Part shown: piece by piece, positions 1-64,000 of the stretch
Layout: each line of letters begins with the position of its first letter
How positions within the stretch are numbered: position 1 is the stretch's first letter
Source: Gammaproteobacteria bacterium
Lineage (GTDB): Bacteria > Pseudomonadota > Gammaproteobacteria > Tethybacterales > G965206325
Direction of reading: 5' to 3'
Length of the DNA stretch: 64,000 bases
Assembly: GCA_965206325.1 (NCBI GenBank)
Contig: OZ242208.1
Coordinates: 678,326-742,325 of the forward strand
Program-made: the position numbers and the translations under genes
The notes under the pieces: generated by a model
The model's input: the letters and a program-made list of their open reading frames with translations, nothing else
The model's database searches: none
Told to the model about the DNA's origin: nothing

Positions 1-975
1 GCGGCGGGAAATTCGGTCGTGCTGAAAGCGTCGGAGGACGGTCCGTCGCCGCTGCTGGAATTCGCCCGTCTTGTGGATGCGGCGGGATTTCCGCCGGGCG
101 TTGTTAATATCGTCACCGGATTCGGCGAAGTTTGCGGAAAATCGCTGACATCGCATCCGAAAGTCGCCCGCATCGCGTTTACCGGCGGACCGGCGGCGGC
201 GCGCGAAATTGTTAAAAACAGCGCGAATAATTTAGCGGTCACTTCGCTGGAATTAGGCGGCAAATCGCCGATGGCGGTCTTTGACGACGCCGATTTGGAA
301 AATGCGACGAATGCGATTGTCGCCGGAATTTTCGCCGCCGCCGGACAGAGTTGCGTCGCTTGCTCCCGTCTTCTCGCGCATCGCAAAATTTACGGCGAAT
401 TGCTGGAGCGACTGCAGAATCGTCTGCGGCGAATTCGGCTCGGCGACCCGATGAAGATGGAAACGGAAATCGGCCCGCTGGCTACTCTGCGGCAGCGGAA
501 TCGGATTGAATCGTCGCTGGAAAAAACTGTCGCGATGGGCGGAAAAATTCTCGCGGGGGGGAGTCGCCCCGACGAATTCCCACAGGGATTTTATTTTTCG
601 CCGACCATCGTGGAAGCCCCCGCCGATTCGCCGATTTGCGCGGAAGAAATGTTTGGCCCGGTGCTGTCGGTTTTTTCCTTTGAGGACGAGGACGAAGCGG
701 CGGCTCTCGCCAACGGCTTGGAATATGGTCTCGCCGCCGGAATTTTCACGCGGGACATCGCGCGGGCGCATCGGGTCGGACGCCAATTGCGGGCGGGAAT
801 TATTTGGATTAATACTTATCGGGCGGTTTCGCCGATGGCGGCGATTGGCGGCTTCGGCCTGTCCGGATTCGCCCGCGAAGGCGGCGCCGAAGCAATGCTG
901 GATTACACCCGCGAAACGACCATCTGGATAAACACTTCGCCTTCCCCAATGCCCGACCCCTTCGTGATGCGGTAG
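1..975 (+). CDS. NAD(P)-dependent aldehyde dehydrogenase, C-terminal part (5' end outside window)
   Basis: Translation has the ALDH motifs ELGGKSP and the catalytic Cys region GQSCVACSRL. The ORF is open to the window start. Confidence 0.8.
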   Translation, partial: AAGNSVVLKASEDGPSPLLEFARLVDAAGFPPGVVNIVTGFGEVCGKSLTSHPKVARIAFTGGPAAAREIVKNSANNLAVTSLELGGKSPMAVFDDADLENATNAIVAGIFAAAGQSCVACSRLLAHRKIYGELLERLQNRLRRIRLGDPMKMETEIGPLATLRQRNRIESSLEKTVAMGGKILAGGSRPDEFPQGFYFSPTIVEAPADSPICAEEMFGPVLSVFSFEDEDEAAALANGLEYGLAAGIFTRDIARAHRVGRQLRAGIIWINTYRAVSPMAAIGGFGLSGFAREGGAEAMLDYTRETTIWINTSPSPMPDPFVMR

Positions 976-1121
976 GCGGCGGGAAATTTTCCGGCGGCAG
1001 TAGCGGACATTTCGGCATTATGATAGCGCGAAATTAACTGAAATAAATTTGCGAATTTTGTGATTCTTTTGCGCGATTGGGATGTATAATCCATTTGTCT
1101 TTTTTAGCAACGGAGGAAATC

Positions 1122-2234
1122 ATGAAGATTCCCAACAAAAAATCCGTCGCCGTTACGGCGGCGACTTTCCTTTTCGCCTCGGCCGCGTGGGCGGCTGATG
1201 TGGAACTCACTATCGTTTCGTGGGGCGGCGCCTACTCGACCAGCCAGCAGAACGCCTACCACGAGCCGTATATGCAGAAAACGGGGGCGAAAATCGTCAA
1301 CGACGATTCGTCCAACGAGGGCGTCGCCAAATTGCGGGCGATGCAGGAAGCCGGCAACACCACTTGGGATTTGGTGGATGTCGTCGCCGCCGATGCCATT
1401 CGCCTGTGCGACGAAGGACTCGCGCTGGAAATTGACCACGACAAAGTCCTCGCTCCCGCACCGGACGGCACACCCGCCAGCAAGGATATGGGCGATTTGA
1501 TTGTGAGCGAATGCTTCATTCCGCAAATCGTTTATTCCACGACTTTCGGCTATCGCACCGATGTCGCCGAATGGGGAGGACGCACGCCCAAAACCATCGC
1601 CGATGTTTTTGATCTGGAAAAATTTCCGGGCAAGCGGTCGCTGGAAAAGCGCGCCATCAACAATTTAGAATGGGCGTTGATTGCCGACGGAGTCCCCGCC
1701 GGCGAGGTCTACGATGTGCTGTCTACTAAGGAAGGCGTTGATCGCGCGTTCGCCAAATTGGACACCATCAGGGATCAGGTGATTTGGTGGTCGACAGGAG
1801 CCGACACGCCCCAGCGTCTGGCTGACGGCGAAGTCGTTATCGGCAGCACTTACAACGGTCGGCTTTTTTCCCTGATTGAGGAAACCAAGCAGCCGGTGGC
1901 AATACTGTGGGATTGGCAGGTTTTTGACTTGGACGGCTGGATCGTCCCCGCCGGACTTTCGCCGGAGCGTCAGCAGCTGGTGTTTGATTATCTGTATTTC
2001 GCCACCGATACCCAGCGTCTGGCGGATCAGGCGAAATGGATTTCCTACGGTCCGGCGCGCAAATCGTCGGCTCCGCTGGTCGGTAAGCACGCCGACTTGG
2101 GAATTGATATGGCGCCGCACATGCCGACCGATCCCAAAAACGCCAAGACGACTCTGCTCTACAACTATGAGTGGTGGGCGGATAATCGGGATGATATGGA
2201 CGAGCGATTCCAAACTTGGCTTGCTTCGCAGTAG
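1122..2234 (+). CDS. ABC transporter periplasmic substrate-binding protein (family 1, polyamine PotD/PotF-like)
   Basis: N-terminal signal peptide MKIPNKKSVAVTAATFLFASAAWA. It is followed by two permease genes. The start was chosen at the internal Met carrying the signal peptide. Confidence 0.7.
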   Translation: MKIPNKKSVAVTAATFLFASAAWAADVELTIVSWGGAYSTSQQNAYHEPYMQKTGAKIVNDDSSNEGVAKLRAMQEAGNTTWDLVDVVAADAIRLCDEGLALEIDHDKVLAPAPDGTPASKDMGDLIVSECFIPQIVYSTTFGYRTDVAEWGGRTPKTIADVFDLEKFPGKRSLEKRAINNLEWALIADGVPAGEVYDVLSTKEGVDRAFAKLDTIRDQVIWWSTGADTPQRLADGEVVIGSTYNGRLFSLIEETKQPVAILWDWQVFDLDGWIVPAGLSPERQQLVFDYLYFATDTQRLADQAKWISYGPARKSSAPLVGKHADLGIDMAPHMPTDPKNAKTTLLYNYEWWADNRDDMDERFQTWLASQ

Positions 2235-2312
2235 CCGGGAGAATTCGCACGGAATAAGGCGGCGGCGATTTGCGCCGTCGCCGCCTTGTTTTTTGATTGA
2301 CGAGGGAAAACA

Positions 2313-3572
2313 ATGAGCGTCGCCGTTACGACCGCCGACGGCAAGCCGCTTAAGGTTTCACTCGCTCGTGCGCAGCGGCGGCTGAAGATTCGGGCGTTGC
2401 TGCTGGTCGCGCCGCTGCTGATTTTTGTCTTCGTTTCTTTTTTATTTCCGATTGCGGGAATGCTGTGGCGCAGCGTGGATAACGATATCGTCGCCGAATT
2501 GCTGCCTAAGTCGTTGCCGCTGATTTTGCGGTGGGAAGATTCCGCCGATGCGCTTCCGCCGGAGGAAATTTTTGCGGCGATGGCGGCCGACATTCAAGCG
2601 GGGGCGAAAACTAAAACCATCAACCGACTCGGCCAGCGGCTTAATTACGAATCTTCGGGGATGTCGTCCTTATTTCGCAAATCCGCCCGGAATCTGCGAA
2701 AAGGCGAATTGCCGCCGCTCGGCGGCGCCCAAGACGCTCTTATTAAAATGGATAAAAAATGGGGCGAGGCGGAAACTTGGCGTCTTATTAAAATCTTCAG
2801 CGGCAAATACACCGCCGGATACTACGCCGCCGCCGTGGACTCGGAGATTAATTCGGACGGCGAAATTTCGTCCCTGCCGCCGGAAGAAAGCATTTACCTT
2901 AAACTTTTCTGGCGGACGCTTTTGCTTTCGGGGACGATTACGCTTTTGACTCTGCTGCTTGGCTTTCCCATTGCTTTTCTGCTGGCGTCTTTGCCGACGC
3001 GCATTTCTAATTTGCTTTTGATTCTGGTTCTTCTGCCGTTTTGGACTTCGCTTCTGGTGCGCACGACTTCTTGGATTGTCCTTCTGCAGCAGCAGGGGGT
3101 CATCAACGATTTTCTGGTTTTCATCGGACTTATCGGCGATGACGGAAGATTGGCGATGATTCACAACGCCACCGGCACAGTCATTGCGATGACTCATATT
3201 CTGCTGCCGTTTATGGTTCTGCCTTTGTATTCGGTGATGAAAACCATATCGCCGAGTTATGTCCGGGCCGCAAGGTCGCTGGGGGCGAATTCCATGACGG
3301 CATTCTGGCGGGTGTATTTTCCGGGGACGATTCCCGGAATCGGGGCGGGGGCGATCTTGGTTTTTATTTTGGCGATTGGCTACTACATTACGCCGGAATT
3401 AGTCGGCGGCACTTCGGGGACATTCATTTCCAACCGGATTGCATATCATGTATCGTCTTCTCTTAATTGGGGATTGGCGGCGTCGCTGGGGGTGATTCTG
3501 CTGCTTGTCGTCCTTTTGATGTATTATCTCTACGATAAAATCGTGGGGATTGACAATATGAAATTGGGCTGA
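2313..3572 (+). CDS. ABC transporter permease (PotB-like, long N-terminal extension)
   Basis: Multiple TM segments. EAA-loop-like motif ARSLGANSMTAFWRVYFPGTIPG typical of binding-protein-dependent permeases. Confidence 0.75.
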   Translation: MSVAVTTADGKPLKVSLARAQRRLKIRALLLVAPLLIFVFVSFLFPIAGMLWRSVDNDIVAELLPKSLPLILRWEDSADALPPEEIFAAMAADIQAGAKTKTINRLGQRLNYESSGMSSLFRKSARNLRKGELPPLGGAQDALIKMDKKWGEAETWRLIKIFSGKYTAGYYAAAVDSEINSDGEISSLPPEESIYLKLFWRTLLLSGTITLLTLLLGFPIAFLLASLPTRISNLLLILVLLPFWTSLLVRTTSWIVLLQQQGVINDFLVFIGLIGDDGRLAMIHNATGTVIAMTHILLPFMVLPLYSVMKTISPSYVRAARSLGANSMTAFWRVYFPGTIPGIGAGAILVFILAIGYYITPELVGGTSGTFISNRIAYHVSSSLNWGLAASLGVILLLVVLLMYYLYDKIVGIDNMKLG

Positions 3573-3574
3573 TA

Positions 3575-4423
3575 ATGCCGCCGCCGCACGCTTCCGCTTT
3601 GGAGAAAATCTGGCACTACGCCTTTCGCGTTTTGTGCGCGCTGATATTTTTCTTTTTGATTTTTCCGATTGCGGTGATTGTGCCGCTGTCGTTTAACGCG
3701 CTGCCGTATTTTACCTTTACGCCGGAGATGCTGTCGTTTGATCCGGCGGGCTACTCGCTGCAGTGGTATGAGGATTTCTTCACCAGTTTAAATTGGCGGG
3801 CGGCGGTGAAGAACAGTTTTATTATTGCGATATGCAGCACGCTGCTGGCGACGCTGCTCGGCACTTTGGCCGCTTTGGGCTTGTCGCGCTCTTACATTCC
3901 GTTTCGGGCGGCTTTGATGGCGGTATTAATTTCGCCGATGATTGTGCCGCTGATTATTTCGGCGGCGGCGATGTTTTTCTTTTATTCGTCCATTAATTTG
4001 CAGGGGACATATATCGGAGTCATACTCGCCCACGCCGCCTTGGCGACTCCGTTTGTGGTGATTACCGTCACCGCCACTTTGGTCGGATTTGATCATTCTT
4101 TAATTCGCGCCTCGGCCAGTTTGGGCGCGACTCCGACGACGACTTTCTTTAAGGTGATTGTGCCCTTGATTTTGCCGGGCGTGATTTCCGGCGCCTTGTT
4201 TGCGTTTATTACTTCGTTTGATGAAGTGGTGGTGGTTTTATTTGTCGGTTCATATAATCAGCATACAATTCCGTGGCAGATGTTTTCCGGCATTCGCGAG
4301 CGAATTAGCCCGACTATTTTAGCGGTGGCGACAATATTGGTTGCCATTTCCATTTTGCTTTTGCTGACGGTGGAGATACTTCGTCGTCGCGGCGAGCGTT
4401 TGCGCGGCATCTCGCCGAGTTAA
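3575..4423 (+). CDS. ABC transporter permease (PotC-like)
   Basis: Six predicted TM segments. Permease signature ASASLGATPTTTFFKVIVPLILPG. Start is 3 nt after the previous stop. Confidence 0.75.
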   Translation: MPPPHASALEKIWHYAFRVLCALIFFFLIFPIAVIVPLSFNALPYFTFTPEMLSFDPAGYSLQWYEDFFTSLNWRAAVKNSFIIAICSTLLATLLGTLAALGLSRSYIPFRAALMAVLISPMIVPLIISAAAMFFFYSSINLQGTYIGVILAHAALATPFVVITVTATLVGFDHSLIRASASLGATPTTTFFKVIVPLILPGVISGALFAFITSFDEVVVVLFVGSYNQHTIPWQMFSGIRERISPTILAVATILVAISILLLLTVEILRRRGERLRGISPS

Positions 4424-4478
4424 TCGCAAATTTCAGAATGAGCACTGAAGCAAAACAAAATCATGGACAAACCGGAGG

Positions 4479-4670
4479 ATGAGTGACGCTATGACCGAAG
4501 ACGGGCTGGATGATTGCCTTTGCCAGCATTGTGCAGGCGAGGGCTATAAAGATGACGGCAGTGAATGCAGTTCCTGCTGGGGCGATGGACTCGGTGCAGA
4601 AGGTCGGCAATTGCCGGTTTTTTATCTGGATGAAACCGGTAAATTAAGCCGCTATTACACTCGCCATTGA
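4479..4670 (+). CDS. small Cys-rich hypothetical protein (two CxxC pairs, zinc-ribbon-like)
   Basis: 63-aa ORF with CLCQHC...CSSC. No recognisable family. Confidence 0.3.
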   Translation: MSDAMTEDGLDDCLCQHCAGEGYKDDGSECSSCWGDGLGAEGRQLPVFYLDETGKLSRYYTRH

Positions 4671-4687
4671 CCGGGTGCTTTTTGAAG

Positions 4688-4762
4688 CGGCTCCCCGAGT
4701 AGGATTCGAACCTACGACCTAGCGATTAACAGTCGCGCGCTCTACCAGCTGAGCTATCGGGG
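4688..4762 (-). tRNA. tRNA-Asn (anticodon GTT)
   Basis: Reverse complement folds as a cloverleaf: acceptor TCCCCGA/TCGGGGA, D-arm GCTCAGCTGGTAGAGC, anticodon loop CTGTTAA (U33, GTT, A37), T-arm GGTTCGAATCC. The CCA tail is not fully encoded. Confidence 0.85.
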
Positions 4763-4799
4763 AACATAAACCGAACATTATATCAAACTCGCCGACGAT

Positions 4800-7520
4800 T
4801 TACAGCAGCAAGGGGTCTTCGCGGTCGGCGTTTATGTTGTATTTTTTAATCGCTTCGCGCGCGAACTTGGAATCCATCTCACCTTCTTCGGCAAGAATAG
4901 AAAGCGCGGCAAGAACAATCACTCCGCGATCCACTTCAAAATGACGGCGCAAATTCTCCCGCGTGTCCGAACGGCCAAAGCCGTCCGTGCCGAGCGTCGC
5001 ATAGCGTCCCGGCACAAAAGGGCGAATTTGCTCGGCGTAAAGTTTAATGTAGTCGGTCGCCGCAATTGCGGGACCTTTGGCTTTTGCCGATGCAAATTGC
5101 TGAGCGACAAAATTCATTCGCGGCTTTTCGCCCGGATGAAGCATATTGTATCTTGCGCATTCGCGTCCGTCGCGCGCGAGAAGATTAAAACTTGTCGCGC
5201 TCCAAACATCGGCGGCGACTCCGAAATCATTTTCCAGCAACTCGGCGGCGGCGAGCGATTCGCGCAGAATGGTTCCACCTCCTATTAATTGAGTCCGCGC
5301 CTTGGGCTTTTTTAATGGGCTGATTCGCACGCGATGAAGTCCGCGCAAAATGTTTTCTTCCGCGTTTTCGGGAAGGGGGGGGTGGCGGTAATTCTCGTTC
5401 ATCAAGGTGATGTAATAAAATGCATCTTCGCGCTCAACAAACATTCGCCGCATGCCGTCGTGGATAATCACGGCGAGTTCATAGGCGAAAGCCGGATCGT
5501 AAGATCGGCAATTGGGAATTAATGACGCTTGAATTTGGCTGTGTCCGTCTTCGTGCTGAAGGCCTTCGCCGTTTAATGTTGTGCGGCCGGCGGTCGCCCC
5601 GAGCAGAAATCCGCGCGCGCGAATGTCGCCCGCCGCCCATGCAAGGTCGCCGATTCTTTGGAATCCAAACATGGAGTAAAAAATAAAGAAGGGAATCATC
5701 GGCGTGCCGTAATGGCTGTATGCGGTGGCGGCGGCAATCCATGACGACATCGCGCCGGCTTCGTTAATGCCTTCCTGCAGAATCTGCCCGTTTTTTTCTT
5801 CGCGGTAATACATTAACTGGTCGGCGTCTTCGGGGCGATAACGCTGCCCTTTCACCGAATAAATCGCCAACTGCCGAAACAGCCCTTCCATTCCGAAGGT
5901 GCGCGATTCATCCGGCACAATCGGGACAACGCGGCCGCCGATTTTCTTGTCGCGCACAAGGGCGGTGAGGATTCGCACAAAGGCCATCGTCGTGGAAAAT
6001 TCCCGCTTGCCCGAATCTTTCAGCAAAGCGTCAAACGCCGACAGCGGCGGAATTTCCAAAGGCGAAGAATCGCGACGCCGAGTCGGCACCGACCCCCCCA
6101 TGGCTTTAATTCGCGCGCGCAGATAATTCATTTCGGGCGAATCATCGGGCGGGCGAAACAGCGGCACTTCATCAATTTTATCGTCGGGAATCGGCACGCC
6201 GAGCCGGTTGCGGACTCGCCGCAATGCTTCGTCGCTGATTTTTTTCTGCTGATGAACAATGTTGCGGGCTTCGCCGGCGTCGCCCATTCCATAGCCCTTA
6301 ATTGTTTTGGCAAGTATGACTGTGGGCTGACCGCGATGATGCGTCGCCGAATGATAAGCGGCGTAAACTTTATGCGGATCGTGTCCGCCGCGATTTAATC
6401 GCCAAATATCCTTGTCCGTCATGTGCGCGACCATCGCCCGCAATTCGGGATGAGCGCCGAAAAAATGCTCGCGAATATAGCCGCCGTCGCTGGCGCGATA
6501 AGTTTGATAATCGCCGTCGACCGCTTCTTCCATTCGCCGCATTAGAATTCCGTCTTTATCCTGCGCGAGAAGAGAATCCCAAAACGACCCCCATATCACT
6601 TTAATGACATTCCAGCCGGCACCGCGGAAAGCGGATTCTAATTCTTGGATGATTTTGCCGTTGCCTCTCACCGGCCCATCTAAACGCTGCAGATTGCAAT
6701 TGACGACAAAGATAAGATTGTCTAATTCTTCGCGGGCGGCGAGGGAAATCGCGCCCATGGATTCCGGTTCATCCATTTCGCCGTCGCCCATAAACGCCCA
6801 CACTTTGCGGTCGGAAGACGGCACAATTCCGCGGTTTTCCAAATACCGCATAAATCGCGCCTGATAAATTGCCTGAATGGGGCCGAGTCCCATGGATACC
6901 GTCGGAAATTGCCAGAAGTCCGGCATCAGCCACGGATGCGGATACGAGGGCAATCCGCCGCCGCCGGTTTCCTGACGGAAATTCAAAATCTGCTCTTCGG
7001 AAAGACGCCCCTCCAAAAAAGCGCGGGCGTAAATTCCGGGAGCGGAATGGCCTTGAAAATAAATAAGATCGCCGTAATTTTCCAATCCCTTTTCCGCGAG
7101 GGCGGGAATGGATGCGCGAAAAAAATGATTGAATCCCGCGTCGTAGAGAGTCGCCGCCGATGCAAAAGAAGCGATATGCCCGCCGAGGTCGCCCTCTTTG
7201 CGATTCGCCCGCACGACCATCGCCAGCGCATTCCATCGCACATATGAGCGAATGCGATGCTCCAATTCCTGATCGCCCGGCGAAGCCGTCTGATGCCCCG
7301 GCGGAATCGTATTAATGTAGGCGGTGTTGGCGGAATAAGGCAAATACGCCCCATTGCGCCGCGCCTGATCAATCAATTTTTCCAGCAGGAAATGCGCGCG
7401 CGCCGCTCCTTCGCGGGCGAGAACGCCTTCCAGCGCATCCAGCCATTCTTGCGTTTCTTGCGGGTCGGCGTCTTCGGCGGATGCCGACTCGCCGCTGGGT
7501 TTGATATCTTCTGCTTCCAT
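4800..7520 (-). CDS. aceE: pyruvate dehydrogenase E1 component, homodimeric type
   Basis: 906 aa with typical AceE regions (GHIASFASAATLYD, MGDGEMDEPESMGA and a transketolase-like C-terminal half). No aceF or lpdA is adjacent. Confidence 0.9.
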   Translation of the reverse strand: MEAEDIKPSGESASAEDADPQETQEWLDALEGVLAREGAARAHFLLEKLIDQARRNGAYLPYSANTAYINTIPPGHQTASPGDQELEHRIRSYVRWNALAMVVRANRKEGDLGGHIASFASAATLYDAGFNHFFRASIPALAEKGLENYGDLIYFQGHSAPGIYARAFLEGRLSEEQILNFRQETGGGGLPSYPHPWLMPDFWQFPTVSMGLGPIQAIYQARFMRYLENRGIVPSSDRKVWAFMGDGEMDEPESMGAISLAAREELDNLIFVVNCNLQRLDGPVRGNGKIIQELESAFRGAGWNVIKVIWGSFWDSLLAQDKDGILMRRMEEAVDGDYQTYRASDGGYIREHFFGAHPELRAMVAHMTDKDIWRLNRGGHDPHKVYAAYHSATHHRGQPTVILAKTIKGYGMGDAGEARNIVHQQKKISDEALRRVRNRLGVPIPDDKIDEVPLFRPPDDSPEMNYLRARIKAMGGSVPTRRRDSSPLEIPPLSAFDALLKDSGKREFSTTMAFVRILTALVRDKKIGGRVVPIVPDESRTFGMEGLFRQLAIYSVKGQRYRPEDADQLMYYREEKNGQILQEGINEAGAMSSWIAAATAYSHYGTPMIPFFIFYSMFGFQRIGDLAWAAGDIRARGFLLGATAGRTTLNGEGLQHEDGHSQIQASLIPNCRSYDPAFAYELAVIIHDGMRRMFVEREDAFYYITLMNENYRHPPLPENAEENILRGLHRVRISPLKKPKARTQLIGGGTILRESLAAAELLENDFGVAADVWSATSFNLLARDGRECARYNMLHPGEKPRMNFVAQQFASAKAKGPAIAATDYIKLYAEQIRPFVPGRYATLGTDGFGRSDTRENLRRHFEVDRGVIVLAALSILAEEGEMDSKFAREAIKKYNINADREDPLLL

Positions 7521-7585
7521 TTCTCCTCGCTTCCCGCCGATATTCTACTCCTTGCGGGGCGGAAATGCGAGTCAATCCGCGATTT

Positions 7586-8725
7586 TTAGCGCGCCGAATC
7601 GCCGTCGTTATTTTCCGGCGCAACGCCGAGAATTTTTTCAATCTTGGCGAGATGACGGCGGCTGGCGTCGTCGCAGCCCGCTTCCTCCGCAATGATATGC
7701 AGCCGACGGTAAAAATCCCTCCGTCCGGCAAGCGGGAGTCCGCGCAGATTTTTCAAGGCGGCTTGTTCTTTTTTTTCGGCGGCGGCGATGCCGTTTTCGC
7801 GGACGAATTTAATCGCCTTGTGCGCATCGCTTTCGCCGACCAGCCGGACTAAAGATTTCTGCTCCGATTTGGAAAGCACATTGTCGGATGCAAAAAGCAT
7901 AAGCAGGCACCATACTCGCGCCTGCGAAACGGCTTTTTCGGAATGTGCTCCAAAGCCGCCCTTTTCGGCGGCGGCGAAATCCCGGAGAATGCGATCGTCC
8001 AATTCCGCCGCCGACAGCGGGGCTTCTTTTTTTTCGCCCCGCCAGCGGTAAAACGGCTCGCTCATCGCAAACCAATGCAGCGCGCGGGCGCGCAGCGGTA
8101 GAATCGGATGCGTGCCGAAAACGGCGGATTCATCGCCCGCCGCCATCACTTCCTTCGCCTGCCGCAGATAAGATGCGGCATCAAGATTCAAATGACGGGA
8201 AGACAGACCGCTTGCAGTTTTTACAATCGCCGCAAAGGCGTCCTTTTCCAACGGCGCACAGACAAATCCCGCTCGGTCCGCGCTGATTTCCGCCGCCCGC
8301 TGCGAATGCAAAAGCGCCAGCGCGCCAAGCCCCCGCGCCGACCCGGCGGGCGGACGGCGGTGATGTCCGAAAAGATAATGGCCGATTTCGTGGCCGATGA
8401 CAAAGCGCAATTCATCCGCGCTCATCAAATCAACCAGACCGGAAGAAACGACGACGGCAAAGAGAACTTCGCCGCCCAGCGGAACGCACCACGCCTGCGG
8501 AATTGGGCCGCTTCTTGCATAGAATTCAATCGTGTGCGCGGCGCGCAGATTTTTCGCGACCGCCCGCATCGCCGAATGCAATTCGGGAAGCAGCGGCTCC
8601 GTTATGCGAACATCATGCGAAAGTAGGCGGATTCGCTCCCTGCGTCCGCGCGCGGAAAAAGATGCGCCGGAAGATTCAAATTCATCCGGCGAATCTTCGG
8701 CATAGCGCAGCGATTCAATTTCCAT
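7586..8725 (-). CDS. M48/HtpX-like Zn metallopeptidase domain protein with TerB-like C-terminal region
   Basis: HExxH motif (VIGHEIGHYLFGHH) and downstream HPILPLRARAL. The C-terminal helical region looks TerB-like. Last gene of the atypical Hsp70 operon. Confidence 0.55.
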   Translation of the reverse strand: MEIESLRYAEDSPDEFESSGASFSARGRRERIRLLSHDVRITEPLLPELHSAMRAVAKNLRAAHTIEFYARSGPIPQAWCVPLGGEVLFAVVVSSGLVDLMSADELRFVIGHEIGHYLFGHHRRPPAGSARGLGALALLHSQRAAEISADRAGFVCAPLEKDAFAAIVKTASGLSSRHLNLDAASYLRQAKEVMAAGDESAVFGTHPILPLRARALHWFAMSEPFYRWRGEKKEAPLSAAELDDRILRDFAAAEKGGFGAHSEKAVSQARVWCLLMLFASDNVLSKSEQKSLVRLVGESDAHKAIKFVRENGIAAAEKKEQAALKNLRGLPLAGRRDFYRRLHIIAEEAGCDDASRRHLAKIEKILGVAPENNDGDSAR

Positions 8726-9851
8726 CGCGGCAGTGTTTTTTGCGCGCTTCGGCGATTAAATTGCACATCAATTTCGCCCGCTCCCGCACTTTGGAATCGT
8801 GGTGAGTGACGCGGGAATTCCACTTTCCGTATTCGCGCAGAAGATGTTTTTTAATTTTTTCGGGGCTCATTCCCGGCGTAATCCCAATTTCGTCTTCCAA
8901 GTTAATTTCATCCTCGCTCGGCGGCGGCAAGTGACGGTCGGTTAGCGAGCGAAACCGATCTATGTCTATCCCCAATTCCGAGGCGATTATTTTGAGGATT
9001 CGCATTTCCGACTTGTGCGCTTCGTCGTCAATGCCCGCGACTTTCACGCACAACTCAAGAATGCCGAAGCAAGCGGACTCGCTTAAAACTTCGCGCGCGC
9101 GGCGGGCGAGTGCAGCGGCTTGCGAATCATCCGGCGGCGAAATTGCCGCATCCATAAAAATTTGCCAAAGTCGCTCGTAGGCGTCATCGCGTTCATCTTC
9201 ATTACTGGTCGCCGAAAATTTTCGAATCCAAGTGCGAATCAATCCGCGTTCATTCGGATGCACTTCGCCGTCGGCCCCGGCAATCGCCACCGCCAATTGA
9301 ACTTTCAGCCGCCCAAATTCCTGATGCTCCCCCAAATAACCCGGCTCTTTGCTTTCTACTAAAAAGGATTTGCATTTTGCGGAAGTGATGATCATTTCAC
9401 CGGTTGTCACTATCGCACGAAATTCGAGAGTCCGCCTGCCCGTGCGAGGAAAGCGCAAAGCGCGAATCGGAATCGGCGGAAGCCGTGCATCCTCCCTGAA
9501 AGAGACCGCGCGATGCAGGGAAATTTGCGGCGAAGTAGTGAACGAAAAAATCGGCGAATCCTCCGCCTGTAATTGCGCAATTTCACAAAGCACCGGCTCG
9601 CCGTCAGCGTCGTCAGTGATGTCCGAAAGGCGCAAATGTATGCGATGCGCACAGTGGTCATGAGGAAAAAACAGCGACCCCGCAATGCGGGGAACGAAGC
9701 AATCAAACTCCTTAAAGACCTCGCGCGAAACGCTGAGCGAAAACGGCTTAACCCCCGGCGCATCGCCGCCGTTTTGCCCGCCGCCGCCCGCCGACTTGTA
9801 AATCAGCCAGCTGACCCCCCAAACGATTAGAAAACCGATAAGCCATTCCAC
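8715..9851 (-). CDS. DjlA-like membrane co-chaperone candidate: N-terminal TM helix, two TerB-like repeats, degenerate C-terminal J-like domain
   Basis: N-terminal MEWLIGFLIVWGVSWLI is a TM segment. AIAGADGEVHPNERGLI and VKVAGIDDEAHKSEMRIL resemble DjlA/TerB repeats. The C-terminal GMSPEKIKKHLLREYGKWNSRVTHHD resembles a J domain with HPD replaced by HHD. Confidence 0.45.
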   Translation of the reverse strand: MEWLIGFLIVWGVSWLIYKSAGGGGQNGGDAPGVKPFSLSVSREVFKEFDCFVPRIAGSLFFPHDHCAHRIHLRLSDITDDADGEPVLCEIAQLQAEDSPIFSFTTSPQISLHRAVSFREDARLPPIPIRALRFPRTGRRTLEFRAIVTTGEMIITSAKCKSFLVESKEPGYLGEHQEFGRLKVQLAVAIAGADGEVHPNERGLIRTWIRKFSATSNEDERDDAYERLWQIFMDAAISPPDDSQAAALARRAREVLSESACFGILELCVKVAGIDDEAHKSEMRILKIIASELGIDIDRFRSLTDRHLPPPSEDEINLEDEIGITPGMSPEKIKKHLLREYGKWNSRVTHHDSKVRERAKLMCNLIAEARKKHCRDGN

Positions 9852-9866
9852 AGCGATTCTCCCGAT

Positions 9867-11420
9867 TTATTCAATCGTCAAGTCGTCCAAGTCGTGCTTG
9901 CGGGCGGCGTTGGCATCGGCATCGCGCTCGCCTTTTAAGTTTAGGCGGATTTCATGCGATTTGCCGCTTTCCACATCTTCAAAGCGGCAGTGCAGAACTT
10001 GGCTTTCGTCGCAGGTATAGGTGATTTTAACTGGCTGTCCCGCCGGACGATTAGGGGGCAATTCCAAATCTTTCTCGTAGATCGGCTTCATATATTCGGG
10101 GTCTTTCTCCTCCCCTTGAGTCACATTGCACTTGATGGTGCGCTGTCCATCCGCAATGGTGTAAAAGGTATCTTCGGCAGTCGTCGGCAGCGGGGTGTTT
10201 TTTTCAATAATGATGACATTTGTTCGCTTCATCGTTTCGCCGTCTACGGTAATCGTGCCATAACTGTCATTCACCACATCGGTCACTTTGCGCGATTGCA
10301 ATTCCCGACGCGCCGATGCCGACACCGATTCCGGCCGCTCGCGCACGGCGGCGAGTCCGGCGCTAATCGCCGCGCCCATTGCCACCGCTTCGTCGGGATT
10401 AATTCCCGTCACCGGCTTCTTGCCGAACATTCGCTCCACCGAGGCGACAACGGCGGGAATGCGCGTGCTGCCGCCGACCAGCAGAATTTCATCGATCGCG
10501 TCCGGTTTTAAATTCGCGTCGTCCATCGCTTTTTCCACCAGCAATTCAGTTCTGGCGATGTAAGTGGAAATTGCCTCTTCAAAGCGAGCGCGCGGAAAAT
10601 CCAAGCGGATTCTTTCGCCGCCTGCCCGGTTTTCGAGCAGTACCGGGTATTTATCCTTTTTGGACAGGGCGCGCTTAACTTTCTCCGATTCCTGCTCCCA
10701 TTTGTAGCGCGGATTTTCGCCTTCGTCATTGTCGGTCGCGCACAATTCCTCGCCGGTTTTGGTGCGATATTCCTCCTCAAATATCTTCAGCAATTCGCGG
10801 TCAAAATCGCAGCCGCCAAGATGGGCGTCGCCCTGCGAAGTGATGATTTTAATGTCGCGTCCGCGCGCTTCCAAAATCGTCACATCAAAGGTGCCGCCGC
10901 CCAAATCAAAAACCAGATAGCAGCCGTTTAACGCATGCTCGGTCGCGTAGGCGATAGCCGCCGCCGTCGGTTCGTTGACGATATGAATCACATCCAGCCC
11001 GGCGAGCCGTCCGGCTTCCATCGTCGCCTTGCGGTCCTCCTCCTTGAAATAAGCGGGCACCGAAATGGCGACAGGTCCAACGCCTCCCTTGTGTTCAACG
11101 CCGCCGCTGACCGTTTTCTTGAGAATCAGCGACGACAAATCGGCGGGCGAATACTCTTTGCCGCCAATGATTTGGCGATAGGCGAGATTGTGCATCTCCC
11201 GCTTGATTTCCTTTACTAGGCGGTCTTCGGGATATCTGCCCGCGGCGTCTTTCGCCTCTCCGCCGATGGAGACGCGTTCATCTCCTTCAAATAAAATTAG
11301 CGACGGCGTAATGCGTTCGCCGTCGGTGTTCGGCACGATTTCGGGCTTGCCGAGTTCGTTCAAAATCGCCGCCGCCGAATTGGTGGTGCCGAGGTCAATG
11401 CCGGTGATGTGCTTTGCCAT
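9867..11420 (-). CDS. Hsp70-family ATPase lacking the C-terminal lid (HscC-like, 517 aa)
   Basis: Hsp70 NBD signatures GIDLGTTNSAAA and DLGGGTFDVTIL. A beta-sandwich SBD is present but no helical lid. Confidence 0.85.
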   Translation of the reverse strand: MAKHITGIDLGTTNSAAAILNELGKPEIVPNTDGERITPSLILFEGDERVSIGGEAKDAAGRYPEDRLVKEIKREMHNLAYRQIIGGKEYSPADLSSLILKKTVSGGVEHKGGVGPVAISVPAYFKEEDRKATMEAGRLAGLDVIHIVNEPTAAAIAYATEHALNGCYLVFDLGGGTFDVTILEARGRDIKIITSQGDAHLGGCDFDRELLKIFEEEYRTKTGEELCATDNDEGENPRYKWEQESEKVKRALSKKDKYPVLLENRAGGERIRLDFPRARFEEAISTYIARTELLVEKAMDDANLKPDAIDEILLVGGSTRIPAVVASVERMFGKKPVTGINPDEAVAMGAAISAGLAAVRERPESVSASARRELQSRKVTDVVNDSYGTITVDGETMKRTNVIIIEKNTPLPTTAEDTFYTIADGQRTIKCNVTQGEEKDPEYMKPIYEKDLELPPNRPAGQPVKITYTCDESQVLHCRFEDVESGKSHEIRLNLKGERDADANAARKHDLDDLTIE

Positions 11421-12086
11421 TTATTTTTTCTCCGTTTTGCCGCTGTCGGTGGACTTCGCTTCTTCCGCCTGCGGCGGCGAAAAGTGCCAAACCTTTACGC
11501 GCGCCTTTCGCCAGACAATTCCGTCGTCGGCATCGTCGCGTTTGTGCAGGACTCCACTTCTGGTGACTTCGCAAATTTTTCCGTCATCTTCCTGCCGCTG
11601 CGTTTCTTTGGCGCTCGCGACTTCCGCGCGACGGCGCCAATCGTCAAAGGTGTCGCCGACTTTCGGACGAATCCGTTCGCTGTCAAATTTTTCCAGCAGA
11701 AATTCGGCGAGTTGCCGGACATCAGCATACCACGCTTTTTCTTCGCCGGGTTTCGCGCGATTATTTTCGCGCTCTTCAAGATAATCAAGGAAGTCGGCCA
11801 CCTCGCCGAGCACCGCCTTGTGCTTGGATAAATCGTATCCTTCGCGCCATCGCTGCAATTCTTTTTCCTTTCCGGCGACAAAATCGCGCACGCCGCGCAG
11901 CTGCTCATCAATTTCGCCGATGCCTTTGTGCAGGGTGGATTCCAGCGCGGCAATTTTTTCCGCCTGCGCCGCAAATTGCTCGCGGATTAGCGACTCCAAT
12001 CTGCGATAATCGCCGCCGGATTCGTCCGCTTGCGGGGCCGAATCAGCGTCCGGCGAATCGTTGGGCTGTTTTTCGTCGTCCGTCAT
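11421..12086 (-). CDS. GrpE-like nucleotide exchange factor candidate
   Basis: Acidic disordered N-terminus, a long coiled coil, and a C-terminal beta-rich segment (KICEVTRSGVLHKRDDADDGIVWRKARVKV) that parallels the GrpE C-terminus. Its stop abuts the Hsp70 start. Confidence 0.5.
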   Translation of the reverse strand: MTDDEKQPNDSPDADSAPQADESGGDYRRLESLIREQFAAQAEKIAALESTLHKGIGEIDEQLRGVRDFVAGKEKELQRWREGYDLSKHKAVLGEVADFLDYLEERENNRAKPGEEKAWYADVRQLAEFLLEKFDSERIRPKVGDTFDDWRRRAEVASAKETQRQEDDGKICEVTRSGVLHKRDDADDGIVWRKARVKVWHFSPPQAEEAKSTDSGKTEKK

Positions 12087-12217
12087 AGCGGTCGGAGTAT
12101 ACCTTTTCCCTCAAACACATCGGAGCGGAGCGCAATTTCGCTGCAGAATCGGGCGGAAAACGCCGATGGGCGATTTGTTGCTTATTTCATACATCGCGAA
12201 AAACCCCCGCCGAATTG

Positions 12218-12246
12218 TTGCGTTTTCTAAAAAATCGGCGTATAAT
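12218..12246 (+). promoter_or_regulatory. near-consensus sigma70-type promoter (TTGCGT-17-TATAAT) with no downstream plus-strand CDS
   Basis: TTGCGT at 12218-12223, a 17-nt spacer, TATAAT at 12241-12246. A T7 run preceded by a weak hairpin lies near 12302-12352. Confidence 0.35.
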
Positions 12247-12426
12247 AATCAGCATCCTCGCAGATAAAGCGGCTGTCCGTTGGATGTCCGCCTGATGCGA
12301 TGGCAAGCAATACAGGTTCTTGGTTATCCTTTTCTTGCCGTTGTGCTTTTTTTGTGGCGCAGACATGGGAACTCCCTCCCTCATGCTTCTGCGCCGCCAT
12401 TTTCCGCGAAAGAATTGCGGACGATT

Positions 12427-13482
12427 TCAATGCGTTAATTCTCCCGCCGCATATTTTTCCGCCATTGCATCCAAAGGAAGAGGCGTTATTTTTTCCGCCT
12501 GACCCGCCGTGCCGAAGGCGTGGAATCGCTCTTCGCACACTTCGCGCATTTTGGCGATTGCCGGCTTGTTAAATTTGCGCGGATCAAATTCGCGCGGATT
12601 CTCAGCGGCGACTTTGCGATACTGCCCGATAATCGCCATTCGGCAGTCGGTGTCTATGTTGATTTTGCGCACGCCGTGCTTGATGCCGACGACAATTTCC
12701 TCCACCGGCACGCCCCAAGTTTGCGGCATTTCGCCGCCGTGCCGATTAATAATCTCTTGCAATTCCTGCGGCACCGATGAAGATCCATGCATCACCAAAT
12801 GCAGCGACGGCATTTTGCCGTTGATTTGCCTGACGACATCAATCGCCAGAATCGCCCCGTCCGGCTTTCGGCTGAATTTATACGCTCCGTGCGATGTGCC
12901 GATGGCGACCGCCAAAGCGTCCACCTGAGTCGCGCGGACAAATTCAGCGGCTTGGGCGGGATCGGTCAATAGCATTTCTCGGCTTAATTTTCCTTCTGCG
13001 CCGTGTCCGTCTTCGGCTTCGCCCTCGCCGGTTTCCAGCGAGCCGAGGCAGCCCAATTCGCCTTCCACCGAAACGCCGACCAGATGCGCCGTCTCGGCGA
13101 CCTGCCTTGTCACGCGCATATTGTATTCGTAGTCGGCGGGTGTTTTGGCGTCTTCCATAAGCGAGCCGTCCATCATTACGCTGGTGAATCCGTTGGCGAT
13201 TGCCGACAGGCAAGTGCGCGGATTATTGCCGTGATCCTGATGCATGCAGACGGGAATGCGCGGATGCATTTCCACCGCCGCCTGCATTAATCGTCGCAGA
13301 AAAACATCGCCGGCGTATTGGCGGGCGCCGCGGCTCGCCTGAATAATAACGGGCGCGGAAGCGGAATCGGCGGCTTGCATAATCGCCTGAATCTGCTCCA
13401 TATTATTGACATTAAACGCCGGCACGCCGTAGTTGTTTTCGGCGGCGTGATCCAGCAATTGCCGCAGCGAAATGAGGGCCAT
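12427..13482 (-). CDS. fba: fructose-bisphosphate aldolase class II
   Basis: [30 protein letters not shown] and the rest match class II FBA over full length. Start placed at MALIS. Confidence 0.9.
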
Positions 13483-13615
13483 TTTGTTTTCTCCTTTTGA
13501 ATAAATTCGCCGCCCCATTTTAGCAGAACGACGGTTATAACGAAAAAATAGTGAAGTAGCGGCGCATGTTAAAGTTTTCCGCGAGTATAATGCACCTGCC
13601 CAAGTAAAATGAAAT

Positions 13616-14182
13616 ATGGCGAGCGACGATTTTCTCTCAACAGAAGTGACTGAATTCCGCGCCCAGAACGCGAGAGATGCCCGCCGCTTTCTGGCGTCTT
13701 TTATCAGCGATGGCGCGATGGCGGGGGACTTGCTTGCCTTGGACTACGAAGAGGCAGCGGTACTTGTTCACGACTCGATGCGCCGGAAAATTGGTGGCTT
13801 GCCGATGGGTTGTTTTCTCTTGTCGACCCGCCTCGCGCCCTCAAGCGGTTCGGACGCGGCCGGACCGAATCCGAACGATGAAGACACTGCCCTGATTTTG
13901 TTGCGTGTTGTCGGCCGCGCGCAATTGCCCAATCGTGCCGACACGGATAAATACCGTCTAGACGCGGCCCTGCGCGCTATCGACAGCCCCGAAAACTGGG
14001 ACACTGAAAACAAAACCGACCAGTTCACGCTCAACCGACTCCGGCACGCAGGCGTTCGTTGCGCTGTGCTAGGCACTTTTCGCATGGAGTTGGAGCAACT
14101 GAAAGATAATTGGCGTCTGGGGTTTGGCGCCGACATTTCCAATTTCTACTCCGGCCAGGGGATGAAGGTTTACGGCGGATAG
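13616..14182 (+). pseudogene. 5' fragment of a HerA-like ATPase gene interrupted by an IS30-family element
   Basis: 188-aa ORF whose stop codon TAG is supplied by the first 3 nt of the IS inverted repeat. Removing the IS under two of three boundary models fuses it in frame to ORF 15183-16784. Confidence 0.55.
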
Positions 14183-15174
14183 TCATACTCAGTGCAACAC
14201 TGAATGGAGGTTGCGTTGGGCAAACGATTAACATTGGAAAAGCGACAGTTGATTGAGGGGCATCTGTCGGACGAGAGGTCGCTGCGGTGGATAGCGAGGG
14301 CTTTGGGCGTATCGGCATCGACCATCAGCCGCGAAGTGCGGCGCAATGGTGGGTGCGATGGTTATGATGCGGTGAGTGCGCAAGTGCGCTCGGCGGTAAT
14401 GCGGGTGGGGATTGGGCCGCCGTTGGTGTCGGGGATGGCGTGGTCGGCGGCGCAAGCGGAGTTGGCGAAGCGGCATAGTCCGGAGCAGATTGCGGGGCAT
14501 CGGTCGGATATTAGCGCGTCAACCATTCGCCGTCGGATAGCGGTGGAGCGGCTGCAGGGCGGAATGTCGCATCGGCATTTGCGGCGACGCGGCAAGCAGC
14601 GATTGTCGGCGGCGGCGCGCGCATTATGCCGCTGCAACAATATTCCGCATCGGATTCATTATGGACACCGCCCATTGGCGGCTGACGCGCGCAGCGAGAA
14701 TGGTCATTGGGAAATGGATACCATGTGGGATATCGGCACGCATGGTCGCGCTGGCGCCCTTGTCTTAACAGACCGCAAAAGCCGCCTGACTTGTCTGGCA
14801 GCGTTGCCGAAACGCACCGCCCGCGCCGTTGCGCAAGCCGCTGTCACTCTGCTGAAGCCTCACCCGTGCCACTCCATCACCGCCGACAACGGCGGCGAAT
14901 TCGCCAAGCATCATCTTATTACCCAAGCCCTCGGCGCGCCGGTGTTCTTTACCGATCCGGGCAGTCCCTGGCAGCGCGGCACCTGCGAAAACACCATCAG
15001 CCTAATCCGCGACCTCACCCCCAAACAGCGGCTCGGCTCAATGAACCCCGCCGCAATCCGCCGTATCGCCAATGCCATCAATCATCGACCAATGAAACTT
15101 CATCACTGGCAAACCCGATTCATGGCATCATCGCAACCATAACTTACCGTTGCACTGAGTATGACTATCCACAT
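14174..15174 (+). mobile_element. IS30-family insertion sequence, copy 1 (about 1.0 kb)
   Basis: Terminal inverted repeats GGCGGATAGTCATACTCAGTGCAAC and GTTGCACTGAGTATGACTATCCACAT (19-bp perfect core). It is 100% identical to the segment 18169-19169. Possible 2-bp AC target duplication. Confidence 0.85.
14204..15142 (+). CDS. IS30-family DDE transposase
   Basis: 312 aa with an N-terminal HTH and a DDE region (HWEMDTMW...ITADNGGEF...PGSPWQRGTCENTISLIRD) typical of IS30 transposases. Confidence 0.85.
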   Translation: MEVALGKRLTLEKRQLIEGHLSDERSLRWIARALGVSASTISREVRRNGGCDGYDAVSAQVRSAVMRVGIGPPLVSGMAWSAAQAELAKRHSPEQIAGHRSDISASTIRRRIAVERLQGGMSHRHLRRRGKQRLSAAARALCRCNNIPHRIHYGHRPLAADARSENGHWEMDTMWDIGTHGRAGALVLTDRKSRLTCLAALPKRTARAVAQAAVTLLKPHPCHSITADNGGEFAKHHLITQALGAPVFFTDPGSPWQRGTCENTISLIRDLTPKQRLGSMNPAAIRRIANAINHRPMKLHHWQTRFMASSQP

Positions 15175-15182
15175 ACAAACCG

Positions 15183-16784
15183 ATGGGGGGCGCTCTGTCG
15201 CGCATCGTCAACTTTACCAAACCAGCAGGCGATCCGCATCCGCTTTCCGGCAAGTCGGTGCCGGTCGGGCGTGTGCGCTACTGTTCCAGCGAAATCGCCG
15301 TCAACGCGAAACGCGACAATGTTCCCGTGACGATGGATCCCACCGACCTGTTGGCCCGGCGCACCGCGCTGTTTGGCATGAGCCGCAGCGGAAAATCCAA
15401 TACTATCAAGACCGTGTCGGCCGCCATTTTTATGTTACGCGATCACGACCCCAATTTGGGCCGCATTGGGCAGTTGATTTTTGACACTAATGGTGAGTAC
15501 TGCAACGACAATCCGCAGGATAACGGCTGCTTACGAAATGTCTGGCGCGAGACCCGAAAAACTGCTCAAGGCGATGTTGTCACTTACGGTTTGCATCCGC
15601 ACCCCAATGATCTAAATCGTCGACTGGTGAAAGTCAATTTCTTCGGAGAAACGCCGACGGCTTGGTCGGACCGGGAAAGCGTTGCGTCGGCGATGGACAT
15701 GTTGCTTGCCGGTAAGGCCATTATTGACGAGAGTATGCCGACGGAGGGTGCGCACTATGTCAAAAATTTCCTCAACACCGCGATGGATCTCCCGCCAGAA
15801 TGGGACAAGGGGACTCAAATACGCTATCAGCGATGCGTCATCGTCTATCGCGCTCTACTGTTCGGAGCGGGGTTTGCACCGCCACAAAATATGGGACAGG
15901 CAAACATTGCCGGGTTGTTTGGAAAAAATATCCGGGAATCCCTTGATGCTGCTGGCTATGAAGCGACGGCTGCAACATTCGAGAAACATCAGGTTGAGTG
16001 GACGTCTCTGGTTGCATCGCTGAAAGATCTGCGGAAATTTTTGTCGTCCGACGCAGGAATGAATTTCGACAAGCTCTGCTCCGAAAGCTCGCGTGGTAAG
16101 AGCTGGAGCGACGATAGGCTTGTGGGGTTGCTTTCGCTTCTCGAGCGCCCACAGGGGATCGCACGGTTGCGCGGGCTGAAAACGCAGCACAGCCCAGATG
16201 TGTCGGTTGACTACGCGGTTAAGATTGTCGACGATCTTGTCGCAGGACGGCTTGTCATCATGGACCAGTCGACCGGTGCTCCGGATTTGATTCAACGAGC
16301 CTCGGAGCGCATTATGTGGGAATTATTTAACCGCCAAAAGGAAACGTTTATCTCGCCGGCCCGAGATAAAAACGATGAGTTGGTTCTAGACGAAAACAAC
16401 AACATCAAACCGCCACCCGATGTTATCGTTTACGCAGAGGAGGCGCACAATCTCTTGCCCGCAAAGAATGCTGATCTTTCTTCGGTATGGGCGCGCATCG
16501 TCAAAGAGGGATCCAAGTTCCACATCGGCATGGTGTATTCCACTCAAGAGCCGAGCTCCATCCTGTCCAACATCCTCAAGAACACCGACAATTGGTTTGT
16601 GGCTCATCTCAACAATCAGGATGAGATGCGCGAGCTCAGGAAGTATTACGACTTCGAGATGTTCGCCGGACAGATTTTGAAAGTGCCTGATACCGGATTC
16701 GTGCGGATGCGCTGCCTGTCTAATCCTTATATCGTCCCAATTCAGGTCGACCGATTCGCCATGAAACTCGAGGAGGGGAAATAG
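15183..16784 (+). CDS. HerA/FtsK-superfamily ATPase (DUF87-like), 3' portion of the IS-split gene
   Basis: Walker A GMSRSGKSNT and Walker B VIVYAEEAHNLLP (hhhhEEAH type typical of HerA/DUF87). Lower GC and different codon usage than flanking core genes. Confidence 0.6.
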   Translation: MGGALSRIVNFTKPAGDPHPLSGKSVPVGRVRYCSSEIAVNAKRDNVPVTMDPTDLLARRTALFGMSRSGKSNTIKTVSAAIFMLRDHDPNLGRIGQLIFDTNGEYCNDNPQDNGCLRNVWRETRKTAQGDVVTYGLHPHPNDLNRRLVKVNFFGETPTAWSDRESVASAMDMLLAGKAIIDESMPTEGAHYVKNFLNTAMDLPPEWDKGTQIRYQRCVIVYRALLFGAGFAPPQNMGQANIAGLFGKNIRESLDAAGYEATAATFEKHQVEWTSLVASLKDLRKFLSSDAGMNFDKLCSESSRGKSWSDDRLVGLLSLLERPQGIARLRGLKTQHSPDVSVDYAVKIVDDLVAGRLVIMDQSTGAPDLIQRASERIMWELFNRQKETFISPARDKNDELVLDENNNIKPPPDVIVYAEEAHNLLPAKNADLSSVWARIVKEGSKFHIGMVYSTQEPSSILSNILKNTDNWFVAHLNNQDEMRELRKYYDFEMFAGQILKVPDTGFVRMRCLSNPYIVPIQVDRFAMKLEEGK

Positions 16785-16788
16785 TCCG

Positions 16789-18117
16789 ATGCCTTACGAA
16801 AGGGAGGTCGCCAGCGGCGACAGTTTGATTTGGCTGAAAAACAGCGAGGTTTTGCGGGAGTTCAAAGGAATCATCCAGCGTCGAGAAGAAATCCCTCAAT
16901 TTCCCCCGCCGCTGCTGACGGATATTAAGCGCATCGGTTGGTGGCCGCGGCGAGTCATCGCAGTGGACGGCTCCAACATCGTCCAGCGCGTCAACAACGG
17001 CTTTCCGGGGGCCGAGGCGGGGTTGATGATGGTTTCAGTCGTCTCCATCAAATTAGAGATGCTGCGCGCTATCGCACCCGGGACGATTCCCAGCCCGGCG
17101 ATTTTTCACAATATGGAAAACGCCTGCACCTTGGAAGCCGCCGTGCCGGGCATTGGCGTGGTGCGCCGCGATGTCAAAAACGACTCGCCGAAAGAATTCT
17201 TTCGGCACTGCGTCTACGAAGTGCTGTCCGGCACTGTTGCCGGAAACCATGAAAGTTTGCTAGAAACGCTACGCGCTATCGATGAAAAACGGAAAATTGA
17301 AATTCCATGTCCCATCGATGGGTGCAGCGAACACTTTGTCCGCCAGCAAGGGAAATACTGCTGCAACTGCCAAAGACATGAAACAATGTTTGAGACGGAT
17401 GCCCTGCGATTGCATCAATACTTTCAAGACATCGGCGGTAGCGGCGAAGCGCACGGACGACTACGGGATGTATTGGAGCTTTTAGTGCTACTGAATATTC
17501 TGCGGTTCTTCGCGGAAAAGGAGCCGGCGTATCTCGCCGACTGTGCCTTTGTATTGGACGGTCCCCTCGCTGTGTTCGGGGCTCCGGCCTCCATTTTGCG
17601 GTCGGTCCGCAACGAGTTTGTGCGCTTGAATGAAAAGGCCCGGTCATTTAACAAGCAGGATATTGTCGTATTCGGCATTGAAAAATCCGGTCGCTTTTTC
17701 GAGCATTGGGAGGAAATTGACTGGGACGATGAAAAAGGGCCGCGTCGTCGGTTTCCTACCGGCACTGTCCTTGCACTGGATAATGATTACATTTCCCGAA
17801 ATATCGTAGCATCCAGCGCCAAAAGTAAACCCTACGGCGAGGACACTTATTACGGCAGAAAGGTTTTTTACAAAACGCAGAAAGAAGAACATGTCGTTCT
17901 TAACACCGCTATGTTGAATACGACCGCACAGGATTTCAACCGGAATGACATGAAATGTTATCCACGCTTGGGTGACATTCTGGATGTGATGGATCAACTT
18001 GCGACCCATCTTTACCGCGACGGTTTCATGCCGTTGACGCGCGCACACGCGCACGCCGCCATTCCGCTGAAACGCGGAGCTGACATCATCAAGAGTTTGT
18101 TGGAGGACAGCGCGTGA
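16789..18117 (+). CDS. NurA-like nuclease candidate partner of the HerA-like ATPase
   Basis: Begins 5 nt after the ATPase stop. N-terminal VIAVDGSNI matches the NurA (I/V)DGS catalytic motif. Internal Cys cluster CPIDGC...CCNC is zinc-ribbon-like. Confidence 0.4.
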   Translation: MPYEREVASGDSLIWLKNSEVLREFKGIIQRREEIPQFPPPLLTDIKRIGWWPRRVIAVDGSNIVQRVNNGFPGAEAGLMMVSVVSIKLEMLRAIAPGTIPSPAIFHNMENACTLEAAVPGIGVVRRDVKNDSPKEFFRHCVYEVLSGTVAGNHESLLETLRAIDEKRKIEIPCPIDGCSEHFVRQQGKYCCNCQRHETMFETDALRLHQYFQDIGGSGEAHGRLRDVLELLVLLNILRFFAEKEPAYLADCAFVLDGPLAVFGAPASILRSVRNEFVRLNEKARSFNKQDIVVFGIEKSGRFFEHWEEIDWDDEKGPRRRFPTGTVLALDNDYISRNIVASSAKSKPYGEDTYYGRKVFYKTQKEEHVVLNTAMLNTTAQDFNRNDMKCYPRLGDILDVMDQLATHLYRDGFMPLTRAHAHAAIPLKRGADIIKSLLEDSA

Positions 18118-18168
18118 CCAAACTCGCATGGCCATACAGCACAGCCGAGGGGCGTTGGGCGGGGTTTG

Positions 18169-19169
18169 GGCGGATAGTCATACTCAGTGCAACACTGAAT
18201 GGAGGTTGCGTTGGGCAAACGATTAACATTGGAAAAGCGACAGTTGATTGAGGGGCATCTGTCGGACGAGAGGTCGCTGCGGTGGATAGCGAGGGCTTTG
18301 GGCGTATCGGCATCGACCATCAGCCGCGAAGTGCGGCGCAATGGTGGGTGCGATGGTTATGATGCGGTGAGTGCGCAAGTGCGCTCGGCGGTAATGCGGG
18401 TGGGGATTGGGCCGCCGTTGGTGTCGGGGATGGCGTGGTCGGCGGCGCAAGCGGAGTTGGCGAAGCGGCATAGTCCGGAGCAGATTGCGGGGCATCGGTC
18501 GGATATTAGCGCGTCAACCATTCGCCGTCGGATAGCGGTGGAGCGGCTGCAGGGCGGAATGTCGCATCGGCATTTGCGGCGACGCGGCAAGCAGCGATTG
18601 TCGGCGGCGGCGCGCGCATTATGCCGCTGCAACAATATTCCGCATCGGATTCATTATGGACACCGCCCATTGGCGGCTGACGCGCGCAGCGAGAATGGTC
18701 ATTGGGAAATGGATACCATGTGGGATATCGGCACGCATGGTCGCGCTGGCGCCCTTGTCTTAACAGACCGCAAAAGCCGCCTGACTTGTCTGGCAGCGTT
18801 GCCGAAACGCACCGCCCGCGCCGTTGCGCAAGCCGCTGTCACTCTGCTGAAGCCTCACCCGTGCCACTCCATCACCGCCGACAACGGCGGCGAATTCGCC
18901 AAGCATCATCTTATTACCCAAGCCCTCGGCGCGCCGGTGTTCTTTACCGATCCGGGCAGTCCCTGGCAGCGCGGCACCTGCGAAAACACCATCAGCCTAA
19001 TCCGCGACCTCACCCCCAAACAGCGGCTCGGCTCAATGAACCCCGCCGCAATCCGCCGTATCGCCAATGCCATCAATCATCGACCAATGAAACTTCATCA
19101 CTGGCAAACCCGATTCATGGCATCATCGCAACCATAACTTACCGTTGCACTGAGTATGACTATCCACAT
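18169..19169 (+). mobile_element. IS30-family insertion sequence, copy 2 (identical to copy 1)
   Basis: Identical to 14174-15174 at a constant offset of 3995 nt, including both inverted repeats. Confidence 0.85.
18199..19137 (+). CDS. IS30-family DDE transposase (second copy)
   Basis: Translation is identical to 14204-15142. Confidence 0.85.
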   Translation: MEVALGKRLTLEKRQLIEGHLSDERSLRWIARALGVSASTISREVRRNGGCDGYDAVSAQVRSAVMRVGIGPPLVSGMAWSAAQAELAKRHSPEQIAGHRSDISASTIRRRIAVERLQGGMSHRHLRRRGKQRLSAAARALCRCNNIPHRIHYGHRPLAADARSENGHWEMDTMWDIGTHGRAGALVLTDRKSRLTCLAALPKRTARAVAQAAVTLLKPHPCHSITADNGGEFAKHHLITQALGAPVFFTDPGSPWQRGTCENTISLIRDLTPKQRLGSMNPAAIRRIANAINHRPMKLHHWQTRFMASSQP

Positions 19170-19184
19170 GGTCCCTATTACGCG

Positions 19185-20240
19185 ATGTTCCCTGTAGGGT
19201 TTGCCAAGCAGATTGTCGAAACCATGTGTCCCCTTGACGGCGGTGTTTTGGATCCGTTCTGCGGACGAGGCACCGCACCGTTTGTGGCGCAGGCAACCGG
19301 AAGATTCGCACTTGGCTTAGATATCAACCCGGTAGCGTGGGTTTTCGCCATAGTGAAAACTCATCCCGAACCGAATGCCGAACGAGTCATCCACCGGTTG
19401 GACGATGTCCGCCGAGCGTCAAGGGTGCGCGACGCTAAGCACTGCAATGAATTCCAGCGGTGGGCGTGGTCATCTGATGTCCTCCGCTTTCTGAAAACCG
19501 CGCGGCGCGTCTTGGATTGGGAGAACGATAAGGTTGACCGAACTCTGATGGGCTTCATTCTGACGCATGTCCACGCCAAGATTGGTGATGGCATCAGCAA
19601 CCAAATGCACAAATCGCGTGCGCTGGGGCCGGATTATGCAGTCCGCTGGTGGAAAGAACGCAATATGCCTCCCCCAGACATAAACCCAATCATCTTTTTG
19701 CGTAACCGCATTTTGTGGCGCTACTGTCATGGCGTGGTACGCAATCGCGCGCCGGAAATAATTTTAGAGCGCGCTGAAAAAGTGCTTCCTCGCCGCCGCA
19801 CCGCGCGATTTGATCTGTTGCTGACTTCACCGCCGTATTTCAATGTCACCGACTATCGACAGGATAGCTGGATTCGCCTGTGGATGCTGAAAAAAGGGCC
19901 AGCCTTACCGAATTGGAAGTCAGACCTTAAGTTTGCGCGGCGCAGTGCTTACCAACCCATGCTGGAAAATGTCTTTTCCAGTGCGGTTCACCTAATGAAA
20001 CCGGGTTGTGCAATTTGGGTGCGAACCAGTGCGCGCAAATTCACGAGGGAAGCGACCATTGCAGCTATTCATGCATCCTGGCCTCGGAGAAAACTTTATT
20101 TGCGCCTAGATTTTCCGAAAATCCCCACACAAACGGCACAATTCGGGCACACTTCGTCCAAGCCGACCGAAATGGATCTGCTCATCGCGCGCCAAGGTAT
20201 GCCGCCCCCGAGGGGGTTTACGCCGTTTCGTTCGGATTGA
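19185..20240 (+). CDS. DNA methyltransferase, N4-cytosine/N6-adenine class (motif I N-terminal, SPPY motif IV)
   Basis: Motif I VLDPFCGRGTAPF near the N-terminus and motif IV LLLTSPPYFNVTDY. The frame is open upstream into the IS, so the first Met (19185) after the IS end was taken as start. The native 5' end may have been altered. Confidence 0.6.
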   Translation: MFPVGFAKQIVETMCPLDGGVLDPFCGRGTAPFVAQATGRFALGLDINPVAWVFAIVKTHPEPNAERVIHRLDDVRRASRVRDAKHCNEFQRWAWSSDVLRFLKTARRVLDWENDKVDRTLMGFILTHVHAKIGDGISNQMHKSRALGPDYAVRWWKERNMPPPDINPIIFLRNRILWRYCHGVVRNRAPEIILERAEKVLPRRRTARFDLLLTSPPYFNVTDYRQDSWIRLWMLKKGPALPNWKSDLKFARRSAYQPMLENVFSSAVHLMKPGCAIWVRTSARKFTREATIAAIHASWPRRKLYLRLDFPKIPTQTAQFGHTSSKPTEMDLLIARQGMPPPRGFTPFRSD

Positions 20241-20515
20241 TTCGGCGCGCATTAATTTAGCGGGCAATCCGCCGACGCGATTCGCTTTCCTATTTCAAAA
20301 GCATTTGGGGATTTGCAAGTTAAAGCGGGGCGCGAAATTATCGGTCGGCGTTGGTGCGGAGTTCATCGCCAACAGTCCCCGCCGAAACTACCAAGACAGC
20401 GATACCATCCTATCCGCCGCCTTCAGATGTGGGTTTTAATCGCCGCCGATTTTTTTCGTTCCGGGCGATTTTACATGAGGTCGGCTTGTAGAGTCCGGCA
20501 CTGCGCGATTTGCCG

Positions 20516-21217
20516 TCACTGCCGCGCGAATTGAAGAAGCCAGCGCGCCGCAGCCGCACTGTCATCCCTCCGCGAAAGAGATGAGATTGCCTGCCGATAA
20601 AGCGATTCGCCCAAAGATTCTCTGCGGCGATCCAGAATCGTCCGCAAAAAATCGCGGGTGAATTCGGGATGCCCCTGCAGGCAGAGAGTGCGCCGTCCGA
20701 CCGAAAACATTGCGTTGGGGCAGAATTCGCTGGCGGCGAGGCGAATCGCGCCGGGCGGCAGTTTGGTAACTTGATCTTGATGACTCGCCAGCAGCCGCAA
20801 ATTTTTGCGGGGCGGACGCATCCATTCGGGCGCGCGCAGAATTTTCCATTGCTGAATTCCCGCGCCCCAGCCGCCTTGCCATTTTTCGGCGCGGCCGCCC
20901 AGCGATTCGGCGATGAGTTGATGGCCGAAGCAAATCCCCAAAAGCGGAATGCGATGGCGGTGAATTTGCGCGGTGAATTTTTTAAGGGGCGGAATCCACG
21001 CTAATTTGTCGTAGACCCCGGCGCGGCTGCCGGTGATTAAGTAGCAGTCGCACTCGTTAATTTGTTTGGGCAGTTGTTTGCGGGTGGCGTTGTAGGCGGC
21101 GAATTCCGCATCGGGGTCGGCGCGCCGCAGCAGCGACATAAACATTTGCGCGTAGTCGCCGTGGACGGCGCGCTGGGGCGCGTTAATTTCGTCGCACAGC
21201 AGAATGCCGATTCGCAT
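20516..21217 (-). CDS. class I glutamine amidotransferase-like protein
   Basis: GATase1 nucleophile elbow ICFGHQLIAESLGG and downstream His. Confidence 0.65.
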   Translation of the reverse strand: MRIGILLCDEINAPQRAVHGDYAQMFMSLLRRADPDAEFAAYNATRKQLPKQINECDCYLITGSRAGVYDKLAWIPPLKKFTAQIHRHRIPLLGICFGHQLIAESLGGRAEKWQGGWGAGIQQWKILRAPEWMRPPRKNLRLLASHQDQVTKLPPGAIRLAASEFCPNAMFSVGRRTLCLQGHPEFTRDFLRTILDRRRESLGESLYRQAISSLSRRDDSAAAARWLLQFARQ

Positions 21218-21261
21218 TCGCTAATTGTATCGCAGCGGCGCGTATAATCATTAATTCGCCG

Positions 21262-22998
21262 ATGACCGTCGCCGCCCGATTCAAAGCCGAATTGACCGCC
21301 GCCTTTCGCGACGCGCAAAAATCCGCGCTGGCGATGGCGGAGGATTCGCCGCCGATTGAGCGTCCGCGCCAGCGCAGCCACGGCGATTACGCCTGCCATT
21401 CGGCGATGCGCCTCGCCGCCCGACTCAAATTGCCGCCGCACGAAATCGCTCAAAAAATCATCGGCGCATTTTCGCCGCCGAAATTTGTGGAGGAAATTAC
21501 GGTCGCCGGGGCGGGATTCATCAATGTAAAAATTAAGCCGTCGGCGAAAGCGGAAATCGTCGCTGATGCTTTGCGTCTCGGCGATAAATTCGGCGCGGGC
21601 GAAAGAAAGCCGTCGCGCATTCATTTGGAATTCGTCTCGGCGAATCCCACCGGACCTTTGCATATCGGACACGGCAGAGGCGCCGCCTACGGGGCTTCGC
21701 TGGCGGAAATTCTGCGCTTCGCTGGCGACGATGTGCATTGCGAATATTATGTCAATGACTGCGGAAGACAAACCGACATTCTCGCCGCTTCGCTTTGGCT
21801 GCGCTATCTTGCGCGATGGAATTCATCCTTGGGAGAATTGCCCAAGGGCGCGTATCAGGGCGATTATTTGGAGAAGGTCGCCGCCGCTCTCGTTGATTCC
21901 AACGGCGAAGAATTTGTCCGCGAAGTTTCGCCGAATGAAATTCCGCGCATGGAAAACGCCGATGAATCCGCCGATGCAATGGTCGCGCTCGCCCGCAAAA
22001 AATTAGAGGGGGGGGGGGAGGGGGGGTATGCCGCCGTTCAGCAATTCGCGCTGGAAAAAATGCTGGAAGATATTCGCGGCGACTTGAAGGAATTCGGCGT
22101 TAAATTTCACCGCTGGTTTTGCGAAAGCGAATTGGCGGATAAAATTCAACCGGCCTTGGATTCTATTTCGCCTTATCTTTATGAAAAAGAAGGCGCGCTA
22201 TGGTTTCGCGCGAGCGAATTCGGCGACGAAAAAGACCGCGTCGTCCGCCGCCAAAACGGGGCGTTTACTTACATCGCCGCCGACATCGCCTATTTGCGCG
22301 ATAAATTCAACCGCCATTTTGATTCGCTGATTTATGTTTTGGGGGCGGATCATCACGGCTATATTCCCCGCCTGCATGCGGCGGCGACGGCGATGGGATA
22401 TAATGCGGACAGAATAGAATCCCCCATCATTCAATTCGCCGCTCTTAAAAAAGGGGGGGAGGGGGGGGGCAGAATCCAAATGTCCACGCGCGCCGGCGAA
22501 TTTGTTTCGCTGCGCGAATTGCGGGAGGAAATCGGCAACGATGCGGCGCGCTATTTTTTCATCGCCCGCCGCGCCGACCAGCATTTGGAATTTGATTTGG
22601 AATTAGCCAAATCCAAAAGCGCCGACAATCCGGTTTATTACATTCAATACGCGCATGCGCGAATTTGCAGCGTTCTTTCGCAATGGGGGGGGGGGACGGA
22701 ATCGCTTGCGGACATTGATGAAAATGCGCTTAACCTTGGAGAGGAGCATTCTCTCATTGACGAATTGCTGCGCTTTGAAGAAGCGGTTGAAAATGCGGGG
22801 GCGACTCGCGCGCCGCATATTCTGGCGCATTATCTTTATGAATTGGCGGTGCGCTTTCATGGATATTACGCCGCCGCTCCGATTCTTAAATCCGACGAGC
22901 CGATTAAATCCGCGCGGCTTGCTTTGGCATTGGCGGTTAAAATCGCCATTAAAAACGGGCTTGCTTTGCTCGGCGTTAATGCGCCGGAAAAAATGTAA
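21262..22998 (+). CDS. argS: arginine--tRNA ligase
   Basis: Class I aaRS HIGH-like SANPTGPLHIGHGRGA and a KMSK-like region QMSTRAG over a full-length ArgS architecture. It carries three in-frame poly-G insertions. Confidence 0.9.
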   Translation: MTVAARFKAELTAAFRDAQKSALAMAEDSPPIERPRQRSHGDYACHSAMRLAARLKLPPHEIAQKIIGAFSPPKFVEEITVAGAGFINVKIKPSAKAEIVADALRLGDKFGAGERKPSRIHLEFVSANPTGPLHIGHGRGAAYGASLAEILRFAGDDVHCEYYVNDCGRQTDILAASLWLRYLARWNSSLGELPKGAYQGDYLEKVAAALVDSNGEEFVREVSPNEIPRMENADESADAMVALARKKLEGGGEGGYAAVQQFALEKMLEDIRGDLKEFGVKFHRWFCESELADKIQPALDSISPYLYEKEGALWFRASEFGDEKDRVVRRQNGAFTYIAADIAYLRDKFNRHFDSLIYVLGADHHGYIPRLHAAATAMGYNADRIESPIIQFAALKKGGEGGGRIQMSTRAGEFVSLRELREEIGNDAARYFFIARRADQHLEFDLELAKSKSADNPVYYIQYAHARICSVLSQWGGGTESLADIDENALNLGEEHSLIDELLRFEEAVENAGATRAPHILAHYLYELAVRFHGYYAAAPILKSDEPIKSARLALALAVKIAIKNGLALLGVNAPEKM

Positions 22999-23528
22999 TG
23001 CGTGATCACAACCGTCCCAAGAAAAAAAATCCCAAGGGGGGGGGATTCGGCCGAATGCTGTGGTTTGCGTTCGGCTTCACTTTCGGCGTCGGCGGGGCGG
23101 CGGGATTTGTGTGGTATTTGAATGATGTGCCGACTCCTTTTATTGCGCCGCCGACGCGCGAATCCGACGGCGACCTTCTGCGTCGGCGGGGCGATTCGTC
23201 CGGGGGGGATGTGTTTGAATTTCATCGCATCTTAAAGGACCGTCGCGCGCCCGCATCGGAGGAAAAATCCGATGCCGATGCGCCGGCGCAATTTGTTTTT
23301 TATCTGCAGGCGGGGGCATTTCGCGACGAGGAAACCGCCGAATCGCGTCGCGGCGAATTGGCTTTGCTGGGCGCGCCGGCGCGATTGAATGCGGGCAAAC
23401 TCGCCACCGGCGAGCCGCTGTTTAGAGTGTGGGTCGGCCCTTTCGCCGACCGCCCAAGCGCGGAAGAAGCCCGTGCGGAATTGGCGCTGAACGGCTATAA
23501 TGCCTCTGTTCTGAAAGCCACCGAATGA
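22998..23528 (+). CDS. SPOR domain-containing protein
   Basis: N-terminal TM segment. C-terminal SPOR-like fold (FVFYLQAGAFRDEETAESRRGEL...FRVWVGPFADRPSAEEA). Confidence 0.65.
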   Translation: MRDHNRPKKKNPKGGGFGRMLWFAFGFTFGVGGAAGFVWYLNDVPTPFIAPPTRESDGDLLRRRGDSSGGDVFEFHRILKDRRAPASEEKSDADAPAQFVFYLQAGAFRDEETAESRRGELALLGAPARLNAGKLATGEPLFRVWVGPFADRPSAEEARAELALNGYNASVLKATE

Positions 23529-24175
23529 AAGGAGTTTTGCTTATGTCCACCGTCCGATTTTTCGCTTGCGCCGCTTTGTCGGCGGCGCTGCTCTCAGCCG
23601 CTCCGCAGGCGGCGGTTGAAGGCCGCGACTACGAACCGATCAATCCGCCGCTGCCGGTCTATGCGGCGGCGGGAAAAATTGAAGTGATTGAATTCTTTAA
23701 TTTTTCCTGTCCGCACTGCTTTAGCCTGCTTGGCCCTTTCGCCCAGTGGAAGCATGCGCGCGACACCGCCGACATTGAATTTCGCCGCCAGCCGGTAATT
23801 TTCCGCCGCGCCAACGGACTTTACGCAAAATTGTTCTACGCCTTGGAAGCGGCCGGACTCGGCGAAGAATACTACCGCCGCGTATTTGAGGCGATACATC
23901 AGGAGGGCAAATTGCTCAACAGCGAATCCCAAATTTTGGACTGGTTCGCCGAGCAGGGATTGGAGCGCGAAAAAATGACGGCGATTTTTAATTCCTTCGC
24001 GCTGCGAACAAAAGTGGAGCAGGCGATTCGGGGGCAGGAATCCTACGGCGTGAATTCCACTCCGCAGATTATTGTCGGCGGAAAATACCGCCTAACGCCA
24101 TCCCTCTCGCGCGGCTACGATAGGATGATGGATACCCTCACTGAACTCGTTGAGATGGAGCGCGCGGAACAATGA
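23525..24175 (+). CDS. dsbA: thiol:disulfide interchange protein DsbA
   Basis: Signal peptide and CPHC active site (FFNFSCPHCF). Confidence 0.8.
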   Translation: MKGVLLMSTVRFFACAALSAALLSAAPQAAVEGRDYEPINPPLPVYAAAGKIEVIEFFNFSCPHCFSLLGPFAQWKHARDTADIEFRRQPVIFRRANGLYAKLFYALEAAGLGEEYYRRVFEAIHQEGKLLNSESQILDWFAEQGLEREKMTAIFNSFALRTKVEQAIRGQESYGVNSTPQIIVGGKYRLTPSLSRGYDRMMDTLTELVEMERAEQ

Positions 24176-24440
24176 TTCCTGCGGGGCGATTCTGCCGAAT
24201 CGAATCGCCAAGGCCGCGATGTCGGAGGTGAAATTGGATTTGCCACCAATTGCTTTTGCGCGGAAAAAACGGCGATGCGGATTTATCGCTGCCGATTTTG
24301 GCGGGACACGAAAAATACTTGGCTTTTGTCGCTCACGCGTCCAACATTCGGAAGAAAAAGTGATTAAGCGACCGTTTTTTGTGTCCGAAATTAAAAACAA
24401 CGACGATTGACGACAATGATTTTCGGCGGTTAATTTGCCG

Positions 24441-27266
24441 TCAATGCGCTTCTTCCCAATTATTTCCGATGCCGATATTGACTTCCAGCGGCGCGCGCAA
24501 TTCGGCGACATCGCTCATTAATGGCGGTAGATTTTCGCGCAGAATGGCAACTTCCGAGTCGGGTGATTCCAAAACTAATTCGTCGTGGACTTGCAGAAGC
24601 ATTTTGGATTTGAGTTTGGAATCGTCCAGCCATTTTTGCGCTTTCGTCATTGCGATTTTAATGAGATCGGCGGCGCTGCCCTGCATTGGGGCGTTGATGG
24701 CGGCGCGCTCGGCGGCGCGTCTTCCGGCGGCGTTGCGGCCGGACGCCGTCACCGGAATTCGCCGCCCGAAAATAGTTTCCACATAGCCGCGCGCAATCGC
24801 TTCGCGGCGGGTTTTTTGCATAAATTCGGCGACGCCGGGATAGCGCGAAAAATAGCGGTCTATGTAATCCTTCGCCTGCGCCTGAGAAACGCCGAGCGAA
24901 TCGGCGAGTCCGAAAGCGGACATTCCGTACATCAATCCAAAATTAATCGTCTTGGCGAAGCGGCGCTTTTCCGAATCAACTTGATGATCGTCCACATTAA
25001 AAATTTCGGCGGCGGTGCGGCGGTGAATGTCTTCGCCATCGGCGAATGCGGAAAGGAGTCCTTCGTCGCCGGAAAGATGCGCCATTAATCTCAATTCAAT
25101 TTGCGAATAGTCGGCGGAAATTAAGGACGACTTGGGCGGCGCAATAAAAGCGCGCCGAATGCGCCGGCCGTCTTCGGTGCGAATGGGAATGTTCTGCAGA
25201 TTGGGCTCCGAACTCGCCAATCTGCCGGTGACGACCGCGCTTTGATTAAAATTAGTATGCACCCGACCGGTGCGGGGATTAACCATCTTGGGCAATTTGG
25301 CGGCGTAAGTTGAAGATAGTTTAGCCAAGGTGCGATGCTGCAGAATAATCTTCGGCAATTCATAGTCGGACGCCAATCGGCTGAGGGCGGATTCGTCGGT
25401 GGACAACGCGCCCTTGGGCGTTTTATGGGGGGGGGGCATCTTCATTTTATCGTAAAGCAATTCCCGCAATTGCTTGGTGGAATTGAGATTGAATTCTTCG
25501 CCCGCCGAATCAAACGCTTGCTTTTCCAATTCCTTCATGCGCGCGGCGAAGGAATCGGCGAGTGCATTAAGAGAGTCCGAATCAATTAAAATACCGTTGC
25601 GCTCCATTCGCATTAATGCCGGTGCAAGGGGCCGGTCTATTTCTTCATAAACCTTCTTTGCCCTTTGGGAGGCGCGCGGCGAAAGCGCGGAAAATAATTG
25701 ATGGGCGGCGTCGGCATCTTCGGCGGCGTAGGCGGCGGCTTCGCTTATCGCCACTTCGGAAAAATTCTTTTTTTCTTTAATGACATCCTTGAATTTAATG
25801 GTTTCCATTCCCAGCCAGCGTCGAGCGAGCGAATCCAAATTGTTGGCGGCGCCCGCATCTTCGGCGTAGGCGAGCAACTGCGAATCTTCAAACGGCTCGG
25901 CGACTGCGATTCCGTAATTGGCGAAAACATGCATATCAAATTTAATGTTGTGTCCGACTTTGCAAATTTTTCCGCTTTCCAATAAGGGGCGAATAATTTG
26001 CAGAGCCGTCTCCATCGGAATTTGAGGGGGGGGGGAGGGGGATTCGCCGCCGCTTTCTTTAATAAGGTCGCCGCTGTCGGATTCGTCGGGGGGGGGGGGG
26101 CGATGCGCAAGAGGAACATAAGCGGCTTCTCCCGCGCCGAGAGCAAGAGAGAATCCAATTAGATTTGCATCTATGGCATTAAGCGAATCGGTTTCAGTGT
26201 CAATGGCGAAGCGTCCGGCTTTTTGCGCGCGCGCGGCCCATTCGCGCAATTGAGAAGTTTTGTTTATCATTAAATATCCGCGCCGACGCGCATCGTCGTC
26301 GGTTGTATCGGATGATTTTATATCATCTTTTCCGATTCCGCCGGAGGGAGGGGAGACGCCTCTTTCCTCCAAAATGCGCGAAAGAAAATTGAATTCATAT
26401 CGTTCGCATAATTCGGCGAGAGCGTCGGCGTCGGGGGGGCGAATGGTTAAGTCGCTTAGTTTGACATCAAGCGGAATATCGCCGCGCACTTTAACTAATT
26501 GACGCGCCAGCGGCAATGTTTTTTCGGCGGCGATTCGCAAATTTTCCCCGGCAGTGCGCGAAATGCTTTCCTTATGCGCGAGTAAATTATCCAAGGTTCC
26601 GAATTCGGCGAGCCATTTGGCGGCGGTTTTGGGGCCGACTTTATCAACGCCCGGAATGTTGTCGGAAGTGTCGCCGACCAGCGCCAGATAATCCGCAATC
26701 TGCGGCGGGGCGACGCCGAATTTTTCGCGCACGCCTTCCGCATCGTAGATTTTATCGCGCAGCGAATCCACCATCGTTACACCTTCGCCGACTAATTGGG
26801 TTAAATCCTTGTCGCCGCTGGAAATAATTACGGTTATTTTTTGCGCGCGAATTAAGCGGACTAACGACGCAATTAAATCGTCCGCTTCCAAGCCGTCTTG
26901 GGCGACTTGGGCGAATCCCATCGCGCGGACAAATTCGCCGACCGGGGCAATTTGCGCCGCCAATTCAGGATCTATCGGCGGACGATTGGCCTTGTATTTA
27001 GGAAACAAGCGATGGCGAAAAGTTTTCTCTTTGGTGTCCATTACGCAGGCGGCGAATTGCGCCGGATACTGCCGCAGCAATTTTCGCAGCATGGAAACCA
27101 CCCCGTAAATGGCGCCGGTCGGCGAGCCGCCCCGCGTGTGCAAATCGGCGACGGCATGATAAGCGCGAAACAAATAAGACGAAGTGTCAATCAGCAGGCA
27201 AAGCCCCCCTGATTCTTTCGGCGATGAGGAAGGGGGGGGGGGGGGATCGGACTTTGACATCATCAA
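24441..27266 (-). CDS. polA: DNA polymerase I
   Basis: 5'-3' exonuclease, 3'-5' exonuclease and polymerase domains (RRAFIAPP, KTINFGLMYG, QVHDELVLE). Several in-frame poly-G/C tracts encode poly-Pro/Gly linkers. Confidence 0.95.
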   Translation of the reverse strand: MMMSKSDPPPPPSSSPKESGGLCLLIDTSSYLFRAYHAVADLHTRGGSPTGAIYGVVSMLRKLLRQYPAQFAACVMDTKEKTFRHRLFPKYKANRPPIDPELAAQIAPVGEFVRAMGFAQVAQDGLEADDLIASLVRLIRAQKITVIISSGDKDLTQLVGEGVTMVDSLRDKIYDAEGVREKFGVAPPQIADYLALVGDTSDNIPGVDKVGPKTAAKWLAEFGTLDNLLAHKESISRTAGENLRIAAEKTLPLARQLVKVRGDIPLDVKLSDLTIRPPDADALAELCERYEFNFLSRILEERGVSPPSGGIGKDDIKSSDTTDDDARRRGYLMINKTSQLREWAARAQKAGRFAIDTETDSLNAIDANLIGFSLALGAGEAAYVPLAHRPPPPDESDSGDLIKESGGESPSPPPQIPMETALQIIRPLLESGKICKVGHNIKFDMHVFANYGIAVAEPFEDSQLLAYAEDAGAANNLDSLARRWLGMETIKFKDVIKEKKNFSEVAISEAAAYAAEDADAAHQLFSALSPRASQRAKKVYEEIDRPLAPALMRMERNGILIDSDSLNALADSFAARMKELEKQAFDSAGEEFNLNSTKQLRELLYDKMKMPPPHKTPKGALSTDESALSRLASDYELPKIILQHRTLAKLSSTYAAKLPKMVNPRTGRVHTNFNQSAVVTGRLASSEPNLQNIPIRTEDGRRIRRAFIAPPKSSLISADYSQIELRLMAHLSGDEGLLSAFADGEDIHRRTAAEIFNVDDHQVDSEKRRFAKTINFGLMYGMSAFGLADSLGVSQAQAKDYIDRYFSRYPGVAEFMQKTRREAIARGYVETIFGRRIPVTASGRNAAGRRAAERAAINAPMQGSAADLIKIAMTKAQKWLDDSKLKSKMLLQVHDELVLESPDSEVAILRENLPPLMSDVAELRAPLEVNIGIGNNWEEAH
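27232..27245. repeat. G14 homopolymer (poly-Pro codons at the polA N-terminus), part of duplicated motif GAAG-G14-ATCGGA
   Basis: Direct reading. The same 23-nt motif recurs at 34056-34080. Confidence 0.9.
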
Positions 27267-27278
27267 AAAAAGGAAAGG

Positions 27279-28919
27279 TTAGAATTGCTGCGTAAAGCCG
27301 AAGTTTGCGCGCGTGCGGGTGTAGTCAAAAATATCAACATTGGATTGATTGTCGGTGCGGACAATCGCCAATTCCGGGGCGAATCCAAAGATGCTCCAAT
27401 CGCGCTTAATTAATGTCAGCGTGAGCGAGCGCGCTTCTTCCTTGCGGCGGGCGCCGCCGAGCGAAACGCCGTCGTAAAGCGTATACGAAATGTCGCCCGT
27501 CAGCCCGGCGGAAATGCCGAAGCCGAATTCGCGCCGCACGCCCAAACTTACAGAATAGGAATTTTGCGAGCGGGTTTCCGTTTTCGCCAGCGTGCGCGTT
27601 GCGCTTAATCCAAATTCCAAAGCCGTCACCGGAGTCAGTCCATAAACGCCCCGCACCGAGCCGAAGAAAATATCGCCGTTGGCGGATTTATTGCTTTCGT
27701 CGTCGTGAAAGCGGCGCAGAATCTGCAGATTCTCGCGAATGCTCAATCGCTGAAAAAAGCGATGCGTATTATTAAAACTAATGCCGAAATCATAACTGTA
27801 AGGCTTGTCGGCAAACCAGCGTCGGCGCGTGAAAATTTCGTAATCGCTGGCGCCGCCCGGCCGCAGCGTGCGAATGCCGACCGCAAAATGCGTCTGCAAA
27901 TCGTCAAAGTCCGACCCCTCGTAATTTCTTTGACTCACAAGTCCGCGGGCAATCAGCCGTTTTTTTCCGGGAATGGGCTTGCGCCACAAAGCGCCGAGAT
28001 TCCAATTAACGCCGACGCCGCTTCTTTCCCGTTCGCTCGGCGTAAACGGCAAATTGCCGATTCGCACTGTCTCGTGCGATGTCGCCGAATTGATGTTTGT
28101 GTCCGGCGCGATGCCCATTCCGAAACTAAAACTCCAGCCCTGCCGCTCGTCCATTTTTTCCAAAAATTCCCGCACCGTCGCCGTGATTTCGGGCGGATGC
28201 TCGCTGGCGAGAACATATTCAAAATGATAGCGCGCGCCGTCGTCCTCTCCGGCGAAAAAGAACGCGCGCGCCAATTCCAATCGCACATGAATTCGCTCCG
28301 GATAATTCACTAAAATTTCGCGGAAACGCTTGGCGGCGGCGTCGTGTTTTCCATCGGCGATGTCGGCGAGACCGAGCAGAAAATTTAATTCCGACTGATC
28401 GGCGTCCGGCGATTCGCGCAATTCCTCCAGCAGTTTTCGCGCGTCGGCGATGCGATTAAGGCGAATCAACGCCAATGCCAATTGCTGCTTGGCGTAGGCG
28501 AGGTCGGGATTTTCCTGCAGCAGCCGCGTAAATCGCGCCGCCGCTAAATCGGGGCGGCCGGCGTTTAATTCAATCAATCCGATAAGCGTCTGCACTTCGG
28601 TTTGATTCACCCCTTCCCGTCCGACGAGGGCGTTCAAAACGATTAATGCCTCCTGCAGGCGGCGGGCTTCCATCAGCGAAATCGCCAGCGGCAGCGATGC
28701 TTCCGCTTCGCTGAATTCGGAGGCGGATTGGTCGGCGGATTCGGCGTCTTCGGCGGCGGCGACTTCTAAAACGCCGCTGAAATTCGGCGGCGCAAAAAGT
28801 GCGAGGGCGACCTCCCCCGCCGACGGCATTTCCAGCGGCGGCGAATTCGCCCACGCGGACGGCAGAAAAAAAGCGCAGAGCAAAATCGCCGCGCCGCGTT
28901 TAATAAAAAATGATGCCAT
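27279..28919 (-). CDS. TPR-repeat outer-membrane beta-barrel protein (Slam/DUF560-like)
   Basis: Signal peptide MASFFIKRGAAILLCAFFLPSAWA, N-terminal TPR-like repeats, and a C-terminal beta-strand region ending in terminal F (NFGFTQQF). Confidence 0.5.
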   Translation of the reverse strand: MASFFIKRGAAILLCAFFLPSAWANSPPLEMPSAGEVALALFAPPNFSGVLEVAAAEDAESADQSASEFSEAEASLPLAISLMEARRLQEALIVLNALVGREGVNQTEVQTLIGLIELNAGRPDLAAARFTRLLQENPDLAYAKQQLALALIRLNRIADARKLLEELRESPDADQSELNFLLGLADIADGKHDAAAKRFREILVNYPERIHVRLELARAFFFAGEDDGARYHFEYVLASEHPPEITATVREFLEKMDERQGWSFSFGMGIAPDTNINSATSHETVRIGNLPFTPSERERSGVGVNWNLGALWRKPIPGKKRLIARGLVSQRNYEGSDFDDLQTHFAVGIRTLRPGGASDYEIFTRRRWFADKPYSYDFGISFNNTHRFFQRLSIRENLQILRRFHDDESNKSANGDIFFGSVRGVYGLTPVTALEFGLSATRTLAKTETRSQNSYSVSLGVRREFGFGISAGLTGDISYTLYDGVSLGGARRKEEARSLTLTLIKRDWSIFGFAPELAIVRTDNQSNVDIFDYTRTRANFGFTQQF

Positions 28920-28942
28920 CTCGTGTTTTTCCGCCGCGCGCA

Positions 28943-29290
28943 TTATATCAGCGAGTCGGTTTTCGCCGCGCAGATAAAATCGTTTTCCGAAAGCCCGCCG
29001 ACGCTGTGAGTCGTCCATGCAATTCGGCAGCGATTGTAGCCGAAATGAATTTCCGGATGATGATTTTCCGCGTCGGCAAAGGCGGCGACGGCGTTGACAA
29101 AATCCAAAGTCCGCTTGTAATCGCCGAAGCGAAATTCGCGGACGAGTTGATTCCGCCCTTTGGAATCGGGAATCGCCGCCCATTCCGAATTAATCGCCGC
29201 CGTCAATTCGGCGATGGATTTTTCATCCGGCGGTATTTTCGCCGGTTTGCATTTTCGTCCGGCGAGGGAAATTTTTTGCGCGTCATTCAT
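28943..29290 (-). CDS. 4a-hydroxytetrahydrobiopterin dehydratase
   Basis: HHPEIHFGYNRCRIAWTTHSVGGLSENDFICAAKTD matches the PCD family. Confidence 0.75.
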   Translation of the reverse strand: MNDAQKISLAGRKCKPAKIPPDEKSIAELTAAINSEWAAIPDSKGRNQLVREFRFGDYKRTLDFVNAVAAFADAENHHPEIHFGYNRCRIAWTTHSVGGLSENDFICAAKTDSLI

Positions 29291-30533
29291 TCGTCGATTC
29301 CAATTGCCGCAGGCGGGAAATGCGAAGTTTGGCGGGCGGATGCGAATCGTAAAACGCCGAATAAATTTTATCCGGCGACGCCACCGCCGCATTGTCGCGA
29401 TACAATTTAACTAAGGCGGAAATTAAAGGCGACGCCCCCGTCCGCTTGGCGGCGAAAGCGTCCGCCTGAAATTCAAAGCGGCGCGACTGCATGGACAGAA
29501 TCGGCCGCAGCGGAAACAAAAACGCCGGAGACAAAAGCGACAGCAAAATCAACGCCCCGCCCGGACTTTTTCGCAAATCAAAGGCGGCGTAAAACCACGC
29601 GGATTCAGCGATGAGTGCAAAAATCGCCAAGCCGAAAAAAGCGGCGATAAAAGCCAAGGCGATTCGCCGCAAAATATGGCGCAACTTAAAATGGCCGATT
29701 TCGTGCGTCAGCACCGCTTCAATTTCGCCGTCCGTCAGCAAATCCAGCAGCGTGTCAAACAGGACGATTCGGCGGGCGCGGCCGAATCCGGCGAAATAGG
29801 CGTTGCTGTGGCGCGAGCGTTTGGAGCCGTCCATCACTAAAATTTCACGCGCCGGAAAGCCGCTTTGGTCGGCGCGATTGGAAAGCCGAGTCCGCAGCGA
29901 TTCGTCGTCCAAAGGGCGGAAGCGATTAAAAATCGGCGCGATTAAAGCCGGATACGCCGCCGCTACCGCAAGATTAAAAATCGCCCAAATTCCCCAGACC
30001 CAAATCCACCACCATTCGCCGCCGCTTCTCATTAAAGCCAGAATCGCCAAAGCGAGAGGTCCGCCGAGGGCGATGCCGACCAGCGTTTCTTTTAATTTAT
30101 CGGCGATGAAAATTCGCGGCGTCATTCGGTTGAATCCAAAGCGTTTTTCCACGCCGAAAACACCCCGCCATTCAAACGGCAAAGCGGCGGCGGAAAGCAG
30201 AATCGCGGCGGCGATAAGAAGGGCGGCGTCGCGCAAAATTCCATCGCCGAAAAAATCCAGCGAATTGTCCATCGCGGAAAGTCCGCCTCCGACGGTGAGA
30301 ATTAATGCGAGGAAAGTCGCCGCCAGAGTCGCGGCGATTCCGTTGTTGAGGCGGGCGGCGGCGTAGTCGGCGGCGCGCCGGGGGTCGGAGGAATCCGCCA
30401 TTTCCGGAATCGGAGGGGGCGAATCGGCGGCGATTCGGGCGGCGCGAATCTGCCTTCGCGCGAGCCACCATTTGACGGCGGCGGAAAATCCCAGCGCAAA
30501 AGCGCAGGCGGCGGCAAAGACGCTTGGCTGCAC
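29283..30533 (-). CDS. M48 family membrane metallopeptidase (Ste24/HtpX-like)
   Basis: Multiple TM helices and HEIGHFKLRH (HExxH). Confidence 0.75.
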   Translation of the reverse strand: MQPSVFAAACAFALGFSAAVKWWLARRQIRAARIAADSPPPIPEMADSSDPRRAADYAAARLNNGIAATLAATFLALILTVGGGLSAMDNSLDFFGDGILRDAALLIAAAILLSAAALPFEWRGVFGVEKRFGFNRMTPRIFIADKLKETLVGIALGGPLALAILALMRSGGEWWWIWVWGIWAIFNLAVAAAYPALIAPIFNRFRPLDDESLRTRLSNRADQSGFPAREILVMDGSKRSRHSNAYFAGFGRARRIVLFDTLLDLLTDGEIEAVLTHEIGHFKLRHILRRIALAFIAAFFGLAIFALIAESAWFYAAFDLRKSPGGALILLSLLSPAFLFPLRPILSMQSRRFEFQADAFAAKRTGASPLISALVKLYRDNAAVASPDKIYSAFYDSHPPAKLRISRLRQLESTNE

Positions 30534-30536
30534 CGG

Positions 30537-31154
30537 TCAGGCGATGTGCATTTTTTCGCGCTGCTCCTGCAGGCGTTTGCACTCAATGCAGAGTGTCGCC
30601 ACCGGGCGGGCGAGGAGCCGCTCCACGCCGATTTCGCAGCCGCATTCTTCGCAGAATCCATAGCCGCCGTCCGATGTCGCCAGCATTTCCAAGGCCTTGT
30701 CCACTTTTCGCAGCAGGGCGCGGTCGCGGTCGCGCTCGCGCAATTCTACGGCGAATTCGGATTCTTTACTGGCGCGGTCGTTTTCGTCGGGAATCGCTTT
30801 GGGCTCTTCGCGCATGTGCGTGACAGTTTTTTCCATTCCGCGCACGAGGTCGGTGCGAGTCCGCACGAGAGCGTCGCGGAAAAAATTCCGCTGTTTGGAG
30901 GACATGTATTTTTCGCCCGCATTCGGCGTATATGGCGATTTTCCCGGCCCTTTCCGTCCCCGCAAATCAGCGGACGAACTGGCGGATTCGCCGGCAGCGG
31001 AAGAGGCCGCGGCAGAAAGCGCGTTGGCGTCCGCAGACGAATCGACGACGGATGAGGCGGCGTCGTTGGAGGGGGCGGATTTATCGGTTGTGGTTGTCAT
31101 TGAATTTTTTTTCGCAAGCGGCGGATTATAAGCGAATTGCTTTCTTAACTGCAA
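30537..31154 (-). CDS. DksA/TraR family transcription factor with long Ser/Ala-rich N-terminal extension
   Basis: C4 zinc finger CEECGCEIGVERLLARPVATLCIECK and the coiled-coil region align with DksA. Start uncertain. Confidence 0.7.
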   Translation of the reverse strand: MQLRKQFAYNPPLAKKNSMTTTTDKSAPSNDAASSVVDSSADANALSAAASSAAGESASSSADLRGRKGPGKSPYTPNAGEKYMSSKQRNFFRDALVRTRTDLVRGMEKTVTHMREEPKAIPDENDRASKESEFAVELRERDRDRALLRKVDKALEMLATSDGGYGFCEECGCEIGVERLLARPVATLCIECKRLQEQREKMHIA

Positions 31155-31227
31155 ATTTTTTTCACCGCCTAATTTGCGCGCCGGATTTTGCGGAGCCGGC
31201 TTGCCGAGTTTTCCGCGCTCCGAATTA

Positions 31228-32235
31228 ATGCTACGATGTCCTTTAATGCGCGCCGTTGTAAAAGGCGCCGCCGCCTTGCAGATGGATTCCGCCGGGCGTC
31301 TGCGCCACTTGCTTACGCTGGAGGGAATTCCCTCTTCGCTGCTGTCCGATATTTTTCATCGCGCCAAATCTTTTCTGGCGGACGACGGCGGCATTGTCAA
31401 ATCGCGCGGCCTCGCCGGACGGCTTATCTTTAATTTGTTTTTCGAAACCAGCACGCGCACGCGCAGCGCCTTTGAAATCGCCGCCAAATCTTTGGGGGCG
31501 GAAGTCGTCAATCTGGACGCCGAAGTGCTGTCGGCGAAAAACAAGGGCGAATCGTTGTTTGATACGGCGGCGACGCTGTCGGCGATGGGCGGCGATATGC
31601 TGGTCGTCCGCCATTATCAAAGCGGGGCGGCGCATTTTATCGCCGAAGGCGTCCCGAGGCGATTGGATGATTCGCCCCGACTCGCCGTCATTAACGGCGG
31701 CGACGGCTGCCACGCCCATCCGACTCAAGGGCTGCTGGATTCCTTCACAATTCTGCGCCGCCGCGAATCGCTGGAAAATTTGACGATTGCGATTGTCGGC
31801 GATATTCTGCATTCGCGCGTCGCCCGCTCAAACGCCCAATGTTTGCACGCTTTGGGGGCGAAGGCAATTCGCGCCGTCGCGCCCAAAACGCTGATTCCGC
31901 CGCACTGCGAATCCGCCTTGGGAATGATTCCGTTTTCTAATATGGAGGAGGGAATCGCCGACGCCGATGTCATTATGATGCTGCGCATGCAGCGGGAAAG
32001 AATGGCGGGCGATTTTTATCCGTCGGCGGATTCGTATTTTCGGGATTACGGACTCACCGCCCGCCGGCTCGCCCTTGCCAAAAAAGACGCTTTGGTGATG
32101 CATCCGGGGCCGATTAATCGCGGGGTGGAAATTGATTCCGCCGTCGCCGACGGGGTGCAGTCGGTTATTCTGCCGCAAGTTACGCACGGAGTCGCCGTGC
32201 GAATGGCGATTCTGTGCATGCTTTCAGAAAAATGA
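31228..32235 (+). CDS. pyrB: aspartate carbamoyltransferase catalytic subunit
   Basis: STRTRSAFEIAAKSLGA and HPTQGLLD motifs. Start approximate. Confidence 0.85.
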   Translation: MLRCPLMRAVVKGAAALQMDSAGRLRHLLTLEGIPSSLLSDIFHRAKSFLADDGGIVKSRGLAGRLIFNLFFETSTRTRSAFEIAAKSLGAEVVNLDAEVLSAKNKGESLFDTAATLSAMGGDMLVVRHYQSGAAHFIAEGVPRRLDDSPRLAVINGGDGCHAHPTQGLLDSFTILRRRESLENLTIAIVGDILHSRVARSNAQCLHALGAKAIRAVAPKTLIPPHCESALGMIPFSNMEEGIADADVIMMLRMQRERMAGDFYPSADSYFRDYGLTARRLALAKKDALVMHPGPINRGVEIDSAVADGVQSVILPQVTHGVAVRMAILCMLSEK

Positions 32236-33425
32236 ATTGGCTGATTAAAAACGGCGGCGTCGCTGATTTTTCATCCGGCGAAATCGCCCCCGTCGTCGTC
32301 TGCATTGCGGACGATAAAATTGCGGCGGTCGGAAAAATCCCCGACGGATTCCATCCGGCGCGCGAATTTGATGCAGCGGGCTGCGTCGTCGCCCCCGGAA
32401 TTGTAGACGCCGACTGCGATTTGTCCGGCGAATCCGCCCAAGAAATGCAAGCCGCCGCCGCAGGCGGAATCACCGCCGCCGTGTCGCCGATAAATTCCGC
32501 CGCCGCTTCGTCGCATTTGCAAATCGTCAAAACGGCATCGCTTCTCGCCGACGACGGACAAATGGCGGATTTGCCCGCGCTTGCCGACGACGGCATCGCC
32601 GCCTTTTTCGCTCCGCCGGGATTGGATTCCAAGCGGCTTTTTCGGATTTTGCAATTCGCCGCCACCTTTGATTTTCTTGTCCTGTTTGACCCGCGCGACC
32701 CTTCCCTGTCCGCCGATGCCGTTTTGCGCGAGGGCGAAAAATCGGCGCGATTGGGCTTGCCGTCAATGCCGGCGGCGGCGGAAATTGCAGAGACGGCGAG
32801 GATTCTCGCACTCGCGTCGGCCAGCGGAGTCCGCGCGCATTTTCGCGGAATTTCTGCGGCGGAATCGGCGAAAATTATCGGCGACGCCAAAGCCAAAGGC
32901 GCGGATGTTTCGTGCGACGCCGCCCTCGCCAATTTATTTTTGCGCGACGAAGACGGCGGCGATTTTGATTTGCGCCATCGCATCTGGCCGCCCTTGGGCG
33001 ATTCCGCCGACCGCGATTCCATTGCGAAATTTCTCGCCGACGGCGTTGTGGATTTTATTGTTTCCGGCCATCGTCCGCTGTCGGGCGTGCGGCGCACCGA
33101 GCCATTTTGCGATGCGATTCCAAGCGCAAGCGGAGTCGGCCTTCTGCTGCCGCTGATGTTGGAATGGGCGAATCAGCGGCGAATTTCCCCCGCCATTGCG
33201 CTTTCCAAAATTTCGCTTTTGCCGTCGCGGCGATTCGGAATTGACGGCGGCGAAATTAAAGCGGGGGCAATCGCCAATTTGTGCGTTGTTGATTTGCATT
33301 CGGAATGGACAATTGACGAAGCCCAAATCGCCCCCGGCGGAATGAGCCCTTTTCATGGGCGAGTCGTTAAAGGCCGCTCCCGCCTGACCGTTTATCGCGG
33401 AAAGATTGCGCGCTGCGATGAATAA
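32232..33425 (+). CDS. dihydroorotase-like non-catalytic protein (PyrC')
   Basis: Amidohydrolase-like fold following pyrB, but the HxH metal motif is replaced (VDADCDL). ATGA overlap with pyrB. Confidence 0.65.
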   Translation: MNWLIKNGGVADFSSGEIAPVVVCIADDKIAAVGKIPDGFHPAREFDAAGCVVAPGIVDADCDLSGESAQEMQAAAAGGITAAVSPINSAAASSHLQIVKTASLLADDGQMADLPALADDGIAAFFAPPGLDSKRLFRILQFAATFDFLVLFDPRDPSLSADAVLREGEKSARLGLPSMPAAAEIAETARILALASASGVRAHFRGISAAESAKIIGDAKAKGADVSCDAALANLFLRDEDGGDFDLRHRIWPPLGDSADRDSIAKFLADGVVDFIVSGHRPLSGVRRTEPFCDAIPSASGVGLLLPLMLEWANQRRISPAIALSKISLLPSRRFGIDGGEIKAGAIANLCVVDLHSEWTIDEAQIAPGGMSPFHGRVVKGRSRLTVYRGKIARCDE

Positions 33426-33969
33426 AATTCGGCGCGCGACCTTGGGACTTTTCGCCGCAATTATTTTTGCGGGCGGAATCGGCGGCGCATCGGCGGCGCA
33501 ATTTTTTCACGGCGGCGAAATTGAAATTCTGTTTCCGCCGCGCGATGATTTTATCGCCGCTTTGGAAAAAGAATTCGCCAAGGCCAAACATGAGGTTTTG
33601 GTGATGGCGTTTAGTTTCACCCACAAAAAAATCACCGCCGAATTAATCAAACTGCATCGGCGAGGCGTGCGCGTTTCGGTGCTTGCCGACCGCAGACAAA
33701 TGGGGGGGCGCGGCAATCGCATTAAGCAATTGCGCGACGCCGGAATTTATACGGCAATTCCCACTGGCGGAGGTTTATGGCACAACAAAGTTATGGTTAT
33801 TGACGGGCGCACAGTCATTACCGGCAGCGCCAATTTCACAAAGGCGGCGGAGAATCGCAATCGCGAAAATGTCGTCATTATCCGCGACAACATTAGCATC
33901 GCCGGACATTACAGAAGGCAGTGGCAATTGCTGGCGAAAGAAGCGGTTCCGCTCGGCAGGGACAAATAG
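33418..33969 (+). CDS. phospholipase D-like/Nuc-family HKD nuclease with signal peptide
   Basis: HKD motif HNKVMVIDGRTVITGSANFT. N-terminal signal peptide. Confidence 0.7.
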   Translation: MNKIRRATLGLFAAIIFAGGIGGASAAQFFHGGEIEILFPPRDDFIAALEKEFAKAKHEVLVMAFSFTHKKITAELIKLHRRGVRVSVLADRRQMGGRGNRIKQLRDAGIYTAIPTGGGLWHNKVMVIDGRTVITGSANFTKAAENRNRENVVIIRDNISIAGHYRRQWQLLAKEAVPLGRDK

Positions 33970-33970
33970 A

Positions 33971-34822
33971 TTAAATCATATCGCCGAAGGCGTCGCGAGC
34001 CGCTTTGATTTTAATTCGCACTTCATTCCCCTCATCCTTTTCTTTTTTTGCCGCAAGAGAAGGGGGGGGGGGGGGATCGGATTCTTCTTTTGATTCTTCA
34101 TTATTGCTTTCATTTTTAATTTCTTCCGAAGATTCGGATACGGAGTCGGCTTGGGGAATTGCTTCGCCGGCTTCAATTCCAAAAACATCCTTGCACAAAT
34201 GCGCGACGGGCTCGCAAAACAGCGGGGCGATGTCGCCCAATTGCTCGGCGGTTAAATTATGCGCGCCGGACAATTGCGGCGAATACGGAATTTCGCAGGC
34301 GGCGAGCGATTCTAATTCCGCGCCCAGCATTTCGCAGGCGCGCAGGCGGACGGCGGAAAGCATCGGAAAATTGCGGTCGGCCCAGGACGGAATCAAAATC
34401 GCCGCTTCGCCGATTTCATCGCTAATTTTTTTAGCGGCGATAATGTCATCGGCGGCGTAGGTGAAAACCAAAGCCGTCGCCGCGGAAATGCCAAAATCGT
34501 GCGGCGAATCGGCGGCGATAAAAACGGCGCGATAATCTTCCGACAATTCGGCGAGGCGAATGGCGGCGGATTTTTCGTCGGTGAATGCGGCGGCGGAAAA
34601 AATATCCGGGCGATTTTTTCCGCCGGTCAGAAGTCCGTCGTTGGGGGGAATTTTTTCGGCGGCGAGGTATCCCCGCATGCGATATTCATTCAATCGCATA
34701 TCCGCCGCCAGCGCGCGAATTTTTGCGCGGGCGCACCATTGGGCGCAGGCTGCGGCGATGAGCGTTTTGCCGACTGCCGGCCGCGCGCCGCGAAAAATAA
34801 TCGTCGTTGTTGGCGTGGTCAC
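33971..34822 (-). CDS. P-loop NTPase-like hypothetical protein with acidic/poly-Pro C-terminal tail
   Basis: N-terminal GARPAVGKT P-loop-like motif. The C-terminus contains the G14/C14 tract encoding PPPPP. Confidence 0.35.
   Translation of the reverse strand: MTTPTTTIIFRGARPAVGKTLIAAACAQWCARAKIRALAADMRLNEYRMRGYLAAEKIPPNDGLLTGGKNRPDIFSAAAFTDEKSAAIRLAELSEDYRAVFIAADSPHDFGISAATALVFTYAADDIIAAKKISDEIGEAAILIPSWADRNFPMLSAVRLRACEMLGAELESLAACEIPYSPQLSGAHNLTAEQLGDIAPLFCEPVAHLCKDVFGIEAGEAIPQADSVSESSEEIKNESNNEESKEESDPPPPPSLAAKKEKDEGNEVRIKIKAARDAFGDMI
34062..34075. repeat. G14 homopolymer, second copy of motif GAAG-G14-ATCGGA
   Basis: Direct reading. Confidence 0.9.
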
Positions 34823-34863
34823 AGCAAGGCGATTTTACTCCATCGGCGTGATAGCATAGCGCA

Positions 34864-35265
34864 ATGGCGGATTTTTTCCAGCGCAATGAAAGCGCGCCCC
34901 CCGGCGAATCGCTGCCGCTGGCGGAGGCGATGGCTTCGCTTAAATTTAATTCCGACGGATTGATTCCGGTGGTCGCTCAGGAAGTCGGCGGCGGCGTTTT
35001 AATGCTGGCGTGGGCGAATCGGGAATCGCTCGCGCTGACGCTCAAAACCGGCGAGATGGTTTATTATTCTCGCTCCCGAAAGCGGCTGTGGCGGAAGGGC
35101 GAAACCTCCGGCAACATCCAGCGGCTGGTGGAATTGCGGATGGATTGCGACGGCGATTCGCTGCTGGCGGTAGTCAAACAAAGCGGTCCGGCGTGCCACA
35201 CCGGAAGGCGGTCGTGCTTTTTTTACGCGATGCGGAAAGATTCGGCGGTCGTGCTGGCGGATTAA
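34864..35265 (+). CDS. hisI: phosphoribosyl-AMP cyclohydrolase
   Basis: [27 protein letters not shown] matches HisI. Confidence 0.85.
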
Positions 35266-35316
35266 ATCGCGCGAATTTTGGCTTTTTCCGCTTCGTTCTG
35301 TTGCTAATATAAGGCG

Positions 35317-36783
35317 ATGGCGAAAATTTTTACTGTCGCGCAAATTCGCGAAATTGAAAAGCGGGCGTTTGAATGCGCGCCTTCTTTCGCTGTGATGACT
35401 CGCGCGGGCGAGGCGGTCGCCGAAGAATCGCGCAGAATGATTCGCCCCGATGATTCGCGTCCGATTCTCGCCGTCGCCGGGCCGGGCAATAACGGCGGCG
35501 ATGCTTTCATTGCGGCGGCGCGTCTTAAAAATTTGGGGATGAAAATTCGCGTTGCTTTTTTCGGCGACCGCAATCGGTTGTCATCGGATGCGACTCAAGC
35601 GATGGACGAATGGCTTGTTCTCGGCGGCAAAATTGAAAGCGAAATTCCCGGCGATAATTTTTCGCTGGTGATTGACGGCATTTTCGGCATCGGCGCGAAT
35701 CGTCCGATTAGCGGAAATTTCGCCGAATTAATTTCGCGCATAAACAAACTTTCCGCCCCCAAATTGGCAGTGGACATTCCCAGCGGACTCTGCGCCGACA
35801 CCGGCAAAACACTCGCCGATACGGACGCAATTGCCTGCGCGAAAACCGTCACCTTTTTCGGATTAAAACCCGGACTTCTCACCGCCGACGGCTTGGATTG
35901 CGCCGGAAAAATTATAACTTCCGATTTGGATTTCGCCGATAGTTTAACTTTGGAAAATGCGGGCGAATTAATTGACGGAATAAAAAACGCTTCGCGCCTG
36001 CGCCGCCGATGCAATTCCAACAAGGGAAATTTCGGCGCGCTTGCGGTCGTCGGCGGCGCGGACGGAATGGGCGGCGCGCTTGCCTTGGCGAGCCGCTCCG
36101 CCGTTGCGCTCGGCGCCGGAAAAGTTTTCGCTGTTGCACTCGGTGCCGGGCCTCCGTTTGATCCTTTTTGTCCGGAGATAATGCGGCGGCGCGAATTGCC
36201 CGATGAATTTAATAGCATCGCCATTGGAGTCGGAATGGGCGATTCGGAAAAAGCGCAGGCAATCTTAACGCGCACTTTGGAATCTTCCGCGCCCGCCGTG
36301 ATTGACGCCGATGCCTTAAACATCATTTCGCGCGATTCATCCATTCGCAAATTATTAATGACTCGCCAAGCGCAGAGCATTGTTACGCCGCATCCCGCCG
36401 AAGCGGGGCGGATTCTTAATTGCGATGCGTTAGCGATTCAAGCCGACAGAATTGCGTCGGCAAGGCAAATCGCAAGCGAATTAAATTCTGTTGTTGTATT
36501 AAAGGGGGGGGGGTCGGTTTTTGCGACTCCCAAAGATGCTTGGGGAATTTGCCAAAGCGGAAATCCCGGACTCGCGCAGGCGGGGTCGGGCGATGTATTA
36601 ACCGGAATTATCGGCGCATTGCTGGCGCAAACACACGACGCCGCTTTTTCCGCCAAATATGGAATGTGGCTGCACGGTGCAGCCGCCGATAAAATCGCCC
36701 AAGAAGAAGGCGAAATCGGATTGAATATAAATCGACTCGCCGCCGCCGCCCGTCAATTATTAAACGCCGCCGTTAAAGAATAG
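35317..36783 (+). CDS. nnr: bifunctional NAD(P)H-hydrate repair enzyme (epimerase/dehydratase)
   Basis: YjeF N-terminal domain followed by a carbohydrate-kinase-like C-terminal domain (GSGDVLTG). Confidence 0.8.
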   Translation: MAKIFTVAQIREIEKRAFECAPSFAVMTRAGEAVAEESRRMIRPDDSRPILAVAGPGNNGGDAFIAAARLKNLGMKIRVAFFGDRNRLSSDATQAMDEWLVLGGKIESEIPGDNFSLVIDGIFGIGANRPISGNFAELISRINKLSAPKLAVDIPSGLCADTGKTLADTDAIACAKTVTFFGLKPGLLTADGLDCAGKIITSDLDFADSLTLENAGELIDGIKNASRLRRRCNSNKGNFGALAVVGGADGMGGALALASRSAVALGAGKVFAVALGAGPPFDPFCPEIMRRRELPDEFNSIAIGVGMGDSEKAQAILTRTLESSAPAVIDADALNIISRDSSIRKLLMTRQAQSIVTPHPAEAGRILNCDALAIQADRIASARQIASELNSVVVLKGGGSVFATPKDAWGICQSGNPGLAQAGSGDVLTGIIGALLAQTHDAAFSAKYGMWLHGAAADKIAQEEGEIGLNINRLAAAARQLLNAAVKE

Positions 36784-36791
36784 GCAAGGTT

Positions 36792-38006
36792 TCAATTAAG
36801 AAACGCGCGGATGACAAACGCATTTGCAATATCAATAAAGAACGCCGAAATCAGCGGCAGAATAATAAAAGCATTCGGCGCCGGACCGTGCTTTTTAGCG
36901 ACCGCAGTCATATTGGCGAGAGCAGTGGGAGTCGCTCCCAAGGTCACGCCGCCGAATCCCGCGCACAGGACGGCCGCTTCGTAATTTTTTCCCATTGCGC
37001 GAAAGACGATTAATAAAATAAATAGAATCGCCGCCGCCGTCTGCAAAAAAAGAATGACAAACAGCGGCCCGGCGAGTCCGGCGAGAGTCCACAATTTCAT
37101 GCTCATCAGCGACATCGCCAGAAATATATTAAGAGAATAATCGGAAACGACCGCCAGTGCCGGAGTCCGCGCAGGCCACGGCAGGCGCGGAAATAATTTG
37201 GGGATGATGTTTGACATTGCAATCGCCGCCAGCAGGCAGGCGACAAACAAGGGCAATTTGAATCCCGCCGCCGCCAGCAATTCATTGAAGAGATAGCCCA
37301 AAATAATGGCGATATGCATCGCGAGAATAACCCCCATTAATGTCATGTGATTAATCGCCGCCGTGCCCTCCGATTGATAAGATAATCCGACGATGCTGTC
37401 GCCGCCGGATTCCGCTTTTAAGCCGTCGCGTTCAATTAAAAATTTAGCGATGGGACCTCCGATTAAACTCGCTAGAATGAGTCCGAATGTCGCGCTGGCC
37501 ACGCCGATTTCCAAGGCATTTGGAACATTATGCGATTCAGCAATTTCCGGCGCCCATGCGATGGCGGTGCCATGCCCGCCAATCAGCGATGCCGAACCGG
37601 CCAGCACGCCAACGGCGTCCGGCATTTGAAAAATCGCCGCGCCCATCGCGCCGACCGAATTCTGCACGACGATGAATCCAATTGTCAGCGCAAGCAAAAT
37701 CAAAAGCGGCCGCCCCCCCTTGATTAAATCCGAAATGCGCGCGTTTAATCCGATGGCGACAAAGAAATAAATCAGCAGCCGGTCGCGCCCTTCCAAATCA
37801 AAGTTAATGGAAGCATCCGCCGCAAGAAAAACGGCGAAGGCGGCAATGGCCGCAAGCAGTCCGCCGGTGACGGCCTCCGGCACATTGTAGTCGCGCAAAA
37901 ACGCAACGCGCCGAGTCGCCGCAACGCCCGCAAAATAAACCACGATGCCGACAGTCAGCGTGACAAATTCATCAATCTCAATTATTTCAGCCGGCATTAC
38001 GGACAC
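36792..38006 (-). CDS. gltS: sodium/glutamate symporter
   Basis: 404 aa polytopic protein matching GltS over full length. Confidence 0.75.
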   Translation of the reverse strand: MSVMPAEIIEIDEFVTLTVGIVVYFAGVAATRRVAFLRDYNVPEAVTGGLLAAIAAFAVFLAADASINFDLEGRDRLLIYFFVAIGLNARISDLIKGGRPLLILLALTIGFIVVQNSVGAMGAAIFQMPDAVGVLAGSASLIGGHGTAIAWAPEIAESHNVPNALEIGVASATFGLILASLIGGPIAKFLIERDGLKAESGGDSIVGLSYQSEGTAAINHMTLMGVILAMHIAIILGYLFNELLAAAGFKLPLFVACLLAAIAMSNIIPKLFPRLPWPARTPALAVVSDYSLNIFLAMSLMSMKLWTLAGLAGPLFVILFLQTAAAILFILLIVFRAMGKNYEAAVLCAGFGGVTLGATPTALANMTAVAKKHGPAPNAFIILPLISAFFIDIANAFVIRAFLN

Positions 38007-39037
38007 GGATTAGGATGACTCTCGGCTAAGAATTCTATTTCGCGCATTAAGTTTTCACTTAAGGAAAAGTCGGCGGCGGCGATGTTGGATTCCAATTGCG
38101 CGAGAGTCGTTGCGCCGATAATTGAACTCGTTAAAAAGGGCTGCCGAATGGTGAACGCAATCGCCATTTGCGACGGATTTATTTGATGCTTTTCCGCCAG
38201 CGCGACATAATCTTTGGTCGCCGCTTCGCCGCGCTGAGAAATGTATCTTTTGAAGTAAGTCCATCGGCTCAATCGCGCGCCTTTGGGTTTTGCGCCATTT
38301 AGATATTTTCCCGACAGCGCGCCGAAGGCAAGCGGCGAATACGCCAGCAGTCCGCATTTTTCCCGCGCCGACATTTCCGCCATTCCTATTTCGTAGATGC
38401 GATTTAATAAGTTGTAAGGATTCTGCACGGCGGCGATTCGGGGCAGTCCTTTTTTCTTGGCAAGCTGCAGGCAGCGATGCATTCCCCAAGGCGTTTCGTT
38501 GGAAAGTCCGGCGGCGCGCACTTTGCCGGCCTTTATTAATTCGCCGATTGCGCCGAGCGATTCTTCCAAAGAAATTCCGTCGGCGGATTCATCGTGGCGG
38601 TAATTCAATTGACCGAAGAAATTAGCCGACCGCTCCGGCCAATGCAATTGATACAAATCCACATAATCGGTCTGCAGACGCGACAGCGAACCGTCAATTG
38701 CGGAAAAAATTTGAGCGCGCGACAGGCGGGTTGTTTCGCCGCCGCGAATCCATTGCATACTGCTCGGCCCGGCTGCTTTGGTGGCGATAATAATCTTGTC
38801 CCGCCCGCCGCATTTTTTCAGCCATGTGCCGATAAATTGCTCGGTGCGTCCGCAGGTTTTTTCCGCCGCCGGCACCGGATACATTTCGGCGGCGTCAATA
38901 AAATTAACTCCGCGCGACATCGCCAAATCCAATTGGGCGTGCGATTCCGCCTCGTCGTTTTGCTCTCCGAAAGTCATCGTGCCGAGGCAAATTACGCTGA
39001 CATTAATTCCGCTGCCGCCGAGTTGCCGATATTCCAT
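37997..39037 (-). CDS. aldo/keto reductase (Tas-like)
   Basis: MEYRQLGGSGINVSVICLGTMTFG and the rest match the AKR fold. Confidence 0.8.
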   Translation of the reverse strand: MEYRQLGGSGINVSVICLGTMTFGEQNDEAESHAQLDLAMSRGVNFIDAAEMYPVPAAEKTCGRTEQFIGTWLKKCGGRDKIIIATKAAGPSSMQWIRGGETTRLSRAQIFSAIDGSLSRLQTDYVDLYQLHWPERSANFFGQLNYRHDESADGISLEESLGAIGELIKAGKVRAAGLSNETPWGMHRCLQLAKKKGLPRIAAVQNPYNLLNRIYEIGMAEMSAREKCGLLAYSPLAFGALSGKYLNGAKPKGARLSRWTYFKRYISQRGEAATKDYVALAEKHQINPSQMAIAFTIRQPFLTSSIIGATTLAQLESNIAAADFSLSENLMREIEFLAESHPNPCP

Positions 39038-39062
39038 TGTTCTTCTCCGAAAAAAAACGATA

Positions 39063-40142
39063 TTAGCAGATGATTTTCCGCTTGGCAATTTCCGTCAGCA
39101 TTTTTTTAATCGGAGCGGGCAAGGCGGCGGATTTAATTTGATTCGGCGAAAACAATCGCGCGGAATTGCGGGCGTTAATTTTCGCGGACGAATGCGCCGA
39201 ATAAAAAACGGGCGATTCAATCACCAGTGAAAAATGCGTGAAGTGATGCGTTATCTTAGGCAATTCAATTTTCATCGGCGCGAGTTTAATTTCGAATTGC
39301 GATTCGCATTTCGCTTTTAATTCCTTCGCCGAATCAAATTCCGGCAGCGATCGCAGCCCTCCCCATATTCCCCGCGAAGGACGCTTTATTAATAGAATCC
39401 CTTTGGCTTCGCCGATTAATATCAGCGGCATAATTGCGCGGCGAATCGGCTTGGCTTTGGCGCGATTCTTAATCGGCAATTCATTTTGCCGACCTTGTAT
39501 TTTTGCTTTGCATTGATTCGTCAGCGGACAAATTCCGCATAGAGGATTCGCTCTTATGCATATCATCGCCCCAAGGTCCATTAATCCCTGCGTGTAGGGG
39601 CGAATGCCGCGCGTCGGCAAATTGGCTTCGGCGGTTCGCCATAATTGATTAAGAGTCGCCGCATTGCCGAGCGGCGAATCAACTGCAAAGAATCGGGCGA
39701 AAACCCGCTTGGCGTTGCCGTCCAGAATCGCCTGCTTTTCGCCGTCGGCGAAGACGGAAATCGCCGCCGCCGTAGAGCGTCCGACGCCGGGAAGTTTAAT
39801 GAGGTCAATAAATCGCTTGGGCATTTCGCCGCCGAATTCGCGCATGATAATTTTGGATGCGCGATGCAAATTGCGGGCGCGGGCGTAATAGCCGAGTCCG
39901 CTCCATAATTGCATAATGGTTTCTTCGCGCGCGTCGGCGAGTTTTTTCAAAGTCGGCAGTCGCCGCAAAAAGCGCGAAAAATAAGGCGCGACCGCCGCCG
40001 CCTGCGTCTGCTGAAGCATCACTTCGGCGAGCCATATCTTGTAGGGGTCGCGATCTTTCTGCCAAGGCAGATGATGCCGTCCGAATTTTTTCTGCCATTG
40101 AATTAATTCGGCGGCGAATGTTTGATTTGCCAATGAATGCAT
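39063..40142 (-). CDS. mutY: A/G-specific adenine DNA glycosylase
   Basis: HhH-GPD domain, an Fe-S cluster Cys ladder (CxxxxxxCxxCxxxxxC) and a C-terminal NUDIX-like domain. Confidence 0.85.
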   Translation of the reverse strand: MHSLANQTFAAELIQWQKKFGRHHLPWQKDRDPYKIWLAEVMLQQTQAAAVAPYFSRFLRRLPTLKKLADAREETIMQLWSGLGYYARARNLHRASKIIMREFGGEMPKRFIDLIKLPGVGRSTAAAISVFADGEKQAILDGNAKRVFARFFAVDSPLGNAATLNQLWRTAEANLPTRGIRPYTQGLMDLGAMICIRANPLCGICPLTNQCKAKIQGRQNELPIKNRAKAKPIRRAIMPLILIGEAKGILLIKRPSRGIWGGLRSLPEFDSAKELKAKCESQFEIKLAPMKIELPKITHHFTHFSLVIESPVFYSAHSSAKINARNSARLFSPNQIKSAALPAPIKKMLTEIAKRKIIC

Positions 40143-40162
40143 TAGAATCGCATCTGCAAATG

Positions 40163-40235
40163 CGGAGCGGGTGAAGGGAATCGAACCCTCGCACTCAGCT
40201 TGGGAAGCTGATGTTCTGCCATTGAACTACACCCG
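40163..40235 (-). tRNA. tRNA-Gly (anticodon CCC)
   Basis: Reverse complement GCGGGTGTAGTTCAATGGCAGAACATCAGCTTCCCAAGCTGA...GGTTCGATTCCC...CACCCGC folds as a cloverleaf with anticodon loop TTCCCAA. Confidence 0.85.
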
Positions 40236-40285
40236 CAAATGCGCGATAATCTCCGCGTGAAAAAACGGCATTATACGGAATTAAG

Positions 40286-40486
40286 ATGAGGTGCGTCATC
40301 AACGGCGAAGCGCGCGAATTTTCCGCGCCGCCGACGGTCGCCGAGATGATTGAATCGCTGGGCGTCGCCGGAAAAAAAATCGCCGTAGAAATAAACGGCG
40401 GCATTATTCCGCGCGGACGCATCGCCGAACAGCAGGTGCGGGACGGCGATATTGTGGAAATTGTCGTCGCCGTCGGCGGCGGATAG
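40286..40486 (+). CDS. thiS: sulfur carrier protein ThiS
   Basis: 66 aa ending in GG, located immediately upstream of thiG. Confidence 0.8.
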
Positions 40487-40503
40487 CGTGCGATAATTCG
40501 CCA

Positions 40504-41313
40504 ATGAATTGTTCCGACGGCAGCAATGATTCGCTGATGATGGCCGGGCGTGCGTTTTCGTCGCGTCTTCTTCTCGGCACCGGCAAATACCGCGATTTCG
40601 CCCAAACCCGCGAAGCGATTGAAGCCAGCGGCGCGGAAATTGTAACCGTCGCCGTGCGTCGCGCCAACATCGGGCAACATCGCGATGAACCGAATTTATT
40701 GGACGCCCTTCCGTCCAAGTGCGTCGTGCTGCCGAATTCGGCGGGCTGCTACGACGCCGATTCCGCCGTGCGCGTTTTGCGCCTCGCCCGCGAATTATTA
40801 AACGGCGAATCGCTCGTCAAACTGGAAGTTTTGGGCGACGAAAAATCCCTGTTTCCGAATGTCGCCGCCACTCTCGCCGCCGCCCGCATCTTGGTGAAGG
40901 ACGAATTTCAAGTGATGGTCTACACATCCGACGACCCCATCGCCGCGCGCGAATTTGAAGATATCGGCTGCGCCGCCGTAATGCCGCTGGCGTCGCTGAT
41001 TGGGTCGGGAATGGGAATTCTCAATCCGCATAATTTGCGCCTGATAATTGAACAGGCAAAAATTCCGGTGCTGGTGGACGCCGGAGTCGGTGCGCCCTCC
41101 GACGCCGCCTTGGCGATGGAATTAGGATGCGACGGCGTGCTGATGAATACCGCCGTCGCCGCCGCCGTCCATCCGGTGCAAATGGCGCATGCGATGCGCG
41201 CCGCCGTTATCGCCGGACGATTGGGCTGGCTTGCCGGTCCGATGCCGCGCCGCTTTGCCGCCGCCGCGAGTTCGCCCGCCCGCGGAGTCGTCGGTGAATC
41301 GCCGCGCGATTAA
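40504..41313 (+). CDS. thiG: thiazole synthase
   Basis: Full-length ThiG-like TIM barrel ([19 protein letters not shown]). Confidence 0.85.
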
Positions 41314-41962
41314 AAGCTTTGTCTTCCGGTCGGGCAGAATCACTCGCGCCCAAAAGCGCGGACTGGAAAATCATTTTGATTCTTTCGGCGTTTTGCCGAC
41401 GGATTCGCCGCCCGATTGGCATTCCATCTTCGGATGCCGCGCGCCGCTTATCGTCGAAATCGGCAGCGGACTCGGCGAAGCGACATTGGCCATCGCCGAG
41501 GCGAATCCCGAATGCAACTGCGTTGCCGTGGAAGTTTATCCGCCCGGCGTCGGCGCATTATTAAACGAAATCGCCGCGCGAAAAATTAAAAACATTCGGG
41601 TGATTCGCGGCGACGCCGCCGCCGTTTTGCGCGCGATGTTTGAGGATTCTTCCATCGCCGCCGTCCATATTTTTTTTCCCGACCCGTGGCCGAAAAAGCG
41701 GCATCACAAGCGGCGATTAATTCAGGACGAATTCGCCGAATTGCTGGCGCAAAAAGTATCGCTCGGCGGCATTGTCCGAATTGCCACCGACTGCGAAAAT
41801 TACGCCGGGCATATCGCTCAAGTTTTTGCGCGCGCGCGCGATGCTTTTTCGCCGCAGGAAAAAAGCGAAAATGAATTTGTTCGCCCGCCGACCCGCTTTG
41901 AAAATCGGGCGCGACTCGCCGCCCGCACGACGGCGGCATTCGCCTTTGCGCGGCGTTGTTAA
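41294..41962 (+). CDS. trmB: tRNA (guanine-N7)-methyltransferase
   Basis: SAM motif [10 protein letters not shown] and [19 protein letters not shown] start was assumed overlapping the thiG end. Confidence 0.7.
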
Positions 41963-42205
41963 AGCCGCGTGGACAAAATAGTTATTCGCTTGTTGAGTTC
42001 AATAATCGCCGCGGGCATCGCGGAAATCTGCGGATTTTCGCGCAGATAAACGACGAATTGATTGAGCGAATCGGCGAGATTATTCATCGCCGACGCCAAC
42101 TCGCGAATGTCGGAAGAGTCGGGTGGATTCATTCTGCTTTCCCTTCCGACATTCTACGCCGCTTCTTGGGCGAATCAAAAGCCGATGGCTAAGCCGCCCC
42201 CGCTT

Positions 42206-43474
42206 TCAGGAAATTAATTCATGCATCAGCGAAAGCGTTTTAGCAAGGGCGCCGCGATTTTTTTCGCACAGCGTTTTGGCGGCGATTCCCATTTTTTTTC
42301 GGCGGTCGGAATCGGCGGCGAGAGCGGCCATTTCGCTGATGACTTCCGCCGCCGAATTGCATTGAACCATCGCCCCGGCGGCGACGGAGCGATTGACGAT
42401 ATCGGCGAAATTATCCGCTTTCGGCCCGACCGCCGCCGCCTTGCCGAGCGTCATTGCTTCTATGGGATTCTGTCCGCCATTTGATGCGAGTCCGCCGCCG
42501 ACAAAAACCGCATCGGCGGCTTCGCAGTAAATTTGCATTTCGCCGAGCGTGTCGCCGAGCAGAATTCGCATCGGCGAATCCTTTTCTATTTTTTCTAATT
42601 CGCTTTTGCGAATGAAGGCAATGCTGCGGCGGCGAATTAAATCGGCGACTTCATTGCATCGCTCCGGATGACGCGGGACAAGAATTACAAAATGATTGTG
42701 CAGAAAGGAATCGCTTATTTCGTCGAGCAGCATTTTTTCCTCGCCCGCCCGCGTGCTGGCGAATAAAAGAACGGGGGATGAATTAATTTCATCGATTCGC
42801 TTTCGCAATTTTTTTCCCAAGGCGATGTCTTCGGGCGAATGGGCGATGTCAAATTTAAGGTTGCCGGCGGCGGCGATTCGCCTCGCGCCGAAAAAATTAA
42901 AGCGCCTCGCGTCTTTGGCTGTTTGCGCGACGACGATGTCAAATTGATGAATCGCCTCGGCGGCAAGCGGATAAATGCGGGCGTATTTTCTCGCCGACTT
43001 CGCCGACAAGCGGGCGTTGGCGAGGATTAAAGGAATTCCTTTTTTTCGGGCAAGCCGCAGCATATTCGGCCAAATTTCCGTCTCCATAAAAACGCCGATG
43101 CGGGGATGAAAATGCGCGAGAAATCGGCGCGCGGCCGATTCGGAATCCAGCGGATAAGCGGCGAAGCGAATGCGTCCGCCGAATTTTTTTTGCGCCCATT
43201 GATAGCCGCTTGCAGTGGTGTGGGTGAGAAGGACGGATTCGCCGCCGCCGAGAAAATGCTCAATGATTCCCGCCGCCGCCGCTGATTCGCCGACGGAAAC
43301 GGCGTGCACCCAAATCGGCGATTCTGCCAATGGCGGTGATTTGGGATAGAAGGCGAGGTAATTCGCCAGCGGTATTTTTTCGCCTTGAATTTTCGCGCGC
43401 TTGGCAATCAGGCGAATTAATGCCATCGGCGCAAAAATCGCCAGCGCCGTCCTATAAACGAATCGCCACGCCAT
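42206..43474 (-). CDS. waaA: 3-deoxy-D-manno-octulosonic acid transferase
   Basis: N-terminal WVHAVSVGESAAAAGIIEHF and glycosyltransferase family 30 architecture. Confidence 0.8.
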   Translation of the reverse strand: MAWRFVYRTALAIFAPMALIRLIAKRAKIQGEKIPLANYLAFYPKSPPLAESPIWVHAVSVGESAAAAGIIEHFLGGGESVLLTHTTASGYQWAQKKFGGRIRFAAYPLDSESAARRFLAHFHPRIGVFMETEIWPNMLRLARKKGIPLILANARLSAKSARKYARIYPLAAEAIHQFDIVVAQTAKDARRFNFFGARRIAAAGNLKFDIAHSPEDIALGKKLRKRIDEINSSPVLLFASTRAGEEKMLLDEISDSFLHNHFVILVPRHPERCNEVADLIRRRSIAFIRKSELEKIEKDSPMRILLGDTLGEMQIYCEAADAVFVGGGLASNGGQNPIEAMTLGKAAAVGPKADNFADIVNRSVAAGAMVQCNSAAEVISEMAALAADSDRRKKMGIAAKTLCEKNRGALAKTLSLMHELIS

Positions 43475-43502
43475 TGGAATCAGGCGATTCGCATCGGCGA
43501 AT

Positions 43503-43886
43503 TCAGCGGGCGGACATAACGGCGTCCACTTCCACTTGTGCGCCCTTCGGCAAAGCGGAAACCTGCACCGCCGCCCTCGCCGGATACGGCTTGGAAAAAA
43601 ATTCCGCCATCGCTTCATTCACCAGCGAAAAATGGGCAAGGTCGGTCAAGTAAACCGTCAGTTTGACGATGTCGTCAACTTCGCCGCCGGCGGCTTGGCA
43701 AATCGCCGACACATTCTGAAAAACACGGCGGATTTGATTTTCAATTCCGTCCGTCATTTCCATCGTGGCGGGATCCAGCGGAATTTGCCCGGAAATATAG
43801 ACGGCGTCGCCCGCCCGAATCGCCTGCGAATACGCGCCGATGGCCTGCGGCGCCGAATCGGTTTGGATGGAATTTTTTCGGTTCAT
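43503..43886 (-). CDS. ridA: RidA/YjgF family reactive-intermediate deaminase
   Basis: 127 aa with the YjgF signature. Confidence 0.8.
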
Positions 43887-43932
43887 AGCGGCGATTGTCG
43901 CACGGCGGAAGACGATTTGGCAAGCGGAAAAT

Positions 43933-44379
43933 TCATCGCTTCATTTTTGCCCCGGCGTAATCCGCCACTAATTTCGGCAGATTTTTTTCGGTGTAGGACG
44001 GATGGTCGGAGTCGACCGTCCATGGGGCTTTTCGCAATTTAATGACGCGCTTTCCGGCGGCGATGGATTCCAGCATCATTCGGTCGTGCCATTCGCAGCG
44101 GTCGCCCGGATAATCGCGGCAGATGGCGGGTCGGGCGCGGTAAATGCCGCAGGAGCGGGTTTTTTGATTAAGAAAAACACAGACCGTTGCGCCGAATTTT
44201 GCGTCCGGGCGATGCTTCATTTTTCGGCGGCGGCCTTCGGCTTCGGTAAATTGCTCGCGCGCGTCGAGGGCGGTCGTTTTAAGATGGCGGGCGATGCGGG
44301 CGATGTCCGCGCGCGTCGCCGGAATATCGGGATAGCCGCAGCAAAACGCCGGGCAGACGGAGCAATCGTAGGGCTTCAT
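43933..44379 (-). CDS. YkgJ-family Cys-cluster protein
   Basis: N-terminal [13 protein letters not shown] cysteine cluster. Confidence 0.6.
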
Positions 44380-44397
44380 CAGGAAAAGCGAATGCTA

Positions 44398-44829
44398 TCA
44401 AAATTTTGCGGACGCCGCACGGCGGCGGGCTTTTAAGAAAGCCGCAATTTCCGCCTCATTGAATTCTTTTTCTGCGACGCGAAAGGCAAAGCGATGGCTT
44501 TCGTCCGGCGGCAGATTCAATTCCACGCCGTGGTCGAGCAAAAATTTAATCGCGCACGCCATTGCCGTCCGCTTGTTGCCGTCCATAAACGGGTGACTGC
44601 GGATGATGTGAAAGACATACGCCGCCGCCATTCCCCACGGAAAGGAATGCAGATAGCCCTCATAAACGGCGGCTTGCGGCGCGGCGACGGCGGATTCCAA
44701 CCCGTGACGGCTGCGAATTCCCGGCATTCCGCCATAGAGAGGCAGCAAGCGGCGGTGCGTTTGAATGGCTTCCTGCAGGGCGATGAAACGGCGCGGGAGT
44801 CCCGCTTCCGTCATCTTTTTTCCGGCCAA
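44398..44829 (-). CDS. doc: Doc/Fic-family toxin (death-on-curing)
   Basis: Fic/Doc motif HPFMDGNKRTAMA. Confidence 0.75.
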   Translation of the reverse strand: MAGKKMTEAGLPRRFIALQEAIQTHRRLLPLYGGMPGIRSRHGLESAVAAPQAAVYEGYLHSFPWGMAAAYVFHIIRSHPFMDGNKRTAMACAIKFLLDHGVELNLPPDESHRFAFRVAEKEFNEAEIAAFLKARRRAASAKF

Positions 44830-44996
44830 TCTTTCGGCGGACCTTGCGCGAGGAGGCGAAAAAGTTCGTCGTTTTCGCGGATGATTTTTTCGAGCACATC
44901 ATCAAACGGACGCTCCCACGGCGGAATGCCGGCCGCGATGGAGCGGTCGGTTTTATTTAATTCGGCTTGCGGCTGGGCGGCGATGCGCGTCATCAT
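44811..44996 (-). CDS. small ORF overlapping doc start, possible cognate antitoxin
   Basis: 61 aa. A 19-nt overlap with doc suggests translational coupling. No clear Phd signature. Confidence 0.3.
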   Translation of the reverse strand: MMTRIAAQPQAELNKTDRSIAAGIPPWERPFDDVLEKIIRENDELFRLLAQGPPKDWPEKR

Positions 44997-45157
44997 TTCG
45001 GCATTATAGCGGATTTTTTCGGCATCGGCGAATCTTTTTTAATAAAAAGCGAAGTCGGCGAATTTGGCGGCGGCGAATTTGGAGTATAATTTCGTCCGCA
45101 ATGGAAAAGGCCGATGCGCCTTTTTTTCTATTTCCGACAACCAACGGAGTTTTAACT

Positions 45158-45490
45158 ATGGGCGACACTGTCGTGCAGGTCAGCGACAAATCCTTTGAAG
45201 CGGATGTGCTGAAATCCGACCTGCCTGTTCTTGTGGATTTTTGGGCGCCGTGGTGCGGCCCGTGCAAACTTGTCGCGCCGGCGGTGGAGGAAATCGCCGC
45301 CGACTACGCCGGCCGGCTGAAAGTGGCGAAAATGAATGTGGACGAAAATCCCATGCAAGCGCAAAAATACGGAGTGCGCTCCATTCCGGCGCTGATTTTA
45401 TTCCGCGACGGCGACATCGTCGACCAGAAAATCGGCGCGGTTTCCAAGGCGGCTCTCGCTTTGTTTGTGGATGAGCGGCTGCAGTCATGA
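45158..45490 (+). CDS. trxA: thioredoxin
   Basis: WCGPC active site. Confidence 0.9.
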
Positions 45491-46914
45491 ATTCAAATCC
45501 CAAAAAGAAAAAAAATAATCTGCCGCCGGATAATTATTCGGACGCGCCCGACGAATCCGCCGTCATTTCCGATGCGCCCGAAGCCGATGCGCCCGTCTCG
45601 CCGGAGAAAAAGCGCCATCAGGATTATCTGCTGCAGGAGATTACGAATCTTTCGCATCTGCGCGACAAATCCATCGGCGCGCTGGTGGAATTAGCGGGCT
45701 GGCTGGAATTGGAAAGCGGCCGACGCGCGCGCAAGCAGGATTTAATTTTTTCGCTGCTGAAGCATCGCTACAAATTGGGCGGCGAAAATATTCGCGGACA
45801 AGGCACCTTGGAAGTGCTGAATGACGGCTACGGATTTTTGCGCTTCGCCGATGAATCCTATCTCTCCGGGCCGGGCGACATTTATGTCAGCCCCAATCAA
45901 ATTCGCCGGATGAATCTGCAGACCGGCGACAAAATTGCCGGCGAAGTCCGAATCCCCCGCGACAACGAGCGCTATTTCGCCTTAGTGCGGCCGGATGAAA
46001 TTAACGACGACACGCCGGAAAATTCGCGCAAGCGGATTTTATTTGAGAATCTCACGGCGCTGTTTCCGTCGGAGCATCTTAAATTAGAGCGCGATTTGCG
46101 CGCCGAAGAAAACATCACCGGGCGAGTCATTGACATTATCGCGCCGATTGGCAAAGGCCAGCGCGGACTTGTAGTGTCGTCGCCCAAAAGCGGCAAGACG
46201 GTGATGCTGCAGCATATCGCGCACGCCATCGCGCAGAATCATCCGGAGGTTAAATTGTTCGTCCTTCTTATTGACGAGCGGCCGGAAGAAGTCACCGAAA
46301 TGCAGCGCACGGTCAACGGCGAAGTCGTCTCTTCAACTTTTGACGAAGCGGCGGCGCGGCACATTCAAGTGTCGGAGATGGTCATCGAAAAAGCTAAGCG
46401 GCTGGCGGAAAATAAAAAGGATGTCGTTATTCTTTTGGATTCCATCACGCGATTGGCGCGCGCTTACAATACGGTTGCGCCGCAGTCGGGAAGAGTATTA
46501 ACAGGGGGGGTGGATTCTCAGGCGCTGCAGCGTCCCAAGCGATTCTTCGGCGCGGCGCGCAATGTGGAAGAGGGGGGGTCGCTCACGATTATCGCCACCG
46601 CCTTAATTGAAACCGGCTCGCGCATGGACGATGTGATATACGAAGAATTCAAAGGCACCGGCAATATGGAAATTCATCTTGACCGGCGCATCGCCGAAAA
46701 GCGGGTTTATCCGGCGATTATCCTCAACAAATCCGGCACCCGCCGCGAAGAATTGCTGATGGAGCCGGAAATTCTGCAGATGGTTTGGATTCTGCGAAAA
46801 CTCATCGCCAATATGGACGAAGTGGAAGCGATTGAATTCCTTCTGGACCGTTTGCGCCAGACCAAATCCAACGCCGCCTTTTTCCAAATGATGCGGAAGG
46901 GCGGGGGCGGCTAG
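45487..46914 (+). CDS. rho: transcription termination factor Rho (with N-terminal insertion)
   Basis: Rho N-terminal/OB-fold region, and an ATPase domain with Walker A and Q/R loops. Confidence 0.9.
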
Positions 46915-46937
46915 CCCCCTTCTAATTTATCCGCGCG

Positions 46938-48617
46938 ATGAGCGAAGAAAAGCCGATAAATCTGCGGCGTCGTTTTAAGCCCAAAGGAAGGGGAGTTGAT
47001 TCCGACGCCCTCGCCGAAGTGCGCCATCTGCTCGGCGATTCGCCCCGCCGACGCGACTTGCTGATTGAGCATCTGCATAAAATTCAGGACGCCTGCGGCT
47101 GCTTGTCGGCGCGCCATTTGGCCGCTCTCGCCGCCGAAATGAAGTTGTCCATGGCGGAAGTTTATGAGGTCGCCACTTTTTATCATCATTTTGATGTCGT
47201 CCGCGAAAGCGACTCCCCCCCCCCCCCCGTGACGGTGAGAGTGTGCGATTCGGTGACATGCGATCTTTTCGGCGGCGGCGATTTGCTGCGCGAATTGCAT
47301 TCGCAATTGGGCGATTCGATTCGCGTCATTCGCGCCCCCTGCGTCGGACGATGCGATGCCGCTCCGGTGGCGGTCGTCGGGCAGAATCCAATTGAAAAGG
47401 CGACCATTGGCAAAGTTGCGGCGGCGGCGAAAAACAGCGAAACGGCGGCGACTCTTCCGTCGCCAATTGCCTTTGATGATTATGTCAAAGGGGGGGGGTA
47501 TGAAACGCTGCGCGAATGCTTGGAAGGAAAGCGCGAAATTGAATCCGTCATCAAAACTTTGGAAGATTCCAAACTGCGCGGATTGGGCGGGGCGGGCTTT
47601 CCGGCGGGGCGCAAATGGCGAATTGTCCGCGCCGAATCATCCCCGCGAATTTTGGCGGTCAACATAGACGAAGGCGAGCCCGGCACCTTCAAGGACAGAT
47701 ATTTTCTGGAGCGCGACCCTCATCGCTTTTTGGAGGGTGCATTAATTGCGGCGTGGGCGATTGGCGCTTCGGCGATATACCTCTATCTGCGCGACGAATA
47801 TCATGGCTGCCGAAAAATGCTCGCGAATGAATTGGAGTCGCTTCGCATGAGGGGGGAGGTCTCTCTTCCCGAATTGTATTTGCGAAGGGGGGCGGGCGCG
47901 TATATCTGCGGCGAAGAATCCGCGATGATTGAATCCATAGAAGGCAAAAAAGGAATGCCGAGATTGCGTCCGCCTTATGTTGCGCAGGTTGGTGTTTTCG
48001 GCTGTCCGACTTTGGAGCATAATATGGAAACCTTATATTGGGTGCGCGATATTATTGAGCGCGGCGCGGAATTCTTTTCCGCCAATGGCAGGCGCGGACG
48101 ATTCGGACTGCGCGCATTTTCCGTCAGCGGACGAGTCAAAAAACCGGGTGTGCATTTGGCTCCCGCCGGAATTACCGTCCGCGAATTAATAGATGAATTC
48201 TGCGGCGGAATGATTGACGGCGAAGAGTTTTATGCTTATCTTCCGGGGGGGGCGTCGGGGGGGATATTGCCGGCGGCGATGTCGGATATTCCTTTGGATT
48301 TCGGGACGATACAAGAGCGCGACGCCGATTGTTTTATTGGGTCGGCGGCGGTAATTATTTTATCCAAGCGCGACCGCGCGCGCGATGCGGCGATGTCGGT
48401 GATGAAATTCTTTGAAGATGAATCCTGCGGACAATGCACGCCTTGTCGCGTTGGCACGGCGAAGGCGGTTAAGTTAATGTCGGCGAAAAAGTGGGATAAA
48501 AATTTGCTGGAAGAATTATCGCGCGCAATGGCGGACGCATCCATTTGCGGATTAGGCCAAGCCGCCCCGAATCCGATTCGCTGCGTCGTCAAGCATTTCG
48601 CTGATGAGGTGAATTGA
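46938..48617 (+). CDS. NAD-dependent formate dehydrogenase beta subunit (NuoE-like plus NuoF-like fusion, Fdh1B-type)
   Basis: N-terminal 2Fe-2S thioredoxin-like Cys motifs (CGCLSARH, CDSVTCDLFGG, CVGRCDAAP). NuoF-like NAD/FMN region (GLGGAGFPAGRKW) and 4Fe-4S motif CGQCTPCRVG. Confidence 0.8.
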   Translation: MSEEKPINLRRRFKPKGRGVDSDALAEVRHLLGDSPRRRDLLIEHLHKIQDACGCLSARHLAALAAEMKLSMAEVYEVATFYHHFDVVRESDSPPPPVTVRVCDSVTCDLFGGGDLLRELHSQLGDSIRVIRAPCVGRCDAAPVAVVGQNPIEKATIGKVAAAAKNSETAATLPSPIAFDDYVKGGGYETLRECLEGKREIESVIKTLEDSKLRGLGGAGFPAGRKWRIVRAESSPRILAVNIDEGEPGTFKDRYFLERDPHRFLEGALIAAWAIGASAIYLYLRDEYHGCRKMLANELESLRMRGEVSLPELYLRRGAGAYICGEESAMIESIEGKKGMPRLRPPYVAQVGVFGCPTLEHNMETLYWVRDIIERGAEFFSANGRRGRFGLRAFSVSGRVKKPGVHLAPAGITVRELIDEFCGGMIDGEEFYAYLPGGASGGILPAAMSDIPLDFGTIQERDADCFIGSAAVIILSKRDRARDAAMSVMKFFEDESCGQCTPCRVGTAKAVKLMSAKKWDKNLLEELSRAMADASICGLGQAAPNPIRCVVKHFADEVN

Positions 48618-48622
48618 AAGCG

Positions 48623-48872
48623 GTGAAAGCGACGGGATATTTTAATCGCAGAAAAATGCGTCCTGACCGCGCTGCTATTAAAGATGAATGGGTGCATCGG
48701 GTTGTAAGGAATCCAATTTGCACAGAATACAGAATGGCAGTCCGATGGTAGAATCCGTCGGTGGGGGAAAATTGACGAAGCGGGTGGAAAATATTTGCGT
48801 GTGGTGTTGCTTAAAGACGGCGAGACCGTGCATAATGTTTTTTTCGACCGAGGATTCCGAGAAGAGCAATGA
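48623..48872 (+). pseudogene. DUF4258-family toxin-like gene with a +1 frameshift near 48735
   Basis: Frame A reads VKATGYFNRRKMRPDRAAIKDEWVHRVVRNPICTEY and stops at 48749. The overlapping frame continues QSDGRIRRWGKIDEAGGKYLRVVLLKDGETVHNVFFDRGF, the characteristic DUF4258 C-terminus. It ends in an ATGA overlap with the DUF2283 gene. Confidence 0.55.
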
Positions 48873-49156
48873 GAGAAGTTAAACTCGAATACTACGCGGA
48901 CACCGATACGGTGTATATGGAATTCAACGACAATTCCGTTGTTGAAACCCGCGATTTCGGCGATGATTTTATCGCCGACCTTGACGCGCGCGGCAATCTG
49001 GTCGCCCTCACGGTTGAACACGCCACACAGAATATGCCCGCCCTGATGATGCGGGCGATGAAGCACACCGCGCAAGAATCCGATACCGCCGAGTTGCCTT
49101 TCTTGCCGGGAGTTTTGCAGGAAGACAGCGACACGCCGCGCAAATTGTCGCGCTGA
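48869..49156 (+). CDS. DUF2283-family protein (putative antitoxin partner of DUF4258)
   Basis: MREVKLEYYADTDTVYMEFNDNSVVETRDFGDDFIADLDARGNLVALTVEHA matches DUF2283. Confidence 0.65.
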   Translation: MREVKLEYYADTDTVYMEFNDNSVVETRDFGDDFIADLDARGNLVALTVEHATQNMPALMMRAMKHTAQESDTAELPFLPGVLQEDSDTPRKLSR

Positions 49157-49264
49157 TGCCGCAAGTCGCCGGATTTCCTTTCCGTCGCCTCGGCAAAAAA
49201 GTTGATTTTTTTTGCGCGAATCTTCGATTTTGTTTATAAATCGCTTTACCATTAACCAAGGGAA

Positions 49265-49453
49265 GTGAAAATGAACAACATCATCCCGCTGAAAATCCTT
49301 ATTGTGATTTTCGCGGCCGTCACCAGCGGATGCGCCACCATCGTGCAGGGATTCAAGCAATCGGTGCACTTTAATAGGCAGCCGAGCGGCGCAACTTGCC
49401 TTTTGCGCCTTTCGCAAAATCCTGTCATCTATTATACCCTGTTTTCATCATGA
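49265..49453 (+). CDS. small putative lipoprotein or leader ORF
   Basis: 62 aa with a lipobox-like LIVIFAAVTSGC. AT-richer than its surroundings. Confidence 0.25.
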   Translation: MKMNNIIPLKILIVIFAAVTSGCATIVQGFKQSVHFNRQPSGATCLLRLSQNPVIYYTLFSS

Positions 49454-50706
49454 TGGAACATTCCGACATTCTGCTGATCGCCCTGCCTTTTCTGCTGTTC
49501 GGCCTGGTCTCGCGCCGCCTCGACAGAAGCCCGATCAGCGCGCCGATGATCTTCACCGGGATCGGCCTGCTGGCCGCGCCGGAGTTTTTCGCCATTCTGC
49601 ATTTCGAGATCGGCCCGGACATTCTTTTCGGGATTGCCGAAATCACGCTCATACTGGTGCTCTTCGCCGACGCCGCCCGGATCGAGCTGAGTCAATTGCG
49701 GCGCATCTACTCCCTGCCCCTGCGCCTGCTGCTGATTGGCCTGCCCCTGGTGATTGCCTTCGGCACGCTGGCCGCCTGGGGACTGTATGACAATATCAGC
49801 CTGTTCACCGCCCTTCTGATAGCGGCGATTCTCGCGCCGACCGATGCCGCGCTGGGACTGGCCGTGGTCGAGGACCGGCGCGTTCCGCAGAGAATCCGCG
49901 AGACGCTCAGCGTCGAAAGCGGACTCAATGACGGGCTTGCTCTGCCTGCCATTCTCATTCTCATTTCCCTTGCCGGGGCTATGGGCGGCATGAGCGGCAT
50001 GGTCGAATCGCCTGCCTACTGGATCGCCTTCGCCGCGAAGCAGGTCCTGCTTGGCCCCCTGGCCGGGATTGCCGCCGGTCTGGGCGGCGGTCTGCTGATC
50101 CGCCGCGCGGTGCACACCGAATGGATGCACAGGCACTTCTTCCAGATTTCAATCCTCATTCTTGCCCCCACCGCCTATGCGCTGGCCAGCCTGATTGGCG
50201 GCAACGGCTTTCTGGCGGCCTTTTGCGCCGGGCTTGCCTTCGGGCATGCCGCCAAGAACATGCGCGGACACATCTATGAATTCACCGAACTCGAAGGACG
50301 CGTGCTGATGCTGATGACCTTCCTGCTGTTCGGGGCGGCACTGGCTCCCGAAGCCCTGATGCGCGCCACGCCGCGCGATTTCATTTATGCCCTGCTGAGC
50401 CTGACCCTGATCCGCATGGCGGCATGCTCGCTGGCACTGATCGGATCGGGCCTGCGCTGGTGGACGCACCTGTTCATCGGATGGTTCGGGCCGCGCGGAC
50501 TGGCTTCGGTTCTGTTTGCCCTGTTCGTGGTTGGCCAGAGCGGCTTTCCCGAAGCCGACCGAATCACCACTATTGCCGCGCTCACCATTCTTCTGAGCAT
50601 TCTGCTGCACGGCGCGAGCGCCTCCCTGGGCGTGCTATGGTATTCGCGCCGGGTGCGAACCCTCACACCGCACTGCCCTGAAAACCGCCCTACGCCACCC
50701 TCTTAG
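49450..50706 (+). CDS. CPA1-family Na+/H+ antiporter (NhaP-like)
   Basis: About 12 TM helices. Codon usage differs from the neighbours (CTG/GGC-rich, few gcggcgg words). Confidence 0.65.
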   Translation: MMEHSDILLIALPFLLFGLVSRRLDRSPISAPMIFTGIGLLAAPEFFAILHFEIGPDILFGIAEITLILVLFADAARIELSQLRRIYSLPLRLLLIGLPLVIAFGTLAAWGLYDNISLFTALLIAAILAPTDAALGLAVVEDRRVPQRIRETLSVESGLNDGLALPAILILISLAGAMGGMSGMVESPAYWIAFAAKQVLLGPLAGIAAGLGGGLLIRRAVHTEWMHRHFFQISILILAPTAYALASLIGGNGFLAAFCAGLAFGHAAKNMRGHIYEFTELEGRVLMLMTFLLFGAALAPEALMRATPRDFIYALLSLTLIRMAACSLALIGSGLRWWTHLFIGWFGPRGLASVLFALFVVGQSGFPEADRITTIAALTILLSILLHGASASLGVLWYSRRVRTLTPHCPENRPTPPS

Positions 50707-50851
50707 GATACATGCGCCCCCCATGCTTGCCCCGCGCACAAAGATTCCTGCTCTTTTTGACGGCCTTGGGCGGCAAAAAAACGATTTATTTTAATAATTT
50801 AACGGGATTTTTATTATAATAGGAGACATCATTTTATTATAAGGAGCGTAA

Positions 50852-51217
50852 ATGCGACTCATGCTTTTCTGCAAAGCCGCCAATTTGGGATTTATTCCCG
50901 TTTTGTTGGTTGTGTTGTCTGTCGCCGGTTGCGGTAGCTTCCCCTATGAGCCGGAACGCGTCTCCAAAATGCAAGAGGGCGATGCGGATTTGGGCTGCGC
51001 CGATCTTGCGATTAAAATTTCCCGAAACGAGGTGGCGGCACTCAAACTGCGCGAGAGATATCGCAATGCCTTCCAAAGGGGGCTTGGGGCTATCCTTCCC
51101 ATGCCGCAGGAATTTTTAGGACATCATCCCTTGTGGCAAGAGGCAAAATCCCATGATGAGCGCGCAAAATATCTGCGGACTCTTTCCGAAGGAAAGAATT
51201 GCGATACGGCGAATTAG
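50852..51217 (+). CDS. hypothetical lipoprotein
   Basis: Signal peptide with lipobox LSVAGC. Low GC. Confidence 0.4.
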   Translation: MRLMLFCKAANLGFIPVLLVVLSVAGCGSFPYEPERVSKMQEGDADLGCADLAIKISRNEVAALKLRERYRNAFQRGLGAILPMPQEFLGHHPLWQEAKSHDERAKYLRTLSEGKNCDTAN

Positions 51218-51323
51218 ACCAAGGAATGACACCCGCCGAATCTCCTCCAATTTGATTCGGCGGCGAAAGGTTGCTATAATTTACATGCCAAAATAACAGT
51301 CGAGGATTCGGCAGGAGTCAAAA

Positions 51324-51626
51324 ATGGCAAGCATCAACCGCAAATTCATCCAATCGGCGTTGGGGTCGCTGAAGCTTAATCGTCGGGTCTTTCACAGCGA
51401 GGACGATTTCCAACACGAGCTCGCGTGGACGATTCGCGATTCATTGAAAGGCAAAGTCCAAGGAAAATTATCTTGGGTATGTGAGGATTCTTCCTTGAAA
51501 AAGAAGGGGGGACGGCAATGCTCCATTCGTCTCCGAGAAAAATACCAATTGAAATGGAAGCCATACTCGGAGATAAACGGACAAGAATTCCGTTATCTCT
51601 TATTGGAGTGTAGGAGTTCTCAATAA
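51324..51626 (+). CDS. hypothetical protein
   Basis: 100-aa ORF in a low-GC context. A terminator hairpin follows it. Confidence 0.3.
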   Translation: MASINRKFIQSALGSLKLNRRVFHSEDDFQHELAWTIRDSLKGKVQGKLSWVCEDSSLKKKGGRQCSIRLREKYQLKWKPYSEINGQEFRYLLLECRSSQ

Positions 51627-51637
51627 ACCCGAAAGAA

Positions 51638-51675
51638 GAAAGGTAAGGGATAACAACCTTGCCTTTCTTTTTAAT
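51638..51675 (+). terminator. rho-independent terminator-like hairpin (GAAAGGUAAGG...CCUUGCCUUUC plus T5)
   Basis: 11-bp stem with one G-U pair, followed by TTTTT. Confidence 0.5.
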
Positions 51676-51690
51676 TTTGCCGTATGTTTA

Positions 51691-52575
51691 TTATCGTCCG
51701 CCCGAATAGCGGTTGACGACGGCAACGCCGATTATGGCCGCAATCGCTCCGAATATGAATTGCATCGTCAGCAATTCATCAAAAAAGACAACGCTGCCAA
51801 TTACGCCGATAATCGGAGTCAAAACATAAAACGGCATCACCGCCGATACCGGATGCCGCCGCAGCATTAAAAACATTCCGACATGTCCAATCAGAGTCAC
51901 CGCCAAGGCGGAATATAAAATTGTGGACCATTCCGCCAAGCCCGCCGTCGCCATTGATTCCATTTGCTTTTGTTCAAATATAAAGGACATCGCCAGCAGC
52001 GGCGGGGCGGAAATTAATGCCATCCAGCCGTTGAGGTTCATCACGCCGACCGCTCCCCGCAATCCGCGCGAAATAACATTTGCGAAGGCATAGCATCCGG
52101 CGTTGATTAATATCAGAAAGAAAGCCAGCGGATAGCCAAGAAAAGCGGCGTCAAATCCGACGATTAAAACGCCCAACAAGGCAATAAAGATTCCCGCCCA
52201 CACCGCCGTGCGGGTTTTTTCGCCGAGCAGAAAATGTCCGAGCAAAGCCGCCATCGGGGTGGCAAATTGCGTGCCGATTAATATCGCCGCCGTGCCGTCG
52301 GCGAGCCACAATGCAAGATACATCGTGCTGTATACCCCCACTCCCATCGCCAAAGAAAAGGCGATGATTCCTCCCGCCCGACGGAGGGCGTCGGCGTTTA
52401 ATCGAATGAAAGGCAAGAGCAGAATCGCCACCAGCACAAAGCGCAAAGCGGCGAAAAATAACGGCGGAAAATGCGCCACGCCCGCATTTCCCACTAAGTA
52501 GGCGCCGGCGAAAATCGCATTAATAAACAGAAGGGCGAGAATGTCCCAAAGCCGAAGCATCGGGGTATAATACAT
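51691..52575 (-). CDS. EamA/DMT-family transporter
   Basis: 10 TM helices arranged as two EamA repeats. Confidence 0.7.
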   Translation of the reverse strand: MYYTPMLRLWDILALLFINAIFAGAYLVGNAGVAHFPPLFFAALRFVLVAILLLPFIRLNADALRRAGGIIAFSLAMGVGVYSTMYLALWLADGTAAILIGTQFATPMAALLGHFLLGEKTRTAVWAGIFIALLGVLIVGFDAAFLGYPLAFFLILINAGCYAFANVISRGLRGAVGVMNLNGWMALISAPPLLAMSFIFEQKQMESMATAGLAEWSTILYSALAVTLIGHVGMFLMLRRHPVSAVMPFYVLTPIIGVIGSVVFFDELLTMQFIFGAIAAIIGVAVVNRYSGGR

Positions 52576-52648
52576 AAAAATCCCCCCGCTTGCGCGAAAA
52601 AATCCGTCTGATTAATATCACAAGGGGATGAAATTAAATCGTATTTTT

Positions 52649-52690
52649 TTGCAAAATGAATTGAATTCAAGTATAATACCCCTTGAATTC
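52649..52690 (+). promoter_or_regulatory. sigma70-like promoter TTGCAA-17-TATAAT overlapped by palindrome GAATTCAAG-N11-CTTGAATTC upstream of the fdh alpha gene
   Basis: TTGCAA at 52649-52654 and TATAAT at 52672-52677. Perfect 9-bp inverted repeat halves at 52663-52671 and 52682-52690. Confidence 0.45.
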
Positions 52691-52733
52691 GGAATTGCAA
52701 AGCGCGCCGAATTGAAATTGCCAAAGCAAAAAA

Positions 52734-55583
52734 ATGGAAGCGATTAGCGAAGAGATTCTGAATCTTCCGATTGAGTTTGAACTCAACGGGCAAGCCGTTA
52801 TCGGCTATGAGGACGAATCCATTCTTGAGACGGCCCGCCGCTACGGCGAGGAGATTCCGTATCTGTGCCACAAGCCGGGCTATCGTCCGGACGGCAATTG
52901 CCGCGCGTGCATGGTGGAAATTGAAGGCGAGCGAGTCCTTGCGCCGTCGTGCTGCCGAATGCCGTCGGCGGGTATGAAAGTCGGCAGCGAAACCCCGCGC
53001 GCGCGGCATTCGCAAAAAATGATTCTTGAACTTCTGCTCGCCGATATGCCGAATCGGAAATATAAGCCGGATTCGGAATTAGCGCATTGGGCCGAAAAAT
53101 TAGGCGTTGGCGAATCCCGCTTTCCTTCGCGCAATCAGCCGAAGGCGGATCTTTCGCATCCGGCGATTGCGGTTAATTTGGACGCCTGCATTCAATGCAC
53201 CCGATGCGTCCGGGCATGCCGAGAAGAGCAGGTTAATGATGTTATCGGCTACGCCGGGCGCGGGCATCATTCTGAGATTGTTTTTGATTTCGGCGATGCG
53301 ATGGGCGAAAGCACCTGCGTCGCCTGCGGCGAATGCGTTCAGGCGTGTCCGACTGGGGCATTAATGCCGGCGCGAAACGCCGGACTTAATCCCGCCGACC
53401 GCACAGTGGATTCGCTGTGCCCCTACTGCGGAGTCGGATGCCAATTAACCTATCACATCAGCGGCGAAAAAATAATGTTTGTGGACGGGCGCGACGGTCC
53501 CGCCAATCACAGCCGCTTATGCGTTAAAGGACGCTACGGATTTGATTATGCGTCGCATCCGCATCGCTTAACGAAGCCGCTGATTCGGCGGGAGGGAATT
53601 GGAAAATCGGCTGATTTCAAAATGAATCCGTCGGCGTGGCGCGAAGTTTTTCGCGAAGCGTCTTGGGAAGAAGCATTGAATTTGGCGGGGGGGACGCTTA
53701 AAAAAATTCGCGATGATGACGGCGGCGACGCTCTTGCCGGATTCGGCTCGGCGAAAGGCAGCAACGAAGAGGCGTATCTTTTTCAGAAACTTGTGCGCGT
53801 GGGATTCGGGGCGAATAATGTTGATCATTGCACGCGGCTTTGCCATGCATCTTCGGTGGCGGCGTTGCTGGAGGGAATCGGCTCCGGTGCGGTTTCCAAT
53901 CAAGTGAGCGATGTAATGCTCGCCGATGCTGTTTTCTTAATTGGAGCGAATCCGACGGTGAATCATCCGGTCGCCGCCACTTGGATTAAAAACGCCGTCA
54001 AGGGCGGAATGCAATTAATGGTCGCCGATCCGCGATCTTCGGATTTATCGCGCCACGCCGCTATTTTTCTGCAGATGAAGCCGGATTCGGATGTCGCTCT
54101 TCTTAATGCAATGATGCATACGATTATTGCGGAAGGACTCGCCGACGATGAATTTATTCGCCGACGCACTTCCGGATTTGCCGCATTGCGCGACAAGGTC
54201 GCCGAGTTTTCGCCGGAAAAAATGGAATCGGTCTGCGGCATTGACGCCGCCACAATTCGCCGAGTCGCCCGCATTTACGCCACCGCCAATCGTGCGATGA
54301 TTCTGTGGGGAATGGGAATCTCCCAGCACATTCACGGCACCGACAACGCCCGCTGTTTAATTGCGCTCGCGCTTTTAACCGGACAAATCGGCCGGCCGGG
54401 CACCGGCTTGCATCCTTTGCGCGGACAAAATAATGTGCAGGGCGCATCCGATTCCGGATTAATTCCGATGATGCTGCCGGATTACCGACGCACCGACGAT
54501 GCCAAATCGCGCGAATGGTTTGAGCAATTTTGGGGGGCGAGTTTGGATTCCAAACCCGGACTCACCGTCGTGGAAATTATGGATGCGGTGACGGCGGGGA
54601 AAATTCGCGGAATGTATGTGATGGGCGAAAATCCGGCGATGTCGGATCCGGATGCAAATCATGCCCGCGCCGCTCTCGCCAAATTGGAAATGCTGGCGGT
54701 GCAGGATATTTTTCTCACCGAAACGGCTTATCTGGCGGATGTCGTTTTGCCGGCGTCGGCCTTTCCGGAAAAAACCGGCACTTTCACCAACACCGACCGA
54801 ATGGTGCAATTAGGAAGACGCGCCTTAAATCCCCCCGGCGAAGCCCGTCAGGATTTATGGATTATTCAGCAGATGGCCAAGCGGCTCGGACTTAATTGGC
54901 AATTTGACGGCGAAGATTCCGGCGTCGCGCAGGTGTTTGAAGAAATGCGGCAAGCGATGCCGAGCATCGGCGGCGTAACTTGGGAGCGCCTCCAAAACGA
55001 GCATTCGGTTACTTATCCGTGCCGACAAGAAGGCGACCCCGGCGAGCCGGTGGTTTTTGTTGAAGATTTTCCGACGGCGGATGGGCTCGGTCAATTTGTC
55101 CCCGCCGATTTAATTTTCGCCGACGAAAAGCCGGATGCGGATTATCCGATGGCATTAATTACCGGCCGCGAATTAGAGCATTGGCACACTGGGGCGATGA
55201 CTCGCCGCGCGTCGGTTTTGGACGCGATTGAGCCGAATCCGACCGCATCTTTGCATCCGTCGGATATGAAAAAATTAGGCGCGCAGGCGGGCGATTTAAT
55301 TACAGTGGAATCGCGTCGCGGACGCATTTCGCTTTATGTCCGCGAAAGCGAAGCGACTCCGCCGGGGGCGGTTTTCATTCCGTTTTGCTACTACGAGGCG
55401 GCGGCGAATTTACTGACGAATCCGGCGTTGGATCCGTTCGGCAAGATTCCGGAATTTAAGTATTGCGCGGTGCGAATCGCGTGCGGCGGGGAACCGTCGA
55501 AAACGCTTGGATTCGGCGGCGGGCAGTTGTTCGGCGACGAATCCATTTTACAGTTCTCATCAACCATGGAGAAATCAACATGA
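52734..55583 (+). CDS. NAD-dependent formate dehydrogenase alpha subunit (molybdopterin, Fdh1A/FdsA-type)
   Basis: N-terminal 2Fe-2S and 4Fe-4S ferredoxin-like Cys motifs. The molybdopterin oxidoreductase domain has Cys at the Sec/Cys position (HCTRLCHASSV). Confidence 0.85.
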   Translation: MEAISEEILNLPIEFELNGQAVIGYEDESILETARRYGEEIPYLCHKPGYRPDGNCRACMVEIEGERVLAPSCCRMPSAGMKVGSETPRARHSQKMILELLLADMPNRKYKPDSELAHWAEKLGVGESRFPSRNQPKADLSHPAIAVNLDACIQCTRCVRACREEQVNDVIGYAGRGHHSEIVFDFGDAMGESTCVACGECVQACPTGALMPARNAGLNPADRTVDSLCPYCGVGCQLTYHISGEKIMFVDGRDGPANHSRLCVKGRYGFDYASHPHRLTKPLIRREGIGKSADFKMNPSAWREVFREASWEEALNLAGGTLKKIRDDDGGDALAGFGSAKGSNEEAYLFQKLVRVGFGANNVDHCTRLCHASSVAALLEGIGSGAVSNQVSDVMLADAVFLIGANPTVNHPVAATWIKNAVKGGMQLMVADPRSSDLSRHAAIFLQMKPDSDVALLNAMMHTIIAEGLADDEFIRRRTSGFAALRDKVAEFSPEKMESVCGIDAATIRRVARIYATANRAMILWGMGISQHIHGTDNARCLIALALLTGQIGRPGTGLHPLRGQNNVQGASDSGLIPMMLPDYRRTDDAKSREWFEQFWGASLDSKPGLTVVEIMDAVTAGKIRGMYVMGENPAMSDPDANHARAALAKLEMLAVQDIFLTETAYLADVVLPASAFPEKTGTFTNTDRMVQLGRRALNPPGEARQDLWIIQQMAKRLGLNWQFDGEDSGVAQVFEEMRQAMPSIGGVTWERLQNEHSVTYPCRQEGDPGEPVVFVEDFPTADGLGQFVPADLIFADEKPDADYPMALITGRELEHWHTGAMTRRASVLDAIEPNPTASLHPSDMKKLGAQAGDLITVESRRGRISLYVRESEATPPGAVFIPFCYYEAAANLLTNPALDPFGKIPEFKYCAVRIACGGEPSKTLGFGGGQLFGDESILQFSSTMEKST

Positions 55584-56200
55584 AGAAAACCGACTTCGGA
55601 ATTCGGGCTTTCAAAGGCCGCACCGGTGCCATTTACACGGTCATTCGCCATCCTGACGGCGCTTTTGAGGTCTTGGAGCCGACCAATCCGCTGGTCGCCG
55701 CGCGTCGCGCCGGTGCCACCGGCAAGCGCGCTGCGGCCGATAAATTGTGGGCGGAATTGTGGGACGGCGAATCGTCCTCGCCGCCGACCGCGGCGAAAAA
55801 ATCCGCCAACGGCCGCCGCAAAAAGAAAGTTGCGGTGAAATCGGCGAATGGCCGCCGCAAGAAAAAAGCGGCGAAAAAAGGAATGGGACGCTGGCCGATG
55901 AAAAAAACGGCGGCGAAAAAATCCACTAACGGCCGCCGCAAAAAGAAAGTCGCGGTGAAAAAATCCGCGGTTAAAGCGACGGCCGGGATAAGATTCCGCC
56001 GCGATGGGAAGCCGACGATTAGTTCGCTGGTGCGCGCCGCCTTCGGCGGCGGGCGCGGAATTACGGACACGACGAAAATGATCGCCCATTTGGAAGGGCG
56101 CGGAGTTTCGTTCAGCCGCGCGTCGCTGTATTCGCTGATGACGGAATTGCGCAAGGGATACGGCATCCCGACGCCGCCGCGCAGCAAGAAGCGATTTTAG
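55580..56200 (+). CDS. Lys-rich protein with internal tandem repeats (ATGA-coupled to fdh alpha)
   Basis: 206 aa. Repeats KKSANGRRKKKVAVKSANGRRKKKAAKKG...KKSTNGRRKKKVAVKK. The DNA carries two near-identical 45-bp repeats near 55795 and 55915. Confidence 0.5.
   Translation: MKKTDFGIRAFKGRTGAIYTVIRHPDGAFEVLEPTNPLVAARRAGATGKRAAADKLWAELWDGESSSPPTAAKKSANGRRKKKVAVKSANGRRKKKAAKKGMGRWPMKKTAAKKSTNGRRKKKVAVKKSAVKATAGIRFRRDGKPTISSLVRAAFGGGRGITDTTKMIAHLEGRGVSFSRASLYSLMTELRKGYGIPTPPRSKKRF
55795..55960 (+). repeat. in-gene tandem repeats of about 40-45 bp
   Basis: aaatccgccaacggccgccgcaaaaagaaagttgcggtgaaa recurs as aaatccactaacggccgccgcaaaaagaaagtcgcggtgaaa, with a partial third copy between. Confidence 0.7.
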
Positions 56201-56208
56201 CCGGACAA

Positions 56209-56841
56209 GTGGCGAGTCGCCGCCGCTCCCCGCCGCAGCGGCGGGGAGCGGATTTTTCGCGCGACGACTTTTATGCGCAGCGCGCGCGGGCGGAAGGATT
56301 CCGCTCGCGCGCCGCGTATAAATTGCTGCAGATTGACGCGCGCGATGCGCTTTTTCGGCGCGGAATGACCGCGGCGGATTTGGGCTGCGCGCCGGGCGGC
56401 TGGTCGCAGGCGGCGGCGAAGAAAATCGGCGGCGGCGGAAAAATCGTCGCCGTGGATTTGTCGCTGATGCGTCCGATTCCCGGCGTCGCTTTTGTGCGCG
56501 GAGATTTTTGCGATGCGGAAGTGCAGTCGCAAATTGACCTTGCATTGGGCGGCGCGAAACTTGACCTTGTGATGTGCGACATGTCGCCCCATATAAGCGG
56601 CGTGCGCGCGCGCGATCAGGCGAATGCGTCGGCGCTGGCTTTGGCGGCGCTGGCGTTTTGCCGAAAGCGGCTGGCGGTTGGCGGCGATTTTCTGGTGAAG
56701 ATTTTTGACGGCGAAGATGCGGCTGAATTGAAGGCGGCAATCGCCGAATCGTTTGAGCGCATCGTCGTCCGAAATCCGGCGGCATCGCGGGCGGCGAGCC
56801 GCGAATCGTATCTGCTTGCCAAGCGGCGCAAAACGCCGTAA
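56209..56841 (+). CDS. rlmE: 23S rRNA (uridine2552-2'-O)-methyltransferase
   Basis: [12 protein letters not shown] and [11 protein letters not shown] motifs. Conserved rlmE-ftsH neighbourhood. Confidence 0.8.
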
Positions 56842-56864
56842 ACTATAAAAAGGAGCAAAATTGC

Positions 56865-58790
56865 ATGAGCGGCACTTGGAGAACAGTCCTGTTGTGGGCG
56901 ATAGTATTCGGGGCGGTTGTCGCCCTGTTTAACCACATTAAGGAGCGCGAGGCGGTGCACGAAGTTGTATCGTATTCGCGCTTTATGGCGGAGGCGGAAG
57001 CCGGCCGCTATCGCTCGGTGCGCGTCAACGACCGCAAACTCTTCGCCCAATCCGACGACGGACGGGTGGTGATGACGCACGCGCCCAACGATGTCTTTAT
57101 GATTTCCGACCTTCGCAAAGCCGGGGCGGAAGTGGAATCCGAGCCCGTCGACGAGCGGTCGCTGCTGACGACGCTTTTCATTTCGTGGTTTCCGATGCTT
57201 TTGCTAATCGGCGTGTGGATTTTCTTCATGCGCCAAATGCAGGGCGGCGGACGAGGCGGCGCGTTTTCTTTCGGCAAGAGTCGCGCGCGCATGACCGACG
57301 ACAAAAATAATCAAGTGACTTTCGCCGATGTCGCCGGCTGCGACGAAGCCAAAGATGAAGTTTCGGAATTAGTGGAATTCCTCCGCGACCCGTCCAAGTT
57401 TCAGAAATTGGGCGGACGGATTCCGCGCGGAGTGGTGATGATCGGCAGCCCCGGCACCGGCAAAACGCTGCTCGCCAAAGCGATTGCGGGTGAAGCGCAA
57501 GTGCCATTTTTCAATATTTCCGGCTCGGATTTTGTGGAAATGTTTGTCGGCGTCGGCGCGGCGCGCGTCCGCGATATGTTTGAGCAGGCGAAAAAAAATG
57601 CGCCGTGCATCGTTTTCATTGATGAAATTGACGCCGTCGGGCGGCAGCGGGGCGCCGGACTCGGCGGCGGCAACGACGAGCGCGAGCAGACGCTCAATCA
57701 ATTGCTGGTGGAAATGGACGGCTTTGACGAAAACACCGGCGTCATTGTCATCGCCGCTACAAATCGCCCTGATGTTTTGGATCCGGCATTGATGCGGCCG
57801 GGAAGATTTGATCGGCAGGTTGTCGTGCCGCTGCCGGATATTCGCGGACGCACGGAAATTTTAGGCGTTCACATGCGAAAAGTGCCGCTGGCGAAGGATG
57901 TGGATCCCAAGATCATCGCGCGCGGCACGCCCGGATTCGCCGGCGCCGACCTTGCGAATCTTGTTAATGAATCCGCCCTGTTCGCCGCCCGGGCGAATCG
58001 GCGGGCGGTGACGATGTTTGACTTTGAGCGCGCCAAAGAAAAAATTATCATGGGCGCGGAGCGTCGGTCGGTGGTGATGCCGGAGCAGGAGCGCAAAAAT
58101 ACCGCTTATCATGAATCCGGCCATGCCATCGTCGCCCGCTTGCTGCCGAAGACCGATCCGGTGCATAAAGTCACCATTATTCCGCGCGGACGCGCCTTGG
58201 GCGTGACGATGCAACTGCCCACCGAAGACCGATACAGCATGAATCGCGAGCAAATTTCGCAGAATATCTGCGTGCTGCTGGGGGGGCGGGTCGCCGAAGA
58301 AATTTTTATGGAGCAGATGACCACCGGCGCATCAAACGATTTTGAGCGCGCCACCGATATGGCGCGCCGAATGGTTACGCGATGGGGAATGAGTCAGGCG
58401 ATGGGGACGATGGTCTACGGCGAAGACGAAGGCGAAATTTTCCTCGGCCGCTCCATCACGACGCACAAGAAAGTGTCGGAAGAAACGATGCGCCAAGTGG
58501 ATGCCGAAATTCGCGGCATCATTGACGAGCAGTATAAAAAGGCGCGGCTGCTGCTTTCGGAAAATCACGCCAAAGTGGAGGCGATGGCGAAGGCGCTTTT
58601 AGAATGGGAAACGATTGACGCCGAGCAAATCGGCGATATTATGGCGGGCCGCGAGCCGCGTCCGCCCAGCGATTTGCCGCCCGACGATACCCCTCCCGCC
58701 GCCGCTGAATCGGACGATAATGCCGCCGCCGCTAAATCTCGTCCTGCCGCCGATCTCGCCGAAGAAGAAAAAGCGGAAGGCGCGGCTTAA
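56865..58790 (+). CDS. ftsH: ATP-dependent zinc metalloprotease FtsH
   Basis: AAA module GSPGTGKT. Zn site HESGHAIV. Confidence 0.95.
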
Positions 58791-58803
58791 AAAAATCAAT
58801 CCC

Positions 58804-59253
58804 ATGACTCAAGCGGCGGGCGGCGGCGAAGCGTTTTGGCAGTGCCGCACAACTTGGCGGCAAAGCGCCCACAACACCAAATGGTGCCTTATCGGATGCG
58901 CCAGCGGCGACTTCGGCACGATTCTATTTTTTCAAATCGCCGGCATTCCATGGCCGGCGCTGTGGATTTTTGCTCTTGCGATGATTAACGGACTCATCGC
59001 CAGCGTTCTTTTGGAGACGGCGATTTTAATGCGCGGCGGCTTTGGCATTCGCGCCGCCGTTAAAACTGCAATGGGAATGAGTTTTATTTCTATGCTGGCG
59101 ATGGAAACGGCGATGAACGGCGTGGATTGGCTGCTGGTCGGCGGGGCGATGCTGACATGGTGGGCGGCGCCCATTGCGCTCGCCGCCGGATTCGCAACGC
59201 CGTGGCCATACAATTACTGGCGGCTGAAAAAATTCGGCAAGGCCTGCCATTGA
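58804..59253 (+). CDS. DUF4396-like membrane protein
   Basis: 149 aa with four TM helices. Start taken at the Met after the ftsH stop. Confidence 0.5.
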   Translation: MTQAAGGGEAFWQCRTTWRQSAHNTKWCLIGCASGDFGTILFFQIAGIPWPALWIFALAMINGLIASVLLETAILMRGGFGIRAAVKTAMGMSFISMLAMETAMNGVDWLLVGGAMLTWWAAPIALAAGFATPWPYNYWRLKKFGKACH

Positions 59254-59266
59254 AAATTGCGGCGCA

Positions 59267-59476
59267 ATGACGGCGGCGGAATCGTCCGAATTAACCTGTC
59301 CGCATTGTGCGCATCGATGGCGTTTGGCTATGCCGAAAAACGCCTGCATGTGGTTTGGCGATTGTCCCGGCTGCGGAGCGATTCTGCGTCCGAAGCGGGG
59401 CGACTGCTGCATTTTCTGCTCTTACGGCGACCGCCAATGCCCGCCGATGCAAGCGGGAAAATGTTGCGCGCGATAG
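59267..59476 (+). CDS. small Cys-rich protein (9 Cys, GDCPGCG motif)
   Basis: 69-aa ORF with CPHC...C..GDCPGCG...CC.FC...C...CC. Confidence 0.35.
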   Translation: MTAAESSELTCPHCAHRWRLAMPKNACMWFGDCPGCGAILRPKRGDCCIFCSYGDRQCPPMQAGKCCAR

Positions 59477-59533
59477 AGATTGATGATTTTTAATTGCGGC
59501 CGATTTCGCTTTTCCACTGCGTGTCCTTTAATT

Positions 59534-60307
59534 ATGGGCGTAGTTAATGTCACGCCGGATTCCTTTTCCGACGGCGGACAATTCGCCGATGCCGATTCCG
59601 CCGCTGAGCATGGACTTCGCCTGCGGGAGGAGGGCGCGGACATAATTGATGTCGGCGGCGAATCCACCCGTCCGGGCGCGCAAGCCGTCGCCGTCGGCGA
59701 AGAATTGCGGCGGACGATTCCAGTCGTGGAAAAACTTGCGGCGGCGGGCGTCGCCGTTTCCATAGATACGATGAAGCCGCAAATAATGCGCGCCGCCGTT
59801 GCGGCGGGGGCGTCGCTGCTCAACGATGTCAACGCCTTTCGCGAAAAAGACGCCGTCGCCGTTGCCGCCGAATCCGACTGCGGATTAATCGCAATGCACA
59901 TGCAGGGCGAACCGCGCACAATGCAGAAAAATCCGCATTATGATGATGTCGTTTGGGAAGTGCGGGATTTTTTGGAATCGCGCGCCGACGCTCTTTTGCA
60001 GGCGGGAATCGCGCGCGAAAGAATTGCGATTGACCCCGGCTTCGGCTTCGGCAAGACGCTGCCGCACAATATTTCGCTGATGGACGGCTTGACTCAAATC
60101 GCCGAATTGGGCTTGCCGATTGTCGTCGGCGTATCGCGCAAATCCATGCTCGGACAATTGAGCGGACGCGAAATCGGCGGACGAATTTATGCGGGAATCG
60201 GATTGGCGGTTTTAGCGGCGACCAAAGGCGCGACAATTATTCGCACTCATGATGTTCTTGCGACTCGCGATGCCTTAGCCGCCGCCTTTCCGCAGGCGAA
60301 AAATTAA
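59534..60307 (+). CDS. folP: dihydropteroate synthase
   Basis: MGVVNVTPDSFSDGG start and a pterin-binding DHPS fold. Confidence 0.9.
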   Translation: MGVVNVTPDSFSDGGQFADADSAAEHGLRLREEGADIIDVGGESTRPGAQAVAVGEELRRTIPVVEKLAAAGVAVSIDTMKPQIMRAAVAAGASLLNDVNAFREKDAVAVAAESDCGLIAMHMQGEPRTMQKNPHYDDVVWEVRDFLESRADALLQAGIARERIAIDPGFGFGKTLPHNISLMDGLTQIAELGLPIVVGVSRKSMLGQLSGREIGGRIYAGIGLAVLAATKGATIIRTHDVLATRDALAAAFPQAKN

Positions 60308-60524
60308 GAAAATCAAAATCCTCGTCGCGACGCTTTGCGTCAGCACGAAAAACAATTTGAAATGCCGTAGGGCGGATAGAGCGGCAGTGAAATCCGCCGA
60401 ATCAAATTAAAGAGAATCGGCGGGTATCGCTTTGCGGTTTGTTGCCGCTTCGCTCCACCCGCCCTACGGCGATTGCAGTTGCAGTGTAAGTGCAATGCAA
60501 GATGAGGTTAAAATGAAATTGCGG

Positions 60525-61874
60525 ATGAAGAAAGCAGCAAGGAAATTTTTCGGCACCGACGGCGTAAGAGGGCAAGTCGGCAAATCGCCGATGACGCCCG
60601 ACTTTCTGGTGCGGCTCGGTTTCGCCGCCGGACGAGTGCTGGCGAATCGCGCATCCGACTCCGACGCCCCCGAAGTGCTGGTCGGCAAGGACACGCGGCT
60701 TTCCGGCTATATGGTGGAATCCGCTTTGGAAGCCGGACTTTCCGCCGCCGGTGCGAATGTGCTGCTTTCCGGTCCGCTGCCCACTTCGGCGGTTTCGTAT
60801 TTAACGCAGACGCTGCGGCTGCGGGCGGGCGTTGTGATTAGCGCATCGCACAATCCGCACGGCGACAACGGCGTGAAATTCTTTGATGCGGACGGCGGCA
60901 AATTGGACGATTCGACCGAAGCGGAAATTGAAAAAACCATGCGCGAATCGGGCGATTTGGAATTCAAAGGCGAGCCCGGCCGAGCCCGCCGATTGGACGA
61001 CGCCGCCGGACGCTACATTGAATTCTGCAAGAAATCCTTTCCGCCCCGCTTGAATCTTTTCGGGATGCGGGTCGTCGCGGATTGCGCCAACGGAGCGGCT
61101 TATCACATCGCCCCGCCGGTTTTTCATGAGTTGGGGGCGGAAGTCATCGGCGTTGGAATTTCGCCGGACGGACTCAATATCAATCGCGATTGCGGGGCTT
61201 TGTCGCCCGAATTGGCGGCGAAAGCGGTAAAGGAAAATAAGGCGGATTTTGGCGTCGCTCTGGACGGCGACGGCGATCGCGCCCTGCTGATTGATTCCGC
61301 CGGACGACGCTACGACGGCGACGCCCTGCTTTACATTATCGCCATGCGCGAAAAAGCAAACGGACGAAAACCGGCGGGAGTCGTCGGGACGACGATGTCC
61401 AATTCGGGGCTGCAAAATGCGCTGGCGGCGGCGGGAATTGATTTTGTCCGCGCGTCCGTGGGCGACCGCTATGTCGGCGAAATGCTGCGGACTCGCGGGT
61501 GGACAATCGGCGGGGAGCCGTCGGGCCATATAATTTTGCCGGAGATTCACAACACCGGCGACGGCATTATCGCCGCTTTGCAGGCGGCGGCGGCGATGCG
61601 CGAATCGGGCAAAACGCTCGCTGAATTGTGCCGGGGCTATCGTCCTCTGCCGCAGGAAATTCGGGGAATTAAAATGCGCGGGGCGGCCCGCGTCGCCAAT
61701 TCGGCGAGGATGAAAAAAATCGTCGCCGCCGAATCCCGCAAACTTGTCGGCGGCAGAATTGTGCTGCGTCCGTCCGGCACGGAATCCGTTTTGCGCTTGA
61801 TGGCGGAGGGTGAAAATCGCGCCGCCGTCCGGCAATGCGCCGACCGAATTCAATCGGCGTTAACGGAAGAGTAA
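60525..61874 (+). CDS. glmM: phosphoglucosamine mutase
   Basis: FGTDGVRG start and the phosphoserine loop SASHNP. Confidence 0.9.
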   Translation: MKKAARKFFGTDGVRGQVGKSPMTPDFLVRLGFAAGRVLANRASDSDAPEVLVGKDTRLSGYMVESALEAGLSAAGANVLLSGPLPTSAVSYLTQTLRLRAGVVISASHNPHGDNGVKFFDADGGKLDDSTEAEIEKTMRESGDLEFKGEPGRARRLDDAAGRYIEFCKKSFPPRLNLFGMRVVADCANGAAYHIAPPVFHELGAEVIGVGISPDGLNINRDCGALSPELAAKAVKENKADFGVALDGDGDRALLIDSAGRRYDGDALLYIIAMREKANGRKPAGVVGTTMSNSGLQNALAAAGIDFVRASVGDRYVGEMLRTRGWTIGGEPSGHIILPEIHNTGDGIIAALQAAAAMRESGKTLAELCRGYRPLPQEIRGIKMRGAARVANSARMKKIVAAESRKLVGGRIVLRPSGTESVLRLMAEGENRAAVRQCADRIQSALTEE

Positions 61875-61878
61875 CGCG

Positions 61879-64000
61879 ATGCTGCTGCGAATCGCCTGCA
61901 ATTTTGCCATTGTTATTTTTCTGCTGGCGGGCGTGGTGGAAGTCGGCGGCGACCGCATCAAGGTGGAATTTTTAGAGCGTCTGGAGCGTCTGGCCTACGA
62001 CCTGCGGATGCGGCATTTCGCCGGACTCGCCGAGCCGCGCGACGACATTATCATCGTGGATATTGATGAAAAAAGCTTAACGGAAATTGGCCGCTGGCCG
62101 TGGCGGCGCGACCGCGTCGCCGAATTAACAAGGCAATTGTTTGACGAATACGGCGCGGCTTTGGTCGGCTATGACATTCTCTTCGCCGAATCCGATTTGC
62201 GCGGGGCGGACATTCTGAACGAATTAAAATCGGAATTGCAGGACGACGCCAACGCGCAGGCGGCGATTGATTATCTCGCGCCCGAATTTGATTTTGATGC
62301 AAAATTCGCCCGTTCACTCGCCGGCCGCGAAACGGTGCTGGGGTATTCCTTCAGCGATTCGGGGAGGGAAATTGCGGCTTTGCCGCCGCCCGCCGTTATC
62401 GCGGATTTTGCCAATCCCGGCCAGCCGCTCGCCGGCGATAAATTAAATTCAGCGTCGTGGGCGTGGGTGAGAACCACCGGATACAGCGGCAATCTTAAAA
62501 TATTTTTGGATAACGCCGCCGGAGCGGGCCATATCATTCCGATATTTGACGACGATGGAATCGTCCGCCGCGTGCCGGTTTTAGTAAAGCACAAAAACGA
62601 TTTTTACGAGGCGCTTTCGGTTTATATGCTGCGCCGCTATCTTGCCCAATTGATGGGCGAAATGCCGCTGCTGGAAGCCGTGACGGACGAAGAATCCGAT
62701 TGGACCGGCGAGAAATATCATTTTGTCAATCGCTTTCAAATCGCCCAATTTGAATTGCCGGTGGATAGAGGCGGCACGCTGTTTGTGAATTATCTGGGCA
62801 GCGGCGGGAAACGCGGCGTTTTCCGCTATATTTCCGCGAGCGATATTTATTTTGGGCGGGTGTCGCCGGAAGATGTCGCCGGACGAATCGCCATTATCGG
62901 AGCGACGGCGCCCGGACTTTTTGATTTGCGGCCGACGCCGATTAATCCCGCTCTTCCCGGCGTGGAAATTCATGCGACTTTAATTGCCAACGGACTGGAT
63001 TTTAATTTTCTCCGCCGTCCGGCGGACGCATGGTTTTACGAATCGCTTGCGCTTCTGGCGATTGGAATTATATTCGCCATCGGCTATCCTTTTTTCGGTC
63101 CATTGATGGCGATGGGCTCCACCGCCGCCGTCGCCGCCGCCGTCGTCTGGTTTAATTTATCAAGGTGGGAGCAGGCGGGCGAGGTTTATCAATTGGCTCC
63201 GGCGTTATTGCTGCTCGCCGCTTTATTTATATGGAATCTGCTCGTCGGATTTTTGTCGGAGTGGCGGTCTAAAAGATACATTCAGAATCTTTTAAGCCAG
63301 TATATTCCGCCGTCCATGGCGAGGCGAATCAGCCGCAATCGGCGGGCGTTTACGATGGAGGGCGAAAGCAAGGAAATCACCGTGCTGTTTTCGGATGTGC
63401 GCGGCTTTACCTCCATTTCCGAATTATTTTCGCCGACGGAATTAACCCGCCTGATGAATCGAATGCTGACTCTGCTGTCCGAAAGAATTCACAGCCACGG
63501 CGGCACGGTTGACAAATACATCGGCGACGCCGTAATGGCGTTTTGGAACGCTCCGCTGGACGACCCGCATCACGCTAAAAAATCCGTGCTGGCGGCGATG
63601 GATATGCAAAAGGCGATGCGGAAATTATCCGCCGAATTAATGGAAAAGGGCTATCCGGAAATGCGCATGGGAGTCGGCGTTAACAGCGGGCAGACGCGGG
63701 TTGGAAATATGGGCTCTAAAATTCGCCTTGCTTATACGGTGATGGGCGATACGGTTAATTTGGCGTCGCGTTTGGAGGGGCTTACCAAGCATTATCGCGT
63801 GCCGATTTTAGTCGGCGAAGAAACCAAGCGGCTCGCCGACGGCATTGAATTCCGCGAAGTGGATTGCGTGCGGGTTAAAGGCAAGCGTCAGGCGGTCGCG
63901 ATTTTTGAGCCGCTCGGCGAGGGCGAAAGCGTCCGCGAATTCGCCGCCCGCTTTCAATTGGCGATGATGCATTATCGCGGACGACGATGGAATCAAGCCC
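61879..64000 (+). CDS. CHASE2 sensor domain adenylate/guanylate cyclase (3' end outside window)
   Basis: This ORF runs off the window end, so it is absent from the ORF track. N-terminal TM followed by a CHASE2-like region. Class III cyclase motifs (VLFSDVRGFTSISE, GDAVMAFWNAP) near 63370-63560. Confidence 0.75.
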   Translation, partial: MLLRIACNFAIVIFLLAGVVEVGGDRIKVEFLERLERLAYDLRMRHFAGLAEPRDDIIIVDIDEKSLTEIGRWPWRRDRVAELTRQLFDEYGAALVGYDILFAESDLRGADILNELKSELQDDANAQAAIDYLAPEFDFDAKFARSLAGRETVLGYSFSDSGREIAALPPPAVIADFANPGQPLAGDKLNSASWAWVRTTGYSGNLKIFLDNAAGAGHIIPIFDDDGIVRRVPVLVKHKNDFYEALSVYMLRRYLAQLMGEMPLLEAVTDEESDWTGEKYHFVNRFQIAQFELPVDRGGTLFVNYLGSGGKRGVFRYISASDIYFGRVSPEDVAGRIAIIGATAPGLFDLRPTPINPALPGVEIHATLIANGLDFNFLRRPADAWFYESLALLAIGIIFAIGYPFFGPLMAMGSTAAVAAAVVWFNLSRWEQAGEVYQLAPALLLLAALFIWNLLVGFLSEWRSKRYIQNLLSQYIPPSMARRISRNRRAFTMEGESKEITVLFSDVRGFTSISELFSPTELTRLMNRMLTLLSERIHSHGGTVDKYIGDAVMAFWNAPLDDPHHAKKSVLAAMDMQKAMRKLSAELMEKGYPEMRMGVGVNSGQTRVGNMGSKIRLAYTVMGDTVNLASRLEGLTKHYRVPILVGEETKRLADGIEFREVDCVRVKGKRQAVAIFEPLGEGESVREFAARFQLAMMHYRGRRWNQA

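Follow-up and report, generated by a model that had tools for sequence, protein, structure and literature searches.

In the mitochondrial import motor (mtHsp70, Pam18, Pam16 and Mge1), the Hsp70 cycle is tethered to a membrane and served by a GrpE-type factor, and the J-like protein Pam16, which lacks the HPD tripeptide, works alongside a genuine J protein; a lid and R167 are both present in mtHsp70. HPD is regarded as the signature motif of Hsp70 co-chaperones, universal and indispensable, and large surveys drop sequences without it (PMC10410713). In DnaK, R167 and Q378 bind D35 of the J-domain HPD, D477 binds K48 in J helix III and D481 provides a clamp (PMC8215388). The paralogue HscC has a shortened lid, keeps R167, works with HPE partners and has neither an exchange factor nor GrpE-binding features (PMC8215388). 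EACC1-protease defence modules carry fused lidless DnaK-like domains about 50% identical to DnaK, together with caspase-type proteases and pore-forming effectors, and sensing rather than refolding was proposed for these domains (PMC12642450). Bacterial DnaK derivatives were lately termed unexplored "dark matter" (PMC13580251).

In the window (the whole 64,000-nucleotide stretch of DNA that was analysed), four intact minus-strand open reading frames, named g1 to g4 in the order in which they are read (Table 1), encode a GrpE-like factor, a lidless Hsp70, a DjlA-like membrane protein with TerB and J-like domains, and an M48 peptidase; their motifs are kept across hundreds of clusters. The g2 ATG directly abuts the g1 stop codon TAA, 15 nt that include a GGGAG ribosome-binding site separate g2 from the g3 GTG start, and g3 and g4 overlap by 11 nt. 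A previous sequence-only reading of this DNA had described four close-packed genes forming a dedicated atypical chaperone operon, and both descriptions hold. Of the profile searches that it had proposed, those for TerB and M48 gave matches above cut-off in the window, and that for GrpE gave matches in family members. The four-gene set is apparently self-contained and undescribed (no description of this chaperone system was found in the literature), and it suggests a non-standard coupling of Hsp70 to a helper whose J-like domain lacks HPD.

Table 1. Positions of the four genes and of their features within the window.
Feature	Residues	Position	Strand	Basis or remark
g1, GrpE-like		11421-12086	minus	221 aa ORF
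g2, Hsp70		9867-11420	minus	517 aa ORF
g2, equivalent of DnaK R167	His146	10983..10985	minus	alignment
g2, C-terminal end LDDLTIE-COOH		9870..9890	minus	hydrophobic-x-[IVLM]-[EDQ] end
g3, TerB/J-like candidate co-chaperone		8715-9851	minus	378 aa ORF
g3, N-terminal transmembrane helix	2-20	9792..9848	minus	AF2 helix; mean Kyte-Doolittle 1.48 over 19 residues
g3, beta-sandwich	38-167	9351..9740	minus	AF2 strands
g3, TerB domain	173-307	8931..9335	minus	PF05099 match and Foldseek
g3, J-like domain	318-374	8730..8900	minus	fragment model, Foldseek, hhalign
g3, N-S-R at the HPD-equivalent position	345-347	8811..8819	minus	gap-free hhalign
g3, HHD	350-352	8796..8804	minus	C-terminal end of the helix II-III loop
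g4, M48-type peptidase		7586-8725	minus	379 aa ORF
g4, HEIGH (HExxH, zinc-binding/catalytic)	112-116	8378..8392	minus	read from sequence; in all aligned homologues
g4, C-terminal helical domain	255-379 (125 aa)	7589..7963	minus	one DG-x-L-S-x-x-E-Q-like motif

The product of g2 consists of a nucleotide-binding domain, a linker, a beta substrate-binding domain and a 15-aa tail. Its match to Pfam HSP70 (PF00012, E=3.7e-102) stops at profile position 505 of 599, and its alignment with DnaK ends at about residue 503-508; because both end before the lid, g2 has no helical lid (SBD-alpha), as the sequence-only reading had stated, and the lengths of the g2-type Hsp70s lie between 500 and 528 aa. The catalytic residues D8, K70, E171, D194, T199 and D201 (DnaK numbering) are kept in g2 and in 69/69 clade members. 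Over the beta domain the alignment spans DnaK residues of about 394-503, with Q433 and P419 invariant and the pocket residues hydrophobic. The C-terminal motif listed in Table 1 recurs in 60/69 clade members and in 50/69 metagenome copies, the remainder being near variants. Identity is about the same to DnaK (32%) and to HscC (33%). The best NCBIfam matches of g2 were DnaK models, at scores below the equivalog cut-offs (NF001413 and TIGR02350: 338.6 bits against 648 and 329.4 against 822.55), and the homology search set the clade apart from canonical DnaKs (at least 382 against about 290 bits). An assignment of g2 to the HscC type, as had been suggested, was given up: the identity is only 33%, there is no lid at all, and the Hsp70 has an exchange factor of its own. 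The DnaK GrpE-binding loop (G32, R34) is kept in the g2 clade, unlike in HscC, which fits a dedicated exchange factor.

For g3, an AF2 model was obtained (mean pLDDT 79.6), and its family was found to comprise 1288 clusters at E<1e-3 and 601 at E<1e-30. The layout had been likened to that of DjlA, and the N-terminal helix, the TerB domain and the C-terminal J-like fold bear this out, the first in the AF2 model and the last as three helices in a fragment model; a beta-sandwich is additional, and the supposed TerB repeats are a single domain with two internal DG...E motifs. An N-terminal hydrophobic segment was present in 93/113 full-length relatives, and the basic residues behind the helix indicate a probable N-out/C-in topology. 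Foldseek matched the beta-sandwich to generic Ig-like sandwiches only (reeler, BslA, arrestin N-lobe; probability ≤0.99, E of about 5e-3). The TerB domain matched PF05099 over residues 186-302 (E=1.1e-9, 39.1 bits against a cut-off of 24.4) and the TerB-like structure 2h5n in Foldseek (probability 1.00).

In the J-like domain, helix I is short, a loop of 8 residues joins helix II to helix III, and helix IV is missing (helix pLDDT 83-91 in the fragment model). Most top-ranked Foldseek PDB matches of this model were J domains, e.g. 2dmx, 6rzy, 2dn9, 6u3r, 4j80 and 5nro_B, with rmsd values of about 2.1-4.4 Å over 52-63 columns, probabilities of up to 0.98 and E-values of 0.3-2 that are individually non-significant; hhalign against J domains gave P=2.5e-4 at a probability of only 43%. 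Among 37 family members, Pfam gave weak matches to DnaJ in 3/37 and to RPT, which we take to belong to the same Pfam clan as the J domain, in 5/37. By model and profile, g3 appears to keep the J-domain fold (a helix II-loop-helix III hairpin and a short helix I), and it lacks the HPD tripeptide; a G/F region and a zinc finger are likewise absent. HPD had previously been thought to appear as HHD. In the gap-free hhalign profile alignment, KWNSR of g3 stands opposite KYHPD of J domains, which places N-S-R at the HPD position and HHD five residues downstream. In 150 representatives, N is conserved in 88%, R in 89% and W344 in 99%, H occupies the HPD-equivalent position in 2/150, and N-x-R was found in 79/79 metagenome relatives; the HHD is poorly conserved (H 41%, S or P at the second position, D 78%). 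Such a domain might tether Hsp70 without stimulating its ATPase, or bind something else.

The Hsp70 side of the interface has changed as well. At the position equivalent to R167, where g2 has His146, the clade contains G (34), A (19), S (6), R (5) and H (4), and in 51 Hsp70s encoded beside N-x-R proteins it contains G (40), F (5), A (4), H (1) and Y (1), with R in 0/51. For Q378, g2 has S, and the clade has H, K or Y. T or S stands in place of D477, and S or N in place of D481 (N in the clade). The replaced positions are precisely the ones through which DnaK contacts HPD and helix III (roles as given in PMC8215388). This loss of the HPD-reading residues R167 and Q378 in the partner Hsp70 clade points to a co-evolved, insulated pair of Hsp70 and J-like protein.

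The g1 product has an acidic, probably disordered N-terminus. Alone it stays below the Pfam GrpE threshold (PF01025: 18.5 bits against a cut-off of 25.8, E=1.7e-3, profile positions 6-163 of 165), and its family carries the earlier GrpE-like assignment: 10/15 members match PF01025 (best E=2.4e-10), and the family profile matched Thermus thermophilus GrpE 3a6m over its full length (E=1.3e-4) and the GrpE structure 4ani (E=0.019). In addition, g1 aligns in register with E. coli GrpE 88-194, and homology of the family extends to the long helix, the four-helix bundle and the C-terminal beta domain. On these profile matches, g1 belongs to the GrpE superfamily.

A match of g4 to Peptidase_M48 (PF01435: E=7e-18, 65.5 bits against a cut-off of 20.3), together with its HExxH motif, confirms one half of the previous description as an M48 peptidase-TerB protein. 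EISADR (146-151) and THP (205) are also kept in all aligned homologues, and an N-terminal LR[YF]xxDD motif is conserved. No transmembrane segment was found in g4, the sole hydrophobic peak (residues 80-98) being a core strand of the M48 fold, and scores of at most 21 bits on HtpX equivalogs (cut-offs 245-422) set it apart from the HtpX/Ste24 type; g4 is a predicted soluble M48-type zinc metallopeptidase. The TerB tail was not upheld: similarity of the C-terminal domain to the TerB region of g3 is not significant (hhalign over 28 columns, P=0.017), one of five homologues matched Pfam TerB (E=0.046), and a PDB profile search with it gave no TerB-like match. The domain is absent from the 252-263-aa versions at loci L007 and L009.

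The Hsp70 gene adjoins the TerB/J-like gene in 65/65 assessable loci and is itself immediately preceded by the GrpE-like gene in 43/43; this three-gene adjacency is kept across unrelated genomic contexts. An M48 gene follows the g3 homologue in 12/64 metagenome loci and is present in 5/7 Hsp70-seeded loci (it follows at L002, L004/5, L006, L007/8 and L009). Co-occurrence, which the sequence-only reading had proposed to check for all four genes, is strong for the first three: the conserved core is the GrpE-like, Hsp70 and TerB/J-like genes, with M48 as an accessory of one branch, and since most family members are without it, the core function must be something other than proteolysis. Members of the M48-less branch have hydrophobic segments in the GrpE-like protein itself (33/33). 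No further conserved neighbour was found, any other gene occurring in at most 9/64 loci. The neighbours are mostly housekeeping genes, and neither a transcription factor, a sigma/anti-sigma pair nor a two-component gene is conserved beside the operon. A client, a regulator and a stress-responsive promoter were looked for, and none was identified.

The surroundings of the cassette differ between loci. At L002 it lies between nuoF and nuoG in the opposite orientation, and at L096 it stands beside a phage-type integrase. Next to the window copy lies a strain-variable island that contains two IS30 copies, a HerA/NurA-like pair and a methylase fragment; in the sister strain (L095) the neighbour beyond fba is different, an S8 peptidase. 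Distribution across phyla is patchy.

On balance, the operon probably specifies an Hsp70 system that is self-contained, tethered to the membrane and insulated from the DnaK/DnaJ/GrpE machinery used for housekeeping. This reading builds on the gene order, the domain identities, the motif loss in both partners, the three-gene core and the membrane anchors, all of which are shown here; the docking of g2 onto g3, the direction of control, the client and the physiological role are inferred. The g3 protein would sit in the cytoplasmic membrane, N-out/C-in as DjlA, with its beta-sandwich, TerB and J-like domains facing the cytoplasm. Its J-like domain would dock physically onto the lidless g2 through a rebuilt interface, with N-x-R for HPD on one side and a g2 without R167, Q378, D477 and D481 on the other. 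g2 would hydrolyse ATP and hold clients by its lid-free beta domain, from which fast binding and release are expected, and g1 would reset it by nucleotide exchange. In the branch to which the window belongs, the co-translated soluble g4 would most likely cleave or degrade chaperone-held protein, or be under chaperone control. Its likely role would be to control protein quality, or to carry out regulated proteolysis, on the inner face of the membrane; the most likely product of the operon is an Hsp70 machine that is dedicated, lies close to the membrane and has a protease attached.

A further-reaching version, which we put forward tentatively and consider rather unlikely, would make this a fourth class of bacterial Hsp70 machine, orthogonal to DnaK/DnaJ, with HPD-free ATPase coupling, acting as a membrane sensor or extractor that feeds or gates the M48 protease, perhaps as part of a stress response or of phage defence. 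Since the arginine of N-x-R stands where J domains put D35, and the Hsp70 lacks R167, Q378 and D481, the polarity of the key contact would be inverted. An anti-phage or conflict system, in which the TerB-held lidless Hsp70 would sense foreign or misfolded proteins during infection and M48 or another response would abort the infection, is unlikely. Defence had been raised in the sequence-only reading and found no direct support: g2 and g3 matched no PADLOC-DB 2.0 model, nor did g1 (PtuA, E=0.053), the match of g4 to capP (E=2e-4, 48 residues around HExxH) is at motif level, no relatives were found on viral contigs, the neighbours are mostly housekeeping genes with other genes in at most 9/64 loci, and most systems are without a protease or recognisable toxic effector. 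Room for such a role is left by the apparent mobility of the cassette (L002, L096), the strain-variable regions at the window and L095, the patchy spread across phyla, the TerB domains in Ter and other defence contexts (PMC7824862) and the recently reported protease-effector defence modules with fused lidless DnaK-like domains (PMC12642450).

Quite unlikely, too, is a signalling device in which g3 would sense an envelope or metal signal and the Hsp70 cycle would gate a site-specific M48/M56-like protease that cuts a regulator, on the model of BlaR1 or of DnaK-controlled sigma-32 turnover. M48/M56 relatives serve as signal-transducing proteases; g4 has the LR[YF]xxDD motif and an extra, possibly regulatory C-terminal domain, and the two DG...E motifs in the TerB domain of g3 are typical of proposed ligand or metal sites, but no transcription factor, sigma/anti-sigma pair or two-component gene adjoins the operon in a conserved manner, and most members lack M48. 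The DjlA-like layout of g3 also favours signalling (DjlA feeds into Rcs signalling, PMC11709261). That the operon is the diverged housekeeping DnaK-GrpE-DnaJ operon of the organism, or a decaying copy, is highly improbable, although the order GrpE, Hsp70, J-like resembles grpE-dnaK-dnaJ and the best NCBIfam matches of g2 are DnaK models: g2 reaches 338.6 of the 648 bits required and has no lid, its clade is separate from canonical DnaKs (at least 382 against about 290 bits), and g3 is without HPD, G/F region and zinc finger. Decay is ruled against by the four intact reading frames and by motifs kept across hundreds of clusters.

Read as an insulated membrane-tethered Hsp70 system, the operon makes concrete predictions that are testable at single-residue level. 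The g3 family (601 clusters at E<1e-30), with N-x-R for HPD and always encoded beside an Hsp70 without the HPD-reading residues, would be a natural experiment on J-domain triggering; g2 and g3 would offer a ready-made orthogonal Hsp70/J pair. One of the DnaK derivatives here receives defined partners, namely an exchange factor, a membrane adaptor and a protease.

With the mitochondrial import motor the operon shares, as a functional analogy, the membrane tether, the GrpE-type factor and the HPD-less J-like protein, whereas it has neither a second J protein nor a translocase gene. The EACC1 modules resemble it in an Hsp70 without lid helices and an associated protease; the operon, in contrast, keeps its genes separate, has an M48 metallopeptidase as its protease and lacks an EACC1-like effector. 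HscC, with DjlB/DjlC, is likewise a specialised low-identity Hsp70 paralogue with a deletion in the nucleotide-binding domain at DnaK 76-101 and a smaller one near D211, a dedicated J partner associated with the membrane and a C-terminal tail that is short and acidic/aliphatic, but g2 differs from it in having no lid, H at 167, an adjacent GrpE-like gene, an N-x-R partner and 33% identity. Common to the operon and DnaK-DnaJ-GrpE are an Hsp70 with all catalytic residues, a GrpE-superfamily factor, a J-type fold and the GrpE-Hsp70-J order; in contrast, the lid is missing here, R167, Q378, D477 and D481 are replaced, the J partner is membrane-anchored and without HPD, G/F, zinc finger and DnaJ-type client-binding domains, and a peptidase gene is attached. 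E. coli DjlA (class C) shares with g3 the N-terminal membrane anchor, TerB, the C-terminal J-type domain and probably the N-out/C-in topology, yet on the DjlA model of NCBIfam (NF006948, cut-off 162 bits) g3 reaches 24.6 bits, in the TerB part only. DjlA has a canonical HPD and partners housekeeping DnaK, whereas g3 has N-S-R, an extra 130-aa beta-sandwich, no helix IV and its own Hsp70 encoded alongside.

The four minus-strand genes (coordinates in the table) encode a GrpE-like protein (g1), a lidless Hsp70 (g2), a membrane protein with TerB and J-like domains (g3) and an M48 peptidase (g4), and are best accounted for as a dedicated Hsp70 cycle tethered to the membrane, with a rebuilt J/Hsp70 interface that would insulate it from the housekeeping system. 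The g1 stop codon TAA abuts the ATG of g2, 15 nt containing the GGGAG ribosome-binding site of g3 lie between g2 and g3, and the reading frames of g3 and g4 share 11 nt; junctions as tight as these indicate translational coupling. Base composition was uniform (GC 0.55-0.56), and a search around the operon for a regulatory RNA, promoter or terminator gave none above background.

Features of the chaperone operon, its flanks and other genes of the window (window positions unless given as g3 residues)
Feature	Position	Strand	Remarks
g1, GrpE-like	11421-12086	-	221 aa, ORF listing
g2, lidless Hsp70	9867-11420	-	517 aa, ORF listing
C-terminus of g2, LDDLTIE	9870-9890	-	C-terminal motif of the g2 clade
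g3, TerB/J-like membrane protein	8715-9851	-	378 aa, GTG start, ORF listing
g3 transmembrane helix	residues 2-20		AF2
g3 beta-sandwich	residues 38-167		AF2
g3 helical TerB domain	residues 173-307		AF2
g3 three C-terminal helices	residues 318-322, 330-345, 353-373		AF2
g4, M48 peptidase	7586-8725	-	379 aa, ORF listing
aceE	4800-7520		one flank of the operon
Class II fructose-bisphosphate aldolase gene (fba)	12427-13518		other flank of the operon
188-aa ORF	13616-14182	+	no Pfam match, directly before the first IS30 copy
IS30-family transposase ORFs (two)	14204-15142, 18199-19137	+	312 aa each, identical Pfam profiles
HerA/DUF87-type ATPase	15183-16784		533 aa, between the two IS30 ORFs
NurA-like protein	16789-18117		442 aa, weak NurA match (E=0.0028), between the IS30 ORFs
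ORF with N6_N4 DNA-methylase fragment	18702-20240		after the IS30-bracketed HerA/NurA-like pair
Second M48-like ORF	29286-30536	-	E=4.7e-5 to the M48 profile

The Hsp70 was matched to the Pfam HSP70 profile at E=3.7e-102, the match stopping at profile position 505 of 599; in the alignment with E. coli DnaK the protein ended about 15 residues past DnaK 503-508, with the beta substrate-binding domain complete and the helical lid absent. The ATPase residues D8, K70, E171, D194, T199 and D201 were kept in g2 and in 69/69 close relatives. Identity was 32% to DnaK and 33% to HscC, and the score was far under the NCBIfam DnaK cut-off (338.6 bits vs 648). Membership of the HscC type, to which the sequence-only reading likened g2, was rejected on residue comparison, on the 33% identity and on the HscC features described (PMC8215388). 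The close relatives form a clade of about 69 clusters (500-528 aa, 41-81% identity), set well apart from canonical DnaKs in the homology search (at least 382 bits vs about 290). An extreme C-terminal motif, hydrophobic-x-[IVLM]-[EDQ]-COOH, was carried by 60 of the 69 clade members and by 50 of 69 metagenome copies, the others having near variants. Eukaryotic Hsp70s end in EEVD docking tails, and by analogy the motif could bind a partner in this way, for instance the beta-sandwich of g3. Just outside the clade lie other uncharacterised Hsp70 derivatives (proteins P0070-P0076, P0085 and P0091-P0096 of the search), some of 860-876 aa with a C-terminal extension of about 300 aa and no Pfam match in it, others of about 666-678 aa with vWA-type families among their precomputed Pfam matches.

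On its own g1 scored below the GrpE threshold (18.5 bits vs 25.8), yet it covered the full profile, and PF01025 was matched by 10 of 15 diverse homologues (best E=2.4e-10). A PDB search with a small g1 alignment did not find GrpE; with a broader alignment, the family profile returned T. thermophilus GrpE (3a6m) as its top match over the full length (E=1.3e-4) and GrpE 4ani at E=0.019. At family level, the GrpE assignment of g1 holds by profile comparison. Residues G32 and R34 of the GrpE-binding loop of DnaK are conserved in the g2 clade and not in HscC, which is consistent with the adjoining exchange-factor gene.

For g3, the TerB domain was over threshold (39.1 bits vs 24.4) and the AF2 model had a mean pLDDT of 79.6; its beta-sandwich resembled generic Ig-like sandwiches only. 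Residues 296-378 were modelled separately (helices at pLDDT 83-91) and compared with 350,542 PDB chains. Most top-ranked matches were J domains, including those of DNAJB8, PFA0660w, Tid1, DNAJB6, T. thermophilus DnaJ and the DnaK-bound 5nro_B, at an rmsd of about 2.1-4.4 Å over 52-63 columns and a probability of up to 0.98; the individual E values of 0.3-2 are non-significant for so small a domain. A profile of 149 family C-termini was aligned without gaps to ten J domains, four of them E. coli sequences taken from the genome (P=2.5e-4, probability 43%). In this alignment K-W-N-S-R of g3 stood opposite K-Y-H-P-D, and helices II and III were joined by a loop of 8 residues, as long as that of DnaJ. 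Among 150 family representatives K343 was conserved in 92%, W344 in 99%, N345 in 88% and R347 in 89%. The HHD at residues 350-352, previously taken for a degenerate HPD, lies five residues downstream of N-S-R, which occupies the HPD position, and was poorly conserved in the same representatives (H in 41%, a second residue of S or P, D in 78%). Because the alignment is gap-free, the loop of equal length and HHD poorly conserved, HPD is taken to be replaced by N-x-R in this family. This family is large: profile searching of 1.84 billion representatives yielded 1288 clusters at E<1e-3, and 601 with the limit set at E<1e-30, most of the proteins being full-length (about 380-420 aa). A hydrophobic N-terminal segment was present in 93/113 full-length relatives, and a search of longer relatives for fused domains gave TerB alone, plus one PEGA/CarboxypepD_reg tail.

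Changes were found on the Hsp70 side of the same interface. In the DnaJ-DnaK complex, H33 of HPD bonds to the main chain of L391 in the linker, P34 packs against P419, D35 bonds R167 and Q378, and J-domain K48 pairs with D477, while DnaK D481 clamps onto R167/I168 (PMC8215388). In the g2 clade R167 is replaced in most members (G34, A19, S6, R5, H4; H in g2), Q378 by H, K or Y (S in g2), D477 by S or T (T in g2) and D481 by N in 60/69 (S in g2), and the linker VLLLD reads approximately I-K-L-T-D (R-K-V-T-D in g2). At 51 metagenome loci with both partners readable, position 167 was G in 40, F in 5, A in 4, H in 1 and Y in 1, and never R; N-x-R was present in 79/79 partner proteins among the metagenome relatives. 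This reciprocal motif loss is an observation, as are the parts list and its conservation. The paired loss of R167 and HPD is meaningful since DnaK R167H is reportedly a suppressor of DnaJ D35N (Suh et al. 1998); g2 carries His exactly at position 167.

The peptidase g4 scored 65.5 bits against the M48 profile (threshold 20.3) and is probably active, because the HEIGH, EISADR and THP motifs are kept in all homologues. A transmembrane segment was sought in g4 and none was found. In the g4 family an LR[YF]xxDD motif is conserved at the N-terminus, and a C-terminal helical domain of about 125 aa (residues 255-379 of g4) carries one DG-x-L-S-x-x-E-Q-like motif; this domain is absent from some homologues (loci L007 and L009), and its similarity to TerB, proposed from the sequence alone, was non-significant in three sequence tests. 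A second, unrelated ORF of the window is weakly similar to the M48 profile and probably encodes another M48-type peptidase of this genome, outside the operon.

At loci found with the Hsp70 as seed, the TerB/J-like gene followed immediately downstream in 7/7 and M48 came next in 5/7. A metagenome scan seeded on g3 gave 197 relatives, of which 80 loci were kept for local HMM searches, and a genome-collection scan returned one locus. The clade Hsp70 lay directly upstream of the g3 homologue on the same strand at 65/65 assessable metagenome loci, with a GrpE-like gene upstream of it in 43/43 cases; M48 was downstream in only 12/64, a figure that is not a population estimate, the loci being dominated by a few sediment lineages. 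When flanking ORFs were clustered, M48-less loci included, no further conserved neighbour occurred in more than 9/64 loci. Two branches could be told apart: type A, to which the window copy belongs, combines M48 with a short GrpE-like protein (about 205-254 aa), and type B lacks M48 and has a GrpE-like protein of about 430-500 aa with 1-3 hydrophobic segments on the N-terminal side of its GrpE region (33/33 cases). Long proteins of this kind are encoded at L003 568-1953, L010 135-1472 and 33 metagenome loci (e.g. L035, L075). The segments are probably transmembrane; to our knowledge, no membrane-anchored GrpE has been described.

Other arrangements were met. Locus L002 holds a full cassette (2887-12213; GrpE-like 204, Hsp70 510, TerB/J-like 405 and M48 368 aa) within the NADH dehydrogenase operon, between nuoG/nuoH and nuoF in opposite orientation, with N6_N4 methylase and HNH genes a few kb away; its placement suggests that the cassette transfers horizontally. 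At L096 (178-9953) the order is GrpE-like, Hsp70, M48, second Hsp70, TerB/J-like, both Hsp70 paralogues belonging to the g2 clade; the TerB/J-like protein (571 aa) has the motif T-W-S-S-R, and its gene is followed by that of a 345-aa membrane protein and by a phage-type integrase gene read from the other strand. In two further lineages (L007/L008 and L009) the Hsp70 is not preceded by a GrpE-like gene; upstream are a divergently transcribed lipoprotein-like gene (about 252 aa) and a common radical-SAM/SPASM and methyltransferase cluster, the M48 is short (252-263 aa, no C-terminal domain), and L009 has two TerB genes.

With hydrophobic segments in the type B GrpE-like proteins and in the g3 relatives, both co-chaperones can, by prediction, be membrane-bound, which argues that the Hsp70 machine would work at the cytoplasmic membrane; in the window's branch the M48 peptidase would be attached to this cycle. 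We infer the docking of the partners, the control of ATPase activity, the client and the role of the system in physiology. By analogy with DjlA-Rcs or BlaR1 a signalling role is possible, and it is very unlikely that the operon is a degenerate housekeeping one.

A role in defence, suggested from the sequence alone, draws on the apparent mobility of the cassette (the inverted insertion between nuoF and nuoG, the neighbouring integrase of L096), on TerB in Ter and other defence contexts (PMC7824862) and on recently reported fusions of lidless DnaK-like domains to protease-effector defence modules (PMC12642450). The window copy also borders an island whose IS30-HerA/NurA-like-IS30 block looks like a composite-transposon-like unit, followed by the methylase fragment; the HerA/NurA-like genes are possibly a defence pair. 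The flank beyond fba appears to vary between strains, since the sister-strain locus L095 has an S8 peptidase gene there instead; the 188-aa ORF beside the first IS30 copy was considered as the N-terminus of that peptidase, split off by IS30, and this was rejected because it showed no similarity. A defence role for the operon itself, though possible, was not supported by PADLOC, by the neighbourhoods or by viral contigs; no relative was found in the latter, so that a viral origin was rejected.

The proposed membrane-tethered Hsp70 cycle may be set against the known systems. Among prokaryotic Hsp70s, reviews recognize DnaK, HscA and HscC as the three types, of which HscA and HscC have no exchange factor (PMC8215388); further DnaK derivatives, their lids shortened or deleted, are regarded as unexplored "dark matter" (PMC13580251), and a large survey of J-domain proteins dropped sequences without HPD (PMC10410713). 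No description of the gene set came up in full-text searches, the 2012 comparative genomics of the Ter system, with possible TerB-chaperone contexts, aside. Compared with these, the operon is an Hsp70 system whose co-chaperone is distinct, HPD-less and apparently co-evolved, and not a categorically new one.

Follow-up and report, generated by a model that had tools for sequence, protein, structure and literature searches.

An ATPase–nuclease–methyltransferase cassette interrupted by two IS30 copies in a gammaproteobacterium resembles a so far unnamed type of restriction–modification defence

What is the function of a three-gene block, encoding a HerA/FtsK-type ATPase, a NurA-like nuclease and a DNA methyltransferase, that lies between housekeeping genes of a gammaproteobacterium and has been hit twice by the same insertion sequence? 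The initial annotation had viewed it as a horizontally acquired restriction-like or anti-phage module, belonging to no named system and inactivated by IS insertions. We analysed this block in a window of 64,000 nucleotides (contig OZ242208.1, positions 678,326 to 742,325) and compared it with related loci.

A tightly coupled operon and its IS-free sister allele

In the window, the ATPase, nuclease and methylase genes form one tightly coupled operon between two housekeeping genes. Its features and surroundings are as follows:

12427-13518 (-): class II fructose-bisphosphate aldolase gene (fba), left flank, outside the cassette (ORF list and Pfam F_bP_aldolase on the L004 orthologue)
13616-14173 (+): 5' fragment of the HerA/FtsK-type (TdpA-like) ATPase gene, codons 1-186 (ORF list; joined to 15177-16784)
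14174-15173 (+): IS30-family copy 1, 1000 bp, transposase ORF 14204-15142 (312 aa)
15177-16784 (+): 3' part of the ATPase gene, codons 187-721, with Walker A, helical insertion, Walker B and sensor TQEP
16789-18117 (+): NurA-fold (TdpB-like) nuclease gene, intact, 442 aa, with an inserted four-Cys zinc ribbon
18114-18168 (+): 5' stub of the methylase gene, codons 1-18 plus 1 nt, GTG start (reconstruction and uninterrupted L004 gene)
18169-19168 (+): IS30-family copy 2, 1000 bp, transposase ORF 18199-19137
19171-20240 (+): 3' remainder of the methylase gene, from the second base of codon 19 to the stop, with motif I DPFCGRGT and motif IV TSPPY
20516-21217 (-): GATase-domain gene, right flank, outside the cassette (ORF list and Pfam annotation of L004)
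21262-22998: argS, beyond the GATase-domain gene

An uninterrupted locus, which the initial annotation had proposed to seek in related genomes, was found in a sister contig (L004). This IS-free allele carries whole genes of 721, 442 and 374 aa, likewise flanked by the fba and GATase genes, shares 98.6-100% nucleotide identity with the window locus and has clean empty sites at both insertions; it therefore proves both gene reconstructions. Once joined, the two ATPase fragments encode a 721-aa protein that is 100% identical to the product of the uninterrupted L004 gene, confirming that an IS30 copy splits this gene. The invariant motif GQGMKVY closes the 5' fragment. The second copy had been described as lying between the nuclease gene and an intact methylase gene. 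On the contrary, it is inserted inside the methylase gene at codon 19/20, within RWAG.GPYYAMFP, a family-invariant motif that is the most conserved of this protein; the reconstructed product has 374 aa, as does that of L004 at the same place. The 512-aa ORF listed at 18702-20240 is a chimera made of an alternative frame of the IS and the methylase remainder. The cassette is dead in this genome: the ATPase gene is split at codon 186/187 and the methylase gene at codon 19/20, the nuclease gene being intact. Inactivation by insertion, as first proposed, is thus borne out for the ATPase gene, but not the sparing of the methylase.

The two IS copies are 100% identical, have the same orientation and harbor 22-bp perfect terminal inverted repeats (14177-14198 and 15149-15170 for copy 1). 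Their assignment to the IS30 family holds: the transposase, which has the Pfam domains HTH_38 and rve, matches NCBIfam transpos_IS30 at 6e-58 (196.7 bits for a cut-off of 80). Copy 1 is flanked by a 3-bp target duplication (TAC, 14171-14173 and 15174-15176) and copy 2 by a 2-bp one (TG, 18167-18168 and 19169-19170) or, in an alternative reading, by a 3-bp TGG duplication around a 999-bp element. Since a cell could afford to lose the methylase only with restriction already switched off, the insertion into the ATPase gene was probably earlier than, or simultaneous with, that into the methylase gene. These insertions may result from selection against a costly module or from local hopping, which are indistinguishable from one genome.

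The three proteins and their closest relatives

The ATPase displays a Walker A motif (GMSRSGKSNT), a Walker B motif (VYAEEAHN) and a sensor motif (TQEP), all intact across the family, and a variable helical insertion at about residues 346-545 (about 200 aa). Its annotation as a FtsK/HerA-type protein was confirmed by Pfam DUF87/HerA (E=1.2e-7) and by PADLOC HerA models (3e-16 to 1e-12). NCBIfam HerA equivalogs score it at 32-46 bits for cut-offs of 800-970. Among PDB sequences it matches TdpA best (E=1.4e-18) and, in a profile search, TdpA (1.1e-24) comes ten orders of magnitude ahead of any other HerA; further PDB relatives are 8j4u, 8wiv, 9c1m and 7es4.

The nuclease gene starts 4 nt past the ATPase stop. 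Its product harbors the VIAVDGS motif and a cluster of four cysteines (C174, C179, C192 and C194) shared without exception by 30 homologues. The likeness to NurA pointed out initially is upheld by fold comparison, on which the assignment relies because the Pfam NurA match by itself falls short of the cut-off (E=0.0028, 17.6 bits versus 21). The closest solved relative in structure comparison is TdpB. In the alignment of homologues, D60, D257, E298/K299 and H420/H422 are invariant and E76 nearly so; D60, E76, D257 and H420/H422 are candidate catalytic residues. No PADLOC v2 model matched the nuclease, in keeping with the view that the trio is not a named system.

The GTG start of the methylase gene, at 18114, overlaps the nuclease stop (GTGA). 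The protein, correctly recognized from its FCGRGT and SPPY motifs, matches Pfam PF01555 (E=7e-13) and is a permuted PF01555-type N4-cytosine/N6-adenine DNA methyltransferase. TSPPY and DPFxGRG are kept across the family, and the region of about 185 aa between motifs I and IV is well conserved.

Tdp (TdpABC) is described as a phosphorothioate-based restriction–modification system of extremophilic bacteria, in which TdpC is a single-gene phosphorothioation enzyme (PMID 39820821). As judged from the titles of PDB entries 8wet, 8wfd and 8y1k, the cassette resembles Tdp in that a hexameric ATPase of HerA type (TdpA) and a nuclease akin to NurA (TdpB) constitute a restriction module accompanied by one modification gene. 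The order of the Tdp genes, to go by their letters, is presumably also ATPase, nuclease, modifier. However, the cassette modifier is a SAM-dependent N4/N6 DNA methyltransferase instead of TdpC, and sequence identity in structural alignments is only 15-19%. Furthermore, the cassette proteins are larger (721 versus 586 aa and 442 versus 358 aa), the ATPase carrying the helical insertion of about 200 aa and the nuclease the four-Cys zinc ribbon. Habitats also differ, since members of the cassette family come from mesophilic and marine MAGs, from soil bacteria and from a haloarchaeon.

Distribution and integrity of the cassette family

The trio is supported as a real co-inherited functional unit. 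The co-occurrence seen in the window recurs in other genomes: of 63 genome loci, 62 have the order ATPase, NurA-like nuclease, MTase, and they represent more than 10 phyla (Nitrospirales, Latescibacterota, Thermodesulfobacteriota, Gamma- and Alphaproteobacteria, Chloroflexota, Acidobacteriota, Cloacimonadota, Actinomycetota, Bacteroidota and others). Gene junctions as tight as those of the window are also found in the sister and related loci. Moreover, identities co-vary over 55 loci (Spearman 0.91 for ATPase–nuclease, 0.72 for ATPase–MTase and 0.62 for nuclease–MTase). No fourth conserved gene was found at the compared loci, whose neighbours are heterogeneous.

The block had initially been considered as acquired on account of lower GC and different codon usage. 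Neither holds: GC without the IS copies is 0.540 versus 0.555 for the window (20th percentile among same-size windows) and GC3 (0.59-0.64) is inside the span of the window ORFs (0.55-0.78, mean 0.62), so the island is not compositionally distinct. Horizontal mobility of the cassette is nevertheless supported, by its variable contexts and its sparse and patchy distribution (737 clusters at 50% identity among 1.84 billion representatives). A location in defence islands is only occasional. It is clear at one locus (L001), where the neighbours are ApeA, PIN/VapB, a type ISP R-M system and AAA_21/DUF4276, but there is no strong defence-island signal among the 112 neighbours of 61 loci, most immediate neighbours being housekeeping genes.

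About 14 of 61 loci have a broken ATPase or nuclease gene. In about three, the MTase gene is broken or undetected; two of these (L017 and L064) clearly show damage to the ATPase or nuclease gene too, the third (L067) being uncertain. Per kilobase, restriction genes are not broken significantly more often. Assembly errors account for some of the MAG frameshifts; L073, for instance, has split housekeeping genes too. Independent IS strikes include an IS200/IS605 in the Deferribacter ATPase gene, an IS110 in an Arenicellales nuclease gene and the IS30 described here.

Distant relatives associate the ATPase–nuclease pair with various partners. A PF01555 MTase is encoded downstream of the pair on a haloarchaeal plasmid and upstream of it on Deferribacter pDF308. 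A D12-class MTase is encoded upstream in L074 and L075 and downstream in L077, and the partner on a Nostoc plasmid is AbiTii. In L076, an HsdM-type MTase gene is found upstream, separated from the pair by 1.4 kb and on the other strand, and may be part of a separate system.

Possible functions of the cassette

Since TdpA and TdpB are the closest solved relatives and MTases or AbiTii replace each other in distant members, the restriction-like or anti-phage role proposed initially is the best-supported reading of the trio. More precisely, there is in our view an even chance that the cassette is an ATP-dependent restriction–modification system using a TdpAB-like motor–nuclease as restriction enzyme, i.e. 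a methylation-based counterpart of Tdp. The methylase would mark host DNA. The ATPase (721 aa), as a hexameric DNA translocase, would be the motor, and its ring with a docked nuclease of NurA fold (RNase H-like), instead of a PD-(D/E)XK or SF2 enzyme, would thread and degrade DNA, judging from homology to TdpAB and archaeal HerA–NurA. By analogy with Tdp, in which phosphorothioate reportedly inhibits TdpAB, modified self DNA would stop or prevent translocation and cleavage. The linkage of the three genes, the catalytic signatures kept intact in the family, the pattern of gene decay and the defence context of some loci also speak in favour of this reading. No experiments on the cassette family were found in the literature searched. 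Mostly housekeeping neighbours, a nuclease without PADLOC model and a non-significant excess of broken genes are observations that go against restriction–modification.

Known systems share parts of this layout. A HerA-clade ATPase is the motor or scaffold of the defence complex in SIR2–HerA/Nezha, DUF4297–HerA and DndH/DptH. Unlike these, the cassette has an effector of NurA fold, not SIR2, DUF4297/Cap4 or PD-(D/E)XK, and a dedicated methylase; to our knowledge, none of them includes a modification gene. The classical ATP-dependent R-M systems (Types I, III and ISP) also couple, within a single operon, a methyltransferase gene to an NTP-dependent translocase and a nuclease, and are mobile and patchy. 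However, the motor of the cassette is a ring-forming HerA/FtsK ATPase versus an SF2 helicase, its nuclease is RNase H-like (NurA) versus PD-(D/E)XK, and it has no HsdS-like specificity subunit.

With the defence role unchanged, the methylase could instead be a physical subunit of the complex and its sole sequence reader, which, at unmethylated sites, would bring the HerA–NurA motor–nuclease onto the DNA or switch it on, much as in Types I and III, and would only methylate hemimethylated host DNA. Apart from the zinc ribbon, neither the ATPase nor the nuclease has an obvious domain for reading DNA, a separate specificity subunit is lacking, and the conserved methylase region of about 185 aa could be a shared interface or a target-recognition domain. 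The overlap of the nuclease stop and methylase start suggests translational coupling, and the methylase co-varies in identity with both partners. In one MAG (L015), nuclease and methylase are even in a single open frame, but the ATPase of this locus is frameshifted and the fusion may be an assembly error. We nevertheless consider such a subunit role unlikely, as unrelated methylase families at either operon end in distant relatives fit a diffusible mark better and TdpAB, the closest solved relative, is a complex without modification enzyme (title of 8wet).

A device for DNA donation or export, with an accessory methylase, seems still less probable. Its model is ICEth1 of Thermus thermophilus, the one studied case of such a domain trio, whose co-transcribed operon encodes a type IIG enzyme (TthHB27I/Tth111II), the NurA-like TTC1878, TdtA (TTC1879) and the PF01555 methylase TTC1880 (PMC5365140), that is to say, at the level of domain families, the same three families on a mobile element. 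Experiments assigned to this operon a role in DNA donation ("transjugation"), which needs both TdtA and the NurA-like protein and in which translocase and nuclease process chromosomal DNA and drive it out of the cell; deletion of the methylase reportedly has only minor effects (PMC5365140, PMC7767461). This mild effect goes against restriction–modification, as a classical R-M addiction module would predict otherwise. However, the order in ICEth1 is NurA, ATPase, MTase (377 aa, about 64 kDa and 410 aa), versus 721, 442 and 374 aa for the ATPase, nuclease and methylase here. Furthermore, ICEth1 has the additional type IIG restriction–methylation enzyme and an ICE context with integrase and att sites; no integrase, att repeats, type IIG enzyme or conjugation gene adjoins the cassette in the window, none recurs among the 112 immediate neighbours, and neither a membrane segment nor a secretion context stands out. 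The ATPase and the nuclease also both match the TdpAB restriction complex best.

Finally, an ordinary HerA–NurA pair for double-strand-break end resection, next to an unrelated or regulatory orphan methylase, is suggested by RefSeq/NCBI labels of homologues ("DNA double-strand break repair nuclease NurA" and "DUF87 domain-containing protein") but was already disfavoured and is very improbable: unlike archaeal and Deinococcus HerA–NurA, the cassette has no mre11 or rad50 adjoining it, an obligatory methylase that adjoins and co-varies with the pair, a sporadic mobile distribution in variable contexts, a nuclease below the Pfam threshold and an ATPase far under the HerA equivalog cut-offs, and its pair is often pseudogenised.

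Since the sister and present strains differ at this locus by IS disruption only, the cassette genes are dispensable, which also goes against an ordinary repair pair. Taken as a unit, the trio resembles a restriction–modification defence of a type not named so far.

Organisation of the cassette and its insertion sequences

In the window, the genes of a class II fructose-bisphosphate aldolase (fba) and of a GATase flank three plus-strand cassette genes, encoding in this order a HerA/FtsK-type ATPase, a NurA-fold nuclease and a DNA methyltransferase (MTase), which are broken by two insertion sequences (IS).

Features of the cassette locus
12427-13518, minus strand: class II fructose-bisphosphate aldolase gene (fba), left flank
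14174-15173: IS copy 1, 1000 bp, in direct orientation relative to copy 2
18169-19168: IS copy 2, 1000 bp, in direct orientation relative to copy 1
20516-21217, minus strand: GATase gene, right flank

The initial annotation had described two identical IS30 copies within the cassette, and this holds: both are 1000 bp long and 100% identical. Each is bounded by 22-bp perfect terminal inverted repeats and encodes a 312-aa transposase that matches the NCBIfam IS30 model NF033563 (196.7 bits for a cut-off of 80) and Pfam HTH_38 and rve. They thus combine the features of the IS30 family, namely an IS30-type DDE transposase with an N-terminal HTH, terminal inverted repeats and a short target duplication. 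Duplications of 2-3 bp are usual for IS30; here they are TAC (3 bp, copy 1) and TG (2 bp, copy 2), as checked against the empty sites of L004, a metagenomic contig from a near-identical strain. The transposase is at most 40% identical to ISApl1-like plasmid transposases, and no third copy is found elsewhere in the 64-kb window.

Removal of copy 1 and one TAC joins 13616-14173 to 15177-16784 in frame and restores a 721-aa protein, and removal of copy 2 and one TG joins 18114-18168 to 19171-20240, restoring a 374-aa protein. The GTG start of the methylase overlaps the stop of the upstream gene. L004 encodes the three proteins without interruption (721, 442 and 374 aa), flanked like those of the window by fba and by GATase/argS. 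BLASTN of the window against this contig gives three collinear blocks; at each IS site, neighbouring blocks share 3 nt. The empty sites (a slash marks the junction) read …GGTTTAC/AAACCG… for copy 1 and …GGGGTTTG/GTCCC… for copy 2, and confirm that both elements inserted cleanly, with target duplications of 3 bp and 2 bp. Since these sites are empty and the genes uninterrupted in L004, both insertions are intragenic. Copy 1 lies after codon 186 of the ATPase gene, in the invariant motif GQGMKVY/KP, and copy 2 after codon 19 of the MTase gene, in the invariant motif RWAG.G/PYYAMFP.

The initial annotation was largely right about the locus and is corrected in two details. It had placed the second IS between genes and considered the methylase spared, whereas copy 2 splits the methylase and L004 is uninterrupted at that point. 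It had also reported a lower GC content and a different codon usage, which the composition does not bear out: without the IS, the cassette has 54.0% GC versus 55.5% for the window (20th percentile of same-size windows), with GC3 values of 0.59-0.64, inside the spread of the other ORFs of the window. The GC content of the IS copies (about 0.61) is above that of the cassette.

The 512-aa ORF at 18702-20240 is a chimera of an alternative frame of the IS and the remainder of the methylase. Restarting at the first in-frame ATG past the IS would yield a methylase without the invariant R14, W15 and G19-A23 (GPYYA). The sole intact cassette gene in the window is that of the 442-aa nuclease, whose product is 100% identical to the protein of the sister strain. 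Hence, the window holds an IS-inactivated relic of a cassette of which an intact sister allele exists. Promoter and terminator scans gave nothing above chance level.

Both IS copies of the window lie inside the 4.6-kb cassette (P about 0.005 by our own arithmetic if insertion were uniform over about 62 kb, local hopping being possible). Two IS hits in one genome do not permit selection for inactivation to be claimed over local hopping. The direct copies enclose, in a composite-transposon-like arrangement, 2,995 bp that comprise the 3' part of the ATPase gene, the nuclease gene and the methylase stub. This unit could move, or be lost by recombination, nuclease gene included.

Between the two strains, the cassette (window 13616-20240, L004 7831-12450) shows 0/558, 3/2992 and 4/1070 bp differences (99.6-100% identity) and is thus closer than the flanking blocks, at about 98.6%; this could reflect recent acquisition or exchange of the cassette. 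A four-gene cluster on the minus strand (window 7562-12134) is also strain-variable.

Genes of the strain-variable cluster
7586-8725, minus strand: M48 peptidase
8715-9851, minus strand: TerB-domain protein
9867-11420, minus strand: Hsp70-like protein, 517 aa, truncated
11421-12086, minus strand: 221-aa protein without Pfam match

In L004, the slot between the PDH-E1 gene and fba holds a 442-aa Fic protein instead of this cluster. Therefore, the surroundings of fba are a variable hotspot on both sides. A third near-identical contig, L073 (ena ERZ25069326 ctg78689, 9x), seemed to carry a truncated ATPase allele. It was rejected as an assembly error because fba, PDH-E1 and argS, which are housekeeping genes on the same contig, are split too; pseudogene counts from these MAG sets call for corresponding caution.

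The three proteins

The ATPase matches Pfam DUF87/HerA (E=1.2e-7) and PADLOC HerA models (E-values down to 3e-16) and has a mad8-like similarity (E=2.4e-10). Its scores against the NCBIfam HerA equivalogs, 32-46 bits for cut-offs of 800-970 (45.6 bits versus 800 for HerA_antiphage), are so far under the cut-offs that it falls outside all named HerA subfamilies. The Walker A, Walker B and TQEP sensor motifs are invariant in 35 homologues, and a glutamine sensor-1 is diagnostic of the HerA/FtsK clade (PMC10853773). Its best sequence match in the PDB is TdpA (8wet_A, E=1.4e-18), the motor of the phosphorothioate (PT)-based TdpABC system. The family profile also finds TdpA first, at 1.1e-24 over two segments, the next HerA following at 3.9e-14. 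The most variable part of the protein is a helical insertion of about 200 residues (about 346-545) between Walker A and Walker B, in which the mean identity to the window ATPase is 0.40, versus 0.67-0.68 in the core segments.

The methyltransferase, like the ATPase, was named correctly from the sequence and matches Pfam (PF01555, E=7e-13) and PADLOC (Type II MTase models). The nuclease call found less backing in profiles: the 442-aa protein stays below the gathering threshold of Pfam NurA (PF09376) and has no match in PADLOC or NCBIfam, and its family profile gives only a weak zinc-ribbon match to RPA70 among PDB sequences. Its fold is that of NurA/RNase H, as the NurA-like motif noted at the outset had suggested. 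Invariant residues are D60 (AIDGS), D257 (FVLDGPL), E298/K299 and H420/H422; E76 is almost invariant. A zinc ribbon built on four cysteines (CPx3C…CxC) is inserted in the protein and can still be recognised in a haloarchaeal homologue. Among the most conserved segments is the C-terminal RAHAHAAIPLKRG tail (residues 411-442, window 18030-18117; …MPLTRAHAHAAIPLKRGADII…), modelled with pLDDT <50. Such conservation at low pLDDT would be typical of a motif ordered only in a complex, and the tail may be a docking motif that folds only in complex.

The MTase carries a SAM-binding motif I (DPFxGRGT) and a catalytic motif IV (TSPPY), as is general in restriction-modification (R-M) systems, although the gene is IS-disrupted in the window. 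In 58 and 27 family members, both motifs are fully or almost fully conserved, TSPPY without exception. SPPY is more typical of N4-cytosine enzymes. In the PDB, the family profile matches solved N4-cytosine and N6-adenine DNA MTases: TTHA0409, CcrM, an N4C-MTase, DpnA, M.MboIIA, M.PvuII and M.RsrI, with 2zie and 8s9n among the entries. Its N-terminus aligns to the C-termini of the solved enzymes, and the best match, 2zie, aligns in reverse too. Motif I therefore comes before motif IV, so that the order usual for the beta class is circularly permuted.

Distribution, linkage and decay

In a set of 5.8 billion proteins, the nuclease family has about 490 close homologues; among 1.84 billion representatives, it makes up 737 clusters at 50% identity, of which 227 are at E≤1e-30. 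It is therefore real but uncommon. A scan of species-representative genomes yielded 63 loci distributed sporadically over more than 10 phyla, with Bradyrhizobium japonicum, Vreelandella massiliensis, Roseibium aggregatum, Ruegeria, Dactylosporangium and Moraxella lacunata among the cultured carriers. Search of related genomes confirmed the linkage of the three genes that the initial annotation had read as a restriction-like module, besides the uninterrupted locus in the sister strain. By TBLASTN, the methylase is directly downstream of the nuclease gene in 62 of the 63 loci, and the ATPase directly upstream wherever the contig permits. Furthermore, the identities to the three window proteins co-vary (Spearman 0.91, 0.72 and 0.62).

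The idea that the cassette sits in defence islands is clearly borne out at one locus (L001), where ApeA, PIN/VapB, a type ISP R-M system and AAA_21/DUF4276 surround it, and not by the 112 immediate neighbours. These vary widely, most having housekeeping functions (TGT, tRNA synthetase, ribonucleotide reductase and others); defence-type ones are few and scattered (at most three additional MTases, two TmtA-like proteins, one SLFN-type helicase and one PIN). Neither a fourth conserved gene nor a recurrent integrase or conjugation gene appears among these 112 neighbours of the sampled loci. The cassette is thus a self-contained mobile module, and it behaves like many R-M systems in turning up at varied sites. 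A scan of viral contigs gave only two distant matches, at contig edges beside an integrase, so that the cassette is not typically phage-borne.

Several loci deviate from this layout. Two contigs from one sample, L002 and L003, carry cassettes in different contexts with 75% nuclease identity to the window, each with an extra PF01555 methylase gene directly upstream of the ATPase gene, truncated in L002 (7341-7718, 125 aa) and full length in L003 (6837-7712, 291 aa). In L015 (7992-10484), nuclease and methylase share one frame of 831 codons, a possible fusion; as the ATPase of this locus is frameshifted, the shared frame may be a sequencing error.

More distant or interrupted loci
Halorarius (archaeal) plasmid: DUF87, NurA-like and PF01555 MTase genes in this order
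L072, Deferribacter desulfuricans pDF308, 1958-5756: MTase, DUF87 and NurA genes in this order; DUF87 gene split by an IS200/IS605 element (TnpB and TnpA)
L070, Nostoc cf. commune plasmid pANSO36C, 3625-8433: HTH regulator, DUF87, NurA and AbiTii-domain protein genes in this order, without methylase
L074 and L075, more remote: D12-class adenine MTase upstream
L077, more remote: D12-class adenine MTase downstream
L076: HsdM-type MTase upstream, separated by a 1.4-kb gap and encoded on the opposite strand, which may be part of a separate system
L061, Arenicellales MAG, 6785-8001: NurA-like gene interrupted by about 1.2 kb with an IS110-family transposase on the opposite strand

The repeated recruitment of unrelated methylases is hard to explain unless the motor-nuclease pair responds to methylation. 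The AbiTii arrangement of the Nostoc plasmid looks like a modification-independent variant of this pair.

A census of decay in 61 loci, automated and then curated by hand, found the ATPase or nuclease gene frameshifted, truncated or interrupted in about 14. Low-coverage assemblies such as L073 carry artefactual frameshifts that bear on these counts. In about 3 of the 61 loci, the methylase is damaged or escaped detection. Two of these (L017 and L064) clearly have a damaged ATPase or nuclease too; in L067, the methylase is undetected and the status of the ATPase is uncertain. The window follows the same rule, its methylase being disrupted together with a restriction gene. Besides the window, IS interrupt the ATPase gene in Deferribacter and the nuclease gene in the Arenicellales MAG. 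The IS200/IS605 hit in the Deferribacter ATPase gene parallels the IS30 hit in that of the window. This pattern lends weak support to a toxin-like restriction half paired with an antidote-like methylase, the excess of broken restriction genes over methylase being not significant per kilobase.

Relation to known systems and possible significance

The most fitting description of the cassette is a new, methylation-based form of the HerA/NurA restriction machinery recently reported for TdpAB. The cassette shares with TdpABC a TdpA-type HerA-like hexameric ATPase and an adjoining TdpB-type NurA-like nuclease. However, TdpC, the single-gene phosphorothioation enzyme, is absent and the third gene encodes a PF01555-type SAM-dependent methyltransferase. 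Since no conserved gene besides these three occurs in the 63 loci, the cassette is not a member of TdpABC and is a relative of its restriction half only. In Tdp, phosphorothioate on self DNA reportedly inhibits translocation and cleavage by TdpAB. The tdpABC genes constitute a third R-M system based on PT, with tdpC by itself responsible for the modification (PMC12914056).

A live rival is a role in DNA donation, as for the tdtA operon of ICEth1 from Thermus thermophilus, the one operon with this trio of domains that has been studied by experiment, and the main counter-evidence to an R-M reading. It encodes NurA-like, HerA/FtsK-like and PF01555 methylase proteins; DNA donation ('transjugation') depends on the NurA-like protein and on TdtA, and is affected only in a minor way by loss of the methylase (PMC5365140, PMC7767461). 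However, its gene order and protein sizes differ from those of the cassette. Moreover, ICEth1 has an integrase, att repeats and a type IIG enzyme, whereas the cassette of the window shows neither a type IIG enzyme nor an ICE context and is flanked by fba and GATase genes, without integrase; integrases are also missing from the recurrent neighbour families of the sampled loci. A search towards Thermus TdtA with TdpA fragments from the PDB alignment returned only short truncated remnants in uninformative contexts. The ICEth1 operon might also be related to this restriction logic.

Alternatively, within an R-M system, the methylase could be the subunit of the complex that reads the sequence, as in Type I and III systems; no HsdS-like specificity subunit, a Type I feature, is conserved in the sampled loci. 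Type I and III systems proper combine an SF2 helicase motor with a PD-(D/E)XK nuclease (HsdR or Res), whereas the cassette has a P-loop ATPase of the HerA/FtsK clade and a nuclease of NurA/RNase H fold. HerA-NurA end resection fits poorly: PF09376 stays under threshold, no Metallophos or SMC genes lie beside the cassette in the window or the sampled loci, so that the Mre11-Rad50 linkage is missing, and the distribution is not that of a housekeeping function. The SIR2-HerA and DUF4297-HerA (Gao Her) systems differ by their SIR2 or DUF4297 effector in place of the NurA-fold neighbour, and the MADS cluster (mad1-mad8) shares only the mad8-like ATPase similarity with a three-gene cassette devoid of other mad genes.

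The cassette has no name in PADLOC v2, and RefSeq records give generic protein names only. No description of HerA, NurA and a methyltransferase together as a defence or R-M system was found in the literature searched; the reappraisal of Dnd by the Aravind laboratory treats 'HerA/FtsK capture', not NurA.

A defence-like role is predicted, supported by strong comparative and structural evidence, and a methylation-based counterpart of Tdp would be its most economical reading. By analogy with HerA-NurA and TdpAB, the ATPase ring would translocate DNA with the nuclease docked on it; the methylase would mark host DNA and this mark would block degradation. More tentatively, and with slightly less than even confidence, we propose that HerA-NurA-methyltransferase cassettes form a distinct unnamed class of ATP-dependent R-M systems, present in more than 10 bacterial phyla and in haloarchaea. 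In this class, a ring translocase and an RNase H-fold nuclease would replace the helicase/PD-(D/E)XK subunit, and the modification gene would be exchangeable (permuted PF01555, D12-class or, in Tdp, phosphorothioation). It would unite TdpABC and possibly the 'transjugation' operon of ICEth1 under one mechanism.

If this is true, a further R-M architecture would stand beside Types I-IV, BREX, DISARM and Dnd/Ssp/Tdp, in which a processive HerA-NurA degradation machine is kept in check by ordinary base methylation. Proteins that many genomes carry under the names 'DUF87' and 'double-strand break repair nuclease NurA' would gain a function, and a model absent from PADLOC v2.0.0 would be gained. 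The cassette would also be a simple system of three genes in which to study the sensing of DNA modification by a ring translocase, and the Thermus DNA-donation operon would deserve re-examination. Finally, as IS have knocked out the motor and the methylase in only one of the two near-identical strains, these strains constitute a natural experiment, for which a strain-specific loss of one methylation motif is predicted.

Follow-up and report, generated by a model that had tools for sequence, protein, structure and literature searches.

Do the two open reading frames (ORFs) at positions 13616–14182 (188 aa, ending ...KVYGG*) and 15183–16784 (533 aa, DUF87/HerA) of the window, by which we mean the whole 64,000-nucleotide stretch of DNA analysed, represent two genes or the remains of one? 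Both frames are present as first noted, and our analysis shows that they are the two halves of a single 721-aa HerA-like gene, in agreement with the earlier note, which had proposed that an IS30 insertion splits one gene of ~720 aa. The interruption lies between codons 186 and 187 of the ATPase gene, where the trinucleotide TAC is duplicated; the left copy (14171–14173) is the Y186 codon, and the right copy (15174–15176) is defined by empty target sites and by other copies of the insertion sequence (IS). The 5′ fragment of the gene (13616–14173) holds codons 1–186 and the 3′ fragment (15177–16784) holds codons 187–721 plus the stop; these fragments, and the other window genes and IS copies described below, are on the forward (+) strand. 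Once 1003 bp are excised, the two frames join as one ORF of 721 aa with the sequence ...GQGMKVY/KPMGGALSRIV..., which is the predicted in-frame junction (...KVY-KP-MGGALSRIV...). The 188-aa ORF ends in G187 and G188 (codons GGC GGA) and a TAG stop, all of which are formed by the left inverted repeat of the IS (14174–14182), so that this C-terminus is an insertion artefact, as had been suspected. The stop codon does come from the terminal repeat, but it occupies bases 7–9 of the element (14180–14182) rather than its first triplet, where it had been placed. The start of the 533-aa ORF, ATG 15183, is the internal Met189 of the full gene.

Direct evidence for the uninterrupted state comes from sister strains. 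Two sister-strain contigs, L001 and L002, contain the empty target site with a single TAC (...GGTTTACAAACCG...), and at the syntenic site a sister strain encodes an intact protein of 721 aa (P0122), which has 3 aa differences from the conceptual fusion and is identical to it over residues 1–186. At this shared chromosomal position the genes are arranged in the order aldolase, herA, nurA, methyltransferase, GATase and argS, and in L002 the intact operon occupies 8001–12620. The closest named relatives by ArgRS, from Burkholderiales and Betaproteobacteria MAGs, share only ~50% identity. Searching with the conceptual fusion protein yielded more than 100 proteins of ~700–750 aa that cover both parts contiguously (94–100% coverage, 51–71% identity); the junction motif SGQGMKVYKPMG is conserved in this family without gaps, K187 being invariant and Y186 and P188 each at least 90% conserved. 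In a search of 1.84 billion representatives with the 188-aa piece alone, no alignment among the best 150 ran beyond residue 186 and no stand-alone homologue with a different C-terminus was seen among them; 36 of these 150 best matches are at least 650 aa long and are aligned at their N-terminus.

Elements of the IS30 family encode a transposase with helix-turn-helix (HTH) and DDE domains, carry terminal inverted repeats of ~20–30 bp, produce 2–3-bp target duplications, prefer palindromic targets and transpose by way of a circular or (IS)2 intermediate in which the repeats abut. The copy in herA (copy 1, 14174–15173) is 1000 bp long, GGCGGATAG...TATCCACA, its ends being fixed by seven copies in sister genomes and by the two empty sites. 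Its terminal inverted repeats of 25 bp (14174–14198 and 15149–15173) match at 23 of 25 positions, and the same ends are found in nine copies. The transposase is encoded by a single ORF (14216–15142; 308 aa from a TTG at 14216 with GGAGG ahead of it), and this 308-aa form is the one recorded in public assemblies; an alternative ATG start at 14204 would give 312 aa. The protein contains Pfam HTH_38 (residues 6–48) and rve (residues 164–255) domains and scores 196.7 bits against NCBIfam NF033563 (transpos_IS30; cut-off 80, E 6e-58), so that the earlier assignment to the IS30 family, judged by sequence, holds. The element resembles IS30 and ISApl1 in its HTH and DDE (rve) transposase, imperfect 25-bp ends, 2–3-bp duplications and palindromic target, and with its 1000 bp it is among the smaller members of the family.

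The boundaries obtained by aligning IS copies replace those first put forward, namely a length of 1001 or 988 bp and a 2-bp duplication, AC; the element is 1000 bp long and the empty sites give a 3-bp duplication, TAC, with the product still in frame. A 1001-bp element with an AC duplication removes the same bases and gives the right product from the wrong boundary, as the other copies end ...CCACA. The 988-bp model based on perfect inverted repeats is in frame and yields KVYGGSTYKPMGG, and a 994-bp model is in frame as well, but these two models add GGSTY or GT, and homologues carry no such residues. The refuting condition set in the earlier note, that boundaries of 1000 bp without a duplication put the two parts out of frame, was wrongly framed, since that removal also preserves the frame. 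The exact IS end GGATAGTCATACTCAGTGCAAC had no match in species-representative genomes or JGI metagenome contigs; further copies were located through the transposase protein, and the element seems confined to one uncultured lineage.

A second, identical copy of the element in the same orientation (copy 2, 18169–19168, 1000 bp) lies 3 kb further along the operon, where it interrupts an N6/N4 DNA methyltransferase gene after codon 18. Positions 14174–15174 and 18169–19169 are 100% identical across 1001 bp. Copy 2 is flanked by a 2-bp duplication, TG (18167–18168 and 19169–19170), although it could equally be read as 999 bp with a duplication of TGG. The 5′ fragment of the methyltransferase gene (18114–18168) has a GTG start that overlaps the nurA stop and comprises codons 1–18 and the first base of codon 19, and the 3′ fragment (19171–20240) matches Pfam N6_N4_Mtase and PADLOC MTase_II and contains motif I (DPFCGRGT) and motif IV (TSPPY). 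Repair of this gene gives MTKLAWPYSTAEGRWAGF/GPYYAMFPV..., in agreement with sister-strain and distant homologues (six homologues), and the resulting protein of 374 aa differs by one residue from the L002 methyltransferase. The duplications in herA (TAC) and in the methyltransferase gene (TG) were both checked against empty sites and differ in length (3 bp versus 2 bp); since each copy has its own duplication, the two copies represent two separate insertions. The insertion in herA probably occurred recently, because both IS copies are 100% identical and only 3 differences from the sister strain are found in the 2996 bp that separate the copies.

The copies in sister genomes lie in the middle of intergenic, GC-rich palindromes, GGGG[A/T]TT-NN-AA[A/T]CCCC, with a 2-bp duplication (TA or GC) in six of seven copies and none in the seventh. 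Both insertion sites in the operon are degenerate versions of this GC-rich palindromic target. The consensus target GGGGWTTNNAAWCCCC has no match with at most one mismatch anywhere in the window, which therefore contains no unoccupied strong targets.

Three other accounts of this arrangement have to be weighed. In favour of the 188-aa and 533-aa ORFs being naturally separate genes with the IS merely in the spacer between them, both have an ATG and an open frame, and some N-terminal matches are short, such as P0306 (194 aa), which ends exactly in ...GLKVF at the junction motif. Yet the short matches P0287, P0317 and P0302 run on past this motif and look like fragments, the 188-aa ORF takes its stop and its final two residues from the IS, a single 721-aa gene occupies the empty site of a sister strain, and more than 100 homologues of ~720 aa are single proteins in which the junction is ungapped and conserved, making separate genes highly improbable. 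We attach just as little weight to a composite transposon, made up of both IS copies and the intervening 3 kb, that delivered the 3′ part of herA and nurA, as suggested by two identical, directly oriented copies flanking 2995 bp; the duplications are specific to each copy (TAC/TAC and TG/TG), the outer flanks (TAC ... TG) differ, and in sister strains, which lack the IS here, these genes occupy this place in unchanged order at 99.9% identity. Misplacement of a repeat in a long-read metagenome assembly is only marginally more credible. Relatives do come from assemblies of this kind, some at 9–15x coverage, and L001 has probable indel errors; however, all junctions of both copies are clean, with duplications of the length seen in other copies, misassembly would not generate target duplications, and the 1.99-Mb contig is recorded with the split products.

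The repaired HerA-like protein matches Pfam DUF87 with 33.3 bits (cut-off 23.2), and its Walker A motif GMSRSGKS (residues 253–260) and the E607/E608 pair at Walker B are conserved across 66 homologues. These landmarks, together with a helix-bundle insertion between them, are all encoded by the 3′ fragment, whose identity is given by the DUF87 match, homologue alignments, an AlphaFold2 model and its best solved relative, TdpA. In the model of the repaired protein, helices spanning residues 352–541 are placed between Walker A and Walker B (pLDDT ~90), consistent with the domain definition of HerA, in which a helix-bundle domain is inserted in the RecA-like core (PMC9960219). Residues ~37–185 are modelled as a beta-rich domain (pLDDT 60–80) at the position of the HAS-barrel, in line with the extra N-terminal domain ahead of Walker A that had been proposed; no sequence profile matched residues 1–175. 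Foldseek alignments of the model to TdpA and HerA, which are full-length rather than domain-only, extend over ~690–730 columns.

According to this model, the insertion leaves the N-terminal beta-rich domain on one side and the RecA-like ATPase core on the other. In HerA of D. radiodurans, NurA binds through the HAS-barrel (PMC9960219), and since this domain docks NurA in characterised HerA proteins, the nuclease-translocase complex would no longer be able to assemble here. A truncated ATPase may be made from Met189; no outward promoter in the IS able to drive the herA 3′ fragment was found, the promoter/terminator scan giving nothing that exceeded chance. Within the helix-bundle domain, the segment at 15777–16256 (residues about 387–546) is hypervariable: 157 of the 190 substitutions relative to L001 fall there, with flanks that are 98–99% identical, whereas L002 is 99.9% identical throughout. 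The L001 contig has indel differences that are probably errors.

Between the two interrupted genes lies an intact gene (16789–18117, 442 aa) for a NurA-like nuclease, identified by a weak Pfam NurA match (17.6 bits, below the cut-off of 21), by homologues that carry PF09376 or the NCBI name NurA, and by an AlphaFold2 model (pLDDT 87). A profile of its homologues found no solved structure by sequence, and the fold search alone gave matches; the best is TdpB (8wfd_G), and the top 11 PDB fold matches are all TdpB or NurA structures, so the model has the NurA (RNase H-like) fold. Five residues are invariant (D60, E155, D257, H306 and D402), and we infer that they are catalytic.

The insertion in herA is ordinary pseudogenisation, and the module that contains it is the more interesting part. 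HerA, the NurA-like protein and the methyltransferase are all present in 52 of 68 loci from many phyla, and seven more distant loci have a different N6_N4 methyltransferase directly upstream of herA. A methyltransferase is thus linked in 59 of the 68 loci, and the linkage persists down to 31% HerA identity, with two methyltransferase types and gene orders. In a cyanobacterial plasmid clade, HerA-NurA lies beside AbiTii and has no methyltransferase, showing that methyltransferase coupling is not universal. The module is unnamed in PADLOC, in NCBIfam and in the literature that could be searched, and a literature search for a HerA/NurA/methyltransferase defence system turned up nothing relevant. 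PADLOC did not match the NurA-like protein and matched HerA only weakly, with generic models; its 'HerA antiphage' models and those of NCBIfam match far below family cut-offs (45.6 bits versus 800).

The closest parallel is TdpABC (An et al., Nat Chem Biol 2025, as cited in PMC13223576 and PMC12914056). TdpABC is a phosphorothioate-based defence system comprising a HerA-like ATPase (TdpA), a NurA-like nuclease (TdpB) and a modification enzyme (TdpC), with structures in PDB entries 8wet/8wfd. Among solved structures, TdpA is closest to the repaired HerA both in sequence (E 3.9e-24) and in fold, the NurA-like protein finds its best fold match in TdpB, and both systems combine an ATPase of HerA type and a nuclease of NurA type with a single DNA-modification gene. 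The proteins share only 14–18% identity with TdpA and TdpB, however, and HerA is ~135 residues longer here than TdpA (721 versus 586), with ~60 of the extra residues ahead of the junction; the module has mesophilic and phylogenetically broad hosts, whereas those of TdpABC are extremophilic. The modification gene is an N6/N4 DNA methyltransferase (SAM motif I, TSPPY motif IV) rather than TdpC, and for this reason we do not file the module as Tdp, but propose that it works like Tdp. The anti-phage systems SIR2-HerA/Nezha and DUF4297-HerA likewise pair a HerA-family hexameric ATPase with a toxic effector in defence-island contexts, but here the effector is NurA-like and a methyltransferase is present. 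As in classical restriction-modification systems (Types I–III), a DNA methyltransferase gene is adjacent, but no REase, HsdR or Res was recognised, and the putative restriction part is HerA with NurA.

A different function would follow if HerA-NurA served housekeeping double-strand-break resection, as in archaea and Deinococcus, with an unrelated methyltransferase next to it, so that the insertions disabled a repair gene. Characterised HerA-NurA complexes are indeed end-resection enzymes (PMC9960219, PMC12977600), NCBI calls some family members 'DNA double-strand break repair nuclease NurA', and the complexes of Sulfolobus, Thermococcus and Deinococcus (PDB 4d2i, 9x1m, 7f6d, 7wrx) share the domain plan, the adjacent NurA and fold matches with the module, although sequence similarity is limited to the Walker B region. 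Against such a role, the cassette is accessory and mobile, having been found in only three contigs among at least 12 sister genomes (~1.95–1.99 Mb), and its neighbourhood differs from genome to genome, with integrases, transposases, toxin genes or AbiTii adjoining. It is not in an Mre11-Rad50 operon, and neither Mre11 nor Rad50 appears in the gene lists of six loci that were inspected. The methyltransferase linkage, maintained across divergent HerA proteins, and the nearest solved relative, which is the TdpAB restriction complex and not a HerA of the repair type, also point away from repair, which we consider unlikely.

From gene content, fold similarity and patchy distribution, we infer a defence role and methylation sensing. 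By analogy, the module is most likely a methylation-based counterpart of TdpABC in which a HerA hexamer and a NurA dimer would translocate along and degrade unmodified DNA, the methyltransferase would mark self DNA, and both the restriction and the modification halves would have been inactivated here by the two insertions. Taken together, the explanation that best fits the data, to which we assign a probability of about 93%, is that an IS30 element split one 721-aa herA, an identical copy split the methyltransferase gene, and the module is of restriction-modification type and now inactive.

A broader reading, which we hold tentatively and rate at somewhat under even odds, sees in the module a widespread, unnamed restriction-modification class. 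Its TdpAB-like HerA-NurA would be kept off self DNA by base methylation instead of phosphorothioation, the mark possibly being m4C in view of the TSPPY motif, and the hypervariable HerA helix-bundle, at the DNA entrance, would read modification status or phage inhibitors. In the same reading, the paired IS insertions in the ATPase and methyltransferase genes would record an order-dependent, safe dismantling of the system.

For annotation, these results mean that the 188-aa and 533-aa 'genes' on record should be one pseudogene, as should the two methyltransferase fragments. An element with a strict preference for GC-rich intergenic palindromes has here entered two genes of one operon, providing a small natural example of the loss of a putative defence system. 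Repair of the split gene exposed a three-gene module of HerA, NurA and methyltransferase in dozens of species from many phyla, and if methylation replaces phosphorothioation in it, HerA-NurA would be a restriction chassis open to reuse with different self-marks.

Three open reading frames lie side by side in the window: a 188-aa ORF (13616–14182, ending in GMKVYGG), a 312-aa ORF with HTH_38 and rve domains (14204–15142) and a 533-aa DUF87/HerA ORF (15183–16784). The middle one scores 196.7 bits against the NCBIfam IS30 transposase model (cut-off 80), and a within-window comparison shows that 14174–15174 recurs with 100% identity at 18169–19169, so that the region is a repeated mobile element rather than a chance resemblance. 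Three independent lines, namely empty sites, further copies and terminal repeats, agree on an element of 1000 bp (14174–15173, IS copy 1) with a 3-bp target duplication, TAC. In both L001 and L002, sister-strain contigs of one metagenome that are 98–99.9% identical to the window, the genes follow in the same order but the element is absent: ...GATGAAGGTTTACAAACCGATGG... stands where the window has ...GGTTTAC, the IS and then TACAAACCG...; all seven additional copies, found in sister genomes through the same transposase, start with GGCGGATAG and finish with TATCCACA; and ends placed in this way leave symmetric terminal repeats of 25 bp that agree at 23 of 25 positions. Comparison with other copies, proposed in the earlier note, helped to fix the boundaries together with the empty sites, replacing its two suggestions (1001 bp plus AC, or 988 bp). 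The same note was right that the IS inverted repeat donates the stop codon of the 188-aa ORF, but the TAG is formed by bases 7–9 of the left repeat and not by its first triplet; codons 187–188 (GGC GGA) are likewise IS-derived.

In silico excision of 14174–15176 (1003 bp) keeps the frame and gives an open 721-codon sequence reading ...GQGMKVY-KPMGGALSRIV..., the junction that had been predicted (hyphen). A search with this conceptual fusion retrieved more than 100 proteins of ~700–750 aa that span both parts contiguously (94–100% coverage, 51–71% identity), and alignments of 22 and of 66 sequences run across the junction without a gap, with K187 invariant and Y186 and P188 at least 90% conserved. 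An intact 721-aa protein of the sister strain (P0122) falls in the same 90%-identity cluster as both window fragments and differs from the fusion by three residues, all in the 3′ part; its gene occupies the syntenic site in L002, between a class II aldolase gene and a NurA-like gene. Neither of the refuting outcomes envisaged earlier, an out-of-frame junction or a stand-alone gene with its own C terminus, was observed: excision kept the frame, and the 188-aa piece alone gave 271 matches among 1.84 billion representative proteins, and among the best 150 of these no alignment extends beyond residue 186 and 36 are proteins of at least 650 aa matched at the N terminus, while the short matches inspected read on through KVYKP and look like fragments. 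The 533-aa ORF starts at the internal Met189, 10 nt beyond the IS end, and no recognisable ribosome-binding site or promoter-like site was found ahead of it. The original proposal of a single HerA-like gene cut by an IS thus holds, and the case is one of recent IS-mediated pseudogenisation, ordinary as an event, with the one gene annotated as two.

Two further interrupted sequences were seen. P0306 (194 aa), distantly homologous to the N-terminal part, terminates at ...NRGLKVF, exactly the equivalent of the IS-junction residue, and represents either a fragment cut off at a contig end or a disruption parallel to this one. The L001 herA (8001–10164) is called as two ORFs of 486 and 228 aa owing to a +1 insertion close to the site that corresponds to 16032 in the window. 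In this 9x long-read assembly the insertion may be a sequencing error and not another, independent inactivation; the L001 locus has further split genes as well.

An AlphaFold2 model of the repaired HerA (66-sequence alignment, mean pLDDT 78, pTM 0.73) predicts a beta-rich N-terminal domain with strands within residues 37–185, a low-confidence linker (pLDDT <50 at residues 178–182) and a P-loop core with Walker A at 253–260 and a long helical insertion at 352–541. The expected addition of about 190 residues ahead of Walker A amounts to 186 codons, and the suggested HAS-barrel appears in the model as a beta-rich domain in the HAS-barrel position. Top PDB matches to the model are all HerA-family hexameric ATPases, TdpA (8wfd/8wet) first, and TdpA is also the best sequence-profile match (E 3.9e-24), with VYKP aligned to its residue 127. 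As modelled, the IS separates the HAS-barrel-position domain from the ATPase core. Because this domain is cut off, and because the HAS-barrel mediates NurA interaction in D. radiodurans HerA (PMC9960219), we infer by analogy that a functional HerA-NurA complex cannot form here.

Between sister strains, part of the helix-bundle insertion (15777–16256, residues ~387–546) is hypervariable. It holds 157 of the 190 substitutions relative to L001, with ~64–72% identity in the 250-bp bins covering the 480-bp segment and 98–99% in its flanks; L002 has the window's allele, and a second, smaller cluster against L001 comprises 11 differences at 15177–15236. The helix-bundle domain is where DNA enters characterised HerA proteins. 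From its sequence pattern the segment looks like an allelic replacement through recombination.

The second IS copy (18169–19168, 2-bp duplication TG) cuts an N6_N4 methyltransferase gene (18114–20240, GTG start overlapping the NurA-like stop codon) after codon 18. Excision of 1002 bp brings back MTKLAWPYSTAEGRWAGF followed by GPYYAMFPV..., one residue different from the L002 methyltransferase and with a junction conserved in distant homologues. The ATPase and modification genes are thus both interrupted, with the NurA-like gene between them whole. A composite transposon was considered and ruled out, since the two copies have separate duplications and sister strains carry the same genes free of the element, which makes these two independent insertions. 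They are recent, as the copies are mutually identical and only three differences from L002, all nonsynonymous and all in herA, occur in the intervening 2996 bp.

The element is a small, palindrome-targeting IS30-family IS. Copies in sister genomes are centred in GC-rich intergenic palindromes such as CGGGGATTAATCCCCG, with arms complementary at 10–12 of 12 positions, and six of the seven have a 2-bp duplication; the seventh (L071), with none, may be a product of recombination between two IS copies. In each of these loci (L071–L077) the IS lies at 2459–3458, and one 1.97-Mb sister genome has at least five copies, all intergenic. The herA target is a short form of the palindrome, GGTTT-AC-AAACC; the methyltransferase target has the left arm alone in common with it (GGCGGGGTT), and no strong unoccupied target was found in the window. 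Two genic insertions within one 4.6-kb operon, when the seven other copies all lie between genes, suggest local hopping or selection for inactivation. The two are plausibly linked: if the module works as restriction-modification systems do, a cell that lost only the methyltransferase would be harmed.

The product of the intact NurA-like gene (16789–18117, 442 aa) matches Pfam NurA weakly, and NurA is the annotation that its homologues carry. The best fold match to its model (pLDDT 87) is TdpB, followed by NurA of Thermococcus, Deinococcus, Sulfolobus and Pyrococcus and by TM1739. The family has a CPxxGC...CxC insertion at residues ~174–194 (C174, C179 and C192 invariant, C194 at least 90% conserved), which weakly resembles the RPA70 zinc ribbon (E 0.6) and could be a zinc-binding DNA-contact element.

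The order HerA (~720 aa), NurA-like (~440 aa), methyltransferase (~375 aa) repeats in each context examined. Of 68 loci, 52 carry all three genes, species-representative genomes among them, from Latescibacterota, Nitrospirales, Chloroflexota, Acidobacteriota, Alpha- and Gammaproteobacteria (for example Bradyrhizobium japonicum, Ruegeria, Vreelandella), Deinococcus and others. In some distant members (31–34% HerA identity; L042–L049, L064) the gene just upstream of HerA-NurA encodes a different N6_N4 methyltransferase, and a cyanobacterial version (L078, Nostoc plasmid pANSO36C) carries an HTH regulator followed by DUF87, NurA and AbiTii, without a methyltransferase. Surroundings vary by genome, with integrases, transposases and toxin genes among the neighbours; a set of twelve or more sister genomes (~2 Mb) yielded the cassette on just three contigs. 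The source organism is uncultured (genome ~1.99 Mb), and the nearest named relatives of its ArgRS are ~50% identical. Conserved order, patchy presence and varied neighbourhoods are the signature of a putative mobile defence module.

Damaged herA beside intact nurA and methyltransferase genes was seen in several other genomes: an internal deletion of about residues 258–548 in L061 (6001–7132), a match beginning at residue 178, near this window's junction position, in L056 (6001–7644), and fragmented matches in L054 and L058. These cases hint at herA often being lost before the other module genes. Upstream of the aldolase gene, the minus-strand block 7586–12086 encodes an M48 peptidase, a TerB-domain protein, a 517-aa Hsp70-family ATPase and a 221-aa protein for which a Pfam search gave no match; L002 has a Fic-domain gene in place of these four, and the block is a second variable island, possibly conflict-related, adjoining the HerA module.

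In TdpABC, a HerA-like and a NurA-like component are coupled with one gene that forms phosphorothioates (PMC12914056; An et al. 2025, cited in PMC13223576). TdpA is the best match to HerA by fold and sequence profile and TdpB the best fold match to the NurA-like protein; the module here lacks TdpC, the defining Tdp feature, and has a methyltransferase gene instead, so we do not file it as Tdp. TdpAB reportedly discriminates modified DNA, and by analogy the HerA-NurA translocase-nuclease would most likely degrade DNA without the methyl mark. PADLOC and NCBIfam gave weak generic HerA matches only, with none for the NurA-like protein, and no description of a HerA-NurA-methyltransferase module was found in the literature searched. 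The module is conserved and apparently unnamed, and the value of this locus lies in recognising it together with a small palindrome-targeting IS30-family element.
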